Shown: one piece after another, positions 1-54,038 of the stretch | Numbering within the stretch: position 1 is the stretch's first letter | Layout: each line of letters opens with the position of its first letter | Assembly: GCA_903843045.1 (NCBI GenBank) | Contig: CAIMOJ010000017.1 | Location: forward strand, 1 to 54,038 | DNA length: 54,038 bases | Source of the DNA: Candidatus Uhrbacteria bacterium | GTDB taxonomy: Bacteria; Patescibacteriota; Patescibacteriia; UBA9934; GWF2-40-263 | Direction of reading: 5' to 3' | Position numbers and translations under genes: made by a program | Notes under the pieces: generated by a model | Database searches by the model: none | Told to the model about the DNA's origin: nothing | Seen by the model: only the letters and a program-made list of their open reading frames with translations

Positions 1-1
1 A

Positions 2-59
2 TTGACAATTCTCCCGTTTCCCCGCACACTCGCGCAACGTTCCTTTCACAGGAGGACGC
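2..59 (+). promoter_or_regulatory. Sigma70-type promoter/leader module, near-duplicate of 2872-2928
   Basis: TTGACA-N17-CACACT followed by cgcgcaacgttc and an AGGAG RBS; the same string is at 2872. Confidence 0.65.
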
Positions 60-1424
60 ATGGAATCTCCTTCGAAGCTGAAGCCGTCGTGGATCGCCCT
101 GGCCATCAAGGCGGGCAAGCTCGTGTTTCCGCTGCTCATCAAGCTGGCAACCGTGCTCGCGAAGCTGTTCAAGAGCGCGGCGACACTCAAGCTCGGGCTC
201 GCGATGGCATCGTTCGGCACCTACGCGATTTTGCTCGATCCGCGGTTCGCGGTCCTGCTCATGGTCACGCTCGCGCTCCACGAGACCGGCCACGTGCTCA
301 TGATGCGCCGGTTCGGCATGGTGACGCGCGGGTTCTACTTCATCCCGCTCATCGGCGGTGCGGCCGTGGTGGAAAGCGCGTTCGCGAACGCGTGGAACGA
401 GGCCGCCGTGGCACTCGCCGGACCCGCCGTCGGGCTCCTCACCGCGCTCGTCCCGCTCGCGCTGTACCAGGCGACCGGGGAAAAGGTGTTCGAGGTGTCC
501 GCCTGCTGGATCGCCTTCGTGAACCTGCTCAACCTCCTCCCGGTCCACCCGCTCGACGGCGGCCGCGTCATGCGCGCGCTCGGCATGGGACTGACCGGAA
601 GGCGCGGCGCATGGCTTTTCGCGGCGATCACCCTCCTCGGAATGGGTTACTGCTCGTCGCAGGGATACGGCATCTTCGTCCTCTTCGGAGCGCTCGGGCT
701 CGGCGAGGAGCTGGGACGACGCTATAGGAAGAGCAAAAATGCGTCGTCTCCTACCGCCATCTGGAAACAGGCGAACCACCGCGAGTTCCGCCGCAAGCTC
801 TCCGTCGCGCTCGGCCTTCCGCCGGACACAAGCCAGATCGACGTGATTCTGCTCGAGCTCACTCGCTGGCAGGACGACTCTCTGAATGCCGAGACCGTAA
901 ACGAGGTCACAGAGTTTTTCGCGCGCAACGCGCAAATTGCAAAAAAGGGCGCGGACGCGCAAGCTCGTTTCGAACGGGTAAAAAACGACCCGGCGAAAGC
1001 TCCTGAACAAGCGCGATTGCACGCGCAGATCGTTATCGAGATTCTAACGGTGCTGTCATCCTGGGAGGAGGCGGCCAAGCGCGTTCGCCACCACTGGGAC
1101 GCATCCTCCGCATCGAATTCGTTCACGATGCCACAGCCGACAGACGCGGAACTTCTTGACGGCGACTACAAGGACATCTTCGGAACGATGCAGCACGACA
1201 CGTTTTCGGCCATGTGCCTCTTTTATGACCGAAAGGCCGCCGCATCGTTCACCCATGACCATGCCGAAAACCGGTCCGACGCCGAGCTGGCCTTCACCCC
1301 GCGCGAAGCCGCCGCTGCCATCCTCGGCTACGGGATCCTCGTCTTCGCCCTCTTCGACCTCATGGAACTCACCGGCGGACACGACGCGGCATCGCAGGCC
1401 GTGACGTTCTTCAAGGGACTCTGA
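60..1424 (+). CDS. Site-2 protease family (M50) membrane metalloprotease with C-terminal extension
   Basis: HETGH (HExxH), AGPAVG and NLLPVHPLDGGR motifs; hydrophobic segments; AGGAGG RBS. Confidence 0.85.
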   Translation: MESPSKLKPSWIALAIKAGKLVFPLLIKLATVLAKLFKSAATLKLGLAMASFGTYAILLDPRFAVLLMVTLALHETGHVLMMRRFGMVTRGFYFIPLIGGAAVVESAFANAWNEAAVALAGPAVGLLTALVPLALYQATGEKVFEVSACWIAFVNLLNLLPVHPLDGGRVMRALGMGLTGRRGAWLFAAITLLGMGYCSSQGYGIFVLFGALGLGEELGRRYRKSKNASSPTAIWKQANHREFRRKLSVALGLPPDTSQIDVILLELTRWQDDSLNAETVNEVTEFFARNAQIAKKGADAQARFERVKNDPAKAPEQARLHAQIVIEILTVLSSWEEAAKRVRHHWDASSASNSFTMPQPTDAELLDGDYKDIFGTMQHDTFSAMCLFYDRKAAASFTHDHAENRSDAELAFTPREAAAAILGYGILVFALFDLMELTGGHDAASQAVTFFKGL

Positions 1425-1455
1425 CTCTGGGCACATCGCTCGGAGTTTTTTCTTT
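1425..1455 (+). terminator. Rho-independent terminator
   Basis: actctgggc/gctcggagt hairpin plus T tract. Confidence 0.7.
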
Positions 1456-1543
1456 GCCGCGACGGTTGACAATTCCCCTCAAATCGCCTACCATCCTCCC
1501 TCCGCGCGCACGTTGCCGTGGATTCCTTCTCTGGGAGAACTCA

Positions 1544-2833
1544 ATGGAAAATCGACCGTTCGACATGAACGCCTGGAACTACGACAAGGCACGCCCGCGA
1601 CGAGCGGAGCCAATGGGCGGAAAGGCAACCGGCCTCACCCTGTGTCGGAAACTGGCGGACGGAAACCCGCGCTTCTACGTTCCCAAGTGGTTCGGAATGA
1701 ACGAGAACGCCGAAAGCCTCGCCGACCGCCATCTCGGAATTTCACTCTGGCTTTCGGAATACCATCCGTGGGGCGTCATCGTCCGAAGCTCCGGCCGCGA
1801 CGAGGACTGGTTTGATGGACGGAGCGGCGTCGAGCGAAGCGTTCGCTGCCGCACCGACGAGGTGTCCATCAAGGCGGCCCTACGGGAACGCGTCGCGACG
1901 AACCGTCTTCCCGTCGTCGTCCAGTCAATGGCGGACGGCTACGGCTGCGTCGTCGACGTGGGCTGGAGCCATCTCCTCGGGAAGGCCGTCGTCCGCGTCG
2001 CGAGAGGAGGGACGTCGAACGAGGGCGGGGGGACGCGGTTCACCTCGGCCACGTGGGACAACGAGGCGACGTTCGGCCTGTACGACGCCGAAACCGGCGA
2101 GGCGATCATCGCCCTCGCGGACGGCGAGCTCGACGTGGCGATGCCAGACCTCGCACGGGAATTGGTCGCCGGGCTGCGGCGCATCGGCATCAACTACGGC
2201 GTTCAGCTTGAGATGGTCATCCATCCCAAATATCCGTTCAATTGGATCCTCGTCCAGCTCCGCCCGTCGCCAAGCGCGATGCGCGGAACGACGGAAACGC
2301 CTCCGCGGAACGGACGACTGCTGATGACAAGCTGCCGCGTGAGCAAGCCCGGCGCGTGCGAGGGCGAGTCCATCGTCATGGGCGACCGCGACAAGGACCG
2401 CGAGATAGAGATGGACGCCTGCGCGATCGCGCGCGAAGACGGAACCGAGCGGGAACATTGGTTCGACGACCACCCGCATCGCCACGCACTCGCCGGAAAG
2501 ATCGTCCTCTGGTCCGATTCCAGCGTGCCGAAGTCCGAGCAAAGCGTCCTGCGCGCGCTCGGCGTCGCGCTCATCGGCGCCGTCGGCCAGGTCTCGCTCC
2601 GGCCGCTCGTGAACTCGAGCCACGGGACGAGGACCGACCCGGGCAGCTGGCGCGGAGGACAGGCAACGGCCGCGCGCGCGACCAAGGCCAAGGACGCAAG
2701 CCTCCTCATCGGCACCCCAAGGGCCCACGGCTCCCTCTTCGGCCAGTGGCCCCGCGACGCCTGGCCCCGCACCCCGGTCCGCCTTCGCATCGTCAGCGAC
2801 GGGCTGGTCGGCGAAATCTATCAGCTCGACTAG
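1544..2833 (+). CDS. PEP/pyruvate-binding (PPDK_N, ATP-grasp) domain protein with a possible degenerate phosphohistidine domain
   Basis: GGKA..L, F.VP, VRSS..ED, VVVQ.M, E...LVQLRP motifs; C-terminal SSHG and SDG..GEI; RBS ggaga before ATG 1544. Confidence 0.65.
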   Translation: MENRPFDMNAWNYDKARPRRAEPMGGKATGLTLCRKLADGNPRFYVPKWFGMNENAESLADRHLGISLWLSEYHPWGVIVRSSGRDEDWFDGRSGVERSVRCRTDEVSIKAALRERVATNRLPVVVQSMADGYGCVVDVGWSHLLGKAVVRVARGGTSNEGGGTRFTSATWDNEATFGLYDAETGEAIIALADGELDVAMPDLARELVAGLRRIGINYGVQLEMVIHPKYPFNWILVQLRPSPSAMRGTTETPPRNGRLLMTSCRVSKPGACEGESIVMGDRDKDREIEMDACAIAREDGTEREHWFDDHPHRHALAGKIVLWSDSSVPKSEQSVLRALGVALIGAVGQVSLRPLVNSSHGTRTDPGSWRGGQATAARATKAKDASLLIGTPRAHGSLFGQWPRDAWPRTPVRLRIVSDGLVGEIYQLD

Positions 2834-2928
2834 CCGACCATGCGTGGTCGGTTTTTTCTTTGCCGCGACGATTGACAATCCGCCCGTTTCCCCGCACACT
2901 CGCGCAACGTTCTTTCAAAGGAGAGCGC

Positions 2929-3597
2929 ATGACCGTCAAAAACCTGTTTCAGACCCTCTGGGCCAAGCGCGGCCTGAGCATGATTCGGCTCGCCGACGAG
3001 ATCGGAGTCCATCGGAACTGGCTGATCGATCTCCGCGACGGGATCGTTCCAATCGCAAAGGACGGCCGCCTGCTCGCGGGATCCGATCCTCGCTATCTGG
3101 CGCTTGGAACGTATCTTGAACTCCACGGAGTCGCCACGAAGGACGACTTCGTTCGCCAAGCGGAATCGGAACAGTCCCGTCCCAAGGCCGACACGCGTCC
3201 GGGAATGGACGGGCTGTCCCTCGCCGTCATGACGCGCCTCACTCGGCTGGGGGCAAAGGACGCGGTCCCGGCAATGGAAATCTGGATGTATGTCACCCAG
3301 GTCGTTTCGAAGCACGGGATCGACCGCGCCGACGCGTTCGTGGTCGCCTCCGCGAAGAAGTGGCGGCCAGCGGAATGTCCCAAGGCACCCGCGGACTTCC
3401 CGGACAGTCTCTGGGGCCTCGACGTCGGATGGAAAAAACCCGAGGACGTTCAACGCCAGGCCCGTGAGATTTTCACGACCGTCCTTTCGCACGCTACCGC
3501 CGACCCGTCGATCAGGGATCCGATCGCGCGCATCCTTTCCCGTCTCCAGCATTTCCCGCCCGACCACCTGACCGGCCTCATCCGACAGGGCGCGTAA
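2929..3597 (+). CDS. XRE/Cro-type HTH protein
   Basis: N-terminal RGLSMIRLADEIGVHRNWLIDLRDG; RBS aaggag; start corrected from the ORF track. Confidence 0.6.
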   Translation: MTVKNLFQTLWAKRGLSMIRLADEIGVHRNWLIDLRDGIVPIAKDGRLLAGSDPRYLALGTYLELHGVATKDDFVRQAESEQSRPKADTRPGMDGLSLAVMTRLTRLGAKDAVPAMEIWMYVTQVVSKHGIDRADAFVVASAKKWRPAECPKAPADFPDSLWGLDVGWKKPEDVQRQAREIFTTVLSHATADPSIRDPIARILSRLQHFPPDHLTGLIRQGA

Positions 3598-3622
3598 CTT
3601 CTTTCCAACGGAGAAAACCCCG

Positions 3623-3901
3623 ATGATCACCATTGTCTTTACCCTGCCTCCCGATTTCCCAGCCGCCACTCTCGCCGCATGGATCGGCGGCATCATCTAT
3701 GGCCCGGATGCCTCCGACAGTGTCAGGTTTCCCGACGACAAGAAGTGGGACCTGGCAGGCCAGGGAAACTGGTTCCTGCGCGTCGACGACGACCGCCGCT
3801 GCGCCGTCACGTCACGCGGACACCACCCGCCCGACGTGTATCGCGCGATCGTAACCGTCCTCACGTACTTCGCATACGTTCGGGACGCCACGATCACCTG
3901 A
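3623..3901 (+). CDS. Hypothetical protein
   Basis: RBS ggag; followed by a terminator. Confidence 0.6.
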   Translation: MITIVFTLPPDFPAATLAAWIGGIIYGPDASDSVRFPDDKKWDLAGQGNWFLRVDDDRRCAVTSRGHHPPDVYRAIVTVLTYFAYVRDATIT

Positions 3902-3912
3902 GTCTGAACTTC

Positions 3913-3975
3913 GGCCCCGAGCTTTGCCCGGGGCTTTTTTATCCAAAAAAAATCGACCGTCGAGACGACGGTCGG
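3913..3975. terminator. Back-to-back terminators between convergent genes
   Basis: gccccgagc/gcccggggc plus T run; A run plus cgaccgtc/gacggtcg. Confidence 0.65.
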
Positions 3976-3984
3976 AGGCGCGGG

Positions 3985-4242
3985 CTATTCGATGCGGTCG
4001 ATGATGTAGCGGAGGCAGTGGTTCCCGCCGATGGGACGGAGCAGTTCTTCGAGAAGTCGCTTGTACGCGCCCCTTGTCCCGAGCGCGCGGCCCTTGTCGG
4101 CCTCCGCCATGGAAACCTCGAAAACGACGGAGTACGAACCGACCACGGCGCGCACCATGACCGCGTCCGGCGCGTCCACCAGACAGCGGAACGTCGCGTC
4201 GACCAACTTCCTTGTCTCCTCAATCCGCTGATCCTTGTCCAT
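3985..4242 (-). CDS. KH-domain RNA-binding protein, KhpA-like
   Basis: LVDAPDAV.V...VFEVSMAEADKGRALGTRG (GxxG loop), about 85 aa. Confidence 0.65.
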   Translation of the reverse strand: MDKDQRIEETRKLVDATFRCLVDAPDAVMVRAVVGSYSVVFEVSMAEADKGRALGTRGAYKRLLEELLRPIGGNHCLRYIIDRIE

Positions 4243-4402
4243 TTCACTAGTACGCATGCATGCCTCTTGCTGGCGCGAGTTATACGCGGGTCGCGCGCGA
4301 CTGTCAATTCTTTCCGCTTGGATTCATTGACATTTCCGCCATTTTATGGCATACTGTGCCCTCCGACCGATCCACGGCCGGACGATTTCCAGGAGAACGA
4401 AG

Positions 4403-4828
4403 ATGACTGACAACGTACCAGGACCGCTGATGAATGCCAGCAACCGCATGACCTTGAAACGCCACGCTGGACGTTTCGGCGACAACTGCCAGCATGACGA
4501 CCGCGCGAACCTGCTTCTGCGCGGCTGCCTCCACGAGGGCGCGCGGATGATCACGATCCGGTGCGACCTCTACGGGGACCTGTGCCTCTCGGTCGTCGAG
4601 CACATCGTCCTTTTCCGAGGCCCGAAGTCCGACGAAGATCAGACGACCGTGGACCAGGGCGTCCAGTTCATCGGCTGGGAGCATGGCCCGCGCAGCCCGA
4701 GCGGATGGCGCGTCGCCTATCGTTTCGTCTCTGACTTCGCGTCCGAGACCTTCACGGTCGACCGCATCGACGTCGCGCCCGACAGCCTGGCCGGCGACGC
4801 CGAAATCGTCTCCGTCCCGCCCGCGTAA
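4403..4828 (+). CDS. Hypothetical protein; N-terminus resembles the GHKL-like paralogs at 7933 and 26105
   Basis: TTGACA-N17-CATACT promoter, AGGAG RBS; NLLLRGCLHEGARMITIRCD aligns loosely with NAHLRNAFDRGATDVRISYN. Confidence 0.5.
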   Translation: MTDNVPGPLMNASNRMTLKRHAGRFGDNCQHDDRANLLLRGCLHEGARMITIRCDLYGDLCLSVVEHIVLFRGPKSDEDQTTVDQGVQFIGWEHGPRSPSGWRVAYRFVSDFASETFTVDRIDVAPDSLAGDAEIVSVPPA

Positions 4829-4939
4829 CTCCGCGGGCTTCTTTTTTTGAAATCAGTCCGCTCCGTTGACAGTTCGTCCGAACCGTATCATCATCTTGTC
4901 GTCCGACCGCTGCCGGTCGACACCCCCATGGAGGAACCG

Positions 4940-5338
4940 ATGATCTCTCTGCTCAGTCCGGCTCTCAGCGCGAAAATATACGTGGACTCCCTGCGCGCGT
5001 ACAGGATCGGCCCGCGATTCTGCGGATCCGGCGATAGTTCCCTCGCGCGCATCCTCGACGCGTCACCCGAGGAACTAACCGCGGCCGACCGGCTCCTGCT
5101 CGCCCAGGTCGTCGGCGTCTCGCTCGACCTGGGCGGAGGCGCGAAGAACAACTGGCTCGGCGTCTCCGAGACGCTGGTCCGCGCAACCCCCGACGCGCTG
5201 CGGCGTCTGGTCGAGCTGCGCGTCCTCGAGATCGAGGTCGGGATCGTGGACGAGAACAGCCACGCGCTCGACCGCGCCTACTGGCCAAGCCGCACGCTCA
5301 TCTCCCGGATGGTCGATCAGTGGCCGCCCAGCATGTAG
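4940..5338 (+). CDS. Hypothetical protein
   Basis: TTGACA at 4866, GGAGG RBS, downstream terminator. Confidence 0.55.
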   Translation: MISLLSPALSAKIYVDSLRAYRIGPRFCGSGDSSLARILDASPEELTAADRLLLAQVVGVSLDLGGGAKNNWLGVSETLVRATPDALRRLVELRVLEIEVGIVDENSHALDRAYWPSRTLISRMVDQWPPSM

Positions 5339-5428
5339 CCTGTCCCGTCCTTCCGAGGACCGGGACTTTTTCTTTCTTGACTTCTCCCCGCCCGCCGGCG
5401 TACTCTCCAGCCTACCCATGAGTGACAC

Positions 5429-6406
5429 ATGAGCGATCCTTCCTGTTCCTCCGCTCCTTCCATCGGTTCGATCGGCTCGATCGTTTCCGACACGTACAAC
5501 GACCGGTCCAAGGGATTCCTGCCGACCGTGACCGGATCCAACGCAGAGCTCGACCGCTTCTTGCGGGTCGTGACGAACCGCAACACATTCGGAACCAGGC
5601 TGAACGTCCGCACGTTCGGATGCCGACAGCCGCGCGACATCCCTCAGTTCGTCCACAGGCCGCACGGCCTGGAATGGAACGAGCGCGATCAGCCGTCCAT
5701 TCTCTGGCGCGGGGAGATCCCGCTCCGACCCGAGGCGATCATCCCGGTCCGCAACCACCCGAAGGTCGGTTCGATCCTCTACTTCGGCGCGAACCACCAG
5801 AGCCGCCTCCCCTCCGACGACGTCCGTCGGCTCGAGCACTCCCTGCTCGGACGCGTCATGGATATGCCGCGCAAGGCGCCGCGCGAGGACCTCCACGTCG
5901 AAATCCTCTCGCGACGTCCGTCCGACCGGGACGTCGCGGACATCGTGGGCATCTACGTCGACCGATACACCACGTATCTGACGCCGTTCACCGAGGAGTC
6001 GGTCCGCGGCATGGCGGCAGGCTCGCAAGTGGTGGTCGTCCGCGACGCGCATGGGCGCATCGCCTCGATCTGCGTCTCCGAGATCGCGCACATCCCGGTC
6101 CCGAACGCGCCGCCGATCCACTTCGTGGAAATCTCCGACGCGGCCACGCGCAAGGACTGCGAGGGGCAGGGGATGTATACCGCCGCCAAGGCCGAGAGCA
6201 TCCGCTTCATTCGACAGGCCAACCCCGACGCGGTCATCACCACCGAGGCGCGCGCCAACTCCATCGGCGTCCTGCGCTCGAACGTCAACCTCGGCATGCA
6301 CGTCGCCGGCCGCCAGCTCGCGCATTGCGTCATCTCCGCCAAGAGCAACGAGGACGTGGCCCAGACCAGCAGGTACGGCAACCTCGTCGTCTTCTACGTC
6401 CCCTAG
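5429..6406 (+). CDS. GNAT N-acetyltransferase, beta-lysine acetyltransferase (AblB/YodP)-like C-terminal domain
   Basis: EISDAATRKDCEGQGMY, TEARANSIG, LGMHVAGRQLAHCVI. Confidence 0.6.
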   Translation: MSDPSCSSAPSIGSIGSIVSDTYNDRSKGFLPTVTGSNAELDRFLRVVTNRNTFGTRLNVRTFGCRQPRDIPQFVHRPHGLEWNERDQPSILWRGEIPLRPEAIIPVRNHPKVGSILYFGANHQSRLPSDDVRRLEHSLLGRVMDMPRKAPREDLHVEILSRRPSDRDVADIVGIYVDRYTTYLTPFTEESVRGMAAGSQVVVVRDAHGRIASICVSEIAHIPVPNAPPIHFVEISDAATRKDCEGQGMYTAAKAESIRFIRQANPDAVITTEARANSIGVLRSNVNLGMHVAGRQLAHCVISAKSNEDVAQTSRYGNLVVFYVP

Positions 6407-6441
6407 CCTCTGGGGGATTTTTTCTTTATAGTGCTTGAGAT

Positions 6442-7602
6442 ATGAACATCCCCGATTCCGGCTACACCGACCACCACACGCACCCGTCCTCCCGATGTCG
6501 AATCCTCACGGAATGCGACGCGCGGGCGGCTGCGACGTGGGACGAGGCAAGAACGATGATCGCGGCGCATATCGTTGCGAATCCGACGCGCGATCTCTAC
6601 GTCGTCCACGGATGGAACCAATCGACGTGGGGAACGCCGGCCCAGGCGGATCTCGACGCGCTGACGGACGTGGGACTCGTCGTGATCAACGTCTCGTACC
6701 ACGGGGCGCTGTTGAATACCGCTGCGGCTGAGAAATTTCCAGGGACGATCGGACACCTGGTCTCCGAGAAGGACTTCGAGGAACTCGCCATCGAGACGCT
6801 TCCGAAGTGCGACGACCTCCTCGTCGCGATCCCGAAGTATCACGAGTATCTCTCCACGCTCGGCGTCGTCTCGGCGCACGACATGCACGTTGCAACGATG
6901 GACCAGATTGACGCGTACCGCGAACTCGACCGTCGCGGGGAACTCGCCATCGACACGACCGCGTTCGTGAACGCGCGCCTGCTCGACGATCCGCGGCTCG
7001 TCGAGGCCGTCGCGAACCCGTCGCCGCGCTTCCGCGTCGCGGGACTCAAGCTGTTCCTCGACGGCGCCATCGGCGTGCACACCGCGTTCGTGACCGAGCC
7101 GTACCTCGACACGCACGGTCACGGGATGCTCCGGCACTCGAAGGACGAGTGCGTCGCGCTCATAAAAAAATCGCTAACGCTCGGCCTCGCGACCCCGGCG
7201 ATCCACGCGATCGGCGACGCGGCGGTCGCGACCGTGCTCGACGTCTACGAGGAACTCAAAGCCGACGGTCACGACACGCGCGGCTGGCGCATCGAGCACT
7301 GCGAGATGGTCCGCCCGAATGACATCCCGCGCATCCTCGCCCTCGGCGCCGTCCCCGTCATGCAACCAAACTTCCACTGGGACCTCGACCACTACGGCGA
7401 CCGCCTCGGCGACAACCTCCGGCTGATCAACCCGTTCCGCCCGCTCCTCGACGCGGGAGTCAAAATCCTCTTCGGCTCCGACGGCATGCCGGAAGGCCCG
7501 AAGGTAGGCATCGAGTACGCGATGAACCGCGCGAGGTTTCCGGAGCAACAGATCACGCTCGAGGAGACGCTGATTGCGTATGGGATAACCGGCCTGGATT
7601 GA
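6442..7602 (+). CDS. Amidohydrolase 3 family (YtcJ-like) metal-dependent hydrolase
   Basis: DHHTH, KLFLDGAIG, HAIGDAA, RIEHC, MQPNF, FGSD. Confidence 0.85.
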   Translation: MNIPDSGYTDHHTHPSSRCRILTECDARAAATWDEARTMIAAHIVANPTRDLYVVHGWNQSTWGTPAQADLDALTDVGLVVINVSYHGALLNTAAAEKFPGTIGHLVSEKDFEELAIETLPKCDDLLVAIPKYHEYLSTLGVVSAHDMHVATMDQIDAYRELDRRGELAIDTTAFVNARLLDDPRLVEAVANPSPRFRVAGLKLFLDGAIGVHTAFVTEPYLDTHGHGMLRHSKDECVALIKKSLTLGLATPAIHAIGDAAVATVLDVYEELKADGHDTRGWRIEHCEMVRPNDIPRILALGAVPVMQPNFHWDLDHYGDRLGDNLRLINPFRPLLDAGVKILFGSDGMPEGPKVGIEYAMNRARFPEQQITLEETLIAYGITGLD

Positions 7603-7631
7603 CATCCGGCCGGTTTTTTTTCGGACACGGC

Positions 7632-7789
7632 GGGTGCGGATACGGTGGGGTATCGGAATTCGGATCTTACGGAATTACGGAACTGCGGATGTTCGGATAT
7701 ACGTACGTCCGTAGTTCCGAACATCCGCAAATCCGAAGTTCCGAACATCCGCAAGATCCGAATTCCGATACCCCACCGTATCCGTACCC
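7632..7789. repeat. Palindromic CGGA/TCCG 8-bp-periodic element, copy 1
   Basis: 42-bp terminal inverted repeats (2 mismatches); CGGA at 7670/7678/7686/7694, TCCG at 7708/7716/7724/7732/7740/7748. Confidence 0.92.
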
Positions 7790-7932
7790 ATCATTGACAC
7801 CCGCCCACTTTTCCACTACCCTCACCCCGACGCTGCCACGTCACCAACGACGGCTTCTCCAATCCTGGCGAACCGACGCGTGCCGTTGCGACGGACCGAT
7901 GGGGGACGGATTTCTCCCGAGGCTCGAAGACA

Positions 7933-9186
7933 ATGTCGGCATTCGAAAAGGCTCTCCGCGAAGCGGCCAGCAAGTTCAAGTCGTTCACGGACGCAGTCAA
8001 CGCGCACCTGCGCAACGCGTTCGATCGCGGCGCGACGGACGTGAGGATCTCGTACAACGACGCGGGCGAGGGAAGCACGTTCCTCATGATCGAGGACAAC
8101 GGCCGTCCGCTCACCCGCGACCAGTTCGTGGCCGTCACGAACCCGTCCCCCGAACCGGGGAACGCGCACGAGACGCTCGCTCTCACGGGCGTGCACCACG
8201 CGCGGATGCTCACCGTCGACAACGCGGGAGCGATGCGGACGGTGAACTTCGCGGAATACGACGAGTCGAAGCCGGAGCGCTACAAGCAGCTGTACCCCAG
8301 GGTCGTCGAGCGCGACGGCAGCCTCTCGAAGGCCAACGTCGCCATCCAGCTCTGGTACCTCGGCGCCGGCGACGGCGTGGACCCGCGCCAGGACCGCACC
8401 GCCGCGCGGCTGATCAAGCGCCTTCCGGCAATGCTCACCCCTCGCGAGGCGGGGATGGTGACGGTGGTGGACGAGAAGGGAACGGCCACGCGGCTCTCCG
8501 TCATGGCGCGCATGACGGGGGATGGCGAATACGTCGTGTGGATTCCCGAGCCCAAGGCTTCGTTCGACCACGGACAGCCGCTCGCGCTGAAGTACGGAGG
8601 GGTGCGCATGTCGGTCGACCGTCTTGGCCGCGCAATCCTCAGGATGCAAAGAGGCAAGACCAGCGGCCTGTACGTCTCACCATTCGTGCGGTCGCCCTGG
8701 CTGACCGGAACGATCGAGATTGCACGCGTCGACGGCGCAACCGAGTTTCCGGATCCGCGCAACGACTTTCCGGACGCGCAGTATGAAAACGGGTTCGTCG
8801 AGATGCTGTCCGAACTGCTGCTCACGGGATTGAATCGCGAGGGGACGCGACAGGCGATCCTCCGCGCGGCGGACGGAATCTGGACGACGGTAGGCTCCGG
8901 AAACGGCACGTTCAGATTCGACAGGTTCCAGTACGCCGTGGCATGTCGCGCCGAGATCTTTCGGTCCGACGAGCCTGTCCAGCTTGTCGACGCCGTCAAT
9001 ACGAGACGCTCCATCGAGATCAGCGTCATCCACCCGCTCTTCCAGGCGGACGACGGATCAAAGGCCGTCGGCGAGCGCATGCTCTGGGCCGTCGCCGAGT
9101 TCCTGCACCGCATGCATGACCGGAAGACCCTGGTCTCCAACTCGTACCTCGACCTCCGCGAAGCCATCGACAAGGCGCGCGGCTGA
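7933..9186 (+). CDS. Degenerate GHKL (HATPase_c)/MORC-like protein, paralog A
   Basis: DAVNAHLRNAFDRGATDVRI..MIEDNGRPL (motifs I/II, catalytic Glu absent), SPWLTGTIEI, C-terminal ISVIHPLF. Confidence 0.6.
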   Translation: MSAFEKALREAASKFKSFTDAVNAHLRNAFDRGATDVRISYNDAGEGSTFLMIEDNGRPLTRDQFVAVTNPSPEPGNAHETLALTGVHHARMLTVDNAGAMRTVNFAEYDESKPERYKQLYPRVVERDGSLSKANVAIQLWYLGAGDGVDPRQDRTAARLIKRLPAMLTPREAGMVTVVDEKGTATRLSVMARMTGDGEYVVWIPEPKASFDHGQPLALKYGGVRMSVDRLGRAILRMQRGKTSGLYVSPFVRSPWLTGTIEIARVDGATEFPDPRNDFPDAQYENGFVEMLSELLLTGLNREGTRQAILRAADGIWTTVGSGNGTFRFDRFQYAVACRAEIFRSDEPVQLVDAVNTRRSIEISVIHPLFQADDGSKAVGERMLWAVAEFLHRMHDRKTLVSNSYLDLREAIDKARG

Positions 9187-9221
9187 GCCCTGACCGTTCC
9201 CGTGGGGACGGTCATTTTCTT

Positions 9222-9377
9222 TACGGATACGGTGGGGTACGGATACGGTGGGGTATCGGAATTCGGATCTTGCGGATGTTCGGAACTTCGGATTTACGGA
9301 TATCCGAACATCCGCAGTTCCGTAATTCCGTACGATCCGAATTCCGATACCCCACCGTATCCGTACCGTCTCCGTAC
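9222..9377. repeat. Palindromic CGGA/TCCG element, copy 2 (inverted relative to copy 1)
   Basis: Reverse complement of copy 1 lacking three 8-bp units; 16-bp duplication tacggatacggtgggg at 9222/9238. Confidence 0.92.
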
Positions 9378-9424
9378 TTGACAGCCTTTTCCCCCGGTGT
9401 TACTTTGTGTACATCAGACACAAA
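9378..9424 (+). promoter_or_regulatory. nrtR promoter with overlapping NrtR operator
   Basis: TTGACA(9378)-N17-TACTTT(9401); perfect palindrome TTTGTGT-N7-ACACAAA at 9404-9424 fits the known GT-N7-AC NrtR box. Confidence 0.8.
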
Positions 9425-9435
9425 CACTCCACCCT

Positions 9436-10113
9436 ATGACCCAACCCAAACAACCAGCCGAGCAAAGCATCAAGGTCGCCACGGACGCCGTGATCTTTAC
9501 CGTCCGGCGCGGGGAGCTCATGGCGCTTCTCATCCAGATGAAGAAGGTTCCGTACACCGGCAAGTGGGCCGTGCCGGGCGGGATCATCGGGCAGGCCGAG
9601 ACCACCGAGCAGGCGGCACGACGCATCCTGACGACGCAGACCGGGGTGAGCGACGCGCACCTCGAGCAGCTGGCGACGTTCGACGATCCGAAGCGCGACA
9701 AGCTCGGACGCGTGATCAGCGTGGCGTACGTGGCGCTCGTGGCGAGCGAGAAGGTGATCCTCAAGACGACCGAGAAGTACGCGGACGTGCGCTGGTGGCC
9801 GACGAGCAAATTGCCGGCGCTCGCGTACGACCACAAGGACATGGTCGCCGTGGCCGTCGATCGCCTGCGCGCGAAGCTCGAGTACACGAACGTGGCGTGG
9901 AGCCTGCTCCCTCCGCAGTTCACCCTGACCGAGCTGCAGGAGATCTACGAGATCATCCTCGGGCGGCCCGTCGACAAGCGCAACTTCCGGCGGCGCGTGC
10001 TCGACCTCGGCATCGTGGTCGGGACCGGGACCAAGCGGATGGGAGGCGCGCACCGTCCCGCGGAACTGTACGCATTCAAACGGCGAAGCATGGAATACAT
10101 CGAGGTGCTGTAA
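9436..10113 (+). CDS. nrtR: NrtR, Nudix-related ADP-ribose-responsive transcriptional regulator
   Basis: Degenerate Nudix box GG....ETTEQAARRIL, LAYDH, C-terminal wHTH FTLTELQEIYEIIL..DKRNFRRR..HRPAELY. Confidence 0.92.
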   Translation: MTQPKQPAEQSIKVATDAVIFTVRRGELMALLIQMKKVPYTGKWAVPGGIIGQAETTEQAARRILTTQTGVSDAHLEQLATFDDPKRDKLGRVISVAYVALVASEKVILKTTEKYADVRWWPTSKLPALAYDHKDMVAVAVDRLRAKLEYTNVAWSLLPPQFTLTELQEIYEIILGRPVDKRNFRRRVLDLGIVVGTGTKRMGGAHRPAELYAFKRRSMEYIEVL

Positions 10114-10159
10114 GCGCGGGGAAGGCGGCCGGCAAGGCCGCCTCTCTCCAGCCCGATTG

Positions 10160-10210
10160 TTCGTGTAACTTCTACATGAACATACCCCGTTCGTTCGGAT
10201 CGGACACGAA
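10160..10210. promoter_or_regulatory. NrtR operator(s) upstream of pncA
   Basis: TTCGTGT-N7-ACATGAA (10160-10180) and degenerate TTCGTTC-N7-ACACGAA (10190-10210). Confidence 0.65.
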
Positions 10211-10266
10211 GTGCGACAAATTTTTGCCAAGGCTGGTCATTTTTCCAGGATTCCTCTGGTTCCCCC

Positions 10267-10295
10267 TTGACGAAACCGAAGAAATTGGCTAATAT
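10267..10295 (+). promoter_or_regulatory. Promoter of the NAD operon
   Basis: TTGACG-N17-TAATAT. Confidence 0.65.
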
Positions 10296-10304
10296 CAGGC
10301 ACTC

Positions 10305-10363
10305 TTTGGAGTCTTTACCCAAGCCGCCCGCATCCCGCGGACGGCTAGGAAGAAGACTTCAAA
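10305..10363 (+). promoter_or_regulatory. Conserved intergenic stem-loop element E0
   Basis: tttggagtcttt pairs with gaagacttcaaa around the agccgcccgc/gcggacggct hairpin. Confidence 0.7.
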
Positions 10364-10375
10364 AAGGAGCGTTCC

Positions 10376-11140
10376 ATGTCGGCACCACACCCGATCGTTC
10401 GTACGGTCGAAGGCCCCATCATCATCAACGACGTCCTCTGGGCGGTCCTATCCGTGGACATCATGCGCACGTTCATGATGGGCGGCGGCCTCGGCGTACA
10501 GGGCGGACACGAGATCGTCCTTCCGGGTCTGAGGATGATCCGCAAGTTCAGCCGGGAATTCCGGTACGCACTGATGGACATCCACGCGCCCGGAAGCGTC
10601 TCCATCGTCACCAGCTTCGTCGGGTACGAGGCGTTCTACAAGCTCACCTATGACGAGGTGAAGGGGTGGACCCCGAAGAAGAACCGGATCGCCGCGCACG
10701 CGCGATTCACCCTGCGGGAGCTCAAGCGGTACCTGCGGAAGGTCGGCTTCCAGATCCTCTGGCCCGAACACGCGATGGAAGGTACGGACGAGGCCCGCGT
10801 GGAGCCCGAGATCCTCAACGAGTCAACGCTCCCGTGGTTCAAGGGCAACCGTCCGCACTCCGACTCGAATTCCGGATTCGAGGAGAACGACGGGCACGAC
10901 ATCGGTCTCGGCGCTCAGCTCTGGTGCCGAGGAATCAGGAAAATCGTGGTGTGGGGAATCGCGGGCGACGTCTGCGCGGGTCTCACGGCGCTGCACGGAG
11001 CCAAGCGGGGCTTCGAGGTCTACTTCGTCACCGACCTCTCGCCGTGCATCAGCCCCGAGGGCCGCGACGCGATGTACCAGCGTCTCATCGACGCCGGCGT
11101 CCACCTGATCACCTCCGACCAGATCCAGCAAGCGGCCTGA
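10376..11140 (+). CDS. pncA: Nicotinamidase (isochorismatase family)
   Basis: VDIM..F..GG.L.V.GG, DIH, WPEH..EGT, KG....DS.SGF, GIAGDVC. Confidence 0.85.
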   Translation: MSAPHPIVRTVEGPIIINDVLWAVLSVDIMRTFMMGGGLGVQGGHEIVLPGLRMIRKFSREFRYALMDIHAPGSVSIVTSFVGYEAFYKLTYDEVKGWTPKKNRIAAHARFTLRELKRYLRKVGFQILWPEHAMEGTDEARVEPEILNESTLPWFKGNRPHSDSNSGFEENDGHDIGLGAQLWCRGIRKIVVWGIAGDVCAGLTALHGAKRGFEVYFVTDLSPCISPEGRDAMYQRLIDAGVHLITSDQIQQAA

Positions 11141-11164
11141 CCGCTCTCCCCGAGACGCTCTCGG

Positions 11165-11211
11165 GACTTTTCTCCGGATGCTTGCGCCGTGCAGGCCGCC
11201 GAACAGAAGTC
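11165..11211 (+). promoter_or_regulatory. Conserved intergenic stem-loop element E1
   Basis: gactttt/agaagtc basal stem; preceded by cccgaga/tctcggg hairpin. Confidence 0.7.
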
Positions 11212-11234
11212 ACTCGGAACCAGGAGACCTTTCC

Positions 11235-12641
11235 ATGAACATCGTCCTATTTGGCACGAGCGCGAACCCGCCGACGCGGGCGCATCGGCTGGCCGCGGAA
11301 CAGCTTGCCAGGGTCTTTGACCGCGTGGTCGTGATTCCGTGCGGGATCCGTCCGGACAAGCACACGACCAACGTGGTGAGCGTGGTCCACCGGGCGCGGA
11401 TGTGCCAGATGGCATTTTCCGGGATCCCCAACGTCGAGATCGACCTGTCCGATCTCGAACGAACGGAATTCATGACGACCGTCGAGCTCGACCGCCACTG
11501 GAAGCGGCGCGAACCGGGCGCGGACATCTGGCACGCGGTCGGGTCCGACCTGATCCGCGGCGGACGAAGCGGCGCGTCGGACATCCAGCGCGAATGGCGC
11601 GAAGGCAGCACGGTCTGGCAGACTCTGCGCTTCGCGGTCATTCCGCGGCAGAGGTATCCGTTCTCCGACGACGATCTCCCGACGCTCGGGCGCGTCATGG
11701 CGTTCGAGATTCCGGACCATTCGAGCACGGAAGCGAGGCGTCTCCTGTCCTCCGGGCAGAACGCAAGCGACATCGTCTCGCGACGGGTGGCAGAGTATGC
11801 GCTGCGGTTCGGCCTGTACGGATTCGCTCCCGGCAGCCGGACGGAAGGGCGACTGCTTCTCCCGTCAGGCCCGAGTCTGTTCGTGGTCCCGGACCTGAAC
11901 AATCCGGCCGCCGTCCGCCGCGCACGGCGGCTGACCGGCCAGTGCGAACGGCCCGAGGACGCCGACATGATCGTGGCGATCGGCGGCGACGGTCACATGC
12001 TACACGTGATCCGGCAGACGCACCGGCATTGCGTCCCAATTCTCGGCCTCAACGCGGGCCACGTGGGATTCCTGCTCAACGAGCTGTCTCCCGAGGCGCT
12101 CAAGTCGCGCATCGCGGCCGGCGTTCCGTTCACCACGCACCTGCTCCCGATGCTCGCCGTGAGCATCCGGGGGATCGACGGAACGTGGGGCGACGAGCGG
12201 CTGGCATTCCAGGACGCATGGCTCGAGCGGTCCGGAGAGCAAACCGCGCGATTCAAGATCGGCGTCGAGGGACGGAGAACCCGCGCGTTCCAGATCACGT
12301 CCGACGCCATCCTCGGATCCAACCCCGCCGGATCCGGCGCGTATGCCGGCTCGATGGGCGCGCCGCTCATCCCGCTGAACTCCGCGTCCCTGATCCTCGC
12401 GGCCGGATGCGTGGCTCGTCCGAGAAACTGGACGCCAAAGCTGCTCGCAAACGGAACGCGCCTGACCTTCGAGGCGATGGAAACGGAAAAGCGTCCGGTC
12501 CGGGCGGTCATCGACGGATTGGGACACGGACCGGCAATCGGCATGCGCATCCGCCAGAGCGTGCTCGCCGGCGTGGAACTCGCCTTCGACCCGGAACTCA
12601 CGCTCGACCAGAAGATCGAGGACCTGTCCTTTCCAGCCTGA
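11235..12641 (+). CDS. nadD: Nicotinate-nucleotide adenylyltransferase (NadD) - NAD kinase (NadK) fusion
   Basis: N-terminal FGTSANPPTRAH, GSDL, SSTEAR; C-terminal IGGDG, GLNAGHVGFL, NPAGSGAY..SMGAP; AGGAG RBS. Confidence 0.85.
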   Translation: MNIVLFGTSANPPTRAHRLAAEQLARVFDRVVVIPCGIRPDKHTTNVVSVVHRARMCQMAFSGIPNVEIDLSDLERTEFMTTVELDRHWKRREPGADIWHAVGSDLIRGGRSGASDIQREWREGSTVWQTLRFAVIPRQRYPFSDDDLPTLGRVMAFEIPDHSSTEARRLLSSGQNASDIVSRRVAEYALRFGLYGFAPGSRTEGRLLLPSGPSLFVVPDLNNPAAVRRARRLTGQCERPEDADMIVAIGGDGHMLHVIRQTHRHCVPILGLNAGHVGFLLNELSPEALKSRIAAGVPFTTHLLPMLAVSIRGIDGTWGDERLAFQDAWLERSGEQTARFKIGVEGRRTRAFQITSDAILGSNPAGSGAYAGSMGAPLIPLNSASLILAAGCVARPRNWTPKLLANGTRLTFEAMETEKRPVRAVIDGLGHGPAIGMRIRQSVLAGVELAFDPELTLDQKIEDLSFPA

Positions 12642-12662
12642 CCCTTCCGAGACGCTCTCGGA

Positions 12663-12707
12663 TCTTTTCTCAGGAACCCCACCGCCGGTGGGGAGTCTGA
12701 CCGAAGA
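12663..12707 (+). promoter_or_regulatory. Conserved intergenic stem-loop element E2
   Basis: tcttttctcagg..ccccaccgccggtgggg..ctgaccgaaga; near-identical to E3. Confidence 0.75.
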
Positions 12708-12733
12708 CAACGTTCTTTTCAGGGAGACATTCC

Positions 12734-13798
12734 ATGTCATTCAGAGATCACATCGTCGGGTGCGCCGTCGGCGTCACCCTCGAGGCGCTCGGCGTCCCGC
12801 ACGAGACCATCACGCCCGAGGAAATCCTCGCGCTCACGAACGGCGCCGGGCTCACGGGGCTTCACCCCGCGCTCAAGCCGCCGGCGTTCCACAGCGTCAC
12901 GCGCATCCCGCTTGGCGGAACGTCCGACGACTGGCAGCTCTGGCGCGCGGTCGCGCGGTCGCTCATCGCCCGCAGGGGCGAGTTCGACGCGATCGACATG
13001 GGCCGCGAGCACGTGCTCGAGCTCAACCGCTGCACGGACGGATGGGGATCGAGCACCGAGGACGGCGCGCGACGCATCGAGCGCGCGCTCGACTTCGGCG
13101 GCATCGAGCGCCTCTACCCCGAAATCCCGCCGCGCACACCGCATCCTCCCATCCCGGGCGAGGATCCGAACGCGAAGGGATGCGGCAACGGCGTGGCCAT
13201 GAAGGTCGGCCCGCTCGCCATCGCGTCGCTCCGATTTGAGAGCCGCGACAGGTGGCTTTGGGAAAGCTGTCAGAAACTCGGCGAGCTCACCCACCCGAAC
13301 CCGCGCGCATGGATCGCGGCCTACGCCCTGGCCTGGTGCATTCGCGAGTGTCTGCACCGCGCCGAGATCGGAGAGAGGCCGTTCCGCGAGGGATGGGCCC
13401 CGGACGAGTTCCTCCACACGCTCCTCAACGTGATGACCTGTCACGAACCTGTCGGCGGAGATCGCGTGGAAGACCGGCTGCGCCGTCTCCGGCAGCCCGG
13501 CGTCCTCCGTTCGGCCGAGGCGCTTCGCGAGGCGACCGGAACGAGCTGCTACGCGCTCGAGTCCGTCCCGTTCGTCATCGGCACCTTCCTGCGCCATCCC
13601 GCGAACGTCCGCGCCGGAGTCCTCGAGACGCTGAACGCGGGCGGCGACACGGACACGAACGTGGGGATGTACGCCTCGCTCGCCGCCGCGAACGAAGGCT
13701 ATCGCGCGATCCCGAAGAAATGGCTCGCCCAGATCCCGAACTCCCGCCAGGCGTTCGCGCTCGGCGAGGCGCTCTACAATCTCCACGAGAGGCACTAG
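12734..13798 (+). CDS. ADP-ribosylglycohydrolase (DraG/ARH family)
   Basis: TSDDWQL, GNGVAMKVGP, LTH, GGDTDTN. Confidence 0.88.
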   Translation: MSFRDHIVGCAVGVTLEALGVPHETITPEEILALTNGAGLTGLHPALKPPAFHSVTRIPLGGTSDDWQLWRAVARSLIARRGEFDAIDMGREHVLELNRCTDGWGSSTEDGARRIERALDFGGIERLYPEIPPRTPHPPIPGEDPNAKGCGNGVAMKVGPLAIASLRFESRDRWLWESCQKLGELTHPNPRAWIAAYALAWCIRECLHRAEIGERPFREGWAPDEFLHTLLNVMTCHEPVGGDRVEDRLRRLRQPGVLRSAEALREATGTSCYALESVPFVIGTFLRHPANVRAGVLETLNAGGDTDTNVGMYASLAAANEGYRAIPKKWLAQIPNSRQAFALGEALYNLHERH

Positions 13799-13862
13799 CC
13801 TCCGTCCCTCAAGCCATTCTCGGCTTGTCCTCAATAGCTCCCGCTCAGGAGCGACGGAGGAA

Positions 13863-13907
13863 TCTTTTCTCAGGACCCCCACCGCCGGTGGGGAGCCTGA
13901 CCGAAGA
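13863..13907 (+). promoter_or_regulatory. Conserved intergenic stem-loop element E3
   Basis: Near-identical to E2. Confidence 0.75.
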
Positions 13908-13933
13908 CAATACCCTTTTCACAGGAGGCACAC

Positions 13934-15220
13934 ATGTGCATGGCACAACGCGGGCTGATCGAGGAAATTCTCGACGGTCCGGTCGTCGGCGGAATGCTCG
14001 ACGACGACTTCTACACCGAGACCATGGGACAGTTCGTCCACGAGCGTCACCCGGACGTCGAGGTCGTCCTCGGGCTGAAGAACCGCTCGAAGGAACGGCT
14101 CGCCGAATCGGTCGGCGAGAACGAGCTCGGCGACGAGCTGACGCGGCTGCAGGCCCGTCGCTTCACCAGGACGGAGCTGCACTACGTTCTCGGCACGGAC
14201 GAGTACGGCGACCGGATGTTCCGCACGCCGTACATCCGGCACCTCGAGGCGTTCCAGATGACGCCGTTCGACCTCTCCGCAAGGGACGGGCAGTTCCATC
14301 TCCAATTTCCCGGCCAATGGAAGTTCGCCATGCGCTGGGAGGTCCCGGCGCTCGCCACCATCAACGGGCTGCGGACGCGCAACCGCCTTCGCGGGATGTC
14401 CAGCGGGGAACGCGACCTCGTCATCGCGACCGGCATCACCCGGCTGTGGGAGAAAATCCGCACCATCAGGAAGTATCCGAAGCTCACGTTCACGGACTTC
14501 GGGACGCGGCGCAGATTCCACCGCGCGTGGCAGCGCTACGTCGTGAAGACCCTGCGCGACGAGCTTCCCGGCCAGTTCCTCGGCACCTCGAACACCGAGG
14601 CTGCCATGGACTTCGGCGTCATGCCGATGGGCACGAACGCGCACCAGCTCTACATGGTGATCGCGGCCATCCTGTCCGCCACGGACGAGAGCCTCGTCGC
14701 CTCCCACAACCTCGTGCTGCGCGAGTGGTGGAACCTGTACGGCTGGACGCTGTCGATCGCGCTCACCGACACCTTCGGGAGCGACTTCTTCTTCCGAGAC
14801 TTCACGGCCAAGCAGGCCGAGGAGTGGAAGGGCCTGCGCCAGGACTCCGGCGACCCGGTCGCGTTCGGGCACAAGGCGCTCGCGTTCTACCGCAAGCACG
14901 GCATCAACCCCATGGACAAGCTGCTGATCTTCAGCGACGGCCTCGACATGGAGATGATCGTCCGGCTGTGGCTCGAATTCGAGGGCCAGATCAAGGTGTC
15001 GTTCGGCTGGGGCACGCTTCTCACGAACGACCTCGGCCTCAGCGCGATCTCGATCGTCATCAAGGTCCTGGCCGCGCGCCTGAACGCGGATTCCCCGTGG
15101 GTGGGAACGGTGAAGCTCTCGGACAACATCGAGAAGGCGATGGGCTCCGCCGAGGACATCGAGCGATACAAGCGCGTCTTCCAGTACCTCACCACCTACG
15201 CCGCGGAGTGCCGCGTCTGA
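13934..15220 (+). CDS. pncB: Nicotinate phosphoribosyltransferase
   Basis: LDDDFY, DFGTRRR, GTSN, GTNAH, LTDTFG, GLRQDSGDP, FSDGLD, FGWGT, KLSD. Confidence 0.93.
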   Translation: MCMAQRGLIEEILDGPVVGGMLDDDFYTETMGQFVHERHPDVEVVLGLKNRSKERLAESVGENELGDELTRLQARRFTRTELHYVLGTDEYGDRMFRTPYIRHLEAFQMTPFDLSARDGQFHLQFPGQWKFAMRWEVPALATINGLRTRNRLRGMSSGERDLVIATGITRLWEKIRTIRKYPKLTFTDFGTRRRFHRAWQRYVVKTLRDELPGQFLGTSNTEAAMDFGVMPMGTNAHQLYMVIAAILSATDESLVASHNLVLREWWNLYGWTLSIALTDTFGSDFFFRDFTAKQAEEWKGLRQDSGDPVAFGHKALAFYRKHGINPMDKLLIFSDGLDMEMIVRLWLEFEGQIKVSFGWGTLLTNDLGLSAISIVIKVLAARLNADSPWVGTVKLSDNIEKAMGSAEDIERYKRVFQYLTTYAAECRV

Positions 15221-15235
15221 GCGAGACCGTCTCGC

Positions 15236-15289
15236 TTCTTTTCTCCAGGCAACGAGCGCATTCCGCGTTCGCTGCCTCGAGGTGAAGAA
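15236..15289 (+). promoter_or_regulatory. Conserved intergenic stem-loop element E4 (3' strand includes SD GAGGTG)
   Basis: ttcttttctccaggc...gcctcgaggtgaagaa. Confidence 0.7.
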
Positions 15290-16231
15290 ATGGCTCTTCT
15301 CAACAGACTGCTTTTGTTGGCGACTCCCGAGATGGAGGCGGTGGCATGGACGATCAAGGCGACCGCGGCGTTCCAGGTGGACGTCGAGGTCCTTGAGTGG
15401 GACCGGCGGTTTCCGGACGGGTTTCCCGACCAGAGGATCGTGTCGCCCCTGCGCGGCAGGGACGTCTGCGTCCTCGCGTCGTTCCATTCGCCCGACGCGA
15501 TCGAGCGGCAGTCCGGCATCATCTGCGCGATCCCTCGCTTCGGCTCGCGGTCGCTGCGCGTGGTGGCGCCGTACTTTCCCGGGACGATGGAGCGCGTTCG
15601 GAAGCCCGGCGAAATCGCCACGGCCATGACGTACGCGCGGCAGTTGTCGGCGACGCCGGCCTGTCGAATCGGCGGCATGGCGGAGTTCGTCTTCTACGAC
15701 ATCCACCAGACCGGCATCCAGTTCTACTTCGGCGACGGCGTGGCCGTCCGACTGGAGACGGCGATCCCGCTGCTCAAGTCACGCCTGCACACGCTCGGAT
15801 TCTACGAGCGGGAAACCCTGGTCATGTTCCCCGACGACGGGGCGCACAAGCGGTTCGGCGACGACTTTCCCGAGTTCGACCAGGGAATCTGCGCGAAGGT
15901 TCGCGGCGAGGGCGACGAGCGAATCGTCCGCCTGATCTGCGGGAATCCGCGCGGCTGCAAGGTCGTGGTCGTCGACGACCTGATCCAGCGCGGAGGGACG
16001 ATGATCGAGACGGGGAAGCTCATGCGCGACCTGGGCGCGACCGACGTGATCGGCTTCGCCACGCACTTCGTGGGCCCCGACTTTGCCGAAGCCCGCTTCG
16101 TGCCGAACGAACCGTTCTCCCGCGTGATCGTCACCGATTCGCATCCGTCCGCGGCCCGCGTCGACATTCGCGAGCCGTTCGAAGTCCTTTCGCTCGGCGC
16201 AGCGATCGCAGCCATCATCCGCGAGGAATGA
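15290..16231 (+). CDS. prs: Ribose-phosphate pyrophosphokinase, class II (plant PRS3/4-like)
   Basis: FPDG, PYFPGTMER..GEIATA, YDIH, FPDDGAHKRF, KVRGEGDERIVRL..GNP.G..VVVVDDLIQRGGT, ATH. Confidence 0.88.
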   Translation: MALLNRLLLLATPEMEAVAWTIKATAAFQVDVEVLEWDRRFPDGFPDQRIVSPLRGRDVCVLASFHSPDAIERQSGIICAIPRFGSRSLRVVAPYFPGTMERVRKPGEIATAMTYARQLSATPACRIGGMAEFVFYDIHQTGIQFYFGDGVAVRLETAIPLLKSRLHTLGFYERETLVMFPDDGAHKRFGDDFPEFDQGICAKVRGEGDERIVRLICGNPRGCKVVVVDDLIQRGGTMIETGKLMRDLGATDVIGFATHFVGPDFAEARFVPNEPFSRVIVTDSHPSAARVDIREPFEVLSLGAAIAAIIREE

Positions 16232-16232
16232 C

Positions 16233-16790
16233 ATGTTCAGACTATTCGCAACGCTCTACACCGGCTTCGTCTCGCTCGAGGCGTGGGCCCGCGGGAATGA
16301 GACCAAACCGATCCTCGTCGTCCGATCGACGGACTCGTGCTCCGGCCTTCTCTACGACCGACCGCGCAACCGCGTCCTCCTCGTTCGCCAGAACCGCGCG
16401 CCGATGGTGCGCGATGACAATCCCGACGGCTCCATCGTCGAGCTCGTCGCCGGACGCTTCGACCGCGCGGTCGGACCGAAGGCGCTGTTCGTCGCCGAGG
16501 CAAAGGAGGAAGCCGGCGCGAATATCACGGAAGAAGACGTGGAGCTCCTGAACGGCGGCCGGCCGATGGCCCCGTCGCCCGGAATCCTCACCGAGCGCTG
16601 CACCCTGGCCTTCGTCGAGATTCGCGAGGAGCATCTCGACGCGGGAGAAACGTTCGGCGTCGCTGCCGAGCACGAGGTCACCAATCGCGAGTGGATGTCC
16701 GTCCAAGGTTTCCTCTCCGGCCCGCACGATGACCTCCGCGTCTACACGCTCGCGCGCGAGCTCGAGTGCAGACTCCTTCGGAAGCGCTGA
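16233..16790 (+). CDS. Nudix hydrolase, ADP-ribose pyrophosphatase (NudF/NudK)-like
   Basis: VLLVRQNRAP, ELVAG, EAKEEAG, SPGILTE; starts immediately after the prs stop. Confidence 0.8.
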   Translation: MFRLFATLYTGFVSLEAWARGNETKPILVVRSTDSCSGLLYDRPRNRVLLVRQNRAPMVRDDNPDGSIVELVAGRFDRAVGPKALFVAEAKEEAGANITEEDVELLNGGRPMAPSPGILTERCTLAFVEIREEHLDAGETFGVAAEHEVTNREWMSVQGFLSGPHDDLRVYTLARELECRLLRKR

Positions 16791-16797
16791 CGCTTCC

Positions 16798-16851
16798 GTC
16801 TTTTCTCCAGGACTCGATCGCATTCCGCGCTCAAGTCCTCAAGGTGAAGAT
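16798..16851 (+). promoter_or_regulatory. Conserved intergenic stem-loop element E5
   Basis: gtcttttctccaggact...agtcctcaaggtgaagat. Confidence 0.7.
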
Positions 16852-17901
16852 ATGACGTCCCCAACCAACGTTCTCATGATCGGCGATTTCGGAAAGGACC
16901 TGGACGACGAGTTCGCCCTGCTCCTTGCCGTGGCGCTCGAGCGGCTCGGATACATTCGCCTGCTCGGCGTCGTCGCGAACCTCGCGCCGGCAATCGAGCG
17001 CGCGCGGCTTGCGAAGGGCACGCTTCAGACCCTCGGGCTCGGGCGCGTCCCGGTCGCGATCGGACGGCCCGTCACCGACGCGGGACGAACCTGCCCGCAC
17101 GATACGACCGTCCCGTATCTCGCCGACGCGTCCGAGCTGTCGGGCGAGGGGATCGACCTGATGCGACGGGTCCTCTCGGAAGCGGACGACCGCTCGGTCA
17201 CGCTCGTCCTGAATAGCGCGTTCACGGACGCCGCCGCGCTCGCCCGATCGAGCCCCGATCTGTTCCTGAGCCGCGTCTCCCACGTCGCCATCATGGGCGG
17301 CGTTACTGAGCGCGACGGACGTCTCGTTCCGGACGACGCCGCCAACAACGCGTTCGACCCGGCCGCGGCCGAGTTCCTCTACCGCTGGCTCCAGGACAAT
17401 CGCGTCCCGACCACGGTCGTGATGCGCGAGGCGGCCTACGCGTGCCAGATGGCCGCGTGGCTTCCCGTGAAGCTCGCCGAGATCGGGCACCCGGTGGGCC
17501 TCTCCCTCGCGCGTCGGCTTCCGCTCGTGATGGACGACCTCTGGGAGGCGGTCCACGCGCCAATCGGCTCGCCGATCCGCGGGACGCTCCCGCCCTCGCG
17601 GACCCGGGACTGGTACGTTCGCACCACCACCGGCAACAAGGACCCGGGCGTGCCGGGCGACGAGACCGTCTGGCCGTTCGTGGAAACGTTCCGCCTGTAT
17701 GACCCGATGAACCTCCTCGCCGCCGTGCCGGAACTCGCGGACCGGTTCTATGACGCCGATACGTTCACGGTGAACGGCACCGCGCACAAGGTCATCGGGC
17801 GCACCAAGGAATGCAACGGCATCCGCGACCCGCTGGCCCTCCGCGAAACCCTCGCGCAGTTCGCCACCGAGGCGCTTGCCCCGTTCGCCGGCGAGGACTA
17901 G
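16852..17901 (+). CDS. Inosine/uridine-preferring nucleoside hydrolase family protein
   Basis: DFGKDLDDE, IMGGV, ANNAFD, LYDP. Confidence 0.8.
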   Translation: MTSPTNVLMIGDFGKDLDDEFALLLAVALERLGYIRLLGVVANLAPAIERARLAKGTLQTLGLGRVPVAIGRPVTDAGRTCPHDTTVPYLADASELSGEGIDLMRRVLSEADDRSVTLVLNSAFTDAAALARSSPDLFLSRVSHVAIMGGVTERDGRLVPDDAANNAFDPAAAEFLYRWLQDNRVPTTVVMREAAYACQMAAWLPVKLAEIGHPVGLSLARRLPLVMDDLWEAVHAPIGSPIRGTLPPSRTRDWYVRTTTGNKDPGVPGDETVWPFVETFRLYDPMNLLAAVPELADRFYDADTFTVNGTAHKVIGRTKECNGIRDPLALRETLAQFATEALAPFAGED

Positions 17902-17950
17902 CTCCTCCTCGCCTTGTCCTCCATAGCTCCCGCTCAGGGGCGACGTAGGA

Positions 17951-17994
17951 CTCTTTCTCCCGGCCGCCGAATCGTCGACGCCCGGGACCGAAGA
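17951..17994 (+). promoter_or_regulatory. Conserved intergenic stem-loop element E6
   Basis: ctctttctcccgg...ccgggaccgaaga. Confidence 0.65.
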
Positions 17995-18011
17995 AATGCA
18001 AGGATACCCTC

Positions 18012-18932
18012 ATGCAACTGCGAGCTCTTTCCCTTTCGATCATGACGAGCGACCGCGAGAACTGCAACGCGGGATGCCAGTTCTGCATCTCGCGAACCAC
18101 CCCGGGCGACGTCATCGACCCGCGCGAACCGAAGCACTGCTCCGAGGCGCGGCTCCAGGTCGCGCTCGGCTACGCGAAGGCGCTCGGCGCCACGCACGGG
18201 ATCCTGACCGGCAAGGCCGACCCCACGCAGGAGAAGCCCGAGTACCTGTGCGGGCTGGTGCGAAGCGTCCGCCAGCACCTTCCACTGTGCGACATGCACA
18301 CGAACGGCTTCCTGCTGCACCCGGGCAAGAACCGCGAGCACCTGCTCGCGGGGCTCGTGGACGCGGGCCTCACGATGGTCACGCTCTCAATCGCAAGCTT
18401 CGACGAGGACGGGAACCGCGAGCTCATGGGCATCCGCCAGAGCGCCGCGGAGCTCATCCCCCTCGCGCGCGAGCTCGGCCTCATGGTCCGGTGCTCGCTC
18501 GTGGTCTGCAAGGGCGGAGCGAGCAACACCGATGAGGTGCTCGCGTACGTGCGACAAGCCGGCGAGCTCGGCGCCCAGTCCGTGGTCGTCCGCGAGGTGT
18601 GGCGCCCCGAGGTGCTCACCCCGGTGAACGAGCGCGTCTACGCGTGGAACCACGAGAACGCCATCGAGATCCAGCCCATCGAGGACGATATCGCGGATAT
18701 CGCGGAAACCAAGGGGAACCCGCACAGTCTCCACAAGCTCTACACGCTGCCGTGGGGCCGCAAGGTGTTCGCGTTCGGCGAAGGGACCTTCCGTGACCCG
18801 AGCCACGCCGTGCAGGTCGTCGTCTCCACGAGCGGAGACAACTTCCGCGGTGGTACCTACCAGACCCTCGTCCTCCGCCCCGACGGCAACGTCTACGGCG
18901 GATGGGAAAGCAAGGGCTCCATCCTCGCCTGA
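18012..18932 (+). CDS. Radical SAM protein
   Basis: CNAGCQFC (CX3CX2C), TGKADP, HTNG, LSIAS. Confidence 0.88.
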   Translation: MQLRALSLSIMTSDRENCNAGCQFCISRTTPGDVIDPREPKHCSEARLQVALGYAKALGATHGILTGKADPTQEKPEYLCGLVRSVRQHLPLCDMHTNGFLLHPGKNREHLLAGLVDAGLTMVTLSIASFDEDGNRELMGIRQSAAELIPLARELGLMVRCSLVVCKGGASNTDEVLAYVRQAGELGAQSVVVREVWRPEVLTPVNERVYAWNHENAIEIQPIEDDIADIAETKGNPHSLHKLYTLPWGRKVFAFGEGTFRDPSHAVQVVVSTSGDNFRGGTYQTLVLRPDGNVYGGWESKGSILA

Positions 18933-18980
18933 TCGCGACCGTCGCGGTCTTGTCCTCCGAAGCTCGCCGAGCAATGAGGA

Positions 18981-19026
18981 CTCTTTTCTCCAGCCGCCGA
19001 AATCCTCGGCGGCTGGATCCAAGGAG
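18981..19026 (+). promoter_or_regulatory. Conserved intergenic stem-loop element E7 (3' strand is SD AAGGAG)
   Basis: ctcttttctccagccgccga/tcggcggctggatccaaggag. Confidence 0.7.
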
Positions 19027-19031
19027 ATTGA

Positions 19032-20141
19032 ATGCCACGCTTCAGCAACGTCCTCTTCGTCGGAACCGGCGGGGGAAACGACATCTTCTCGACAGCGCTC
19101 GCGATGCTTTCGCTTCGCCGGGCAGGGTACGAGTGGGATTCCTGCTCCGTCGCGGGAGTGCTCAGCCCGTTCCATCGTTACCGCGGACTGACTCGAACGG
19201 AATGCAAGCACGTCGATTCCATTCCCGACCGGGAAATCAAGCGCATCGTGCCGTGCCTCGTGGACGTCATCGAGCTCGACATGGTCGAACGAACGGTCGC
19301 GTCGCTCGCCCGGGCCGAACGGGACCTGAACGTCGGCGCGGTCTACGGACTGTCGCTGACCGAGGGAACGAGCGGTCTGGAGGAAGCGTTCCGCTGGCTC
19401 GCGTCCACGCATGACTTCGTTGTGCTCGTGGACATCGGCGGCGACATCCTGTTCCGCGGGTTCGATACGGATCCGCGCGTGCTTTCCCCGATGTTCGACG
19501 CGATGGTCCTCGAGGCGTTCTGCGCGTCCGGAGCGCCGGGCATCCTGTTCGAGGCCGGCCCGGGAACGGACGGCGAGATCAGCCCCGGGTCGCTCAAGGA
19601 AACGCTCCTTGACCCGACGGTTCAGAGCTGTCCGCTCGCGGCGTCCGTCGTCGACGAATGGGATCGGCTGTTCCGAACGCACGTCGAACCCGTCCGTGCC
19701 GGCCGCACGGTCCCGAAGACCATCGAGGCATTCCGGTCCGAACGGCCATCGCTCACCCTCGACTACCGCGCGCGATGCCACCTTGGCAAGCGGCGCTGGT
19801 ACGCGACGTTTCCCCACGAGATCGACACGGCCCTGAACCGTTCCTTCTACCTCGTCCCTCCCAAGTGGGCGCGACGCCGCAACCCCTTCTGCGTTCCCTG
19901 CCGATCCGTTGAGGAATGGATCGGGATGACGCGGCAGCCGGGCTGCCATGTCAACGGGGAGTTCCAGTTCGAATATCTGACCGCGGACAGGAGCGTCTGG
20001 CTCCTTGCGCTCCCGTCCCCGCTGTTCACGCCCGACCAGCGGAAGGAGATGGTCGACGCGGCATTCGAGGACGCGCGCCGCGGCAACTGCCACGGCGTGA
20101 TCGTCGACGGCCCGGAAGGCCTGGTCTGCCGCACTTCGTGA
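19032..20141 (+). CDS. DUF1152-like protein
   Basis: GTGGGNDI, VDIGGDIL, GPGTDGE motifs. Confidence 0.7.
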   Translation: MPRFSNVLFVGTGGGNDIFSTALAMLSLRRAGYEWDSCSVAGVLSPFHRYRGLTRTECKHVDSIPDREIKRIVPCLVDVIELDMVERTVASLARAERDLNVGAVYGLSLTEGTSGLEEAFRWLASTHDFVVLVDIGGDILFRGFDTDPRVLSPMFDAMVLEAFCASGAPGILFEAGPGTDGEISPGSLKETLLDPTVQSCPLAASVVDEWDRLFRTHVEPVRAGRTVPKTIEAFRSERPSLTLDYRARCHLGKRRWYATFPHEIDTALNRSFYLVPPKWARRRNPFCVPCRSVEEWIGMTRQPGCHVNGEFQFEYLTADRSVWLLALPSPLFTPDQRKEMVDAAFEDARRGNCHGVIVDGPEGLVCRTS

Positions 20142-20155
20142 TCCGGCTCGGATCA

Positions 20156-20209
20156 CTCTTTTCTCCAGCCCTCGAGCGCATGTCGCGCTCGAGGGCTCGA
20201 AACGAAGAG
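20156..20209 (+). promoter_or_regulatory. Conserved intergenic stem-loop element E8
   Basis: ctcttttctccagccctcgagcgc/gcgctcgagggct..gaagag. Confidence 0.7.
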
Positions 20210-20233
20210 CACCTTACACTCGGAGAAAACAAC

Positions 20234-22270
20234 ATGGGAACCAAGCCCTACATCGTTCGCGGTCGCAGCAAGACGCTCGGGTTCGCCCGGGTCTCGCTCG
20301 CCACCTTCTGGACCAAGGCCATGGACGTGCCCGGCAACCTCACCAAGCACATCGAGATGGCATTCGCGGCCGAGGAGGCCGGCGCGCAGATCTGCGCGTT
20401 TCCGGAGCTCGGAATTTCCGGGTACAACTGCAAGCAGGCCTTTCGCGACCGCATGATCCAGGTTGCCTCGCTCGAGGCGCTTCGCACGTTCTGCGTGCGG
20501 ACGTCCTCGAGCCGGACCGTATTCGTGGTCGGACTGCCGCTCGCGCTGGAGAAGATCTTCAACGTGGCGGTGTTCGTGAGCCACGGCAAGGTCATCGCGA
20601 TCATGCCGAAGAGCTACCTCGCCGCGCGCGGCGAATGGCAGGAAGGCGACTACTTCTCCGCGGCCAAGGAGCTCTCGCAAACCGAGATCAAGCTCGACTG
20701 GCAGGAGGAGATGGTTCCGATCGGCACGGACATCCGCGTCCAGGTGCTCGACGAGAACGAACAGCCGCAGTTCGTGACCGCGGCGGAGATCTGCGAGGAC
20801 GGCTGGCAGAGCAACTCGCCCGGCGACCGTCACGCGCACAACGGCGCGCACGTCATTGCGAACCTGTCCGCGTCCAACTGGATCCTCGGCAAGGACAGCT
20901 GGAGGCGCGTGACGTTCCCGGCCAGCTCGGGTCGGCAGAAGTCGGTGTACCTCTATGCCACCGGCGCGGATTCCACCTCCTCCGTAGTGTGGGACCAGCA
21001 CTGCATGATCATCGAGGACGGCGCGATTCTCGGCGAGACCAAGCGCTGGACCGTTCCGCAGAAGGACCCGCCCGAGCTGCTCGTGCGCGACGTGGACATC
21101 GACAAGCTGATCCACGACCGCCAGGCCGACGGCGGCTGGAACGCGGCCGCGGAGGCCAACAGGCACCCGTACCGGGACGTCGTCACGCACGCGCGCGGCT
21201 ACGTCCCGAACGCGAAGGACTTTCGGCGCCCGCTCACGCGGCTGCCGTTCGTCCCCGCGGACCCGGCGGCCATGAAGCGCGTGGGCGAGGAGCTGTTCAA
21301 CGCCCTCACGCAGGGCCTGCTCGGCCGCGCGATCCACGTCACGGGAAGCATCGAGCGCCCGCTCGACGGCTACATGGGCCTGTCGGGAGGATTGGACTCG
21401 GCCCTCGCGTTCATCCTCTGCTGCGTCGGCTACGACCGCGCCGGCTGGAGCCGCACGCACATGTACGCGGTGCGGATGCCCGGCCCCGGGTCGAGCAAGC
21501 ACACCCAGAACGATTCGCTGCGGCTCGCGGAAGCCATGGGCGCGTCGATTGAGACCGTGGACATCACCGAGATGGCCGCTACCGACCTGCGCGCCACCGG
21601 CCACGAGCCGTGCTGGGACTGCGAGAAGTGCGAGAACGCGCAGGCCCGCGTCCGCACGCTCGTCCTCAAGACCTTCGGGTTCAACTGGGGAACAGGCGAC
21701 ATGGACGAGGGCGCGAAGGGCTGGTGCACCGAGGGCGGCGACCAGTCGAGCATGTGGCACGTCATCGCCAACATGCCGAAGACGCTGGTGCGGTTCCTGG
21801 TGCTCTACTTCATCGAGTACCTGGCAACCCCGGAGGAACGCAAGTCCCTCCGGAGCATCCTGCGCACGGTGATCTCTCCGGAGCTCCGCAAGCGCAAGCC
21901 CGGCCAGAAGGCGCAGGCGTCGGAAGACAAGATGGGGCCCTACGACCTCACCGGATTCTTCCTCTACCACATCCTCCGCACCGGCGGGGAACCGGAGCGC
22001 ATCGCGTTCCTCGCGGAAGTCGCGTTCGGACGCGCCGAGCGCTCCGTGAAGGACGCGATCTACGACCGCCGCATGATTCTGCGATGGCTCAGGGACTTCT
22101 ACGTGAAGTTCAACTGGTCGCAGTTCAAGCGCCAGACCGCGCCCGACTCGTCGCTCACCGGCTCGATCGGCCTCGGCCAGCACGACAAGCTCCGCTGGCC
22201 CACCGACGGCTCGTCCGTCGTCTGGTCAAACGAGTGCGACCGCCTCATCGCCGAGCTCGGCACGGCATGA
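20234..22270 (+). CDS. nadE: Glutamine-dependent NAD+ synthetase
   Basis: Nitrilase triad motifs FPEL/PKSYL/EICED; SGGLDS; ENAQAR; GTGD; SPEL. Confidence 0.93.
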   Translation: MGTKPYIVRGRSKTLGFARVSLATFWTKAMDVPGNLTKHIEMAFAAEEAGAQICAFPELGISGYNCKQAFRDRMIQVASLEALRTFCVRTSSSRTVFVVGLPLALEKIFNVAVFVSHGKVIAIMPKSYLAARGEWQEGDYFSAAKELSQTEIKLDWQEEMVPIGTDIRVQVLDENEQPQFVTAAEICEDGWQSNSPGDRHAHNGAHVIANLSASNWILGKDSWRRVTFPASSGRQKSVYLYATGADSTSSVVWDQHCMIIEDGAILGETKRWTVPQKDPPELLVRDVDIDKLIHDRQADGGWNAAAEANRHPYRDVVTHARGYVPNAKDFRRPLTRLPFVPADPAAMKRVGEELFNALTQGLLGRAIHVTGSIERPLDGYMGLSGGLDSALAFILCCVGYDRAGWSRTHMYAVRMPGPGSSKHTQNDSLRLAEAMGASIETVDITEMAATDLRATGHEPCWDCEKCENAQARVRTLVLKTFGFNWGTGDMDEGAKGWCTEGGDQSSMWHVIANMPKTLVRFLVLYFIEYLATPEERKSLRSILRTVISPELRKRKPGQKAQASEDKMGPYDLTGFFLYHILRTGGEPERIAFLAEVAFGRAERSVKDAIYDRRMILRWLRDFYVKFNWSQFKRQTAPDSSLTGSIGLGQHDKLRWPTDGSSVVWSNECDRLIAELGTA

Positions 22271-22278
22271 CCGCATCT

Positions 22279-22306
22279 CCCGCTTCGTCTCGAAGCGGGT
22301 TTTTCT
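22279..22306 (+). terminator. Terminator closing the NAD operon
   Basis: cccgcttcg/cgaagcggg plus TTTTTT. Confidence 0.8.
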
Positions 22307-22386
22307 ATGGGACGATTCGCCTCGTCGACTCGTTGACAGCCCTCCGCTCGCCTGCTACATTCCACCCGCTTCCAAGGTGGAATCTC

Positions 22387-22644
22387 ATGCGGATGAAAAT
22401 ATCTCTCCCGGTCCGTGGCCAGATCATCTCCGTCGGCAAGGAGGTCGCCGGATTCGCCCTCGCCATGGTCGTGCCCGCGCTTCTCGTGTACGCGATACCG
22501 TCGCTCGTTCCCGTATTCGTAATCCTCGCCCTGATCGGCGTCGTCGCCATCGTCAGCGAGCCGCGCGGACGTGTCCCCCCGCGGAACCCGTCCCCGCGAA
22601 AGATCATCAGGTTCGTGCGCAAGGTGCCCGAGGAGAAGTCATGA
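22387..22644 (+). CDS. Small membrane protein
   Basis: Long hydrophobic stretch; TTGACA-N17-TACATT promoter at 22333. Confidence 0.55.
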   Translation: MRMKISLPVRGQIISVGKEVAGFALAMVVPALLVYAIPSLVPVFVILALIGVVAIVSEPRGRVPPRNPSPRKIIRFVRKVPEEKS

Positions 22645-23207
22645 ACGCGCTCTGGGAAAAGTACGCGGCGGACCGCGAAACGCGCATGTCGTTCAACGCC
22701 GGAACGTGGACAAGCGTGGTTGAGCGGCGCAACGAGATGCTCTCGCGATGCTATCCGAACCCCGGTATCGACAAGGCGGACGTCGCGGCACGAATGGACT
22801 GCCTCAAGGCCGATCTCGTCGAGGCGACCCACACGCTTTCGTCCGTCCGCAGGAACCAGCTCCCGGTCGCGCTCACCGCGACGACGAAAGCCGTCTCGGA
22901 GCCCCGGGATATCGACCGCGCGTTCCGCGCGCTCGTCGACGCGATCGCGAAGGCGTCGCTCGCGACCGACCTGCGCCGGGCCGAAACCTGGCTCCGCGAC
23001 CGCAAGCGCCCGTGCCCGACCAACACGGACCTCACCTGGCTCGCCGTCTCGGAACTCAACGCGAACCGCGCGGACGGACAGCTCCCGCCCATTCTCGTTC
23101 TCCCGAACTACAACCAGCTCTACAACCCGCTGTTCGTCCACGCCGGAACCGGCTCGATCCACGACCACGCCGTCGCCGAGTTCCTGAGACTCCTCTTCAG
23201 CCGCTGA
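22641..23207 (+). CDS. Hypothetical protein
   Basis: ATGA overlap with the upstream gene; GAGGAG RBS. Confidence 0.6.
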   Translation: MNALWEKYAADRETRMSFNAGTWTSVVERRNEMLSRCYPNPGIDKADVAARMDCLKADLVEATHTLSSVRRNQLPVALTATTKAVSEPRDIDRAFRALVDAIAKASLATDLRRAETWLRDRKRPCPTNTDLTWLAVSELNANRADGQLPPILVLPNYNQLYNPLFVHAGTGSIHDHAVAEFLRLLFSR

Positions 23208-23277
23208 GCAACGCTTCGCGGTATTTTTTTCGCATGGCATGCAAGACCTACCGGAAGTTTTTTGTGGCGGCCGCCAC

Positions 23278-23512
23278 ACGGCGTTACTTTCTTTCCGCGG
23301 AGAAAGAAAGTAACCAAAGAAAGCCGCCGCCCGGTCTCCATGGCGGGATGGGACGCAAAACCTGGCCTCGGCTGCGGAACTCGCTAGCTGCGCCAGACGC
23401 AAACCCCTGACGCGCCGCTTCGCTCAGGCAATCCTCGCCCGTCCTGACCGACCCGGCCAAGTTTTACGTCCCATCTCCCATCCGCCATTCCGACAGGGCG
23501 GGTTGACCGGGC
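23278..23512 (+). repeat. Structured REP/MITE-like repeat (GTTACTTTC...GAAAGTAACCAAAGA type), copy A
   Basis: Homologous to the reverse complement of 23627-23870 with compensatory stem changes. Confidence 0.8.
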
Positions 23513-23559
23513 GGTGTTTGCGCAATTGTTTGTGGCTGATGCCGTTTATTTTTCCATGT

Positions 23560-23596
23560 TCCCCCTCCTGATAGGCAGGAGGGGTCAGGGGTGGTC
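23560..23596. repeat. REP-like hairpin ccccctcctg..caggagggg..ggggtgg
   Basis: Short GC palindrome between repeat copies A and B. Confidence 0.5.
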
Positions 23597-23626
23597 GTCG
23601 CGCCGTAAAATCAAGGAGACTTCCAT

Positions 23627-23870
23627 CCGGTCAGCCGCCCTGCCGGAGCGACCCAGCCAGGACGTGAAAATCTGACGGCGGCCTCAGCCGGGCGAGGATT
23701 GTCTGAGCGTACGAGCCCGCAGGCGAGAAGCGAGTTCCGCAGCGAGTCAGATTTTTACGTCCTGGCGCAGGAGCGGATGGCCGGGCGGTAGCGGCTCTCT
23801 TTGGTTACTTTCTCTGCCCGCCCTACAGAGAAAGTAACGCGGGTGCAGGGCGCAGCGCCTGCGGCAAACA
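23627..23870 (-). repeat. Structured REP/MITE-like repeat, copy B
   Basis: Inverted relative to copy A; close to 31010-31245. Confidence 0.8.
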
Positions 23871-23959
23871 ATCTTCCGCCGACCATGTTTCCATTGACAA
23901 AACAAGGAATTTCCGCTATACTTCGCCCCTCCAGATTTTTCCCTGGAGCAGGAGTACCC

Positions 23960-24949
23960 ATGGCTCTTTTGCCAACAGAACTGCAGGATTTTGAAGAAGC
24001 CCTCACCGCGGAACCGAGCATACCGACCGCAAACGCGATCCCGACCATCTACTCGCTGTACTACCCGGAAGTCCGGGCAACGGTCGAGGAGCTCTGGGCG
24101 TCGGAACCCCACCTGCTGTACGAGCGGGCGTTCAACAAGGGCCAGGAGAAGCTCCCCGGCCTGTTCCTCGACGCATGGCGCGCATGGACCACCGTCGAGC
24201 TCGGCGACGCGTTCCCGCACGGGTACGCCACGGCCGGTGCCTCCGAGGCGCTGCGCGAACTCATCATGCCGGGCATCCGCGTGAACACGTTCGAGGGCGA
24301 CTACGAGGGGTTCTGGCGGCTGGCGGACGACCGCGGCATCGAGCGTCGAATCCATCCGCGCGAAGGATGCCTCACCGCGTCGTACGACGCGCGCGACGTC
24401 TTCTTCGTGTCCGACCCGTCATCCATCGACGGCGATCACTGGGACGGGCTCGACCTTTGGCTGAAGATGATGCGCGAGGTTAATCCGACGATCCGCGTCG
24501 TCATCGACGTCACGTACGTCGGCGCGACGAAGGCCAGCCGCGTCCGGGACTTCGCCAAGCACCCGAACGTGACGGCCGTCGTCTTCTCCCTCTCGAAGCC
24601 GTTCGGCGTGTACTACCACCGCATCGGCGGCGTGTTCAGCCGCAAGCCAATCCCCGTGCTCGAGCACGGCAACAAGTGGTTCGTGAACCCGTTCTCGCTC
24701 GCCCTCGGCACGATGCTCATGCGTCGCTTCCTGCCCGGCGAGCTCCCGCGGCGATACGCGCACGTCCAGGAGCGTGTCCTCGCCGGCGCGATCGAGCAGG
24801 GAATCGTCCCCGCGTCCGCGAAGGCGGGAAACGTGCTCCTCTTCGGGATCGGCCCCGAGGGCGACGCCCGCACCCGCCGCGCCGACGGCGCCTACCGCTT
24901 CTGCCTCACACCCGGCATTTACCGCAACTTGCACGGAGAATCGAAATGA
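23960..24949 (+). CDS. PLP-dependent aminotransferase class I/II-like enzyme
   Basis: TAGASEAL, YEGF, IDVTYVG, FSLSKPFGVYYHRIG (PLP lysine); TTGACA-N17-TATACT promoter at 23894. Confidence 0.8.
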   Translation: MALLPTELQDFEEALTAEPSIPTANAIPTIYSLYYPEVRATVEELWASEPHLLYERAFNKGQEKLPGLFLDAWRAWTTVELGDAFPHGYATAGASEALRELIMPGIRVNTFEGDYEGFWRLADDRGIERRIHPREGCLTASYDARDVFFVSDPSSIDGDHWDGLDLWLKMMREVNPTIRVVIDVTYVGATKASRVRDFAKHPNVTAVVFSLSKPFGVYYHRIGGVFSRKPIPVLEHGNKWFVNPFSLALGTMLMRRFLPGELPRRYAHVQERVLAGAIEQGIVPASAKAGNVLLFGIGPEGDARTRRADGAYRFCLTPGIYRNLHGESK

Positions 24950-25788
24950 ACCTGCGTTCCACGATCGTCGCGCAACGTCCGCTCGACCTCATCAAGACCG
25001 ACGAGCAACGCCATGACCGGCGCATGCGCGAGATGGACGCGGCCCTCGGCGTGGTCCTCACGAGCGACGACCCCGCCCTCGACGCGCACGGGCACTTCCC
25101 GACGTACTTCGGCATCGTGCCGGTGCGAAGGCGGTACGCGCCGCAGCCGGTCCTTTCCGACCTGTTCACGCGGCACGAGCTGTGCCACACGGCGCGGTTC
25201 CGCGAGGGATACGGCCGGGCAAAGAACTTCCAGGACTGGACGCGCCGCATGGTGCGGATCGAGCTGGAGGCCAGCCTCGACAGCGAGTGCTACGTCTATC
25301 TCGACATCCCGTCGCTGCGCCCGCGCACGTTCGGACACGAGATCTGGATGGACCGGTTCATCGGGCCGGAAACGCGCGAAGACGGCATCGGAATCATGCG
25401 GCTGATCCGCCTCTCCCTCCTCTCATCGAGGACGGGCCGCGCATGGATCCGGCGCCAGCGGCTACGCGCCCTGAACGCGCCGGACTTCGACGACTACGTC
25501 GAGCACCAGATCTGGAACTACGGCCAACAAAACATGAAGTGGTGCGCCGCCTGGGGTCGTCCCGTCGGATACGGCCCGTTCTCACGCCTCCCGGCATGGC
25601 GCGTCGTGGAAGACCACATGTCCGCGCTCCGACCGGGCAGCGACGGCTGGGTCGACCGCCACCGCGACTGGCTCGAGCGCGTCACCGACCCGGCGACCGG
25701 CATCCCGTTCCAGGCCCAGGCGTCCGCCTTCTCGCCCATCTACGAGCAGTCGTCCCGCGACTTCGGAAACGACGTGCTTGCGTCGTGA
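24946..25788 (+). CDS. Hypothetical protein with HExxH motif
   Basis: HELCH...ELEASLDSE; ATGA overlap with the PLP enzyme gene. Confidence 0.65.
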   Translation: MNLRSTIVAQRPLDLIKTDEQRHDRRMREMDAALGVVLTSDDPALDAHGHFPTYFGIVPVRRRYAPQPVLSDLFTRHELCHTARFREGYGRAKNFQDWTRRMVRIELEASLDSECYVYLDIPSLRPRTFGHEIWMDRFIGPETREDGIGIMRLIRLSLLSSRTGRAWIRRQRLRALNAPDFDDYVEHQIWNYGQQNMKWCAAWGRPVGYGPFSRLPAWRVVEDHMSALRPGSDGWVDRHRDWLERVTDPATGIPFQAQASAFSPIYEQSSRDFGNDVLAS

Positions 25789-25840
25789 TCCTTGGCCCTG
25801 ACCGTCACTTGTGTGGCGGTCATTTTTTTGTAAGACGATG

Positions 25841-25968
25841 ACGGTTTTGGTACGGAGTTCGGATCGTACGGAATTACTGAACTGCGGATATACGGAGTTT
25901 GCCGTGCACCATCCGTCACATCCGTAGTTCTGGACATCCGTACGATCCGAACTCCGTACCAAAACCGT
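25841..25968. repeat. Palindromic CGGA/TCCG element, copy 3
   Basis: Perfect 32-bp terminal inverted repeat acggttttggtacggagttcggatcgtacgga; 8-bp periodic core. Confidence 0.92.
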
Positions 25969-26104
25969 TTCCGTACCCTTGACTTTTATCCCCACCCCCC
26001 CTATCCTTCCCTCACGCCAACGACGACCGGCCGCTGCCAATCCTGGCACGGACGGGCAATCGCAAACGTAGAACCAGGAGGACCGAATCCTCCAAGGAAG
26101 TCAG

Positions 26105-27295
26105 ATGGACGATACCGAAAGAAACAGGCTGGACGGGGCGATCCTGGAGGCGGCAAAGCCGTACGAGGCGTTCGTCGACGCGGTTTGCGCGCACGCGAAG
26201 GACGCGTTCCGGCGCGGCGCCAAGCAGGTGCGCATCGTCTTCTACCCGCAGGGCGGCATGTCGATTTCCGACGACGGCCGCGAGCTCACGGAGAAGCAGC
26301 TCCTTGCGATGACGACGCTGCGCGAGAACAAGTTCAAGTCCGCGCACGAGCGGCTCGGCCTCGCGTTCGTGCCGCACGCCGCGTGGCTCGAGGTGTTCAG
26401 CGGGTCGCGCAGGAACCAGACCCGGCTTCCGAGCACGGAGGGGTTCTGCCAGATGTCGGACAAGGTGCAGCACACCGGCAGCGTCACCGCCATGTTCCAC
26501 GAGATGAGCGGCGGACGCCACGCCGGTACCGTCCTCCAGCTGCTCCCGTCGAAGCTCAGCCGGCCCCAGGCCGCGCGCGTGACCGTCGTCGACGCGTGCG
26601 GCATCGAGTGGAAGCTCGGGAAGGCCGGCCCGGACGTCGTTGCCGAGCGAGAGGTCCATCTCCGGACAGAGTTCAGAACGGGAAGGCCGATCGGCCGGGA
26701 ACACCCGCTCATGCTCCAAGTCGGCTTGGTGAACGCGCCGTTGCGCGAGGTCCTTCTGAGACGAGCTTCCCACTGGAACGACGCAGGGGTTGAGGCGTTC
26801 GCGCCACTCCGGTCTCCGTGGCTGACCGGGGAAATCCTTGTCACCCGCAAGGACTCGGCGCGGGAGTTCCAGACCAACGCGCGGGAGTTTCCGCCGGATG
26901 CGTACGAGGACGGGACGGTGGACGCGATCCTCGGCGCGATCGACAGATCCAACGCGAACATGCGCGCGCACGACGCGATCGCGGTGATCGCCGCGGACGT
27001 CTGTCGACGCGCGATCGAGATCCCGCTCGTGATCCGTGGCACGCCCTACCGCGTCGAACTGCTCAAATACGGCCGGGGCACCTGGCCCGTCAGGCTCGTG
27101 GAACACTCGCGCGAATCGGAGACCCGCCAGATCCAGTTCGACCCGATGCACCCGATCTTCCAGGTCAACGCCAACCCCGCCGCCATCCTCGAGCGCCTGC
27201 TCTGGTGCGTCACGGACCTCATCCGCGGCGACGTCCCCGCGCAGGTGATCTACCTCGAGCTCCGCGCCGCCATCGACGCCACGAGGAAGCACTGA
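26105..27295 (+). CDS. Degenerate GHKL/MORC-like protein, paralog B
   Basis: DAVCAHAKDAFRRGAKQVRI..ISDDGREL, SPWLTGEI, FDPMHPIF; colinear with 7933-9186. Confidence 0.6.
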   Translation: MDDTERNRLDGAILEAAKPYEAFVDAVCAHAKDAFRRGAKQVRIVFYPQGGMSISDDGRELTEKQLLAMTTLRENKFKSAHERLGLAFVPHAAWLEVFSGSRRNQTRLPSTEGFCQMSDKVQHTGSVTAMFHEMSGGRHAGTVLQLLPSKLSRPQAARVTVVDACGIEWKLGKAGPDVVAEREVHLRTEFRTGRPIGREHPLMLQVGLVNAPLREVLLRRASHWNDAGVEAFAPLRSPWLTGEILVTRKDSAREFQTNAREFPPDAYEDGTVDAILGAIDRSNANMRAHDAIAVIAADVCRRAIEIPLVIRGTPYRVELLKYGRGTWPVRLVEHSRESETRQIQFDPMHPIFQVNANPAAILERLLWCVTDLIRGDVPAQVIYLELRAAIDATRKH

Positions 27296-27328
27296 CCGTC
27301 ACTGAGGTGACGGTTCTTTTTTTACGAA

Positions 27329-27457
27329 ACGGTTTTTGTACGGAGTTCGGATCGTACGGAATTACTGAACTGCGGATATACGGACTTTGACGCGTACCCG
27401 TCCGTCACATCCGAAGTTCCGGACATCCGTACGATCCGAACTCCGTACCAAAACCGT
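27329..27457. repeat. Palindromic CGGA/TCCG element, copy 4
   Basis: 32-bp terminal inverted repeat (1 mismatch); core nearly identical to copy 3. Confidence 0.92.
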
Positions 27458-27506
27458 CATCGATTTACAAAAAAAACGACCGTCATTCGCATGACGGTCG
27501 AGAGCG

Positions 27507-28115
27507 CTACGCCTGCGCCGCGGGCTGCGTGGGCTGCGCCGCGAGGGTGTGGTCGGCCACGACCTTGGCGATCTGCTGGGTGGTGAGGCGGCGGTGGGTG
27601 CCATAGGCCTGGCGGAAGGCGTCCCACGCGTCGCCGTCGCGGATCTGGATGCGCGCCGCGACGATCACGCGCTTGTCGGCGTCGTCGGCCTGGCGCTCGG
27701 CGTGGCCCTTCGCGGGTGGCTCCGTCGCCTTGCCGCCGTTCATTACGTGGATGCGCGGCGGCCAGTTCGCCGGGTTCGTGCGGTCGGTTGGGCTGACAAC
27801 CGGCGCGGCGGCCGCCTCGTTCTCCCTGCGCGTGGCATGGGAGAGAACTCCCGCCACCTGGCCCGGCGTCAGGTCGAGCTCCACGCACACGGCGTCGCGG
27901 GCGTGCTGCATCCAGACGAAGTTGCTCACGGCGCGGTTGGCCGCGACGATCTTCGGCTTGTCGTCCTCCGTCACGTCGCGCGTGATCTCCCTCGGGACGC
28001 CGTTCGCGGCGTTGAAGCCGACCTTGCGCGCGAGCCCCCGCAGGAGCGCGAGCTCCCGGGCCGTCGCGAGCGTGCGTTCCGCGGTATCTTCCAGCGCCTT
28101 CAGTGCGTCTTGCAT
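27507..28115 (-). CDS. Hypothetical protein
   Basis: GAGGAG/AAGGA RBS; downstream of the 28128-29159 gene; terminator at 27469-27500. Confidence 0.6.
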   Translation of the reverse strand: MQDALKALEDTAERTLATARELALLRGLARKVGFNAANGVPREITRDVTEDDKPKIVAANRAVSNFVWMQHARDAVCVELDLTPGQVAGVLSHATRRENEAAAAPVVSPTDRTNPANWPPRIHVMNGGKATEPPAKGHAERQADDADKRVIVAARIQIRDGDAWDAFRQAYGTHRRLTTQQIAKVVADHTLAAQPTQPAAQA

Positions 28116-28127
28116 GGTCCTTCTCCT

Positions 28128-29159
28128 CTACGGGTTGTTGATCGTGACTTCCATCCCTTCGGACGAGATGTAGGTCAGGGGGGTGCGGAATGCCAGGTCC
28201 CAGACCTGGCGGAGCAAGTCCTGGACGGTCCTTCCGTCCGCGTGGTCCACGGCATAGAACCGCACGAACCAGGTCTGCATCGGCTGGTGCTGCGGCGAGT
28301 AGTACAGGAAGTGCCGGAACGCGGTGGGCCACATGGTGACCGTCCGCCGCCCGAGCGCCTCCGCGAGGCCGCGGTCGCGCGTGAGGCGAAACGCCTTCGT
28401 CGAACGCGTGTCCTTCAGCGAGTCCCGGATCCTGCGGATGCCGGGCGAGATCGCGTCGCGAAGGTACGCCCCGTCATACGTTCCATACGCGGACCCAGAC
28501 CCGTCCATGAGGCCCATCCCGATGACGAGCCACCAGAGAAACCCGAGCTCGCGGCACAAATGCGTGATCGGCTTCGCTTCCGCGCAGGGAAGCATCCCCG
28601 CGATGATCGCGTACCGCCGTTCCATGATCCCGAGCTGCGTGACCACCTGGTCGAGGTCGTCGATGCCGGACGCGAACTTGCTCGCGTGCTCGATCCCGTT
28701 GGCGATGCCATGGACGCGCGCCGCGTAGCTTGTCACGGCCAGGTGCGCCGCGTCGTCGCCGTTCGGCGGAAGCAGGCGGAACAGCGAGAGAATCTCGGCC
28801 GCGTGCGAGTCGTACCCGCCCTCCAGGTCCACGTTCGCGAACCAGAGCCGGGGCGACCGCTCGCGCATCAGGATTTCGGCCGCGTCGAGAACCGACCCGG
28901 CGATGAGCCGAATGCCCTGCGCGCGGTCGATCACGTCGGGAAGGCGATCGAGATCCCGCTCCGCCCCGACCAGCTGGCCGGGCGCGATCCCCTTGGCAAG
29001 GTAGCCCGTAAGCTCCAGGTTTTCCCAGCTGGGAAGGTAGAGCCCGATCGGCCTGAGCGGCCCGCGGGCAGGACGGACATGGTCGAAGGACTCGGGAAGA
29101 AAGCTCATCCACGCGTCCCGCATCCGGTTCTTTGGCGCGTTATCGTGGCTGTGGTACAT
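28128..29159 (-). CDS. Hypothetical protein, possible class I SAM-methyltransferase-like fold
   Basis: LYLPS..LVGAERD..IAGSV..FANVDLEG pattern; RBS aaagga. Confidence 0.5.
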   Translation of the reverse strand: MYHSHDNAPKNRMRDAWMSFLPESFDHVRPARGPLRPIGLYLPSWENLELTGYLAKGIAPGQLVGAERDLDRLPDVIDRAQGIRLIAGSVLDAAEILMRERSPRLWFANVDLEGGYDSHAAEILSLFRLLPPNGDDAAHLAVTSYAARVHGIANGIEHASKFASGIDDLDQVVTQLGIMERRYAIIAGMLPCAEAKPITHLCRELGFLWWLVIGMGLMDGSGSAYGTYDGAYLRDAISPGIRRIRDSLKDTRSTKAFRLTRDRGLAEALGRRTVTMWPTAFRHFLYYSPQHQPMQTWFVRFYAVDHADGRTVQDLLRQVWDLAFRTPLTYISSEGMEVTINNP

Positions 29160-29280
29160 GGTTCCTTTCTTACGCCAACCCATTCGGCGCAAGGCGAAAA
29201 CCTATCAGATCATTGACAATTGGTCAAGGATCGCATAGGGTAGGCCACCGCCCCTTCACAATTCAACCGGAGAAAGATAG

Positions 29281-30906
29281 ATGGAAAACAACGGCAATAT
29301 CCCAGACGGCGTCCCGCTCTTCACGTACGACATGCATCCGCACGCGTACGTGCAGGAAAGGATCTGCGAAGACATCGCAACCGCGAAGCGCATCCACAAG
29401 ATGCTTCGCGGCCAGGCGGAAAACATCGCCAAGCGCGACGGGATCCCGATCGAAAGCGCCTTCGTCAGGACATTCGAATCGCACCGCGACAGCCGCGTGA
29501 TGACGGAATTCCGCATGGCGTTCAACGCGGAAAACCTCCTGGGAAGGCTCTATTGGGGATTCACGTATCCCGAGGAAAACGAAGCAATGCTTCGGTGGAT
29601 CCAAGAGCGGTTCAAGTCCGTGTGGGCCGGCAAGGAGCCGGCCGGCCAGGCGGCGCTGTTCGAGAGGTGCCTGTTCGGAATCGTCCGGGTCATCTACGGG
29701 CACATGTCGTGCGGCTTCGTCATGAAGACGACGGCCGAGTACGTCCCGATGCGCGACATCACGGACGCGCTCGACCTCTGGGCCGAGGTAAACTGGCGCG
29801 TGCCGTTCTGCCACTACCGCCGCCTGCTCCAGGCCGCCGAGGTTCGGAACCTGCCGCGCGCCAAGATCGCGACGCTCCTTCGGACGCACGGGACCGCGCG
29901 GCTCGGGGACATCATCCAGCTGCTGATCGACGACGCGCTCAGCCCGGCGCTTCTCGACGAGTTCCTCGCCGAGCCCGCGCTCTTCGCCGCGCTCTCCTAC
30001 GACGACGTCCGCGCGATCATCCCGACGCGGACGGACGAGCCGTTCCGCGACGTCGCGCGGACGCTGGCAAACATCCTGCCGTCGCTGTCCAAGGCGCCGG
30101 CGAAGAAGGACGATCCGCCGATCCGGCGCGGGCTCGTCATGGCGCTGGACGGCCTGCTGCCCGGATGGAGGAGCTCCGCGACCGTCACGACGAAGCGGGA
30201 AGACGTCGCCCTGAAGGTCTCCGCGTTCGACCACGTCCTCGACGCGAACGCCTTCGTTCCGATTGACCGCGCGATCCTCCAGGGAAAGAAGGCGGACGCG
30301 GAGCCCCAGGCCATCCTGGACGAAAGGAGTACGGCAACGGAGCAGAAGGTCGCGCTCGTCAAGCGGGTCACCGCCGGGCTGAGCGACGTGTGTCCGCACA
30401 TCGAGCGCAACCTGGCGCATGCGCACAGGGACCTCGGGATCGAGATCGACGTGGCGGGCATCGACGAGAAGATCGTCCTGTTCGCCCAGATGGTCACCGT
30501 GCACCTCCCGTGCCTCGAGAGCAATCCGGCCGTACTCAACTCGATGAGGACCGGGGACGTGTGCTTCGGGACGTTCGTCCTGTTCAGCTGGTGGGGAGGC
30601 GAGGTGGCCCCGTGCGTGTGCATGGAGCTCTCGCATCTGCTCGCCATCCGCGGAATCGCGCCCCAGGCCCGGCTCGATCTCCTCCCCCGTCTCTTTCAGC
30701 CCGAACGCGCGGCAGACCTCCTCGGCCTCGCGCGCCGCGCCGAATTCGATGCCGAGGAAGTCGGCGTCATGATCCGTTCGTCGGAGGTCATGGAGCGCAA
30801 CGACTTCGCATCCCTCGTCCGCATGCTCGCCGAGTGGAGGCATGACAACCGCAAGCACAGCCTCTACCGCTACGACCGCAGCCCGCTTCGATCCGCCTCG
30901 CCCTGA
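29281..30906 (+). CDS. Hypothetical protein (541 aa)
   Basis: Long ORF; TTGACA at 29213; ggag RBS. Confidence 0.7.
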   Translation: MENNGNIPDGVPLFTYDMHPHAYVQERICEDIATAKRIHKMLRGQAENIAKRDGIPIESAFVRTFESHRDSRVMTEFRMAFNAENLLGRLYWGFTYPEENEAMLRWIQERFKSVWAGKEPAGQAALFERCLFGIVRVIYGHMSCGFVMKTTAEYVPMRDITDALDLWAEVNWRVPFCHYRRLLQAAEVRNLPRAKIATLLRTHGTARLGDIIQLLIDDALSPALLDEFLAEPALFAALSYDDVRAIIPTRTDEPFRDVARTLANILPSLSKAPAKKDDPPIRRGLVMALDGLLPGWRSSATVTTKREDVALKVSAFDHVLDANAFVPIDRAILQGKKADAEPQAILDERSTATEQKVALVKRVTAGLSDVCPHIERNLAHAHRDLGIEIDVAGIDEKIVLFAQMVTVHLPCLESNPAVLNSMRTGDVCFGTFVLFSWWGGEVAPCVCMELSHLLAIRGIAPQARLDLLPRLFQPERAADLLGLARRAEFDAEEVGVMIRSSEVMERNDFASLVRMLAEWRHDNRKHSLYRYDRSPLRSASP

Positions 30907-31009
30907 GACGGATCTTTTTTATTCCTACGGCGGGGTTGCGAATAACGAATTAGTTACTTATTACACACATGCAACGGATTGCTACGAATGTTTCAAAATA
31001 AACTTCCAC

Positions 31010-31245
31010 CCGGTCGCCGCCCTGCCGGAGCGACCCAGCCGAGCCAATTTTTCGCGTCCTGGCGTAGGAGCGGATGGCCGGGCGGAAGGTTCTCTTTGGT
31101 TACTTTCTCTGTCCGCCTGCAGAGAAAGTGACGCGGGTGCAGGGGTTGAGGCGCAGAGAGAAGCCAACTGCTTGGCTTCGAACCGCCGAAACGGGCAGGA
31201 CGATGCCGAAGGCCGGACTGCCCCGGGGCAGCGCCTGCGGAAAAC
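31010..31245 (-). repeat. Structured REP/MITE-like repeat, copy C (central deletion, insertion near one end)
   Basis: Shares gccgccctgccggagcgacccagcc and ctctttggttactttctctg..cagagaaagt with copy B. Confidence 0.75.
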
Positions 31246-31357
31246 AACTTCAACCCGGTCGCCTCGACCGCCCCATCGCTTGACCCCATCCCTAATTTCT
31301 GATACGTTCCCCGTCCGGCACGCGCCGGAAAGCTTCCTCAAAACCCCAGGAGAACCT

Positions 31358-33133
31358 TTGGCCAGACACAACAAACGCCCACGCAGCCAGGACCCGAAAA
31401 ACCACGACGCGAAGGGGATCAAGGAGCGCGTCGTTCGCGCCTCCTCCGCCACAGAATGGCTTGTCGGTCCCGTGAAGGATTGCAAGATCCAGCCAGGAAC
31501 CTGGCAGCCCGGCCAGAAGCCCGTCGTCCACGAGCGCCCCGTCATCATCCTCCCGGAGATCTCTCCGGCGGACATCGTCGAGTTCGTCGACGCGGACGAG
31601 ATGGCCGTCGACGAAGCGGTCGTCGCAACGGAAACGATCGTGCCATCCGTTGAGCCCGAACACGAGTACGGGCCGGACACATCGCTCTGGACGGAACGCC
31701 CGCCCTTCGACGACGAGCCGATCCTGTTCACGCACGGCCCCGACCCGTTCGAGCCTGTCGTCGCGCCCGCAGTCCCTGAGCCCGTCGCTCCGCCCGCCCC
31801 GGCCCCGTATGCGGACTACCCCTTCGAGGACATGGTCCTCTTCGCGGAGCAGCTCGGCGACGAGGAGGTGCGGATTCGCAACGCCTGCGCCGACAACGAT
31901 CCCGACCTGCGCGCCCTTGCCGTCCTCGCGGTCGATTCGACCGCCATGACGCACGTCGCCCTCGGCGACATCGACGGCGCGAAGGAGGCGGCGAGCGACG
32001 TCAGGATCAAGACGGAAAAGTGCCTGGACACCCTGCGCGTCCGGCTCGCGAAGCCCGTCGTCATCGTCGAGCGTCCTCCGCTCTCGGAACCGGAACAGCG
32101 CGCCGCGGCGATCGCCTATCTCGGGCGTACCGTCGCGAGCTTCACGGAACAGTCGCTTGCGCTGCGCGTTTCGGCTTCCGAGCTGGACGAGCTCGCGAGG
32201 AGCGTCAGCCTCGGATACCTCCGGACGCGCGCCGCATGGGACGCGCTCATGGACCGGCTGTCCGACGCATGGCGGCCGCTCAGCGTGGCCGTCCTGTTCT
32301 ACCAGGCGCAGAAGCCCGACGCCTCGCAGGAAACGCTCTCAAGCTTCCGCGCGGTCGCCGACCGCGTCCTGGCCGAAGAGAAGAACATGGACGAGGCAAG
32401 GGAGGCGAACGAGTCCGCCGTCGAGCGCATCCATAAGATGCACGCGACCTGGATGGACAGCCGAAACCGCGCGCAGGAAATCCGACAGAAGTTCCACTCC
32501 GTCCGCGCGGCCTGCCAGGTGTTCGACGTCCTGGAGGGAGCCTTCGCCAAGACCCTCGAGGCGGGGATCGAGACGTGCGACCGCGCGCTCGAGGACATGG
32601 ACGGAGCAAAGGCGCTCGTCGCCTTCGAGCCGCTGTCGTGCCCGAACGACATCGCACGCGTCCAGTCGCAGTTCCCCCAGATCCGCGAGCTGCTCGCACG
32701 TCTGAGCCAGCGCGGCGCATCCGAGCTTGGATCCATGATGCTGATGGCCTACCACGTCGCGGTACCTGCCGACGGACGGTCGAACGGAAGGACGCCGCAG
32801 GTGGTCGCAAAGATGCTCCATCGCGGAGGCGTCATCGCGGAGTCGGAGATCGCGCTCGCGCGGGACGCGATCAAGCCGGAGCTCGAACGATTGTTCAACA
32901 AGTCCGTAAAGGGACGGTTTACCCTCTACGTGCCGAACGCGCTCGGACGCACCGTCGCGACGGGCTGGCTCTCGGAACACTCGGACGCGACGGACTTCGA
33001 GGCGAAAATCCTCGAGGCGAGGCGCGTCATCAATGCCGAACAGCGCCAGGCGATGCTCGAACGCATCGCGCGAAAGAAGGCGGCAAACGAAGCCGCCGCC
33101 GTGGAATCGGACGAGGACGAGGAAGCCTGCTGA
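31358..33133 (+). CDS. Hypothetical protein with Pro/acidic-rich N-terminus and helical/coiled-coil body
   Basis: TTG start after AGGAG; the ORF-track extension upstream runs through a repeat. Confidence 0.65.
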   Translation: MARHNKRPRSQDPKNHDAKGIKERVVRASSATEWLVGPVKDCKIQPGTWQPGQKPVVHERPVIILPEISPADIVEFVDADEMAVDEAVVATETIVPSVEPEHEYGPDTSLWTERPPFDDEPILFTHGPDPFEPVVAPAVPEPVAPPAPAPYADYPFEDMVLFAEQLGDEEVRIRNACADNDPDLRALAVLAVDSTAMTHVALGDIDGAKEAASDVRIKTEKCLDTLRVRLAKPVVIVERPPLSEPEQRAAAIAYLGRTVASFTEQSLALRVSASELDELARSVSLGYLRTRAAWDALMDRLSDAWRPLSVAVLFYQAQKPDASQETLSSFRAVADRVLAEEKNMDEAREANESAVERIHKMHATWMDSRNRAQEIRQKFHSVRAACQVFDVLEGAFAKTLEAGIETCDRALEDMDGAKALVAFEPLSCPNDIARVQSQFPQIRELLARLSQRGASELGSMMLMAYHVAVPADGRSNGRTPQVVAKMLHRGGVIAESEIALARDAIKPELERLFNKSVKGRFTLYVPNALGRTVATGWLSEHSDATDFEAKILEARRVINAEQRQAMLERIARKKAANEAAAVESDEDEEAC

Positions 33134-33192
33134 ACGCCAAGCCCGACCGTCTGGTCGGGTATTTTTTTATCAAAAAAAAGACCAGGGAGAGA

Positions 33193-34248
33193 TTATCCCT
33201 GGGCGGTGTCGGGCACGACGATGTCGTCGTAGTAGAGGTATGCGCCTCGCAAACGGAGGAGCCGTTCGGGATCGTCGACGCTCGGCCCGGCGGGCTTGCG
33301 TTCCATGAGCGCCGCGAGCTCGCGTTCCCAGGCGTTTCGCGTCTCGGCGCGCGACTCGATCTCGCGGATCGCCTCTTCGATCGACTCCTTGGACCGGATC
33401 GTCCGCAGGGCCGGCTTGGCATCTGCGACGGGCGTGGCGGAAGACGATGAGGGTTGGAGGCGCAGGACTACGAAGCGCTGCGTACGCTCAGCCGTGGGAC
33501 CCGCTGGTGCGGCAACCGGATCGGCGGCGGGCGGATCGGCGGGCTTCTCCGTCGGCTTCGACGGAATGGCGGGCTTCCCATCGGTCGCGCCGGGCTCGAC
33601 GGGTTCGACGGGAACGTAGGTCGTCCCGTCCCGGGCGGTCGCGGACCTGCCGGTCAGGCGGTGCTTCCTCGGCCCCTTTTCGACAGGGACCACCTCGATG
33701 GCGCCAGCCTCAGTGAGCAGACGAAGCCGGTCGTAGTACGTCGGCATCTTCCAGTCCGACGCGACGGCACGGTGTCCTTCGCCCCCGAGGAACTCGGTGC
33801 GGCCGTAGTGCTCGTCGAGCTTCCGGAGAAGATCGACGGCCAGGGCGGAGACGAATACCGGCTCGTCGTTCCCGGACTCCGCGGGGGCATCCTGCGGATC
33901 CTCCGACGCGGGGGCGGGAACGGGCCAGAACTGGGTCAGCGTGCCGCTCACTTTCGCGAAGACCGACTTGTCGACGAACGCGATCCGCGACCGGTTCTTC
34001 TCCTGGGCACCGTCGCAGCCAAGGAATCCTGCGCGTTCGAGGTTGAACAGGATGAGCGCGTAGTTGCCGAGGTGCTTCAGGATCTCCTTGCACTGCTCGA
34101 ACGGAACGGGCCTGCGCCCGCCCTCGAGGTAGGCAGTGGCCATGACGACCGCGCCCTTCGCGAGGTTTTCGCTCACCTTGATCTGATTCGGACCGACCGG
34201 GGCTCCGGCCCTCTCAACGACCTGCTGTTCCAACGTAAGGGCTTCCAT
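33193..34248 (-). CDS. Hypothetical protein with possible winged-helix segment
   Basis: YYDRLRLLTEAGAIEVV..GPRKHRLT; GAGGAG RBS. Confidence 0.55.
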   Translation of the reverse strand: MEALTLEQQVVERAGAPVGPNQIKVSENLAKGAVVMATAYLEGGRRPVPFEQCKEILKHLGNYALILFNLERAGFLGCDGAQEKNRSRIAFVDKSVFAKVSGTLTQFWPVPAPASEDPQDAPAESGNDEPVFVSALAVDLLRKLDEHYGRTEFLGGEGHRAVASDWKMPTYYDRLRLLTEAGAIEVVPVEKGPRKHRLTGRSATARDGTTYVPVEPVEPGATDGKPAIPSKPTEKPADPPAADPVAAPAGPTAERTQRFVVLRLQPSSSSATPVADAKPALRTIRSKESIEEAIREIESRAETRNAWERELAALMERKPAGPSVDDPERLLRLRGAYLYYDDIVVPDTAQG

Positions 34249-34412
34249 GTGACTCCTCTGGTTTTGCCTCCGACGACGTGCCGGAGCGAGAACCCTATGC
34301 GGTCTTGCCAATTTTGTCAATGTCTGATATGTTCCCAACCTTCTGGATGCCCGGCCGTCGGGCGCCAGAACGACGTTTCCCAATCGAACAGCACAAAACA
34401 AAAGGAGAGGAC

Positions 34413-35882
34413 ATGACCGGAACATGGAAAAAGCTTGAACGGATGCCAGCGGGCCGCGAGGCCACCCTCGGGAACGCCCTGCGTGCCTGGATGGAGCTGA
34501 ACGGCGTGAACATCCACGAGGCCGCCGCGTTCCTCCAGGAAAGTGGCGTCAAGGGGTCCGCGAAGAACATCCACAGCTGGATGAACAACGATCCCGCCGG
34601 CGAGCTGTTCAGCGCCCAGACAAAGGCGCTCCTTGCCGCGACGGGAATCCAGGCGGATCCCATCATCGTGGCGGCCGCGAAGGAGGCGGCGATCGCGAAG
34701 GACGCCACGCTCGAGCAGGTCATCTCGTTCGACACGCTCTGCACGCGCGCGGAGATTCTCACGCGGCTCTCGGAGATCGTGGAGTCATACAGCGGAAACG
34801 CGAAGCTCGTCGCGCGGGTCATCGGCATTCACGACCGAAGCATCTGCGCGTGGAAGGGCGGCTCGCACCTTCCCGCCGGCGACAACCTCGAGAGGCTCGT
34901 CGTCGCGCTCAGCCGCGGGGTCTTTCCGGCGACCTGCCAGGAAGATTACCACCTGTTCCACCTGTGCCGCGAGATGTTTGGCCTTCCGACCGACGCGGTC
35001 TTCCCCGGAATCACGCGGTTCGAGCACGTGCTCGACGCGCTCGCGAAGGAGCTTGGCGACACGAACTCGGGCCCCGAGAAAATCCGGGTGTACGGGATGA
35101 GCGTCAACGCCGCGAACCAGATGCGGAAATGGCTTCCGTGCGAGAACAAGCTTCCCATGGAATCCGTCACCCGCGTCGTGCGCGCGCTGGTCAGCCTGCG
35201 CTATCCGCAGACGCTCTCCGCGTACGACGAACGAGCAAAGGAGCTCATCGAGACGGACGAGGTCCGCGAGAAGATCGCCCTCGACGGAACGGTCCCGGCA
35301 AGGAAGTCGCCGAGGACGGTTGCGCCTGCAAAGGCGGTCGCGCCGGCGAAGGAGATCGTCCCGGACCCAGTCCGGCCGGTCGAGGCGGCCATTCCCGAGC
35401 CGGAACGCGCGCTCGACCCGTCTCCGGCGCCGATCGACGACGCGTTCCTCGCGAGGCTGAAGGCCGGCGTTCCGCACCTGCGGGCGCTCGTCGACGTCCT
35501 CGATCCCGAGGGCGCGAAGCCGAAGGAACGGACCTTCGAGTCGACGCTCGGCGAGACGGTCGACGGGATGCGGAACTGCCTCGGCGAGTCCGGGTTTCCG
35601 AACTTCCCCGACGGAACGGCATCTCCCGAGGCCGTCGCGAAGTTCATGGAGGCATACGCGCTCTTCCGCGGAATGCTGCTCGCCCTGAGCGGCATTCCCG
35701 AAGCGGAACGGGTGAAGGTGAGGAACGCGCTGCGAGGGACCGTCGAGGAGACGATCCTCCTCGAGTACGGCGTGTTCAGATACGACGACACGAGCGCGGC
35801 CTTCCGCATCATCAAGGGCAATCTCGACATGGGCCGGAAGGAACGCCGGTCCGCAACCACAACGACCAGCAGGAGCAGATAG
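34413..35882 (+). CDS. Multi-HTH (XRE-like) protein
   Basis: LRAWMELNGVNIHEAA..SAKNIHSWMN and AKLVARVIGIHDRSICAWKGG..P; AAGGAG RBS. Confidence 0.6.
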   Translation: MTGTWKKLERMPAGREATLGNALRAWMELNGVNIHEAAAFLQESGVKGSAKNIHSWMNNDPAGELFSAQTKALLAATGIQADPIIVAAAKEAAIAKDATLEQVISFDTLCTRAEILTRLSEIVESYSGNAKLVARVIGIHDRSICAWKGGSHLPAGDNLERLVVALSRGVFPATCQEDYHLFHLCREMFGLPTDAVFPGITRFEHVLDALAKELGDTNSGPEKIRVYGMSVNAANQMRKWLPCENKLPMESVTRVVRALVSLRYPQTLSAYDERAKELIETDEVREKIALDGTVPARKSPRTVAPAKAVAPAKEIVPDPVRPVEAAIPEPERALDPSPAPIDDAFLARLKAGVPHLRALVDVLDPEGAKPKERTFESTLGETVDGMRNCLGESGFPNFPDGTASPEAVAKFMEAYALFRGMLLALSGIPEAERVKVRNALRGTVEETILLEYGVFRYDDTSAAFRIIKGNLDMGRKERRSATTTTSRSR

Positions 35883-35884
35883 CC

Positions 35885-37956
35885 ATGACCGCAACGCAAA
35901 CCGACAAGCAGACCAGGAAGCCCGCGCAACGCACCGAACGGGTTCGCTCCGGAATCAACCCCGACGTATTCTTCCAGAGCACGCGCCCGTCCAAGGACTA
36001 CAACCGCGCGATCGCCGAGTTCATAAGAACGAGCTCGACTACCGCGTCCGCGGGACGGTCCCCTGCATCGCGGTCCAGTACTTCATGGAAGGAACGACGA
36101 AGTGCGTGGGGATCACGGGCCAGGGACGCGGCGCAAGCGAGGCGGGCCGCCAGGGCCTGACGAGCTGGGGCGAGTCCGAGGGGCGCGGCGACGGGAGCAA
36201 AACCGGCGACAAGGGCAGCGGATCGAAGGGTGCCATCTGGCACTGCAAGGAGGTCGTCATCGAGACGGTCCCCGAGCCGGGAAAGCTGTACAGCGTCAGC
36301 TACACCGTCGAGGAGCTGCTCGCGTGGATCCTGCGTCACGAGGAGCACGAGTGGGTCATCTCGGACAAGCCGGTCCGCCATCCGATCCGCACCACCGGGA
36401 CGCGCGTCATCCTGCGCGGCCTCGGCGAGGGCACCGGGTACCTGTACCGCGAAAAGCCGCTCGTAAACCCGAAGGAGGTTCGCACCGCGGAGCGCCTGGT
36501 CGCGGAGCTCGCGGAGCGCCTGCCGCCGAACGCCCATCGGTTCGTCACCATCACGGACTACGACGGAACCACCAAGCCGCTGCAGGTTCGGAAGATCGAG
36601 GGCGAGCCCATCATCGGGGAGGCGCTCAGCGTCCCTGGCGTCGGCGACGTCAGCTGGGACATGGCCGTCGTGGCCAACCGCAATCCCGACCTCGACGGTC
36701 TCAAGATCGGCGCGGACGGAACCAACACCACCTGGCAGGAGTTCGCCCGGCTCATCCGCCGGAACAAGCGGCTCGCGACGCTCCTCGCCCAGGTCGACGA
36801 GGCGTTCGGCAACCCGCGCCTGTCGGGACTCATCAACGTCCCGAAGCTGAACGAGTACCGCGCGATCGGCTCCGGCGCGTTCGAGGCCGACATCGCCGAC
36901 GACGAGGCGTTCTGTGAGGGGCTGCTCATCACCCTCATCGACCGCCCGCTTCCCGGCGTCAACAAGGCGCTCAGGACGGACACGGCGCGCGTCACCACCG
37001 ACCAGCGCACGTTCGTCGCGGAAATCGTCCAGTCGATCCACGCGGCGACCGGCGAGAAGCCGACCGGACCCGGACAGAAGACGAAGGTCTCCAACCACAA
37101 GAAGACCATCACGGTCGAGGCGGGCGAGACCCACGAGATCGAGGTGGTCCTGCCGCCCGGGATCGACGCGGTATGGAACGTTCGGAATTGCGGCGGGACA
37201 CTCAACGTCAAGCGCGGCAACACGATCGCGTACACGGCCGGCAAGACGTGCGGGAACGACTTCGTCCTCGTCGCGAACAATCGCGCCGACGCGACGCACG
37301 TCCTATTCGAGATCCGCATCGTGATCGTGGAGAGGATCCCGTTCGCGTTCGAGGCGCTCTACCGCCTCTTCACGAACGAGCGCAAGCGCATCAACCTCGA
37401 CCCCCGCGCCGTGAGGCACACTTCCGGGAAGGTCGTCATCGAGCTTGCGAAGACCCAGGCCCCGGACAGCCCGACCGACGTTCGGATCGAGCACAAGGCC
37501 GGCGACGCGGAAGCCTACGTCGTCTCCGGAACGCAGACCGGGTTCGTGGAGGTGGTCGCCTACGACCGCGACCAGCCGACCCTGTACCACGCCAGCGCGC
37601 GCGTCTTCGTCGAGCCGGGCACCCGCGACCGCGCGAAGCCGACCTCCGCGCTCGACACGGCGTTCGTCTACAACGGACGCCGGTACGAGGTGGCCATCTC
37701 GAGCTACTCCGGTGACCCGGAAGCCCTGCGTCACGCGAGCTACCTCACCCGGGGCACCGAGCGGGAAACCATCACGGTCAACCTCGACCACCCCATGTTC
37801 AACGGGGTCCCGGACGCGGTTCGGCGGGCCATGTGCCTGAACCAGATCTCGTTCCGCATCGCCGAGGCGCAGAGCCCCGACGGAGCGACCGGGGACATGG
37901 TGATGCAGGAGTGCTCGGTCATCTACGCCACCATCTCCGCGGGAAAGTCCGCCTAG
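35885..37956 (+). pseudogene. MORC-like GHKL ATPase split by a 1-bp frameshift at about 36024
   Basis: Frame 2 gives RAIAEFI and frame 1 continues KNELDY (ExxxNxxD); then GxG, GDKGSGSKG, TGTRV; C-terminal VNLDHPMF. Confidence 0.7.
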
Positions 37957-38037
37957 TCGGCTCTCGGCCATCGTCCCCTGACGATGGCCTTTTTCTTTGA
38001 CAAACCGCCCGTCCCACGCTAGAATCCCGGCACAAAT

Positions 38038-39327
38038 ATGCATACATACATCCTTGAGCCGCAGCCGAAGAACAGCATGAAAATCACCATTACCGTCCCG
38101 CACGAGGACGTCGTCCCGTACCTCGAGGCCGCCGCGAACAAGGTGTCCGAGGAAAACCCGGTGAAGGGATTCCGCCCGGGAAAGGCCGGGTACGAGACCG
38201 TGAAGGCGAGCCACGGCGAGATGAAGATTTACGAGGCGGCGCTCGAGCCGATCATTCGCAAGACCTTCGTCGCCACGCTCGAGGCGAACAAGATCGAGAC
38301 GGTCGGGTCGCCGAAGATCGACGTGCAGAAGCTCGTCCCTGGCAACGAGATCGTGTTCTCGGCCGAGGTGGCGCTGATGCCGAAGATCACGAAGCTCGCC
38401 GACTGGCGCGCGATGTCCATCGAGCAGAAATCGACCGAGGTCACCGAGAAGGACCTCGACCAGGCGCTCAAGGACCTGCGCAACATGCAGACCAAGGAGA
38501 TCCGCGCCGAGGCCGGAACGCCCGCCTGCGACGTCGACAAGGTGGTCGTGTCCATGAACCTGAAGAAGGACGGCGTCGCGGTGGAAGGCGGCCAGTCGCC
38601 GAACCACGCGGTGTACCTCACCGAGGAATACTACGTCCCGGGATTCAAGGAACAGCTCGTCGGGATGAAGGAAGGCGAGCAGAAGAGCTTCACGCTCACC
38701 TTCCCGGAAAACCACACGAGCAAGATGCTCGCCGGCGCGGCCGTCGAGTTCGACATATCGCTGAAGGAGGTCCACAAGCTCGACCACCCGGACCTCGACG
38801 ACGCGTTCGCCGCCTCGCTCGGCCAGGCCGACATGAAGGCGCTGCGCGAGATCCTCTCGAAGAACATCGCCGGAGAGAAGGAGATGGAGGAGAAGGGCCG
38901 CCAGGAGCGCGAGCTGCTCGAGAAGATCGCAAACGAGAGCCGCTTCGACGACATGCCGGACCTGCTCGTCAACGAGGAGGTCAACAAGATGATCCACGAG
39001 CTCGAGCAGGGCGCGAAGGAGCAGGGAATGGACTTCGACGAGTACCTCAAGTCCATCAAGAAGACGATCGCGGGCCTCAAGCTCGAGTTCACCCCCCAGG
39101 CTCTCCTCCGCATCAAGGTCGCACTGATTCTCCGTGACATCACCAACTCGGAGAACATCGAGATCACCGACGCCGAGGTCGAGGAAGCGCTCGACAAGAT
39201 CGCCGAGCGCCACGAGGACAAGGAAGAACGCGACCGCATCTACAACCCGGAGTACCGCGGGTACGTCGAGTACACGCTGAAGAACCGGAAGGCGGTCGAG
39301 ACGCTGCGGAAGGCGATGTTGAAGTAA
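38038..39327 (+). CDS. tig: Trigger factor
   Basis: GFRPGKA signature; FKBP-like VPGFKEQLVGMK.GE.K.F..FPE; TTGACA-N17-TAGAAT promoter. Confidence 0.95.
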   Translation: MHTYILEPQPKNSMKITITVPHEDVVPYLEAAANKVSEENPVKGFRPGKAGYETVKASHGEMKIYEAALEPIIRKTFVATLEANKIETVGSPKIDVQKLVPGNEIVFSAEVALMPKITKLADWRAMSIEQKSTEVTEKDLDQALKDLRNMQTKEIRAEAGTPACDVDKVVVSMNLKKDGVAVEGGQSPNHAVYLTEEYYVPGFKEQLVGMKEGEQKSFTLTFPENHTSKMLAGAAVEFDISLKEVHKLDHPDLDDAFAASLGQADMKALREILSKNIAGEKEMEEKGRQERELLEKIANESRFDDMPDLLVNEEVNKMIHELEQGAKEQGMDFDEYLKSIKKTIAGLKLEFTPQALLRIKVALILRDITNSENIEITDAEVEEALDKIAERHEDKEERDRIYNPEYRGYVEYTLKNRKAVETLRKAMLK

Positions 39328-39456
39328 GAACCGTCGCAATTATCCACACGGTTCGCGTTGACAAAACCGTCGATTCGTGATTAAATTGAATCAGAAATAA
39401 GTCCCCAACATGAAATTCATGCGGGGACTTTTTGTTTACTCACTTTGTCGAACCAT

Positions 39457-39969
39457 ATGAACGATCTCATTCCTACGGAGCTAATTGAAAACAGAATCTA
39501 TCTGTTCCGGGAACAGCGCGTTATGATCGATCGCGATCTGGCAGAGATGTATGGAGTTACGACGAAAGTTCTGAACCAGGCAGTAAGCAGAAACATGGAG
39601 CGATTTCCAAACGATTTTATGTTCAAATTATCGCTCTATGAAGCCAAACGTTTGAGGTCACAAATTGTGACCTCAAACGTCGGACGCGGCGGAATCCGAT
39701 GGCAGCCGTACGCGTTCACCGAGCAAGGCGTCGCCATGCTCTCCAGCGTCCTGAAGAGCCCTCGCGCCATCGCGGTGAACATCCAGATCATCCGTACCTT
39801 CACCAAACTTCGCGCCATGCTCGCGGAAAATGACGATCTGCGTCGCAAGATCGAGGCGATGGAAAAACAATACGACGAAAACTTCGCGGTCGTGTTCGAC
39901 GCGATCCGCCGGATGCTCGACGATAACGCGGAGCCAAAGGTAGAGATCGGGTTTCGTGCCGACAATTGA
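39457..39969 (+). CDS. ORF6N (KilA-N-related) domain protein
   Basis: RVMIDRDLAEMYGV.TK.LNQAV.RN..RFP.DFMF, PYAFTEQGVAMLSSVL.S. Confidence 0.9.
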   Translation: MNDLIPTELIENRIYLFREQRVMIDRDLAEMYGVTTKVLNQAVSRNMERFPNDFMFKLSLYEAKRLRSQIVTSNVGRGGIRWQPYAFTEQGVAMLSSVLKSPRAIAVNIQIIRTFTKLRAMLAENDDLRRKIEAMEKQYDENFAVVFDAIRRMLDDNAEPKVEIGFRADN

Positions 39970-40027
39970 CAATTTGCCAATTCCATGACACTCTTCATCT
40001 CCGCAAACAAGCGGATCCGGAGTTTCC

Positions 40028-40600
40028 ATGAAGCGTTCCCTCCTGCCCTTTCTCTCGCTCGTAAGTCTTCTGTCCGCGGGCTGCGCGCCCACGCCCGCGT
40101 ACATCGCATTCGATGGCGGCGACGCGGGAATTGTCATCCACACCATGGACAACGTTCCGCTGCGTCGTGCCGTCGTCCTCGACGCGGACGGCAATACACT
40201 CGATCCCCAACCGTCCCCCACGAATCTGTCTTGGACCGTCACGCCCGCGAGCGTCGCGACCTTGGACACGCACATGGTCAAGCCCGTCGGCAACGGCAAT
40301 GCCACGGTCGAGGTGCGGATCGGCGATATCCGCGGCAAGTACGCGCTCACGGTCGATCTCGACGACGGCGAGCCAACGGACACGAAGCCTCCGTCCACTT
40401 CCTACACCAACTGTCCGGCCGCGGATTACGGCAACGGGGTGTACGTATTCGGATGCGGCAAAGGCAACTTTCCTTCCGCCCTCACGGACTTCCTGAAGAC
40501 CCACGCCGTCGTCGTCTCGGCCGTATCGCCGCTCGTCGAATACATGGGCGGCGGTCGCACGGAAGCCAACTCCTACCTCGTCGTCACGCGCCCCAACTAG
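40028..40600 (+). CDS. Lipoprotein with Ig-like (Big_2-like) domain
   Basis: Lipobox LSAGC; LSWTV...VAT..GNATVEV. Confidence 0.65.
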   Translation: MKRSLLPFLSLVSLLSAGCAPTPAYIAFDGGDAGIVIHTMDNVPLRRAVVLDADGNTLDPQPSPTNLSWTVTPASVATLDTHMVKPVGNGNATVEVRIGDIRGKYALTVDLDDGEPTDTKPPSTSYTNCPAADYGNGVYVFGCGKGNFPSALTDFLKTHAVVVSAVSPLVEYMGGGRTEANSYLVVTRPN

Positions 40601-40628
40601 CGGGCGCTCTTTTTAATTTAAAAGACCG

Positions 40629-41012
40629 TCAACACCGAGTGTTGACGGCAGGCTTCGCGTCGACTTCCGCAAGCTCGAACACCACCGCGTGACCCTCCTC
40701 CTGGTGCGGCAGGAAGATCCGTCCGAGGAATGACATCGTCTGCGCCTTGTCGCCGTGCGCGAGTCGGGCGAGATCCTCGCGGTCGACGATCTCGAACATG
40801 TTTGCGTACGGCCGCACCGCGACGATCTTCCGTCGACAGCGTCGCATCTTGCCGTTGAACTCCGACTGAATATCGATCGTGTCCCCGGGATTCGCCGGCG
40901 GAAAGATCCAGCTCACGGACCGCACCAACAGGTCCTTCTGTCCGCTCTCGATCAGAAGGAACGTCGCCTTCTTCACGGAAAAGATCGTGGGTTTTTTCCT
41001 TTGCCCCCTCAT
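40629..41012 (-). CDS. ASCH/PUA-like domain protein
   Basis: F.LIESGQK..VR...PGDTI, VRPY..F; GGAGG RBS. Confidence 0.6.
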   Translation of the reverse strand: MRGQRKKPTIFSVKKATFLLIESGQKDLLVRSVSWIFPPANPGDTIDIQSEFNGKMRRCRRKIVAVRPYANMFEIVDREDLARLAHGDKAQTMSFLGRIFLPHQEEGHAVVFELAEVDAKPAVNTRC

Positions 41013-41118
41013 GGATACCTCCTTGGACGAGGACCGTACACGATCCCGCGACGATTGACAATGAGCCGTTCCCATGCTACGTTCTTGCCACGCAATCATG
41101 CGGAACACTGGAGGTTTC

Positions 41119-41532
41119 ATGAAAGCCAGCACCATGGGAAAGATGATCGCCGCTGCGTTTGTCGTCCCGCTCGTCGTCCTTCCACTTCTGTACCCGTCGG
41201 CATTCGCCGCCACGCCGGCCCCGGTCGCGGGCACCGCGCCGTCGGCCAGCCATGCCGACTACTCGAAGTGCAAGGACCCGACGCTGCCGTCGGTCTCCTG
41301 CCAGACGCCCGTCTCGTACGGTACCTGTCAGGTGTACGTGTACGACAACGGCATCCGCGAGTTCGTCTGCGACCGCGGCGAGCCGCACGCGTTCCCGAGC
41401 GGTCTCGACACGTACCTCTCCGTGAATGACGCGCAGGCCGTGTCCTCCATGATCCAGATCGAGGACGCCTTCGCCTGCCCGTACCGCGCCGGCTGCGACA
41501 CCTTCGTTGTCATCACGCAGTACGCGAGATGA
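41119..41532 (+). CDS. Secreted Cys-containing hypothetical protein
   Basis: Signal peptide ending AFA; GGAGG RBS; C-terminus resembles the 40028 protein. Confidence 0.6.
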   Translation: MKASTMGKMIAAAFVVPLVVLPLLYPSAFAATPAPVAGTAPSASHADYSKCKDPTLPSVSCQTPVSYGTCQVYVYDNGIREFVCDRGEPHAFPSGLDTYLSVNDAQAVSSMIQIEDAFACPYRAGCDTFVVITQYAR

Positions 41533-41720
41533 CACCCGCGACCCTTTGGCCCGGCGCGCGCTGGCTCTGCGCGCGCGAGACGACTTTCTACCAGCCGCCG
41601 GACTACGTCTCGGGTCCTCTCCAATCGTCGCAGGACCAGCTCCTCCTCGCGGCGATCCTCTTCGGCCTCGCGATCGGCCTGGCCGTTGTCGCCGTCACCC
41701 AGATCCACTCAGAACGCTGA
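41529..41720 (+). CDS. Small membrane protein
   Basis: ATGA overlap; one transmembrane segment; terminator follows. Confidence 0.45.
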   Translation: MTPATLWPGARWLCARETTFYQPPDYVSGPLQSSQDQLLLAAILFGLAIGLAVVAVTQIHSER

Positions 41721-41806
41721 CCCGTCTATCCCAATGGACGGGAATTTTTATTGCGTGATTTCTCGATCCATCATACGATGGTCATTGTCACTCCTGTTTT
41801 TATTTT

Positions 41807-42640
41807 ATGAAATTTGGCGCGCACGTATCGGCGGCCGGCGGGCTTTGGAACGCTCCCATCAATGCGGGAAAACTTGGGTGCGAAGTGCTCCAGATGTTTT
41901 CGCGTCCGCCGCAGGGAGGAAAGCCGTCGGCGATTACCGGGGAGGTCGAGGCAAAGTTCAAGGCGGAGATGAAAGCGAACAAGATCGAGCGCGCGTATAT
42001 CCATACGCCGTATTTCATTAACCTGGCGAGCGGAACCCAGCGGATCGTCGACAACTCCATCGCCGTCATCCGCGAGGAGCTGATGCGCGGATCGCAGCTT
42101 GGGTGCCACGCGGTGATGTTCCATCCTGGGTCGGCGAAGGATGTCGGCGAGGAGAAGGGGATCGCGATGGTGATCGACGGGCTGAACCAGATCATGAGCG
42201 GATACCGCGGCTCCTGCCAGCTTCTCATCGAGATATCGGCGGGCGCCGGGGCGGTGATGGGCGACTCGTTCGAGGAGATCGCGGCGTTTCTCGACGGCGC
42301 GAAGCGCGGGAAGGACATCGGGGTGTGCTTCGACACGCAGCACGCGTTCGCGTCGGGGTACGACCTGCGGACGGCGGAGGCGGTCGAGGCGACGTTCAAG
42401 AAGTTCGACAAATTGATCGGGCTCGAAAAGCTCGTAGCCTCGCATTGCAACGACTCGAAGGTCGAGCTTGCCGGTCACAAGGACCGGCACGAGCATCTCG
42501 GAAAAGGACATATCGGGCTCGACGGATTCCGGGCGATCGTCGCAAGCAAGAAACTCCAGCATCTGGACCTGATCCTTGAAACGCCAATGGACGACGGTGT
42601 CGAGGCAGACCTCGCGTTTCTCAAGGCCGAACGGGACTAA
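41807..42640 (+). CDS. nfo: Endonuclease IV
   Basis: GAHVSAAGG, HTPYFINLAS, FHPG, CFDTQH, HCNDSK, DRHEHLGKG.IG, ILETP. Confidence 0.95.
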   Translation: MKFGAHVSAAGGLWNAPINAGKLGCEVLQMFSRPPQGGKPSAITGEVEAKFKAEMKANKIERAYIHTPYFINLASGTQRIVDNSIAVIREELMRGSQLGCHAVMFHPGSAKDVGEEKGIAMVIDGLNQIMSGYRGSCQLLIEISAGAGAVMGDSFEEIAAFLDGAKRGKDIGVCFDTQHAFASGYDLRTAEAVEATFKKFDKLIGLEKLVASHCNDSKVELAGHKDRHEHLGKGHIGLDGFRAIVASKKLQHLDLILETPMDDGVEADLAFLKAERD

Positions 42641-42654
42641 TATCCCAACACTCT

Positions 42655-43461
42655 ATGCCATCACGATCCCCAAAGCCACTTGCAACCGCCATCGCCGCCG
42701 CCCGGGAAGCCGGGAAAATTTTGATGGCCGCGTATTCGGGCGGGAGGGAAAGTCTGGACGTGAAGTATAAGAAATTTCTGGAGCCGGTGACGCTCGCGGA
42801 CAATGCAAGCAACGACGCGATCCTTCGGAGGATCAGCAAGACGTTCCCGAACGACGACATCGTAAGCGAGGAGGGAAACGGGGCGGATACGATCGGGACG
42901 AAGCCCGTGTGGGTGATCGACCCGCTGGACGGGACGACCAACTTCATCAACCACATCCCGCTGTTCGCGGTCGCCATCGCGCGCATGGAAAACGGCGTGC
43001 CGACCGTGGCGGTCATCTACGACCCGGTTCACGACGAGATGTTCGCGGCGGAGAGGGGAAAGGGGGCGACGCTGAATGGAATGCCGATGCATACGACGAC
43101 ACGGGACGTCACGCGTGGCGCGCTGCTCATCGCCGGCCGCGGATATCGCGACCACGACCGGGTCCGACACGGCAAGATCATCTATTCCCTGGAGCGCGTA
43201 ACGCCATATTTCCGACGATTGGGCTCCGCGGCCATCATGCTCTCCGCCCTCGCCGCCGGACGCGCCGACGCATTGATCCTGACGGGCAACAAGCCGTGGG
43301 ACACGGTCGCCGGGACGCTGCTGGTGGAGGAAGCTGGCGGGAAAGTGACGGATTATTGCGGGCGCAGATGGACCCATAAAAGCCAGGATTTGCTTGCTAC
43401 CAACGGTCCGATCCATCCGCAGCTCGTCATCGTGACGAAAAAGAAGTGCAAGGCCGTATGA
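42655..43461 (+). CDS. suhB: Inositol monophosphatase family protein
   Basis: SEE, WVIDPLDGTTNF, RRLGSAA, PWDTVAG.L.VEEAGG. Confidence 0.88.
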   Translation: MPSRSPKPLATAIAAAREAGKILMAAYSGGRESLDVKYKKFLEPVTLADNASNDAILRRISKTFPNDDIVSEEGNGADTIGTKPVWVIDPLDGTTNFINHIPLFAVAIARMENGVPTVAVIYDPVHDEMFAAERGKGATLNGMPMHTTTRDVTRGALLIAGRGYRDHDRVRHGKIIYSLERVTPYFRRLGSAAIMLSALAAGRADALILTGNKPWDTVAGTLLVEEAGGKVTDYCGRRWTHKSQDLLATNGPIHPQLVIVTKKKCKAV

Positions 43462-43679
43462 TCGTCACGGTCCACGCGAAGCCGAACGCGCGCACAAACT
43501 CCATCGCCTGGCTCGACGACACGACCGCGAAAGTAACGGTCACCGCGGCTCCAGAATCGGGGAAGGCGACGATCGCGATCGCCGATTTGCTCGCCGAGCA
43601 CTACGGGATCGCGAAGTCGCGAGTGACGCTCGTGCGCGGCGCGACGACGAGGATGAAGCAGTTTGACGTCGAGATCTAA
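43458..43679 (+). CDS. DUF167 (YggU-like) protein
   Basis: V.AKPNA, V.AAPE.GKA, GATTR.K. Confidence 0.85.
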   Translation: MIVTVHAKPNARTNSIAWLDDTTAKVTVTAAPESGKATIAIADLLAEHYGIAKSRVTLVRGATTRMKQFDVEI

Positions 43680-43706
43680 AAAGAACGCCGATCGGCGTTC
43701 TTTTTC

Positions 43707-43949
43707 TTATTCCGGCACTTCATCAATCCCGCCGGCAGAGAATGGATTGCACCGCAGTATCCTCCAAGCCGTCAGCTTTCCACCCTTTATCAAGCCGTGC
43801 CGATCAACGCACTGGTACCCGTATTCCGAGCAGGTCGGGTGAAATCGGCAATACCCATCCGGAAAGAACCGCTTCGGCCAGCCATGGTCCATCGAGAAGG
43901 TCCGCTGGTAAATACGTATCGACCAAAGGACAATGATCTTGCCCATCAT
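43707..43949 (-). CDS. yidD: Membrane protein insertion efficiency factor
   Basis: CRFHPTCSEY, RILRCNPF..GG.D.VP. Confidence 0.92.
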   Translation of the reverse strand: MMGKIIVLWSIRIYQRTFSMDHGWPKRFFPDGYCRFHPTCSEYGYQCVDRHGLIKGGKLTAWRILRCNPFSAGGIDEVPE

Positions 43950-44284
43950 AGGATTCCCGCCTTACGCAGACTTCCAAGCACGTGCTTCTCCAGCTCGCCG
44001 TACGTTTTCCCAATCGCCTCCTTGCGTACCAGCATCATCACGTCGAATCCCGGCTTTAATGATGCCAGGCGCAGACGGATTATCTCACGAATCTGACGGC
44101 GCAGACGATTGCGAATCACGGCGCGCTTCGACACCTTTGTGCCAACAACCACGGCAAATCGCGACGACTCCGTTCCGTTCTTGCGAAACTTCAAGCCGCA
44201 GCAAACATCAAAGACGCCCTTGCCTTTGGCAAAGAGCGTCTTGATGTCCTTGTCGAGGTGGAGCCGGTGGGCTCGCGGAAGCAT
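43946..44284 (-). CDS. rnpA: Ribonuclease P protein component
   Basis: KVSKRAVIRNRLRRQIRE. Confidence 0.93.
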   Translation of the reverse strand: MLPRAHRLHLDKDIKTLFAKGKGVFDVCCGLKFRKNGTESSRFAVVVGTKVSKRAVIRNRLRRQIREIIRLRLASLKPGFDVMMLVRKEAIGKTYGELEKHVLGSLRKAGIL

Positions 44285-44293
44285 AGGACGGTC

Positions 44294-44446
44294 CTACTTC
44301 TTCTTCGCCTGGACGCTGACGCGCTTGCGGCCCTTGGCGCGGCGCGCGTTGAGCACGTTCTGGCCCGATCGGGTGCGCATGCGGATGCGGAATCCATGAA
44401 CCTTCGCCCGCTTCTCCTTTTTCGGCTGATATGTGCGCTTTGGCAT
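44294..44446 (-). CDS. rpmH: 50S ribosomal protein L34
   Basis: [32 protein letters not shown]. Confidence 0.95.
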
Positions 44447-44485
44447 ATAATACGTAAGAATTTCGAGTACCGGGATGCTATCATA

Positions 44486-44567
44486 GTATCCACAATTTAT
44501 CAACCTTATCCCCATGATCTGCACAGCGAGCGGCGATAATATCGACCCCTTGCTTGCTTGTGGATAA
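44486..44567. promoter_or_regulatory. DnaA-box cluster in the rpmH-dnaA intergenic region
   Basis: GTATCCACA 44486, TTATCCCCA 44506, perfect TGTGGATAA 44559. Confidence 0.75.
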
Positions 44568-44615
44568 ATGGTTAAGATGTCGGAGTTCCTAAGTCGTCGT
44601 TCATCGAATCGTGTT

Positions 44616-46058
44616 ATGAATACCAACGAACTGTGGCAGGCGGTTCTTGGAGAGCTTGAGCTTTCACTCGGCAGGGCGAATTTCACGACGTGGTTCCGCA
44701 GTACGTTCATCATTTCCTACGATGCCGGCCAGCTGTGCATTGGCGTACCGAATTTGTTTACCAAGGCATGGCTTGAGAAGAAATATCACAAGGAGATTTA
44801 CCAATCCCTGCAAACGCACACGGGAAACGGCATCCGCGTCATCTGTTACAAGGTGGAGGCGAAGGCCGGAGCGGCCCAACAGATTCCGGAACGCAACGTC
44901 GAGGTTGTCGTTGTCGCGGAACCCCGTCCACGGGTCACGGAGCCGGTAATGCGCCCCGTATTCGTAAATCCGATCGTGTCGTCCACAGTCTATCAACAGG
45001 ATCCGGAACCGGTTGTAAACAAAGACTTCGGGGAATTCTCCCTGAATCGAAAATACACCTTCGGAAACTTTGTCGTGGGCAAGCAAAACGAACTCGCTCA
45101 CGCTGCGGCCCAGGCCGTGGTGACCCAGCCGGGCGGCGTCTACAACCCACTGTTTATCTACGGAGGCGTCGGACTCGGAAAAACACACCTTTTGCAGGCC
45201 GTCGGCAATGAGATCATCAAAAAGAACGGCCAGGCGAAGGTCCTGTACGTCACCAGCGAGAAATTCACCAACGATTTCATCAATGCGGTGCGGACCGGCC
45301 ACGCGAAGGAATTCAAGAACCAGTATCGCAACGTGGACGTGTTGCTGATTGATGACATTCAGTTCATTACGAGCAAAGAACAGACGCAGGAGGAGTTTTT
45401 CAATACGTTTAACCAGCTATACCAAACCAACAAGCAGATTGTCATCTCGTCGGACCGCCCGCCGAACGCCATTATTGGACTGGAACCAAGGCTCCAGTCC
45501 CGACTGCTCCAAGGAATGATCACGGACGTTGGCGCGCCGGACTTTGAGACCCGCGTCGCCATCCTCGATACGAAATGCCGCGAAAAGAGCTTTCCGCTCG
45601 ACCGCGACATTCTTCATCACATGGCCACGCTCGTGCAGAGCAACGTCCGCGAGCTCGAAGGGGCTCTCAACAAAGTCATTGCGTTCCACCAGTTTAAGAA
45701 CCAGACGCCGACGGTTGAGTCCGTCCGTCCTATTCTTTCCAGTTTCCAGCCAAACTCTGCAAAAAAATCTGTCACCCCTCGCCAACTTATCCAAATCGTC
45801 GCGACATACTTCGACCTTCAGATTCCGGACCTGCTTGGAAAGAGCCGCGAAAAACGACTCGCCTTCCCGCGGCAGATCACGATGTATCTCATGCGCGAGG
45901 AAATGAAGTCGAGCTATCCTTCCATCGGGACGGAACTCGGCGGCCGCGACCACACCACGGCGATGCACGCGTACGACAAGATCAGCGGGATCGTGACGGA
46001 GGATGAAAAGCTCCAGCATGACCTCGAGCTGATCAAACAGCGCCTATACGCGTTATAA
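44616..46058 (+). CDS. dnaA: Chromosomal replication initiator
   Basis: [41 protein letters not shown]. Confidence 0.98.
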
Positions 46059-46312
46059 CCTGAGGATAACCGTGTGGAAACCCGTGTGAGTGGATTGTGA
46101 AGACAGTGTGGATACGTATTGGGTTCGCAATGTCCCGCCGGTCGTCCACAGCCAACTCCACCGTCCCTTCCACACCTTTCCACGGCAATCCACAGGATAA
46201 ATTAAGCTTAACGAAGAGGAATTCTGTCACCTGTCCACTTCATCCACTCCTCTACTATCGTCGTTAATCCTTAATTTATTAAATTAAAAAATTCTAATAA
46301 CAGTAAGAAGGT
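46059..46312. other. Putative oriC (dnaA-dnaN intergenic)
   Basis: Several DnaA-box-like sites (TGAGGATAA, TGTGGATAC, TGTGGAAAC, TCCACA repeats) and an AT-rich unwinding tract at about 46265-46305. Confidence 0.8.
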
Positions 46313-47446
46313 ATGAAGCTGACGTGTACGAGGGACAACCTTCACCAAGGGCTTTCGATCGTAAGCCATCTCACGGGAAAGAACGTGAACCTGCCGATTT
46401 TGCAGAACGTTCTGGTAAAGGCAGAGGGCGGATCGATCCGATTTACGACGACGAATCTCGAAATGGCCGTCAGCTGCCTGATTCGCGGCAAAGTGGACGA
46501 GCCGGGAGAGACGACGATCCCGTCCAAATTGTTCTTCGATTACGTATCGCTTCTTCCGAACGATGCCGTCACGCTCGACGGAACGCTCGAAAACGTGAGG
46601 ATTATCTGCGGAAGCCACAAGACGAAGATGAACACGCTCTCTTCCGCCGAGTTTCCGCTCGTTCCGCGCGTCCAGGGCAACCGGACGTATGCCATCCCCG
46701 CCGAGGATTTTCGCACGGCGCTCGCCCAGGTAACCTTTGCCGTCGCGTCCAACGAGTCTCGACCGGAACTGACGGGCGTTCTCATGCGATTCTCGAAGGG
46801 GACGGGAGAAGGACGCCTGACGATGGCCGCGACCGACTCGTACCGTCTCGCGGAGCGCACGATTCCCGTCGTCACGCCCATCGAGACCGAGGACACGGTC
46901 ATTCTTCCCGCAAAGACCCTTTCCGAGGTGAGCCGAATCCTTTCTGTGTTCCGCGACGACATGGAATGTCCGCCGAGCATCGAGATGACCATATCCGAGA
47001 GCCAGGCGGTTTTCTCTTACGGTCCCGTTGAACTCACCAGTCGCATTATCGAGGGGAATTATCCCGACTATACCCAGATTATCCCCAAACAGTTTGAGAC
47101 ACAGGCCGTGATTGACCGAGAGGATCTCATCAAGGCGGTGAAGACAGCCAGTCTCTTCTCGAAAAATGGCCTGTTCGATGTTATCCTGGAGTTGGACCCG
47201 TCTCTGAAGCAGGCATCGCTCAACGCGGTTGACGCGGCGCGCGGTGAGAACACGACGGTTTGCGGCGCGGACGTGACGGGAAAGAAGAACGTCGTGACGC
47301 TGAACTACCGATATCTCCTCGACGGCTTGAACTCGATGACGGAGGAGAAGGTTCGCTTCCAGATGATCGACGTGACCAACCCATGCGTGGTCGTTCCCGA
47401 GGGAAACGCCGCGCACCTGTACCTCGTGATGCCAATTCGCCAATAA
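46313..47446 (+). CDS. dnaN: DNA polymerase III beta clamp
   Basis: TTNLE, SRPELTGV, ATDSYRLA, SRIIEGNYPDY, LVMPIR. Confidence 0.97.
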   Translation: MKLTCTRDNLHQGLSIVSHLTGKNVNLPILQNVLVKAEGGSIRFTTTNLEMAVSCLIRGKVDEPGETTIPSKLFFDYVSLLPNDAVTLDGTLENVRIICGSHKTKMNTLSSAEFPLVPRVQGNRTYAIPAEDFRTALAQVTFAVASNESRPELTGVLMRFSKGTGEGRLTMAATDSYRLAERTIPVVTPIETEDTVILPAKTLSEVSRILSVFRDDMECPPSIEMTISESQAVFSYGPVELTSRIIEGNYPDYTQIIPKQFETQAVIDREDLIKAVKTASLFSKNGLFDVILELDPSLKQASLNAVDAARGENTTVCGADVTGKKNVVTLNYRYLLDGLNSMTEEKVRFQMIDVTNPCVVVPEGNAAHLYLVMPIRQ

Positions 47447-47451
47447 TCCTT

Positions 47452-47484
47452 TGTCATTGCGAGCTCATCAGAGCGAAGCAATCC
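47452..47484. repeat. REP-like element GTCATTGCGAG...CGAAGCAATC
   Basis: attgc/gcaat imperfect palindrome directly after dnaN. Confidence 0.5.
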
Positions 47485-47493
47485 CATCGTTCT

Positions 47494-48048
47494 ATGGAAA
47501 AGCTCGTCATTCCCAGCGTTCCCGACTCGCTTTACTTCACGATTAGCAAAATGTGGGACGGGTCTCCGTGCGGAGACGAGCGTCTGCACGCGGAGGTCTG
47601 GGTCACGAAGGCGACGGCGGGCCTGAGCATTCGCGTCCACGCGACGATTCTCGATGACCAGCGGGTTCCGAATGCCCCGGTCGACTCGCGGTTCGACGGA
47701 CTGTGGGACTACGACGTGGTCGAGCTGTTCTTCGTCGGCGCGGACGGAAGGTATGCGGAGGTCGAGATCGGCGCGGGCGGCCACTACCTTGTCCTCGCGT
47801 TCGACGACGTTCGCCACCGTTCGAACGACTTCGCCGGCCGAGAGTTCGACCACCGCCACGGAAGCGCCACCCCTGGCACCTGGCAGACCCAGATGACGAT
47901 CCCGTGGGACGCGCTTCCCGCGACGGTCACGAAGCTGAACGCGTTCGCGATCCTCGGAGGCACGCATCTCGCGCTCAGCGCTGTTCCAGGAACCGAGCCG
48001 GACTTCCACCAGCCCGCGACGTTTCCGGACGTCGAAATTGCCGCCTAG
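47494..48048 (+). CDS. DOMON/CBM9-like (UPF0462/C4orf33-like) protein
   Basis: LWDYDVVELFF, Y.EVE.G..GH.LVL.F, PDFHQP..F. Confidence 0.65.
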   Translation: MEKLVIPSVPDSLYFTISKMWDGSPCGDERLHAEVWVTKATAGLSIRVHATILDDQRVPNAPVDSRFDGLWDYDVVELFFVGADGRYAEVEIGAGGHYLVLAFDDVRHRSNDFAGREFDHRHGSATPGTWQTQMTIPWDALPATVTKLNAFAILGGTHLALSAVPGTEPDFHQPATFPDVEIAA

Positions 48049-48173
48049 CCCAAAGAAAAGCCACCGTCCGTCCGGACGGTGGCTTTTGGGTTTGTCTTGA
48101 CGAAAACGTCAAGACGCGGTACACCGTTCCGACCTCGCGCGCATCCGGTGCGCGAACGCCCTTTGGAGGTATT

Positions 48174-49517
48174 ATGAGACGCAGTTCCGTTGCCGAGATC
48201 CTCTCATTCCCAGGCGAATGCCCCGCTTCCGTGTTCGAGCCATTCGTCCGCGTGGCGGCGGCGCTCGGTCCGTACGAGGAGTTTGCCCCTTCCACGACCA
48301 ACGCGATCGAGTGGGACGATCACTTCGCCCTGGTGAGCCTGATGCAGTCGGCGGGGGTGTTCGACACCGCGTTCCAGAGCGCGCTCTGGTCGACCGTCAT
48401 CCGGATGCGCAGGCATCTGGACGCGTCCGGAGGACACCTGAAGGCCAGGCGGCTCCGCGACTATGACCGGATGACCGATCGGTTCCACCGTCTCGTGACG
48501 CGGGCATACAACGCTCTGCGCGATTCGGGAAGGCCTCTCGCCGTTCTGTTCCTCCGAGAGGTTCTGCTCGCGGCGCACGTATTCTCGTTCTCGGAGCAAA
48601 TCAAGCGCGTCGGATTTTCCGATGCCAAGAAGATCTCGCTGGCGAACGAGAAGGAAGGGACGACCCCCTTGCTGCGGCGCTCCATCAACTGGTACTCCGT
48701 CGCGGGGGCGTCGTATCCGCTCAAGCCCCTTGAGCTGCTCGTTCGCACCGGGAGCGAGGCGTTCGGCCTGCTGCGCGAGAGCGTCTTCGAGCCAACCGCG
48801 CCAGCCGGCGTCCTGTCGAGTCGCGTGGTAATGACCGACAAGTCCAGAAATAAGTATTACGCGCGGTTCCATGCGTACGAGCGGATGAACCCGATGTCGC
48901 TCATCTCGTTCGACCTGGTGAACGCGCGTGGGCAGACGGTCATCGAGGGCGATATCTCGCGGGTGAACGGAGCGGTTCTCGGGGCGGGCATGCGCCTGCT
49001 TCCGATCGTCACCCCGTACCTTCTGTACGGGAAGGGGAGCACCTATGACGTCCTGCGCCTGAAGACGCTTCTTGCGCTGGAGCAATGCGTCCTCGAAGGC
49101 GCCCTTTGCGAGCGGTCGTTCATCGACGAGGGGGATGACGATTTCCTCGGGAGCGGTGAGGCGTATGATCCGGGGCGCGCGGAGGCTGACGACGCCGGCC
49201 TCGAGGCCTTTGCAATCGCGACGGGTCCCGACGATTCGGCGTCGGAGTCCGTGCCCATCGTGGATCTCACGGAATCGTCCCGGCATCCCGCGCTTCTGTT
49301 TCGCCGTCTGAGCTGGCAGCGCATCATGCGCGGTTTCGTCCGGTACGGCGTCGATGTCTCGTTCGGCGGATCGCACCCGAAGCTGTTTCACAACGGCGTC
49401 ACGACGCGGTTCCTCAACCCCCACGAGACCGACACGCACCGCAACCGCCATGAGCTCTTCCGCGCCCTCCGCGAGCTCAACATCGACCGTCACGACTTCT
49501 TCGCCGCCCTTCGCTAG
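48174..49517 (+). CDS. Hypothetical protein with C-terminal HicA-like domain
   Basis: GGAGG RBS; C-terminal WQRIMRGFVRYGVDVSFGGSHPKL..NPH after an acidic linker. Confidence 0.55.
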   Translation: MRRSSVAEILSFPGECPASVFEPFVRVAAALGPYEEFAPSTTNAIEWDDHFALVSLMQSAGVFDTAFQSALWSTVIRMRRHLDASGGHLKARRLRDYDRMTDRFHRLVTRAYNALRDSGRPLAVLFLREVLLAAHVFSFSEQIKRVGFSDAKKISLANEKEGTTPLLRRSINWYSVAGASYPLKPLELLVRTGSEAFGLLRESVFEPTAPAGVLSSRVVMTDKSRNKYYARFHAYERMNPMSLISFDLVNARGQTVIEGDISRVNGAVLGAGMRLLPIVTPYLLYGKGSTYDVLRLKTLLALEQCVLEGALCERSFIDEGDDDFLGSGEAYDPGRAEADDAGLEAFAIATGPDDSASESVPIVDLTESSRHPALLFRRLSWQRIMRGFVRYGVDVSFGGSHPKLFHNGVTTRFLNPHETDTHRNRHELFRALRELNIDRHDFFAALR

Positions 49518-49596
49518 GGGCGGTATTTTTTTAGGCGGTATCTATTGGGTTTCGCAACCGAAACGACCGTCCGCATTGGACGGCCGCTTTTGTTTC

Positions 49597-52575
49597 CTAC
49601 GGCTTCGTCGTCGCAAATGGGTCGAGCGTCGGAAGCGGCGCCGGCGGGACGACCGGGGCGGTCGCGTCCGTCGTCGGAATCGTCGCGTCCGGCGGGGGAA
49701 CCGTCGAGGGCTTTGTCACGTGGACGATGATCCCGGAGGTCTCCAGATGGTCGCCTCCGCCTTTCGGAACCGCGACTGCGCTGAGGGCCCAGTCTCCGGA
49801 CTGCGGCAACTGCCACGTAAAGGTCAGGAAGGGGCTTGAGGGGTCGTATTTGGTCTCCACGAGGCTCTTGTTGCCGTTGCCGATCTCCTGGGCATAGACG
49901 CTCACGTTCGAGAACTGCGTCGGGTCCTGGAGCGACGTCACGATCGTGTACGTCTCGGCGGTGCGCTCGATGGTCTGGCCGCTCTTCGGGTCGATCATCT
50001 CGAACCCGGTCGCGGCGGCTTCGGAGTTGACCTTGATCCCGACGGTGTCGGATCCGCTGTTGTCGGCGTCGTCGTACGCGACGGCCTTCAGCGTGTGGTA
50101 GCCGCGGCTGAGCGTGTTCGGGATCGTCGCGAATAGCTGCCACGGGTACGACGTGTCGGCTCCGAGGAAGTATCCGTCCACGTAGAACTCGACGCGTCTC
50201 ACGCCGCGCGGGGCGTCGGCCTCCGTGGCGATATCGATCGAACGCGCGTCGAACTCCGCGTCCCTGGCCGGCGAGGTGAGGCGGACGACCGGAAGGTTGG
50301 CCGGCACGTGAACGTCGTCAAACTCGGTCGGCGCGGAGGCCTGCACGATCTGGGTTCCCGTCTCAAGCTCGCGCTTCGCGATCCAGTCGGCGATCCCTTT
50401 TTCCCATGCGGCATAGAACGGGTCGGCGGTCGGGTCCGTCGGGGCCGGCCCGAGCGGATTCGCGCGGTCGACGTAGTGGAGGATCGAGTGATACTCGGCG
50501 TATGTCCGCTCTTCCTTTTTCGATGCCGGCGTGTACTCGGTCGCGAGCTTGCCCGAGAAGGTGTCGACCGTGACGGTCGTGGCCGGCATGATCCCGTCGA
50601 TCACGGACTTGCCGGTAATCGGGATGTTCGGGGCCGTGAAATAATCGATCGGCTTTCCGGCGAGGGCGCGCGACATGAACCCGTACCAGATCGGGGCCGC
50701 GACGATCGAGCCGTCCGAGCCCTTCCTCATCGGGACGTACTTGTTGTTTCCCACCCAGACTCCGGTCACGATCGACGGGGTGTATCCCATCGTCCATGCG
50801 TCGTAGAAGTCGTTCGTCGTTCCCGTCTTCGCCGCCACGGGGCGGTCGGAGAGGTGGAGTAGGTTGTTCGGGCCGAACACGGCCTCGCGCGCCGGCTCGT
50901 CGGAAAGGACGTTCGACGTCATTCTCGCGACGTTCGGGTCGAGCACGTTCTTGCCCGGGTCGGCCTTCCATTCGTCGAGCACGGTTCCGTCCGCCCCCTC
51001 CACCTTCAGGATCGAGACGGCCGGGTGTCGGACGCCCTCGTTCGCAAGCGTCGCGAACGCGTCCGCATGCTCGAGCAGCGTGACCTCGCCGGCGCCGATG
51101 CCGACCGAGAGTCCGAAGCGCGAGCGGTCGCCGAACGTCGTATATCCCATGCGCTCCGCGAAGTCGAGCACTCCCGAGACGCCCACGAGGTAGGTCATCT
51201 CAATGGCCGGGAGGTTGAGCGAGCTTTGGAGCGAATTGCGCACTCGGAGCGGTCCGCGCTCTCCAAGGTCGTAGTCGAACGGCTGGTACGGCTTGTCGTT
51301 CCCGTTCGGGAACGACGTGTTCACGTCCCACATGATCGTGTTCGGCGTGTATCCCTTCTCGAATCCAGACGTGTACACCATCGGCTTGAAGCTGGACCCC
51401 GGCTGGCGAGGACGCAGCGCGACGTTTACCTGGCCGTCGATCGCGTCGTCGAAGTAGTCCTTGCTTCCGACCATTGCCAGCACCTGCCCGGTCTTCGGAT
51501 CCATGGAGACGAGCGCGCCGTTCGTAAAGCCGTACTTCTCGCCCTTCGCCTCGACGCCCTTCGTCACCTCCTCCTCCGCGATGGTCTGGAGGTCGTAGTC
51601 GAGCGAGGTCGTCACCTTCAGCCCGCCGTTTTCCGCCGCGTATTGGCCATATTTGTCCTCCAGCTGCTGCTTCACGTAGAAGACGAAGTGCGGGGCGTGG
51701 ATGTTCGAGACCTTCGCGTTGAGCGAGTTGTCCTCGGCCTTGGCCACGATCGACTCGTCCTTCGTAATGAACCCCTGGTCGACCATTCCGTCCAGGATCC
51801 AGTCGCGCCGTGCCGACAGCATGTCGGGGTTGTTGATGTAGGTGGTCGGTGCCTTCGGGATTGCCGCGAGCGTCGCTATCTCGCCGAGCGTCAGGTCCTT
51901 GACCTGCTTGCCGTAGAAGTTCTGCGACGCGGCCTGGATGCCATAGTACGTGGAACCGTACGGGATTTCGTTGAAGTAGATCTGCAGGATCTCGTCCTTG
52001 GAATAGCGGCGTTCCAGCTCGATCGCCACGATCAGCTCCTTTACCTTGCGGCTGATGCTCTTCTCGTTCGAGAGAATCGCGTTCTTCACGAGCTGCTGCG
52101 TCAGCGTCGATCCGCCCCCGCGCGTCCCGCCGAACAGGACGGCGCGCGCCAGCCCCTTGAGATCGTATCCCGGGTGCGTGCAGAACCCGCGGTCCTCGGC
52201 CGTGATCGTCGCCTCGAGCATCTTGAGCGGGATGCCGTTCGGATCGGTCTCGAACGACGGGTCGTCCTTGCAGAACCCTTCCTGCGTCTTCACGAGCGTC
52301 CGGTTCTGGTCGCCGTACACCTCGTAGAGGAGGTGCGTCCCCGTGCGGTCGAAGATTTTGGTCGTCTGCGAGATCTTGCGCTCGGTGAGCTGTGCCGGGT
52401 CGGGAAGGTTGCGCGAATAGAACGCAAACGCGCCAAGAACGCCGAGCGATCCCATGATCCCGAGGAGAATGACGACGAGGAAGGCGTTCTTGAGAATGCC
52501 GCGTGACAGCAGCCGGTTCCAAAGACGTCCCGACCTGCCGTGCTTCTTCCAGCTCCGCATTTTATAATCACCCAT
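49597..52575 (-). CDS. Class A penicillin-binding protein (PBP1A family) with C-terminal Ig-like domain
   Basis: AEDRGF..H.G, GGSTLTQQLVKN, RKVKE, GSSFKP, SLN, KTGT, VEFYVDG. Confidence 0.93.
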   Translation of the reverse strand: MGDYKMRSWKKHGRSGRLWNRLLSRGILKNAFLVVILLGIMGSLGVLGAFAFYSRNLPDPAQLTERKISQTTKIFDRTGTHLLYEVYGDQNRTLVKTQEGFCKDDPSFETDPNGIPLKMLEATITAEDRGFCTHPGYDLKGLARAVLFGGTRGGGSTLTQQLVKNAILSNEKSISRKVKELIVAIELERRYSKDEILQIYFNEIPYGSTYYGIQAASQNFYGKQVKDLTLGEIATLAAIPKAPTTYINNPDMLSARRDWILDGMVDQGFITKDESIVAKAEDNSLNAKVSNIHAPHFVFYVKQQLEDKYGQYAAENGGLKVTTSLDYDLQTIAEEEVTKGVEAKGEKYGFTNGALVSMDPKTGQVLAMVGSKDYFDDAIDGQVNVALRPRQPGSSFKPMVYTSGFEKGYTPNTIMWDVNTSFPNGNDKPYQPFDYDLGERGPLRVRNSLQSSLNLPAIEMTYLVGVSGVLDFAERMGYTTFGDRSRFGLSVGIGAGEVTLLEHADAFATLANEGVRHPAVSILKVEGADGTVLDEWKADPGKNVLDPNVARMTSNVLSDEPAREAVFGPNNLLHLSDRPVAAKTGTTNDFYDAWTMGYTPSIVTGVWVGNNKYVPMRKGSDGSIVAAPIWYGFMSRALAGKPIDYFTAPNIPITGKSVIDGIMPATTVTVDTFSGKLATEYTPASKKEERTYAEYHSILHYVDRANPLGPAPTDPTADPFYAAWEKGIADWIAKRELETGTQIVQASAPTEFDDVHVPANLPVVRLTSPARDAEFDARSIDIATEADAPRGVRRVEFYVDGYFLGADTSYPWQLFATIPNTLSRGYHTLKAVAYDDADNSGSDTVGIKVNSEAAATGFEMIDPKSGQTIERTAETYTIVTSLQDPTQFSNVSVYAQEIGNGNKSLVETKYDPSSPFLTFTWQLPQSGDWALSAVAVPKGGGDHLETSGIIVHVTKPSTVPPPDATIPTTDATAPVVPPAPLPTLDPFATTKP

Positions 52576-52766
52576 AATACGTTCTATCCTAGCCGAAATA
52601 GGTTGTTTTGAACAGTTCGACAAAGGCTCACTGTCTACGACAGTACGTTGCGGGAACCGCCGCGATATGATATTCTTTCGCAGCTCCCAAACGGGGATCA
52701 TTTGTTTCAGCGGTACGTGGACATTCCCTGCGATCTGGTTCGAGAGGGCCGGAGGAATCGCGCGGT

Positions 52767-53306
52767 ATGCCCAATGTGTCGTCGATGGTGTGGAAAAAGC
52801 TCCTTCGCAAGCACGCGAACGATCTTGTAATTGGCGTTGTGTCCGGGCTGGTCATCGCCAACGTTTTTTTTCTGAACGCGGCCTCCGCCGACGTCGATAC
52901 GGGCCCGCACTATCCCGAGTCGTCCACGGTCGCGCTCCTGATTGCCGCGATGCAGAACGAGACGCGAACGTACGGCGACCTTCCGATCGCCGACAACGCC
53001 GCGCCGCGCCGGACGTTCACGATTCCCGTCTCGGCCTACACCTCGGAGTCGGCGCAGACCGACGCGACCCCGTGCATCGCCGCCCGCGGATTCGACCTCT
53101 GCGCGCACGGCGAGGAGGACGTCGTTGCGACGAACTTCCTTCCGATGGGAACGAAGATCCGAATCCCCGAGCTGTACGGCTCTCGCGTCTTCACGGTCGT
53201 CGACCGCATGAACGCACGATACGACAGGCATCTCGACATTTGGATGAAGACGTACGCGGATGCGAAGAGCTTCGGACGCAAGCGCGCGATGATCGAGGTG
53301 TTCTAA
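52767..53306 (+). CDS. 3D (Asp-Asp-Asp) domain protein
   Basis: SAYTS..QTD.TPCI.A.G, VATNFLP.GTKIRI, V.DRM, LDIWM; N-terminal transmembrane segment. Confidence 0.85.
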   Translation: MPNVSSMVWKKLLRKHANDLVIGVVSGLVIANVFFLNAASADVDTGPHYPESSTVALLIAAMQNETRTYGDLPIADNAAPRRTFTIPVSAYTSESAQTDATPCIAARGFDLCAHGEEDVVATNFLPMGTKIRIPELYGSRVFTVVDRMNARYDRHLDIWMKTYADAKSFGRKRAMIEVF

Positions 53307-53462
53307 AGTCTGTCGGCTTAAATCGGACAAAAAAGACAAACAGAAAACGGCTCCGTTGGGCCGTTTTTTCGTTTTAGCCAAATTTTCGACGTAAAAATAT
53401 TGATAGGATCAACGATCGATCGGATACTGGATGCAGATCGTTAACCCCATCTTGAAAATCCT

Positions 53463-54038
53463 ATGTGCGGAATTGTCGGATACGTCGGAAAGCGTCAGGC
53501 CCTGCCGGTGCTTATGGACGGGCTGCGGCGGATGGAATATCGCGGGTATGATTCCGCGGGGGTCGCGGTGATGGACGAGAATGATCTCCGCGTCGCGAAA
53601 TCCGTCGGAAAGGTCCGCGCGCTTTCGGATTCGCTCGCCGACAAGACCGTTGCCGGGACGCTTGGCATCGCGCACACGCGGTGGGCGACGCACGGGGTGC
53701 CGAGCGAGGCGAACGCGCATCCGCACGTGAGCTGCGACGGGCGGGTGGCGCTGGTGCACAACGGGATCATTGAGAACTATGCGGAGCTCCGCGCCGAGCT
53801 GACGGCCGCCGGACACGCGTTTGCATCGGAAACGGACACGGAAACGTTGGCGCACCTCGTGGAACATCTCATGAAATTTCCCGGAACGACGCTCGCTGAC
53901 GCGGTGCGCTCCGCCGTCCGCCGCGTGCGGGGAACGTTCGGCCTTGCGGTCGTTTCCGCGGATTATCCCAATGAAATCGTTGTCGCGCGGCTCGGAAGCC
54001 CGATCGTCATCGGCGTCGGTGACAACGAGTATCTCGTC
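53463..54038 (+). CDS. glmS: Glutamine-fructose-6-phosphate aminotransferase (partial, runs off the window)
   Basis: MCGIVGY, EYRGYDSAG, GIAHTRWATHG, NAHPH, HNGIIENY, SETDTE. Confidence 0.96.
   Translation, partial: MCGIVGYVGKRQALPVLMDGLRRMEYRGYDSAGVAVMDENDLRVAKSVGKVRALSDSLADKTVAGTLGIAHTRWATHGVPSEANAHPHVSCDGRVALVHNGIIENYAELRAELTAAGHAFASETDTETLAHLVEHLMKFPGTTLADAVRSAVRRVRGTFGLAVVSADYPNEIVVARLGSPIVIGVGDNEYLV

Follow-up and report, generated by a model that had tools for sequence, protein, structure and literature searches.

Two paralogous genes for degenerate GHKL-like proteins in the genome of a Candidatus Uhrbacteria bacterium are flanked by four imperfect palindromes built from CGGA boxes about 8 bp apart. 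In the explanation to which we give an even chance, these palindromes are low-copy, genus-wide, non-coding foldback repeats of tandem words that lie at the borders of accessory gene cassettes. The window that we analyzed is a 54,038-nucleotide stretch of this genome (G000), which is a metagenome bin of 76 contigs. The two cassettes, called units A and B, and their surroundings comprise the following features:

7594-7619, plus strand: terminator-like hairpin and T-run after the amidohydrolase gene, with TTGACA in the loop (terminator scan)
7632-7789, no strand: palindrome A1, seven CGGA boxes followed by nine TCCG boxes
7794-7822, plus strand: putative promoter of gene A, TTGACA, 17 nt, TACCCT (read from the sequence)
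7823-7932, plus strand: 5' leader of gene A, two small hairpins with loops ATCC and CGGAnTT (alignment and alifold)
7933-9186, plus strand: gene A, 417 aa (P0001), degenerate GHKL (HATPase_c_3-like) protein
9191-9222, plus strand: terminator of gene A, conserved in the sister species G003 (terminator scan)
9222-9377, no strand: palindrome A2, the reverse complement of A1 minus 24 bp
9378-9406, plus strand: promoter of the NrtR gene, directly abutting A2 but outside the element; conserved in G003
25799-25829, plus strand: terminator of the gene upstream of unit B (terminator scan; repeat family D6)
25830-27468, plus strand: unit B as a whole, 1,639 bp, absent at the syntenic site of G003
25841-25971, no strand: palindrome B1 (repeat search, box spacing, folding)
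25979-26007, plus strand: promoter of gene B, TTGACT, 17 nt, TATCCT (promoter scan)
26009-26104, plus strand: 5' leader of gene B (match to covariance model R1 at 26009-26107, E 5.1e-11)
26105-27295, plus strand: gene B, 396 aa (P0002), paralogue of gene A
27294-27323, plus strand: terminator of gene B (terminator scan)
27326-27457, no strand: palindrome B2, direct copy of B1, 93% over 129 nt
27477-27500, convergent: terminator after B2 (terminator scan)

Repeat search and box spacing bear out the palindromes that the original prediction had described around gene A: the CGGA units are phased (spacings of 7/9/8/8/8) and their orientation flips to TCCG at the palindrome center. In one arm, which measures about 65 bp, a terminal module of 16-17 bp leads into a series of about seven CGGA boxes; the spacers between them vary, and the period is roughly 8 bp. 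In the repeat search, the arms of A1 (7632-7703/7718-7789) are 72 nt long and 86% complementary, those of A2 (9236-9301/9302-9367) 66 nt and 88%, those of B1 (25841-25889/25920-25968) 49 nt and 90%, and those of B2 (27329-27377/27409-27457) 49 nt and 88%. A 23-mer at the arm end occurs four times, compared with no occurrence in 100 shuffles. Folded as single-stranded DNA, A1 reaches -73.9 kcal/mol (z -16.4) and B1 -57.6 kcal/mol (z -14.5).

The four copies are related in an orderly way. The claim that the second palindrome is the reverse complement of the first minus three 8-bp units proved exact: BLAST segments between A2 and the reverse complement of A1 align at 94.7% over 94 nt and 98.5% over 67 nt, with an offset of exactly 24 bp, or three units, and the right arm of A1 carries a 24-bp (3-unit) tandem duplication. 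A2 has an extra terminal duplication of 16 bp; this and the 24-bp difference indicate that the elements change size in whole units. Gene A therefore sits, as predicted, within a large inverted repeat (7633-7744 / 9256-9367, 112 nt, 89%). From their asymmetric centers, however, B1 and B2 are direct copies, while A1 and A2 are inverted. Thus there is no single cassette geometry, and the claim that the same arrangement recurs at 25.8-27.5 kb holds with this correction and the one on B2 given below.

The sequence context is similarly regular, with one exception. The terminator scan found terminator-like hairpins just upstream of A1, A2, B1 and B2, in keeping with the prediction of a terminator before each element. 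The -35 box expected after each element is present at A1, A2 and B1, where TTGACA or TTGACT follows within 0-4 bp, but not at B2, after which a convergent terminator stands instead. Among the promoters abutting the arrays, only that of gene B passes a consensus scan; that of gene A fails it and is conserved upstream of all genes of the family. Unit B runs in the order palindrome, promoter, leader, gene, terminator, palindrome, and its ends form an inverted repeat (I4, 25823-25889 / 27409-27475, 67 nt, 90%). The terminator at 25799-25829 is 80% like that of gene B, and the hairpin after the amidohydrolase gene is also found in the related genome G001. A GACCGT...ACGGTC terminator motif was considered as a part or target of the element and rejected, because it is present 26 times and some of these occurrences are terminators of the usual kind in other locations. 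The neighbors of the two flanked genes are the amidohydrolase, NrtR and proteins without a Pfam match.

We then compared the protein products. P0001 and P0002 share 29% identity (E 2e-32). The AF2 model of P0001 (pLDDT 70.6) matches the GyrB 43K fragment, ParE, the N-terminal domain of MutL and Hsp90 with E-values of 5e-8 to 1e-6, at TM scores of only ~0.3; in the Foldseek alignments, about 350-400 columns of GyrB 43K and MutL-NTD are covered, which would take in a transducer-like part. In addition, all ten of the ten best language-model neighbors in the ESM Atlas carry HATPase_c_3, and residues 8-220 of P0001 align with a 678-aa HATPase_c_3 protein. By its predicted structure, P0001 is a member of the Bergerat ATP-binding (GHKL) fold, of the HATPase_c_3 type that includes MutL-NTD, GyrB 43K, Hsp90 and MORC or paraMORC. 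Unlike these ATPases, it lacks the catalytic Glu of motif I (ExxxNxxD), as had been proposed: at the position of the Glu in P0029, P0001 has Ala24. The Mg-binding Asn of this N-box is not conserved among 16 family members, and the G1 box DxGxG reads DNGRP or DDG in the family. Most members, and the long relative too, retain a G-x-G-x-G stretch (LGAGDGV), and the C-terminal half diverges quickly. In Pfam, P0001 scores 15.5 bits against HATPase_c_3 (E 0.018), below the cut-off of 25, and P0002 and seven other members have no HATPase_c_3 match. MORC3 is matched by sequence only at E 0.6-0.9, and no MORC-type accessory domains were detected in the protein. The domain, fold, defense and NCBI family libraries revealed no nuclease or recombinase domain, and neither P0001 nor P0002 has a match in the defense and NCBI family libraries. 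No relatives of the protein were found among viral contigs, nor did tblastn give a match in plasmid and phage records.

Together, these proteins make up a very small family, without annotation, of GHKL proteins in Uhrbacteria-like bacteria that are catalytically degenerate. Nine copies were found in 73 family genomes, every one of them preceded by a conserved promoter of its own and a structured 5' leader (covariance model R1 matches the gene A leader at 7823-7935, E 1.3e-18). The leader hairpin of every member carries an ACGGA-type loop that resembles a box. Rfam returned nothing at gathering scores and, at the E-value threshold, nothing but look-alikes with long hairpins that score far below cut-off (miRNA precursors and an sRNA of Aggregatibacter).

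A search for empty sites, as the original prediction had suggested, was successful in G003, the only sister genome that is syntenic on both sides. Both loci are present there without palindromes. A2 is a clean indel, with 154 bp (9223-9376) in G000 against 4 bp in G003 and flanks 73% and 81% identical, and unit B is wholly absent, so that two convergent terminators abut. The region of A1 is less simple: a 203-bp stretch (7589-7791) is replaced in G003 by 51 unalignable bp. The orthologue of gene A lies in the same place in G003 with no word-array flanks, and the promoters that adjoin the arrays in G000 (gene A and NrtR) are present without any array. The empty sites may also reflect loss in G003 and not gain in G000. 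The proposal that the palindromes are ends of a mobilized cassette is upheld in that unit B behaves as a single palindrome-bounded insertion, and we infer that gene B moved with its palindromes; it falls short in that none of the junctions, including those of A2 and B when compared with G003, shows a visible target-site duplication. Although each element is one long inverted repeat, the elements do not have the make-up of MITEs (terminal inverted repeats with target-site duplication and a related autonomous IS). No transposase is linked to the palindromes; G000 has no match to an IS200-type Y1_Tnp (PF01797) transposase, and no mobilizing enzyme was identified in it.

The distribution of the elements reveals both a strong gene link and its limits. 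Homologous copies with the same box order occur at six places in G000, on three contigs: the four palindromes, a solo arm (C76:13747-13811) and a fragment (C46:131820-131847). They lie directly behind terminators or stop codons, dispersed and mostly intergenic. All four full palindromes flank the only two paralogues, an arrangement whose probability under random placement among ~1,200 intergenic gaps is of the order of 1e-10 (an arithmetic estimate). Thus, as originally argued, the gene link in G000 is not due to chance; some specific link to these genes exists that is not explained by reading the elements as generic repeats. Outside G000 the link dissolves. None of the seven other loci of the family (G003, G004, G013, G069, G081, G084 and metagenome L053) has word-array flanks, and seven loci of the long (~680-aa) GHKL relatives, covered for ~1.5 kb to either side of the match to the N-terminal part, contain no word-array inverted repeats. 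Solo arms of ~65 bp with seven boxes lie beside unrelated genes, among them those for a guanylate kinase and a glycosyl hydrolase, in G000, G003, G001 and G006; BLAST found degenerate solo arms in three of the eight other genomes of the genus (G003:C26, G006:C48 and G001:C97). G006, which is 96% complete, has a solo arm and neither the GHKL-like gene nor its leader.

The original prediction had named many copies beside unrelated genes, and homologues never having such flanks, as findings that would speak against it. Because solo arms lie by unrelated genes and homologues are unflanked, both are largely what we observe: the elements do not always flank this protein family and do not form a dedicated or general module with it. 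The sequence observation is confirmed, and the interpretation built on it is partly supported.

Comparison of solo arms indicates which positions matter. Solo arms are kept at orthologous sites across species, and in two orthologous pairs 47 of 48 positions in CGGA cores are identical, compared with 62 of 89 positions elsewhere (Fisher p = 3e-5). In an alignment of 12 arms, the core boxes do not vary. Conservation of the cores while other positions drift suggests that a protein reads the boxes. The retention of the arms at orthologous sites makes them more stable than typical selfish DNA and fits a host function. A strict pattern of four CGGA boxes, without mismatch and spaced by 8 bp, matched among the 73 family genomes only G000, G002 (a 48-bp in-frame array in the leucyl-tRNA synthetase gene) and G070 (GC-rich and chance-like). 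This pattern is too strict, since BLAST found solo arms that it missed, and we therefore make no claim that the repeats are confined to G000. A five-box pattern matched 94 stretches among viral contigs, a good number of which are tandem repeats located where a contig ends, and we draw no conclusion from these matches.

A second kind of gene in G000 is bracketed in a similar way. All four genes of PF05635 ('23S rRNA intervening-sequence protein', or 'IVS-protein', a four-helix bundle), on other contigs, lie between inverted arms of 8-9-nt words, and gene-less foldbacks sharing words with these arms occur in at least 13 places in G000. Counts from the periodic-arm inverted-repeat scan are lower bounds, because the scan missed the palindromes of the window. 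Like the GHKL loci, the PF05635 loci consist of a gene bracketed by inverted tandem-word arms with locus-specific words, and their gene-less foldbacks are dispersed. They differ in having one arm on each side of a ~0.4-kb gene of another cargo family, whereas each GHKL locus has a full two-armed palindrome on each side of a 1.2-kb gene that is served by a promoter, a leader and a terminator of its own; in the window, the cargo is GHKL-like, not PF05635.

It is instructive to compare these elements with published arrays. The original prediction took the design to be undescribed, yet paired tandem arrays of 7-8-nt words have been reported in Xanthomonas and Geobacter; in our judgment the elements are a new variant of tandem-word foldback repeats, akin to the heptamer pairs of the former and the octanucleotide pairs of the latter. 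The arms consist of tandem 7-8-nt words (box spacing and 12-arm alignment), and the arrays face each other on opposite strands in the four palindromes; solo arms occur too. In the parts of the published account drawn on here, X. campestris and X. axonopodis have convergent arrays of the heptamer GGGAATC (Rehm et al. 2015, PMC4692102), with ~190 copies per genome of a 7-nt G-rich unit discussed as quadruplex-forming and 70-75 cases facing on opposite strands, where stem-loops or cruciforms are possible. As described there, these arrays resemble the CGGA arms in being tandem runs of a short word, mostly intergenic, placed behind the 3' end of an upstream gene and lineage-specific. The CGGA arms differ in their 8-bp period, 4-nt core with variable spacer, fixed box order and terminal module, and in having only six copies, a low number beside the published Xanthomonas and Geobacter families; bracketing of genes does not appear in those parts of the Xanthomonas account. 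In Geobacter metallireducens, classes 1-3 of 'predicted global regulator binding sites' are described as of unknown function and proposed to bind protein (Aklujkar et al. 2009, PMC2700814). Class 1 consists of four tandem octanucleotide repeats, in pairs on opposite strands at variable distance and in tens of copies, and class 2 has an 8-9-nt unit, TCTCCGTS(Y), which by description resembles the TCCGTAC-type ends of the CGGA arms. The Geobacter sites belong to another phylum, use other words and, in class 1, have insertion sequences at a fixed distance; the portions of that report drawn on mention no link to a GHKL-like gene. Short phased units are also known from the 8-bp metboxes of MetJ and the 7-bp heptads of omega.

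Together, these observations are consistent with dispersed foldback repeats as follows. Arms occur singly or as inverted pairs; insertion or deletion, together with slippage of units, would account for their gain, loss and changes in size. In the host species, the paired form would have spread to the borders of two accessory cassettes, each made up of promoter, leader, GHKL-like gene and terminator, and cassette B would itself be an insertion bounded by palindromes. The elements would not be required for gene function. The most likely reader, recognizing the boxes individually, would be a protein whose gene lies elsewhere instead of the GHKL-like protein, and this box-reading protein may also mobilize or recombine the elements.

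How firmly this explanation stands depends on the alternatives. The most substantial, possible though somewhat doubtful, is that the arrays are regulatory or architectural sites of the host, where a small DNA-binding protein, for example of the ribbon-helix-helix type, coats the 8-bp-phased boxes cooperatively; the bound array would repress, activate or insulate the abutting promoters (gene A, NrtR, gene B) or block terminator read-through. Cooperative protein-binding arrays had been proposed originally, and the phased boxes with conserved cores fit this, while binding itself is only predicted. The geometry, a 4-bp box with a ~4-bp spacer, is that of operator OF and centromere parH of plasmid TP228, whose ACTC boxes are separated by 4-bp AT-rich spacers (Wu et al. 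2011, PMC3130281). As described in the sections relevant here, these arrays hold 8-20 degenerate tetramer boxes, direct and inverted, just upstream of a promoter, and are coated cooperatively by one ParG dimer per box; the CGGA arrays likewise have 4-bp boxes at an 8-bp period in both orientations. This reading is also favored by the conserved cores and drifting spacers, by the last box lying 0-4 bp from a -35 hexamer at three of the four palindromes, and by the solo arms kept at orthologous sites in different species. However, G003 has equivalent promoters without an array, and B2 and the solo arms are not beside promoters. The TP228 arrays are described as lying on a plasmid beside the genes for the binding protein and its ParA partner, while the CGGA arrays are chromosomal and dispersed, form long, near-perfect foldable palindromes, and are coated by protein only in prediction. 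No DNA-binding gene adjoins any copy, no ribbon-helix-helix or ParA gene was found near the palindromes, and the single RHH_1 match in G000 (C46:69232) is on another contig. A dedicated module, in which the GHKL-like protein recognizes, maintains or mobilizes the CGGA palindromes, preferentially in cis, is unlikely. The model for it would be REPIN-RAYT, in which hairpin-forming repeat doublets cluster beside a single-copy RAYT gene (Bertels & Rainey 2011, PMC3116915), and the part of that work drawn on here offers real parallels: hairpin repeats of the gene's own flavor flank it, and the repeats are non-autonomous, dispersed and intergenic. The exclusive placement of the full palindromes at the two paralogues and the insertion of unit B as a block with its palindromes agree with such a module. 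So does the finding that the A and B palindromes are ~90% alike while the genes are only 29% identical, which implies that the elements are young or homogenized around old genes. The ACGGA-type leader loop points the same way, but its likeness to a box is based on an 8-9-mer and may be coincidental. Against the module stand the seven unflanked family loci, the arms in G006 without the gene, and G009, where 8-bp-phased palindromes with an AGGC box abound and the gene is absent. Unlike RAYT, which is a Y1 (HUH, IS200-like) transposase, the flanked gene encodes a GHKL fold with no detectable nuclease or recombinase domain, and there are only six copies of the repeat.

Two further alternatives concern the arrangement itself. 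Recombination between A1 and A2 could flip the 1.5-kb segment, making it an invertible segment or phase-variation switch, and the original prediction listed inversion sites among its options. The 112-nt inverted repeats around gene A, 89% identical, would allow this. In addition, the short-read contigs of four separate lake-water metagenome runs (one study) break exactly at the palindromes, and therefore do not fix the orientation of the segment; they contain no joints and carry no information on inversion, excision or empty sites. Nevertheless, there is little to recommend an inversion switch: the segment between the repeats contains the promoter and terminator along with the leader and the gene, so that turning it around would not switch the gene on or off. 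The segment has the same orientation as the array-less locus of G003, the B palindromes are repeated directly, and no recombinase gene is adjacent to the palindromes; we regard this reading as very improbable. An assembly artefact or chance arrangement is hardly credible. Palindromes and inverted repeats are prone to mis-assembly, as is a concern in a bin of this kind, but contigs from the same four runs match the interiors of the elements and their junctions with an identity of ≥99%, the copies are imperfect with ordered differences between them, related arms occur in three other genomes, and shuffles give no matches.

Beyond the dispersed-repeat explanation, a bolder possibility, which we consider a long shot, is that the CGGA-box arrays, and tandem-word foldbacks in general, are cis sites of an undescribed system in which a box-reading protein moves or delimits whole accessory-gene cassettes. 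If this is true, unit B is an example caught in place, a complete expression unit inserted between two foldbacks; the degenerate GHKL-like clamp is a second type of cargo or partner beside the 'IVS-protein' genes; and the heptamer and octamer repeat arrays of bacteria gain a role in marking where cassettes begin and end. Arrays of 7-8-nt words arranged in pairs are on record for Xanthomonas and Geobacter, and the present locus gives an unusually clean handle on their role, with its low copy number, fixed box order, exact empty sites in a sister species, a cassette indel of 1.6 kb and conservation of the cores only. This core-only conservation at orthologous solo arms is what one would expect of boxes that are read by a protein, and the reader of the words can be tested with a small set of oligonucleotides.

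NrtR, whose gene downstream of A2 encodes NrtR_WHD and NUDIX domains, was considered as the box reader and dropped, with no NrtR gene near unit B or the solo arms. A separate NrtR-box-like palindrome of the ordinary type lies at 9407-9427, apart from A2.

Four palindromes lie in the window, two around each of two paralogous genes, and every palindrome is an inverted pair of arms, an arm being an array of CGGA boxes:

7632-7789, palindrome A1, 72-nt arms, 86% complementary
7933-9186, gene A, 417 aa
9222-9377, palindrome A2, 66-nt arms, 88% complementary
25841-25971, palindrome B1, 49-nt arms, 88-90% complementary (range for B1 and B2)
26105-27295, gene B, 396 aa
27326-27457, palindrome B2, 49-nt arms, 88-90% complementary (same range)

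The palindromes are real, as originally predicted: their arms are 86-90% complementary, an arm-end 23-mer occurs in four copies (none in 100 shuffles), and single-strand folding of the two palindromes tested, A1 and B1, is far better than that of shuffles (z = -16 and -14.5). Measured box spacings of 7, 9, 8, 8 and 8 bp, with a switch to TCCG at the palindrome centre, bear out the phase of about 8 bp, and BLAST places A2 against A1 as the reverse complement at an offset of 24 bp, the three missing units of the original prediction. A terminator-like hairpin lies upstream of all four palindromes, and A1, A2 and B1 each have a -35-like hexamer 0-4 bp beyond them; at B2 its place is taken by a convergent terminator, so the proposed placement between terminator and -35 box is correct for three elements only. 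Unit B repeats unit A in that palindromes flank a paralogue, but by their asymmetric centres B1 and B2 are direct copies (93% over 129 nt), whereas A1 and A2 are inverted. The window is all of contig C17 of a genome (G000) of 1.28 Mb in 76 contigs, 96% complete and with 61% G+C. Short-read contigs end at the repeats and so carry no signal on orientation or excision.

Genes A and B (29% identity, E 2e-32) are the only two paralogues in the genome, and the closest database relative of the GHKL-like protein is itself assigned to Candidatus Uhrbacteria. Pfam yields a sub-threshold HATPase_c_3 match alone for the gene A product, and no match for the gene B product or for any of 7 further full-length family members scanned. 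An AlphaFold model (pLDDT 70.6) matches GyrB 43K, ParE, MutL-NTD and Hsp90 with E values down to 5e-8 and a low TM score (∼0.3), and HATPase_c_3 appears in 10/10 nearest language-model clusters. Alignment to a 678-aa true HATPase_c_3 protein puts Ala24 in place of the catalytic Glu and DNGRP in place of DxGxG; the motif I Asn varies across the family. These fold matches and the motif alignment sustain the prediction of a GHKL fold without the catalytic Glu. The family is tiny: a search of 1.84 billion proteins gave 31 representatives (about 20 full length) at E ≤ 1e-3. Of 162 genomes from the order, 7 carry full-length copies, and plasmids, phages and viral contigs gave no match.

One layout precedes all readable family loci (A and B, those of the related genomes G003, G004, G013, G069 and G084, and metagenome locus L053): first comes a terminator hairpin that carries TTGACA in its loop; a -10 hexamer follows at a distance of 17 nt, and then a ∼110-nt leader in which two small hairpins show some covariation. 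This upstream unit spans 7794-7932 for gene A and 25979-26104 for gene B, and is also seen in loci L008, L053 and L067-L071. A covariance model of the leader gave 9 matches in 8 of 73 family genomes, all directly upstream of a family gene (2/9, in G081 and a truncated copy in G067, from outside the model), and none upstream of long GHKL relatives. Because matches occur only ahead of family genes, the unit comprises promoter, leader, gene and terminator, and the leader may be a new cis-regulatory one. As far as our searches of literature and family libraries show, gene family and leader are undescribed.

The palindromes are separable from the gene. In G003, of the same genus, the A locus occupies the same place (amidohydrolase, gene, NrtR) without palindromes. 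The two genomes are 91% identical up to 7588; a 203-bp stretch bearing A1 then stands opposite 51 unalignable bp, gene A matches its orthologue at 76% and 73% identity at its two ends with an unalignable middle, and A2 (9223-9376) faces 4 bp, beyond which identity returns to 81%. At the G003 B locus two convergent terminators abut, and 25830-27468, the 1,639 bp holding B1, promoter, leader, gene B, terminator and B2, is absent. Empty sites thus exist for A2 and for the whole of unit B. Constant flanking of this protein family, by contrast, is contradicted by the other family loci, that of G003 included, 0/7 of which have word-array inverted repeats around the gene.

Within gene A, the DNA of 8606-9029 (middle and C-terminal part) is unalignable with the G003 orthologue (L051), and the proteins are 55% identical overall; beside the 91%-identical upstream flank, this would fit either fast evolution or cassette replacement. 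Ordinary short hairpin repeats lie downstream of the family genes of G004 and G069. Those of G004 (contig C47, L009 2190-2888), two identical 25-bp palindromes, flank a gene for an IS200-like Y1 transposase (PF01797, E 3e-7) directly downstream of the family gene, a REP/RAYT-like unit.

Single arms occur elsewhere. BLAST finds a solo arm in G000 between convergent genes (C76:13747-13811) and an arm fragment (C46:131820-131847). By eye, the fragment (C46:131820-131866), just ahead of the start codon of the next gene, is apparently translated as the last residues of a riboflavin-synthase-like gene. With a strict four-box pattern, no comparable array was detected in 72 other family genomes; BLAST with A2 found solo arms in three congeners (G003 C26:3835-3899, G006 C48:907-955 and G001 C97:4180-4233). 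The G003 arm is orthologous in site to the C76 arm (3-kb alignment, 87% identity), and for those of G006 and G001 a short stretch of matching flank, assessed by eye, suggests a second common site. Genes next to the solo arms encode guanylate kinase, pseudouridine synthase, glycosyl hydrolase and proteins without family, and neither the GHKL-like gene nor its leader was found in G006 (96% complete), so the arms are not tied to one gene family. The arms appear to be a genus-wide, older sequence family. Twelve align over ∼65 nt with constant box order, invariant core boxes and variable spacers. In two orthologous solo-arm pairs, 47/48 core positions are identical versus 62/89 others (Fisher p = 3e-5), in a small sample whose alignment is partly anchored by the cores. 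Since whole-unit homogenisation would equalise the spacers too, the pattern suggests that the 4-nt boxes themselves are under constraint.

Similar designs recur with other words. In G000, each of the four PF05635 (IVS-protein) genes has inverted arms of locus-specific 8-9-nt words on its two sides:

C23:9085-9393, PF05635 gene
C27:47251-47565, PF05635 gene
C69:4039-4344, PF05635 gene
C51:11820-12110, PF05635 gene, with an internal TGA

G000 also has foldbacks that enclose no gene, with words of the C51 or C27 type, at no fewer than 13 other places, a lower bound from a crude scan. G009, of another genus and without the GHKL-like gene, has 8-bp-phased palindromes switching from AGGC to GCCT at at least six places (L026, L037, L039, L041, L045 and L047, ∼1460-1570 in each), which surfaced only in a reversed-pattern control; 5/6 lie within long open frames with coding-like third-position G+C, recalling Rickettsia palindromic elements. 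G004 carries tandem AGGCGGGA arrays. In G002 (C86, L019 1500-1550), six TCCGAAC-type 8-bp units form a 48-bp array, in frame over 16 codons, within a 667-aa frame that reads like leucyl-tRNA synthetase.

Comparable arrays are in print, contrary to the original view of an undescribed design. Published accounts describe ∼190 GGGAATC arrays per Xanthomonas genome, mostly just behind the upstream gene and in 70-75 cases as convergent pairs (PMC4692102). In Geobacter metallireducens they describe pairs of sites made of four tandem octanucleotides or of a TCTCCGTS(Y) unit, for which a role as global regulator sites was proposed (PMC2700814). Literature searches on such repeats in candidate-phyla bacteria, and on octanucleotide foldbacks generally, gave no specific result. 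The palindromes are best read as a variant of this known but unexplained foldback tandem-word kind; they differ in the 8-bp period with a conserved 4-nt core, the fixed box order, a complete palindrome on each side of a full expression unit, and the GHKL-like cargo.

Membership in a tandem-word foldback repeat class is the best-supported explanation, with about an even chance of being right. Seven-box arms, single or in inverted pairs, would form a low-copy family whose members change size by whole units and appear or disappear from one species to another; here palindromes lie at the edges of two accessory gene cassettes, and one cassette is itself an indel with palindromes as its limits. A protein encoded elsewhere is the probable reader of the boxes. 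What this leaves unexplained is the placement of the four full palindromes, every one of them next to one of the only two paralogues; as predicted, that cannot be due to chance.

A host operator, roadblock or insulator array is a possible but less likely reading; it has an analogue in the TP228 ParG operator/centromere (PMC3130281), where boxes of 4 bp alternate with spacers of 4 bp, in direct or inverted orientation, and a ribbon-helix-helix dimer can bind at each box to coat the array. The GHKL-like protein might instead act on the arrays in cis, as RAYT does with REPINs, which cluster beside the single-copy RAYT gene (PMC3116915); family loci that lack flanking arrays, and genomes that carry arrays but not the gene, make such a dedicated module improbable. 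An inversion switch is very improbable, since promoter and terminator both lie within the segment and inversion would be pointless, and an artefact, against which stand four sequencing runs and three other genomes, is the least credible of all.

Downstream of A2 (9378-22270), an NrtR-type regulator gene (NUDIX and NrtR winged helix) with a 21-bp palindrome over its own promoter (9407-9427) precedes an NAD salvage/synthesis cluster: isochorismatase-like, nucleotidyltransferase plus NAD kinase, ADP-ribosylglycohydrolase, NAPRTase, nucleoside hydrolase and NAD synthase. Direct repeats of 50-60 nt, in three sets and 71-90% alike, lie just ahead of genes of the cluster:

12662-12721 and 13862-13921, set 1
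15237-15292, 16799-16854 and 20157-20212, set 2
13819-13867 and 17908-17956, set 3

Some contain a GC-rich hairpin, and Rfam gave no match; they could be shared leaders or operators of an NrtR regulon. A non-coding stretch of ∼600 bp, with no Rfam match at gathering score, has hairpins built on TTACTTTCT / AGAAAGTAA (23262-23330 and 23743-23840), and an 80-nt part of it recurs 7.3 kb downstream (31040-31117) at 82-93% identity.

Follow-up and report, generated by a model that had tools for sequence, protein, structure and literature searches.

An NrtR-headed operon of a Candidatus Uhrbacteria genome is predicted to recycle NAD and carries a XopQ-clade hydrolase

A cluster of 11 genes, all on the forward strand (positions 9436-22270), was identified in Candidatus Uhrbacteria, a CPR bacterium with a tiny genome; from its gene families, it is predicted to be an NrtR-headed operon that rebuilds NAD from NAD breakdown products. 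A probability of about 0.5 is assigned to the reading that this cluster provides inducible recovery of NAD destroyed in phage or host conflicts, by way of swappable front-end hydrolases. The XopQ-clade hydrolase is the new point of the cluster, while the remaining core is of a known kind, the NrtR NAD-salvage regulon. An earlier note on this DNA had proposed a CPR host, and this is borne out by the best DnaA match (Ca. Uhrbacteria, 77%) and by a genome of 1.28 Mb that is 96% complete. The window (the whole stretch of 54,038 nucleotides that was analysed) is chromosomal, as the contig that holds the cluster also carries dnaA, dnaN and trigger factor.

The eight families named in the earlier note (nrtR, pncA, nadD-nadK, ARH, pncB, prs, Nudix and nadE) were all found, co-directional, with open frames and correct coordinates. 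NadD and NadK are both present, but as one fused gene rather than two (11235-12641, +; PF01467 and PF01513), and the same fusion occurs in eight relatives. The genes listed there are real; the list overlooked the XopQ-clade hydrolase, a radical SAM gene, a DUF1152 gene and an RNA element in the spacers. Support for the deamidating (Preiss-Handler) salvage is firmest for its PncB and NadE, both of which exceed curated cut-offs: the nicotinate phosphoribosyltransferase (13934-15220, +) passes PRK05321 and TIGR01514 and has NAPRTase_N without the NAMPT N-domain, and the glutamine-dependent NAD synthetase (20234-22270, +) scores 498 bits with PRK02628. PncA, NadD, NadK, Prs, the Nudix hydrolase and ARH all fall below NCBIfam cut-offs, although for PncA and NadD the Pfam folds exceed the gathering score while the equivalog scores do not reach theirs. 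The pncA-like nicotinamidase (10376-11140, +) has the isochorismatase fold (PF00857), and the ADP-ribosylglycohydrolase of the ARH/DraG family (12734-13798, +) matches PF03747 at E 3e-35. The Prs-like pyrophosphokinase (15290-16231, +) is divergent, with 83.9 bits against the TIGR01251 cut-off of 113 and a best PDB match of E 2e-14, and it is an extra copy, a second Prs being encoded elsewhere in the genome. The Nudix hydrolase (16233-16790, +) had no match in a Pfam search and resembles YffH/AdpP weakly (TIGR00052, E 2e-7, below cut-off); its substrate is probably ADP-ribose, as for the ADP-ribose diphosphatase group.

The regulator gene nrtR (9436-10113, +) encodes a repressor with an N-terminal Nudix and a C-terminal winged-helix domain, whose domains (PF00293 and PF21906) exceed their cut-offs, whose Nudix box lacks the catalytic glutamates, and which scores 164 against the cut-off of 400 for the narrower equivalog NF050029. 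The NrtR operators claimed earlier for the window are real: the pattern TTNNNGT-N7-ACNNNAA has two matches in the 54-kb window against 0.24 expected, and two of 100 shuffles reached two. Both sites, to which no strand is assigned, agree with the 21-bp GT-N7-AC consensus described for NrtR boxes (PMC2330246), and similar boxes stand at the NrtR operons of relatives. Operator 1 (9404-9424) is a perfect 21-bp palindrome with the GT-N7-AC core, is identical in the sister genome G003, and overlaps the -10 of a putative nrtR promoter (9378-9406, +; TTGACA, 17 nt, TACTTT, with TG before the -10). This promoter was read by eye and was missed by the promoter scan, since its -10 matches just three of six positions; its -35 and its -10/operator are kept in G003. 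Operator 2 (10160-10180), also conserved in G003, is separated by about 87 nt from the downstream -35 of the sigma-70-like promoter of the cargo operon (10267-10295, +; TTGACG-17-TAATAT), a distance that is far for simple repression and counts against the preferred reading. An NrtR-like box is also found upstream of pnuC on contig C43, outside the window, where pnuC-nadR forms a second, import-based route to NAD. It is likely that ADP-ribose switches the cluster on via NrtR. The operon is closed by a plain intrinsic terminator (22279-22309, +).

Each of the nine long spacers of the cluster contains a conserved twin-hairpin RNA element (P1 and P2), whose P2 stem is absent from the terminator. 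The leader copy (P2 stem, 10311-10359) was kept out of the training set of the spacer model, and the others lie at 11167-11213 (P2, with the P1 hairpin just upstream), 12662-12710, 13862-13910, 15236-15290, 16798-16852, 17951-17996, 18981-19027 and 20156-20210, all on the forward strand. The two-hairpin motif precedes nearly every gene, across a family, and had no match in Rfam at the gathering score. A block shared with G003 begins at the pyrimidine tract of the 13862-13910 copy, and a block shared with it finishes at that of the 20156-20210 copy. The cluster further contains the radical SAM gene (18012-18932, +; CxxxCxxC) and the DUF1152 gene (19032-20141, +).

The 349-residue XopQ-clade protein (16852-17901, +) has the nucleoside-hydrolase fold (PF01156) with the XopQ-type motif DxxxDxDD (D12-D19) rather than the canonical DxDxxxDD, and alignment indicates that both XopQ catalytic aspartates are kept, together with the neighbouring Tyr (Y283-D284). 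Its family profile matches XopQ structures at E 1e-67 to 1e-69 and canonical nucleoside hydrolases at 8e-10 or worse, and its structure model has a pLDDT of 95. The protein lacks the N-terminal type III secretion extension, the match starting already at residue 4 of its 349, whereas in chain 7jlu_B it starts at residue 121. XopQ is reported to linearise TIR-made 2'cADPR to ADP-ribose, to block type VI Thoeris, to lose activity upon mutation of either aspartate, and to be inactive on the common nucleosides tried in that report (bioRxiv 10.64898/2026.06.15.732069). If the Uhrbacteria hydrolase shares this substrate, it would return a bacterial immune signal to NAD, as the ADP-ribose from linearisation would feed the NAD loop of the cluster. 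The substrate may vary, however, because it belongs to a broad family of 711 clusters (E<=1e-30), many of them with fused TPR, sulfotransferase or kinase domains, and the protein scores 134 bits against the cut-off of 500 for the NCBIfam XopQ equivalog (relatives, 97-163 bits). XopQ-like genes occur in four of 60 relatives, all four inside NAD operons, while in G291 the XopQ-like gene is far from pncB; no match was found among 50,697 phage records.

The cluster is accessory and patchy among relatives. Only 11 of 60 relatives have pncB, each of them also carrying NrtR, and the NAPRTase family is present in five of 300 phylum genomes, which argues against clade-wide housekeeping. The description of the locus as an island is apt for its distribution but not for its composition, which is native-like (GC3 of 0.83-0.93 for the 11 genes against a genome median of 0.84). 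The families present suffice to draw the proposed closed loop, but the loop is not a conserved unit: counted on fetched stretches, several of which end at contig ends, the operons of the 11 relatives contain prs in two cases, ARH in four, radical SAM in six, and histidine phosphatases and a second hydrolase type in three each. The rarity of the full loop counts against the preferred reading. Single genes of the cluster are exchanged between sister species. Although this genome and G003 share 99% identity in trigger factor, ARH, PncA and NadD are 36%, 42% and 31% identical and the gene order is changed; in G001 (trigger factor 97% identical), NrtR heads a different cargo. Variable modules and displacement are listed among the hallmarks of conflict systems (Iyer 2022, PMC9503650), and the gene-by-gene replacement together with the XopQ-like gene is compatible with a conflict role.

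From the observed gene content, operators, patchiness, mosaicism and XopQ signature, we infer the following steps. ADP-ribose would free NrtR from its boxes at nrtR, pncA and probably pnuC-nadR. Several NAD breakdown products would be turned into ADP-ribose and nicotinamide by the exchangeable hydrolases at the front end: ARH would release ADP-ribose bound to proteins, and the XopQ-like enzyme would yield linear ADP-ribose by opening one of its cyclic or glycosidic derivatives, 2'cADPR being the likeliest. The Nudix hydrolase would yield ribose-5-phosphate and AMP, the dedicated Prs would make PRPP, and PncA, PncB, NadD, NadE and NadK would complete NAD and NADP. Through cleavage or stabilisation, the twin-hairpin spacers likely divide the long mRNA into gene-sized units, and the tract they share is likely a joint for gene exchange. 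In a bolder version, which we consider doubtful, the symbiont would destroy TIR-made 2'cADPR with its XopQ-clade enzyme, and the resulting ADP-ribose would both derepress the operon through NrtR and become NAD. This would be a self-inducing cellular counterpart of phage RyDEP-NARP1 that disarms or feeds on host NAD-based immunity, with XopQ recruited from an NAD-recycling enzyme and exchangeable gene modules joined at the conserved RNA element.

Plain scavenging is a strong rival, even if we hold it to be rather unlikely: an NAD-needing symbiont would take up host nicotinamide, ribosides and ADP-ribose through an ordinary NrtR regulon, patchiness reflecting host range and gene loss. The genome encodes the NAD-dependent ligase LigA, its import route has an NrtR-like box of its own, NrtR operons of this type are known in free-living bacteria (PMC2330246), and GC3 is native-like. 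PADLOC gave no meaningful match to defence families for the 11 genes, with a weak Nudix match for NrtR only. A genome search for TIR_2, ThsB-TIR, SIR2, SIR2_2 and Macro found no match, so these families give no internal source of NAD products, a point in favour of the preferred reading. Scavenging does not readily account for the fact that ARH, PncA and NadD have given way to homologues of 31-42% identity between species whose trigger factors are 99% identical, nor for ARH and a XopQ-clade enzyme, which target adducts and signals rather than vitamins; moreover, none of the 11 genes encodes a transporter. For the hydrolase alone, it is quite conceivable, though short of even odds, that the enzyme is an N-ribohydrolase freeing nicotinamide or nicotinate from NR, NMN or NAD for PncA and PncB, its likeness to XopQ being due to an enlarged pocket that accommodates a phosphorylated riboside. 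The fold, the histidine phosphatases and second hydrolase type of sister operons, and nicotinamide-salvaging riboside hydrolases described in yeast and Trichomonas are consistent with this role, whereas the XopQ-type motif and the reported inactivity of XopQ on common nucleosides argue against it. So do three relatives in which a further hydrolase, not of the XopQ type, accompanies the XopQ-like one, which suggests separate jobs.

A role mainly in reversing ADP-ribosylation of cellular proteins by phage transferases, in which NAD salvage would serve to clean up (compare the ARG-centred systems of Iyer 2022), is less probable still. The operon does combine ARH with NrtR, has no transferase or sirtuin, and ARH leads the cargo genes of G003 and G007; against this stand the few relatives with ARH (four of 11) and the absence from the 11 genes of the phosphatase and peptide-binding chaperone that accompany part of the ARG systems (PMC9503650). 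Least probable is a NARP1-like shortcut, in which Prs would pyrophosphorylate ADP-ribose and PncB would couple the product to nicotinate to give NaAD, skipping Nudix and NadD. Prs is indeed a divergent second copy, and such chemistry was once concealed under phage 'Prs' and 'Nampt' annotations, but PncB exceeds canonical cut-offs without a NAMPT N-domain, the operon retains NadD and Nudix, and phage matches to Prs are weak (25-28% among the matches listed).

If the XopQ-like protein opens 2'cADPR, the coupling of immune-signal degradation to NAD rebuilding, so far demonstrated in phages, would extend to cellular symbionts, and XopQ would gain a plausible non-virulence origin. Activity on another compound would instead give a large uncharacterised clade a new substrate. 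The radical SAM gene and the spacer RNA are two further undescribed parts, and the operon bears on how CPR bacteria get cofactors and handle host immunity.

The gene combination is largely known, and ARH with NrtR was earlier proposed as an anti-ADP-ribosylation system. Rodionov 2008 lists nrtR-pncA-pncB-nadD-nadE, NrtR-controlled second prs copies and nrtR-draG (PMC2330246), and the present cluster shares with the regulons described there the regulator architecture, the 21-bp boxes, the deamidating genes, a second prs and ARH beside nrtR. It differs from them in gathering all of these in one 13-kb CPR cluster, in the NadD-NadK fusion, in the XopQ-like, radical SAM and DUF1152 genes, in gene-level swapping and in the repeated RNA spacers. 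The hydrolase resembles XopQ/HopQ1 in its motif, aspartates, adjacent Tyr and full-length domain match, and is distinguished by the missing secretion extension, the low equivalog score, and its place, with a predicted substrate, in the NAD operon of a non-pathogen. The ARG-centred operons proposed against viral ADP-ribosylation (PMC9503650) likewise pair ARG with an NrtR-type repressor, have variable modules and no coupled transferase in the operon, but NAD-salvage genes here replace rhodanese-type phosphatases and chaperones as partners. The cluster differs from NARP1 and NARP2, whose Prs-like enzyme (Adps) uses ADP-ribose, in its transferase, which is of PncB type with NAPRTase_N and not of the Nampt/Namat type that acts on nicotinamide, and in its chromosomal, not phage-encoded, locus. 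In jumbo phage Atu_ph07, pncB is clustered with an isochorismatase, an adenylyltransferase and an annotated ADP-ribose pyrophosphatase, which counts in favour of the preferred reading. The PnuC and NadR pair of NARP3 (PMC13464706) has its likeness on contig C43, chromosomal and outside the operon. Stem-loops also occupy most intergenic regions of the cip-cel operon, where they serve RNA processing and stabilisation (PMC10311766), whereas here one conserved motif recurs and cleavage is putative. A parallel in logic is the phage glycosidase RyDEP, which is reported to feed cADPR into NARP1 (PMC13232231; 10.1101/2024.02.11.579819): a cyclic ADP-ribose is linearised and NAD is then rebuilt with nicotinamide, although the Uhrbacteria cluster would do so with other enzyme families, in a cellular and regulated setting, by a seven-step deamidating route in place of the two-step Adps-Namat route.

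The genome in which the window forms contig C17 is 96% complete at 1.28 Mb, and the DnaA encoded within the window best matches Candidatus Uhrbacteria (77%), which supports the guess of the earlier note that the host is a CPR bacterium. All of the NAD-salvage families named in that note are found on the forward strand between 9436 and 22270. The genes are ordered nrtR, pncA, a nadD-nadK fusion, ARH (ADP-ribosylglycohydrolase), pncB, prs, a Nudix gene, a nucleoside-hydrolase-fold gene, a radical SAM gene, a DUF1152 gene and a glutamine-dependent nadE, and a plain terminator follows downstream at 22279 (+). PncB and NadE exceed their curated cut-offs, while the remaining enzymes give the expected family matches, all under the NCBIfam cut-offs; consequently, the exact substrates of the enzymes other than PncB and NadE are assigned provisionally. 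The chemistry of the proposed loop, which derives from the established functions of these families, is considered correct with a probability of about 0.8. PADLOC scans returned no meaningful match, and no Rfam family reached its gathering score within the window. A look-up of the locus gave no RNA holder, a result that does not bear on its expression. Downstream of the operon, a pair of 31-nt inverted repeats (23297–23327 and 23791–23821) surrounds about 460 nt in which no gene was called.

The Nudix box of NrtR does not contain the catalytic glutamates, a loss that we take to be expected for a sensor. The claim that the operon carries NrtR operators also held, as the pattern TTNNNGT-N7-ACNNNAA has two matches in the 54 kb (9404 and 10160) versus 0.24 expected by chance, a count of two being reached in 2 of 100 shuffles. 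Boxes resembling NrtR operators adjoin nrtR in most of the relatives examined, and a third, degenerate NrtR-like palindrome with a core mismatch is present at 10190–10210, its arms conserved in the sister species G003. A scan of non-coding DNA across the genome identified four candidate boxes: the two in the operon, one upstream of pnuC-nadR on contig C43 and one on contig C14. Because an NrtR-type box precedes pnuC-nadR, the NrtR regulon probably extends to a second NAD route, one based on import. This pnuC and nadR-like operon (6674–8360 of locus L110, +) has a composition like that of NARP3, one of the phage NAD reconstitution pathways, with its box at 6674, and a weak NadD-like gene (8405–9013) is convergent to it. 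PnuC exceeds its cut-off in 5 of the 60 relatives. The operator pattern agrees with that in Rodionov 2008 (PMC2330246).

Full-length PncB is encoded by 11 of the 60 relatives, including 9 of 36 in the family, a count that leaves out one genome (G028) with a single weak partial match. In the wider phylum, the NAPRTase family occurs in 5 of 300 genomes, two of these being of the NadV type. NrtR is found in 18 of the 60 relatives, among them all 11 with pncB. As read from the stretches around these 11 operons, several of which end at contig ends, the radical SAM gene is present in six, ARH in four, the XopQ-like gene (the nucleoside-hydrolase-fold gene discussed below) in four, a histidine phosphatase in three, prs in two and DUF1152 in one. 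Since gene content differs in this way, the whole loop within one operon is the form that a variable system takes in this lineage. A full-length Prs-like gene lies somewhere in the genome of 9 of the 11 relatives. The operon Prs, which may resemble plant class II enzymes, appeared from tblastn to be the only one in its genome, a suggestion overturned by a family search that located a second Prs-like gene on contig C58 (5900–6928).

Additional cargo was observed among the relatives. Swappable extras include a SLOG-domain pair (L023:12251–13813, genome G011) and histidine phosphatases (loci L017, L021 and L022 in G055, G051 and G005), and NrtR operons at L133, L135 and L129 (G007, G051 and G018) contain PP2C phosphatase or kinase-like genes. 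At L113, L115 and L132 (G001, G004 and G005), NrtR also leads a module whose products are two unknown proteins (~400 and ~330 aa), one protein resembling a kinase and one resembling adenylosuccinate synthetase; a partial literature search found no description of this module. The operon's radical SAM protein has no relative below E 0.2 among solved structures, one weak match among phages and one short match among metagenome contigs. Its Atlas neighbours are for the most part phage clusters, which is a lead only, and no such locus was confirmed in viral contigs.

The history of the operon was examined against that of its genome. Trigger factor is 99% identical to that of G003 and 97% to that of the other sister species, G001, versus 70–73% for three other congeners and 51–54% for five other genera. 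The operon of G003 occupies the same position and its PncB is 93% identical, but ARH (36%), PncA (42%) and NadD (31%) are divergent and the order is changed; in G001, different cargo follows an NrtR that is 78% identical. PncB shares 37–38% identity with other congeners versus 67% with another genus, and in a 15-row tree the PncB proteins of this genome and G003 cluster with those of G031 and G032 (support 100/100), away from the congeners G004, G005 and G007. A recent foreign insertion of the operon is ruled out by its native-like GC3. The resulting picture is of a long-resident slot in which genes are swapped individually, and not of a fresh insertion. Upstream, long imperfect palindromes of 8-nt units (7632–7789 and 9219–9367) flank, in inverted orientation, a gene at 7933–9186. 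About five related palindrome loci are present in the genome, four of them on this contig, and G003 has no copy preceding nrtR. The product of the flanked gene is only 51% identical in G003, and has a paralog of similar size (~400 aa, 29% identical, no Pfam match to either) encoded at 26105–27295.

A two-hairpin RNA element recurs between the operon genes, in 9 of 9 operon spacers of at least 50 nt versus 4 of 394 other same-strand spacers of 50–300 nt across the genome, counts that rest on genes we called ourselves and on a descriptor fitted to the same copies. It comprises a short P1 hairpin downstream of the stop codon and then a 43–53-nt P2 stem that starts at a YCUUU tract and ends in a purine run, the next start codon lying beyond. 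When 42 copies from genomes of 45–69% GC were aligned on sequence alone, two-sided changes occurred at 13 of 17 pairs and 84% of cells paired; the covariation score was reached by none of 500 shuffles and slid controls gave at most 0.22 versus 0.54, all figures being inflated by related copies. The spacer model recovered copies kept out of its training, among them the leader copy at 10311. It matched 14 of the 60 relatives (only 98 candidates scored per genome), mainly in NAD operons, with further matches in small-gene arrays. Copies in a small-gene array on contig C3 and in an ABC/vWA/AAA operon of two relatives rule out an element specific to NAD genes. The array (L112:5473–8989, −) lies upstream of rpoB, contains three copies of the element and consists of small unknown genes, some of them paralogs; the operon (L114 and L116, on G004:C5 and G005:C16) encodes vWA, OmpA/NMT1, weak PspA-like, ABC transporter, AAA ATPase and radical SAM proteins. 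Masking of ribosome-binding sites is not the general job of the element, because an SD-like word lies within P2 in 17 of 42 copies. Blocks shared with G003 start or end at 10354, 13863, 16232, 18949 and 20157, two exactly at the tract, which fits P2-gene-P1 modules, although gene swaps would end in spacers regardless. The genome presumably encodes RNase III and RNase J, both assigned by motif. Our best guess, by analogy with the cip-cel operon, is that the element may serve mRNA processing or stabilisation, as the stem-loops there do (PMC10311766). A partial literature search found no description of the element.

The protein encoded at 16852–17901 is most similar to XopQ. Among NCBIfam models, XopQ scores highest (134 bits, E 6e-39, under the cut-off of 500), versus 30 bits for RihA, and the best PDB matches are the three XopQ chains. 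A family profile built from 40 of 97 proteins gives E values of 1e-67 to 1e-69 against XopQ versus 8e-10 or worse against canonical hydrolases. The predicted structure is confident (pLDDT 95), and the protein, which has no secretion extension, carries the DxxxDxDD motif that sets HopQ1/XopQ apart from canonical DxDxxxDD enzymes (PMC3608555). A loose form of this motif is present in 209 of the 236 family members, against one that has the narrower canonical pattern DxDxGxDD. Residues D16 and D284 align with XopQ D120 and D399, allowing for a 13-residue offset that we infer for 7jlu_B. According to the XopQ preprint (10.64898/2026.06.15.732069), D120 and D399 mutants are inactive; XopQ turns 2'cADPR, the cyclic ADP-ribose signal made by TIR proteins, into ADP-ribose and, in E. 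coli, stops type VI Thoeris; and 2'cADPR supplied from outside gets into cells. PMC13232231 describes a phage glycosidase adjoining NARP1 that supplies the same product to NAD synthesis. XopQ-like genes occur in 4 of the 60 relatives, every one within an NAD operon, and form two clades only 36–38% identical to each other. In the phylum sample there were matches in 2 of 300 genomes, the strong one being distant from the pncB of the same genome, and the phage search gave none. Given the size of the family and its frequent fusions to other domains (51 long members scanned), a shared substrate is hypothetical. That the substrate here is 2'cADPR itself is a tentative proposal, with a chance of about one in three.

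The purpose of the operon is less sure than its loop chemistry. LigA is present, and therefore the cell needs NAD. The NAD breakdown products could come from the bacterium's own phages, host immunity or ordinary host turnover. A role in conflict is favoured by the rapid displacement of genes and by the hydrolases directed at adducts or signals, while a role in scavenging is favoured by the second salvage route and by precedent in free-living bacteria. The genome contains no match to TIR_2, ThsB-TIR, SIR2, SIR2_2 or Macro. The jumbo Agrobacterium phage Atu_ph07 (L127:4353–10251) groups a true pncB with genes for isochorismatase, an NMN adenylyltransferase-like protein and ADP-ribose pyrophosphatase, a set that is a candidate for a phage NAD route of the deamidating type. 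Matches to pncB were found in 13 of 50,697 phage records.

A partial literature search found neither an NAD salvage or NrtR operon of this kind nor XopQ-like enzymes described for CPR bacteria (Patescibacteria/Uhrbacteria for the former), and supplements of Rodionov 2008, Iyer 2022 and the XopQ preprint may list cases. The operon is real and for the most part of a known kind, the link to XopQ being the one sharp new point, and one that is cheap to test. The operon belongs to the NrtR regulons as described in Rodionov 2008 (PMC2330246), and overlaps with the ARG-centred systems that Iyer 2022 (PMC9503650) proposed. It is not a member of NARP1, 2 or 3, although its operation would be like that of NARP1 acting with the phage glycosidase RyDEP. 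Finally, the operon hydrolase at most works like XopQ, since its score lies under the equivalog cut-off and it has no secretion extension.

Follow-up and report, generated by a model that had tools for sequence, protein, structure and literature searches.

A two-hairpin spacer at nearly every gene junction of a patescibacterial NAD-salvage operon, probably a general mRNA punctuation element

The NAD-salvage operon in the window, the whole 54-kb stretch of DNA analysed here, carries a similar two-hairpin, RNA-like spacer at nearly every gene junction, in nine copies named E0 to E8. Each internal unit comprises a GC hairpin at the end of the preceding gene (hairpin A), a pyrimidine tract and a bulged hairpin ahead of the next gene (hairpin B'), and is thus bigger than the first-pass annotation had described. 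Bit scores refer to the covariance model R1.

10267-10295, plus strand: promoter-like site of the NAD operon, TTGACG-17 nt-TAATAT, matching 9 of 12 consensus positions
10308-10360, plus strand: E0, hairpin B' in the 5' leader of pncA, without hairpin A (-30 kcal/mol, z -5.5; 52.5 bits)
11149-11165, plus strand: terminator-like hairpin A 3' of pncA, then ACTTTTCTCC
11162-11214, plus strand: E1, hairpin B' 5' of nadD-nadK, outer stem GACTTTT/AGAAGTC (z -1.7; 44.7 bits)
12646-12662, plus strand: hairpin A 3' of nadD-nadK
12659-12711, plus strand: E2, hairpin B' 5' of the ADP-ribosylglycohydrolase gene (z -2.4; 53.8 bits)
13828-13861, plus strand: hairpin A 3' of the ADP-ribosylglycohydrolase gene, of the long TCCTC...GAGGA type, with another hairpin upstream
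13859-13911, plus strand: E3, hairpin B' 5' of pncB (z -4.5; 61.8 bits)
15221-15235, plus strand: hairpin A 3' of pncB, beginning right behind the TGA stop codon
15233-15292, plus strand: E4, hairpin B' 5' of the prs-like gene (z -4.5; gap to start -3)
16779-16798, plus strand: hairpin A 3' of the Nudix gene, with the TGA stop codon in its loop
16795-16854, plus strand: E5, hairpin B' 5' of the nucleoside hydrolase gene, purine strand running into the ATG (z -3.6)
17912-17949, plus strand: hairpin A 3' of the nucleoside hydrolase gene, of the long GTCCT...AGGAC type
17948-17998, plus strand: E6, hairpin B' 5' of the radical SAM gene (z -1.9; 43.6 bits)
18931-18949: additional hairpin beside hairpin A of the radical SAM gene
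18952-18981, plus strand: hairpin A 3' of the radical SAM gene, of the GTCCTC...GAGGAC type
18978-19029, plus strand: E7, hairpin B' 5' of the DUF1152 gene, outer stem CTCTTT/AAGGAG, with AAGGAG as the Shine-Dalgarno site (z -5.7; 52.5 bits)
20138-20156, plus strand: hairpin A 3' of the DUF1152 gene, with the TGA stop codon in its 5' arm
20153-20212, plus strand: E8, hairpin B' 5' of nadE (z -6.5)
22279-22309, plus strand: strong ordinary operon-closing terminator 3' of nadE, a 9-bp stem then TTTTT, with no B' behind it

All nine copies were located where the first-pass annotation had placed them, and the pairing it had proposed between a TCTTT-type tract and a GAAGA-type run, around an inner GC hairpin, is seen in all nine minimum-energy folds, which share the same bulged hairpin of tract:purine outer stem, internal loop and inner GC stem. 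Compared with dinucleotide shuffles, the z-scores of these folds range from -1.7 to -6.5, and for five copies none of 200 shuffles folded as stably. The GC hairpin at the end of the preceding gene was likewise found for E1-E8 and is missing at E0, and the Nudix gene, reported to have no copy of its own, indeed has none, the prs-Nudix junction (16231/16233) lacking the element. E2 and E3 are almost identical in sequence, and the purine strand of E4, GGTGAAGAA, extends into the ATG and so places the ribosome site in the stem. E0 starts a few bases past the promoter-like site at 10267-10295, which is also kept in the relative L001/L055. Inside the eight internal spacers a consensus scan reported no promoter-like site, so that the downstream genes depend on read-through. 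All seven exact CTTTTCTC words of the window lie on the plus strand inside spacers, and the same word with one mismatch allowed shows no enrichment (38 observed against 33.7 expected). The 1.28-Mb source genome holds 20 occurrences of TCTTTTCTC, 6 of them within the NAD operon. Downstream of E8, GGAGAAAA at 20222-20229 is exactly complementary to the TTTTCTCC stretch of the tract.

In 15 genomes belonging to a single family of Uhrbacteria-like Patescibacteria, a covariance model recovered 72 sense-strand copies, with the layout kept in at least nine genera. All 72 lie on the gene strand; 70 are situated between a stop and a start codon, the other two being operon leaders, and in 71 copies the downstream open reading frame starts -3 to +35 nt from the end of the element. 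The source genome has 12 gene-strand matches, nine in the NAD operon and three on contig C3 in an unrelated operon. These three copies, together with others in non-NAD operons of relatives, contradict the exclusive link to NAD genes that the first-pass annotation had implied. About 48 of the 72 copies occur in loci with NAD-salvage genes beside an NrtR gene, a share inflated because the model was trained mostly on NAD-operon copies, and about 24 occur in loci without any NAD gene, where they adjoin genes for an ABC permease, an AAA ATPase, a nucleoside phosphorylase (PNP), adenylosuccinate synthetase or hypothetical proteins. The NAD operon is accessory: pncB occurs in 19 of the family's 73 genomes and, within the genus, in 4 of the 8 other genomes. 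Gene order and content of the operons vary widely among congeners, with mosaic identities (between G000 and G068, pncB is 93% identical and pncA just 42%). For the 67 best cross-genome element matches, the neighbours are non-homologous on both sides in 43, homology is limited to the downstream neighbour in 9 and to the upstream one in 5, and element similarity follows neither neighbour gene clearly. The element is general to a set of accessory operons and lineage-restricted, with no link to one gene family, and its copies in unrelated operons of relatives make it probably a general mRNA punctuation rather than an NAD sensor.

As the first-pass annotation had stated, the upper stems differ in sequence and keep pairing: the inner helix covaries strongly, with compensatory changes at all ten of its pairs. 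In the alignments, 89.8% of cells pair in 45 copies against 72.2% in shuffles (none of 500 shuffles as high), and 87.5% against 68.8% in all 72 copies. The outer helix covaries weakly, with a double-sided change at one of five pairs and a C opposite a non-G in 12 of the 45 copies, and since U pairs with either purine its support is mostly compositional; the alignment of these copies had, moreover, been fitted to the model. The flanking covariation that had also been claimed survives marginally at the first pair outside the 5-bp core (20 of 72 copies against 13.8 +/- 2.7 in shuffles, equalled by 25 of 2000 shuffles), and the next three positions show nothing across the 72 copies. E7 and its orthologue differ by a T-to-C change in the tract and by a matching C-to-G change that re-establishes a 5-bp outer stem. 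Folding energies are -22.9 kcal/mol for the sense and -23.4 kcal/mol for the antisense strand, the sense strand folding better in 29 of 72 copies (p = 0.20); with both strands folding equally well, the fold proves neither an RNA-level role nor the strand.

Hairpin A is terminator-like and lies immediately before the pyrimidine tract YCTTTYCYC. In 67 of 72 copies, a hairpin of 5 bp or more and -5 kcal/mol or lower has its end no more than 2 nt from the tract (median 8 bp, -10.7 kcal/mol), a count that reduces to 66 of the 70 intercistronic copies because the 'hairpin' of E0 is untranscribed promoter DNA. In 47 of the 67, hairpin A contains the stop codon or follows it by no more than 10 nt; in the remaining 20 the two are more than 10 nt apart, so that this distance is variable. 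Five or six T are found among the first eight letters of the tract in 61 of 72 copies, with a T-run just 3-4 long in 65. Together, hairpin A and the tract have the form of an intrinsic terminator, and a consensus scan flagged five of the eight hairpin A sites in the window as terminator-like; this form was absent from the first-pass annotation. At the end of the C3 operon, a genuine T-run sits behind hairpin B, after the unit, which suggests that A and the tract alone do not halt transcription.

Hairpin B' is a bulged helix of about 17-22 bp with the tract paired to the purine run at its base, and its conserved letters are restricted to the tract, with variation both in the terminal loops and on the 3' side of the internal loop. 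The start codon follows within 6 nt of the element end in 36 of 71 copies, which puts the purine strand at the Shine-Dalgarno position, an arrangement not seen by the first-pass annotation. In the other 35 the helix lies upstream of the true ribosome site, which rules out masking as its universal role. In the C51 operon a sister element shows CCCTCCCTT paired to AAGGGAGG at every junction examined.

The explanation we tentatively prefer, and to which we would grant not quite an even chance, is a composite punctuation module acting between cistrons on the transcript, in which a leaky terminator or 3' cap is joined to a 5' leader hairpin able to mask the ribosome site. It builds on the observed anatomy, position, orientation, compensatory structure conservation and distribution, and on the lack of a link to any single gene family; partial termination, ribosome gating and effects on stability and translation are what we infer from them. 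The upstream gene would contribute hairpin A, over or just past its stop codon, and the tract with its short U-run, a terminator form that may stop only part of the transcripts; a ribosome on the stop codon would lower termination there, and transcripts ending at hairpin A would keep a stable 3' hairpin. To the downstream gene would belong B', its basal stem formed by the tract and a GAAGA- or AAGGAG-type purine run located 0-25 nt upstream of the start codon. In transcripts that read through, B' would sequester the tract, and in about half of the copies the Shine-Dalgarno site would be held in its weak A-U/G-U helix, which may set the ease of translation for each cistron. At the first gene B' would stand at the extreme 5' end of the mRNA as a possible stabiliser, 5'-terminal stem-loops being classical mRNA stabilisers. 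The net effect would be a stepwise, gene-by-gene tuning of mRNA level and translation within one long operon. Rho was not found in the source genome, which is 96% complete.

RNA thermometers of the FourU type and other such hairpins hide the Shine-Dalgarno site by pairing it with a U-rich strand. In 36 of 71 copies the Shine-Dalgarno site is similarly paired, through A-U and G-U pairs, with a U run that includes C, at the hairpin base and directly ahead of the start codon, whereas in half of the copies the helix does not include the ribosome site, and the element is intercistronic, coupled to a terminator-like hairpin and without a known link to temperature. Published work on terminators reports nearly full repression by the ribosome for a terminator a few bases past a gene (PMC4824070), and 'clusters' in which two hairpins lie next to each other past the stop codon (PMC8355165). 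With leaky intrinsic or stop-proximal terminators the element shares the GC hairpin and U-rich tract just past or over the stop codon, and with such clusters also two adjacent hairpins no more than 15 nt apart; the host likewise uses hairpin-plus-T-run terminators widely, with 439 canonical sites in the genome by our own criteria. It differs from leaky terminators in its short U-run and in recurring at up to nine junctions per operon, while its second hairpin pairs the U-tract with the purine run or ribosome site and its termination is only predicted. Partial termination alone leaves the pairing of B' with the tract unexplained, which is a weak point of the punctuation reading.

The first-pass annotation had proposed processing into hairpin-protected monocistrons, and judged from sequence this is possible and compatible with the anatomy and the RNase inventory. 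RNase III, or RNase J, would cut B' at every junction, giving monocistrons that end in hairpin A and start near a freed ribosome site, an account we regard as unlikely though by no means far-fetched. Exactly between cistrons, B' forms an extended, irregular helix interrupted by internal loops, the genome has genes for RNase J and for two proteins with an RNase III domain (C8:3355-3627 and C7:3994-4266), and RNase E/G and the N-terminal domain of RNase Y were not found in it, leaving few other endonucleases, although RNase Y was sought by its N-terminal domain model only. E0, with B' and no hairpin A, looks as expected of a processed downstream product, and the tract pairing, needed for sufficient helix length, would explain the outer stem. 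A cut within B', however, strips the 5' hairpin from the downstream product, so that the idea of a hairpin-protected 5' end fails for a double-strand cut, and the helices are short, interrupted and in part weak (z -1.7 and -1.9). The early polycistronic mRNA of phage T7 carries RNase III processing signals between its genes, and common to both are a family of bulged hairpins with shared flanks, one per junction of a long polycistron, as well as the presence of RNase III genes; here, predicted cleavage would leave the upstream product with a hairpin and free the next ribosome site. Unlike the T7 signals, the element, a candidate cleavage site, belongs to cellular accessory operons and not to a phage, each hairpin is preceded by a separate terminator-like one, and no copy was found among 80 viral contigs sharing the 15-mer tract. 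It is improbable, in our view, that the spacers are leftovers with little present function, retained as a decayed terminator and a 5' leader hairpin when operons were stitched from independent units, with the tract/purine complementarity a chance match of a U-rich tail and a purine-rich ribosome site. The accessory nature of the operon, its variable gene content and mosaic identities, the weak outer-stem covariation and the folding without strand asymmetry would all suit such an origin. Against it stand the layout in at least nine genera with compensatory changes at every inner pair, the paired changes in the outer stem of E7, the purine run retained even where a separate ribosome site lies downstream (35/71), and the hairpin A of E4, which is swapped for a different hairpin in the close relative's U4 and not lost.

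Still less probable is a junction acting on DNA, with the tract between the hairpins as a recombination hotspot or site for swapping gene cassettes among operons. The most conserved letters do lie exactly where the hairpins of the upstream and the downstream gene meet, the gene content of the operons is reshuffled between close relatives, almost every junction carrying a unit, E2 and E3 are nearly the same sequence within one operon, and the strand-symmetric folding is as a DNA palindrome would show. The closest parallel would be the integron attC site, here without an integron integrase; the three tyrosine recombinases of the genome are on contigs C42, C67 and C46, none on that of the window. 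Moreover, the elements are always in sense orientation and tied to stop codons, start codons and ribosome sites, most best matches (43/67) have neither neighbour homologous, and homologous recombination between any repeats would yield equal shuffling as a by-product. Intercistronic repeats that influence the fate of mRNA include the REP/BIME elements of enterobacteria. Another group, the Correia repeat-enclosed elements of Neisseria, is reported to be capable of binding RNase III and of being cut or protected by it (PMC2649163). Both are likewise short palindromic repeats transcribed in operons as hairpins between cistrons, with proposed effects on the stability of neighbouring mRNA segments. 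The present element, in contrast, is no high-copy mobile family (12 gene-strand matches in 1.28 Mb, 9 in one operon), its spacers give nothing beyond 16-nt blastn matches elsewhere in the genome, its copies always point in the sense direction, and, where those repeats are near-identical insertions, they diverge with pairing kept by compensatory changes. A ligand riboswitch is unlikely, and we hold it highly improbable that an NAD-specific riboregulator sensing NAD+, ADP-ribose or nicotinamide, or binding NrtR, controls the operon gene by gene. Such sensing had been offered by the first-pass annotation and would fit the copies beside NrtR genes and the model match adjoining pncB at 10 of the 19 pncB loci in the family; it is undercut by the copies in non-NAD loci and by the scarcity of conserved unpaired nucleotides, none being seen besides the pyrimidine tract. 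An Rfam search bore out the remark that neither known NAD riboswitch class is recognisable, giving no match of any kind even at E up to 5. In the accounts cited, the nadA motif (NAD+-I) occurs only upstream of nadA and the pnuC motif (NAD+-II) nearly only with pnuC (PMC6859854, PMC7749635); these riboswitches are likewise associated with NAD-metabolism genes, each with a single gene family, whereas the element precedes nearly every gene of the operon and non-NAD operons as well. NrtR has a DNA-binding winged helix, and a separate palindrome upstream of the promoter is the better candidate for its operator.

The NAD operon belongs to a genome of 1.28 Mb with 61% GC and 96% completeness, and its genes follow the order pncA-like, nadD-nadK fusion, ADP-ribosylglycohydrolase, pncB, prs-like, Nudix-like, nucleoside hydrolase, radical SAM, DUF1152 and nadE. 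The Nudix-like ORF has no Pfam match and was named from homologous ORFs of related NAD operons, in agreement with the first-pass annotation. The operon is framed by the following features:

9397-10113: NrtR-type regulator gene, preceding the ten-gene operon
10267-10295: promoter-like site TTGACG-17-TAATAT, the sole one at the operon
10376-22270, + strand: ten co-oriented genes of the NAD operon
from 22279: strong terminator after nadE

A scan of the eight spacers that carry the repeated element found no promoter-like sites inside them, so read-through is needed for the downstream genes. The operon is accessory: of the 73 genomes of the family, 19 have pncB, as do 4 of the 8 other genomes of the genus. 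It is also a mosaic, as order and content vary among five genomes of the genus (the window compared with loci L055, L038, L039 and L040), and identity between the present genome and its relative G068 amounts to 93% for pncB, 42% for pncA, 36% for ADP-ribosylglycohydrolase and 31% for nadD. The fusion is a single ORF of 468 aa (11235-12641) that joins a cytidylyltransferase-like, nadD-type N-terminal part to an NAD kinase domain and recurs in the related operons L038, L041, L057, L058 and L061. Between the NrtR gene and the promoter, at 10158-10182, lies a 10-5-10 inverted repeat, TGTTCGTGTA ... TACATGAACA, in which 9 of 10 arm positions are complementary and which represents a candidate NrtR operator. 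A similar inverted repeat occupies the equivalent position in a relative's NAD operon (L001), and other palindromes are found upstream of the more distant NAD operons L002 and L003.

Each of the eight spacers contains two adjacent hairpins. Hairpin A is located on or just past the stop codon of the upstream gene and abuts a pyrimidine tract, which reads (T/A)CTTT(T/C/A)CTC(C) in the window and YCTTT-Y-Y-YC as the consensus of the 72 copies collected from related genomes. The second hairpin, B', starts within this tract: its outer stem of 5-7 bp pairs TCTTT with a purine run, GAAGA or a variant thereof (AAGGA, GAAGT, GAGGA), followed by an internal loop and an inner part of one or two GC-rich stems that vary in sequence between copies. 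E0, the leader copy before pncA, consists of B' alone, beginning a few bases past the promoter. The minimum-energy fold is the B' structure in all nine window copies, with z-scores from -1.7 to -6.5. The first-pass annotation had described nine copies of one stem-loop and named the Nudix gene as the only one without it. Both statements were borne out, as the motif stands where it had been placed before nine of the ten genes and the Nudix gene adjoins prs without it, and the observation now extends to 72 copies. Copies E2 (12659-12711) and E3 (13859-13911), located before the unrelated ADP-ribosylglycohydrolase and pncB genes of the same operon, are near-identical, as would be expected if units had recently been duplicated or had undergone gene conversion.

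Rfam was searched in order to place the element among known families. No family reached its gathering score anywhere in the window, and at E ≤5 the region 10250-20300 returned two chance-level matches only, CRISPR-DR29 (E 1.4) and mir-3747 (E 4.4). The initial impression that the element belongs to neither known NAD riboswitch class agrees with this search, in which the nadA and pnuC motif families remained unmatched at E values up to 5. At the level of abstracts, the full-text literature searched does not describe the element; supplementary motif lists may exist.

A first covariance model was built from 16 copies. On its own genome, the model recovered the nine operon copies, three copies on contig C3, where small hypothetical genes form an operon, and three weak matches, plus reverse-strand echoes. 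When the nine spacers were compared to the genome by blastn-short, five matches outside the operon were obtained, all of 16 nt, two of them being C3 copies. REP/BIME or MITE-like (Correia-type) repeats occur as many near-identical copies in both orientations, whereas the window element shows neither property; with few model matches, 16-nt blastn matches and sense orientation only, a genome-wide repeat of this type was rejected. Across the family, model matches were found in 20 of 73 genomes and 9 of 29 genera, mostly clustered on one contig, and a second model gave matches in 14 of 65 genomes of the family versus 1 of 85 genomes from the remaining families of that order. From 106 matches we retained 72 gene-strand copies from 15 genomes, leaving out 34 rows that were reverse-strand echoes of true copies, partial matches or the weakest matches. 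All 72 lie on the gene strand, 70 in intercistronic stop-to-start position and two in operon leaders. A 15-mer of the tract occurs in at least 116 viral contigs, with one match per contig. On the 80 viral loci listed (765 kb), the model gave a single weak match (E 0.003), so that a viral origin was rejected within this narrow test; the same result doubles as a control of the model's specificity.

Covariation was assessed in an alignment of 45 copies (A3) restricted to the gene strand, for which a cut-off of E 8e-6 excludes the strongest reverse-strand echo (E 8.2e-6). In these copies 89.8% of cells are paired, compared to 72.2 ± 1.0% in shuffles (0 of 500 reached the observed value) and 38-56% when the partner is slid by 1-3 columns, in alignments that were fitted to the model and hence favour the structure. 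The inner helix shows double-sided changes at 10 of 10 pairs, in line with the earlier statement that the upper stems differ in sequence and keep pairing. The outer helix is paired to 87%, with a double change in just one of five pairs, and as U pairs with A or G, composition accounts for much of it. Covariation had also been proposed for the pairs flanking it; here a one-base extension occurs in 20 of 72 copies versus 13.8 expected, which retains the proposal marginally, and further extension gives no signal. In a single case, E7 (the copy before DUF1152) and its orthologue in a relative, the tract shows a T-to-C change, and a C-to-G change that accompanies it restores an outer stem of 5 bp in shifted register. 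Between the sense and antisense strands of the 72 copies, neither fold energy nor G-U count shows an asymmetry, and this strand symmetry neither supports nor excludes an RNA role. As both strands fold equally, it is the orientation of the element and its ties to stop codons, start codons and ribosome sites that argue for action at the RNA level. The sequencing runs listed for this DNA, six from two studies, are all of DNA.

Of these ties, the one at the 3' side concerns the purine strand. A start codon follows within 6 nt of the element's end in 36 of 71 copies, placing the purine strand at the Shine-Dalgarno position, and does not in the other 35. Seventeen copies have a gap of at least 15 nt and a separate ribosome site downstream. 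Taken together, these counts suggest that ribosome-site masking is common, not universal. Likewise, the layout of a FourU-type thermometer, in which a U-run pairs with the Shine-Dalgarno sequence at the base of a hairpin before the start codon, fits the same 36 copies but not the other 35. On contig C51, the genes of another operon are separated by a sister element that has the same layout and the same CTTTTCTC core; there the tract CCCTCCCTT pairs with AAGGGAGG, the ribosome site. In this third operon (locus L007, 6230-9590), hypothetical genes follow a Ro60-like TROVE/vWA gene at the start, and each junction read shows the order hairpin, CCCTCCCTTTTCTCGACGA, second hairpin, GGAAGGGAGG and start codon, with the ribosome site always within the outer stem.

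At the 5' side, hairpin A and its tract resemble a weakened intrinsic (Rho-independent) terminator, in which, past a stop codon, a GC-rich hairpin leads directly into a U-rich tract. In 66 of 70 intercistronic copies, a hairpin of at least 5 bp (median 8 bp, -10.7 kcal/mol) ends no more than 2 nt from the tract, and the stop codon lies inside hairpin A or up to 10 nt ahead of it in 47 of 67. The first eight letters of the tract include 5-6 T in 61 of 72 copies; the longest T-run is just 3-4 in 65 of 72. A terminator consensus scan flags five of the eight sites in the window, and hairpin-plus-T-run terminators are in wide use in this genome, in which no match to the Rho RNA-binding domain was found. 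PMC4824070 reports that the ribosome almost completely represses a terminator placed a few bases past a gene. In the C3 operon, the last unit (locus L006, 5380-5476, minus strand) keeps A, the tract and hairpin B, and has TTTTCTTTTT in place of the purine run. A true T-run follows hairpin B, which looks like the real terminator of that operon, as if A and the tract alone were insufficient to stop transcription.

The reading that we tentatively favour as the most likely combines leaky, ribosome-gated termination with a 5' leader hairpin: the ribosome would gate a leaky termination at hairpin A and the tract, and B' would sequester the tract and frequently the ribosome site too. Processing by RNase III or RNase J ranks second and is possible, if rather unlikely. 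It would best explain why the tract must be paired, and the host encodes two RNase III-domain genes (C8:3355-3627 and C7:3994-4266) and an RNase J; neither an RNase E/G domain nor an RNase Y N-domain was found in the whole genome at 96% completeness. RNase III sites of the T7 early-mRNA type are irregular intercistronic helices of about two turns; the helices here have 15-22 pairs with internal loops, a length that is borderline in several copies. A further reading, which we hold to be doubtful, is a dedicated punctuation system of these Patescibacteria in which RNase III (or J) would cut the unit at every junction of certain accessory operons, yielding hairpin-capped monocistrons with unmasked ribosome sites, and in which the junction would also allow cassette exchange between operons. 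If true, this scheme would parallel, in a cellular setting, the punctuation of T7 early mRNA and that of mitochondria.

The remaining readings concern the origin of the units or a link to NAD. That they are leftovers of operon assembly seems unlikely, and a cassette junction acting at the DNA level is still harder to credit. Individual cases seemed to show B' following the downstream gene and A the upstream gene. Among the best cross-genome matches of B' (n=67), homologous neighbours were found downstream only in 9, upstream only in 5, on both sides in 10 and on neither in 43, and for hairpin A (n=38) the counts were 4, 6, 6 and 22, on crude ORF calls that include some wrong starts and missed the window's radical SAM and DUF1152 genes in one locus survey. 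An integron attC cassette site was rejected because contig C17, which carries the operon, has no recombinase; in the genome-wide domain search, Phage_integrase domains occur only on C42, C67 and C46. The element's conserved letters form a pyrimidine tract and a purine run, which are not known as an attC core. An NAD-specific riboregulator we regard as highly improbable. About 48 of the 72 copies do lie in loci with NAD-salvage genes, a share inflated by training the model on NAD-operon copies, and within the family a model match adjoins pncB at 10 of 19 pncB loci. NAD+ riboswitches are confined to leaders of NAD-related genes; the element is not. About 24 copies lie in loci without NAD genes, next to an ABC permease, AAA ATPase, nucleoside phosphorylase, adenylosuccinate synthetase, AstE-like enzyme and many Pfam-less ORFs. 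Furthermore, no unpaired nucleotides outside the tract are conserved, which makes a ligand pocket unlikely. On these two grounds the control by NAD or ADP-ribose considered in the first-pass annotation was not upheld; its interpretation is partly supported, in that the structured repeated element stands. The attractive lead of a third NAD riboswitch class, which this analysis corrects, is probably wrong. We regard the element as a lineage-restricted variant of known intercistronic structures and not as a riboswitch of a new class.

To our knowledge, almost nothing is known about post-initiation control of gene expression in candidate-phyla-radiation bacteria. The analysis provides a searchable conserved motif of 50-60 nt that is absent from Rfam. 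It is represented by 72 examples, as many as nine within one operon, and shows compensatory base changes. If the motif sets partial termination, processing or translation for each gene, it would tune stoichiometry in the long operons of a Rho-less organism of ~1.3 Mb and would also be a source of natural insulator parts. In addition, an NrtR-linked accessory NAD-salvage operon is documented, with a gene content that is reshuffled from one close relative to the next.

Six of the nine model-negative pncB loci were also read by eye, unscored, and five of them repeat, in one spacer or more, the succession of hairpin, tract of the CTTTTC type, second hairpin and purine run. Two of the six also contain a different repeated hairpin. 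The NAD operons L058 (genome G014) and L059 (genome G044) carry a distinct repeated intercistronic hairpin, AAA(G)ACCTG-x-GCTC... ...GAG-x-C(C/T)AGAT(C)TTT, which is flanked by A-rich sequence at 5' and T-rich sequence at 3' and follows a terminator-like hairpin, with two copies in L058 and one in L059.
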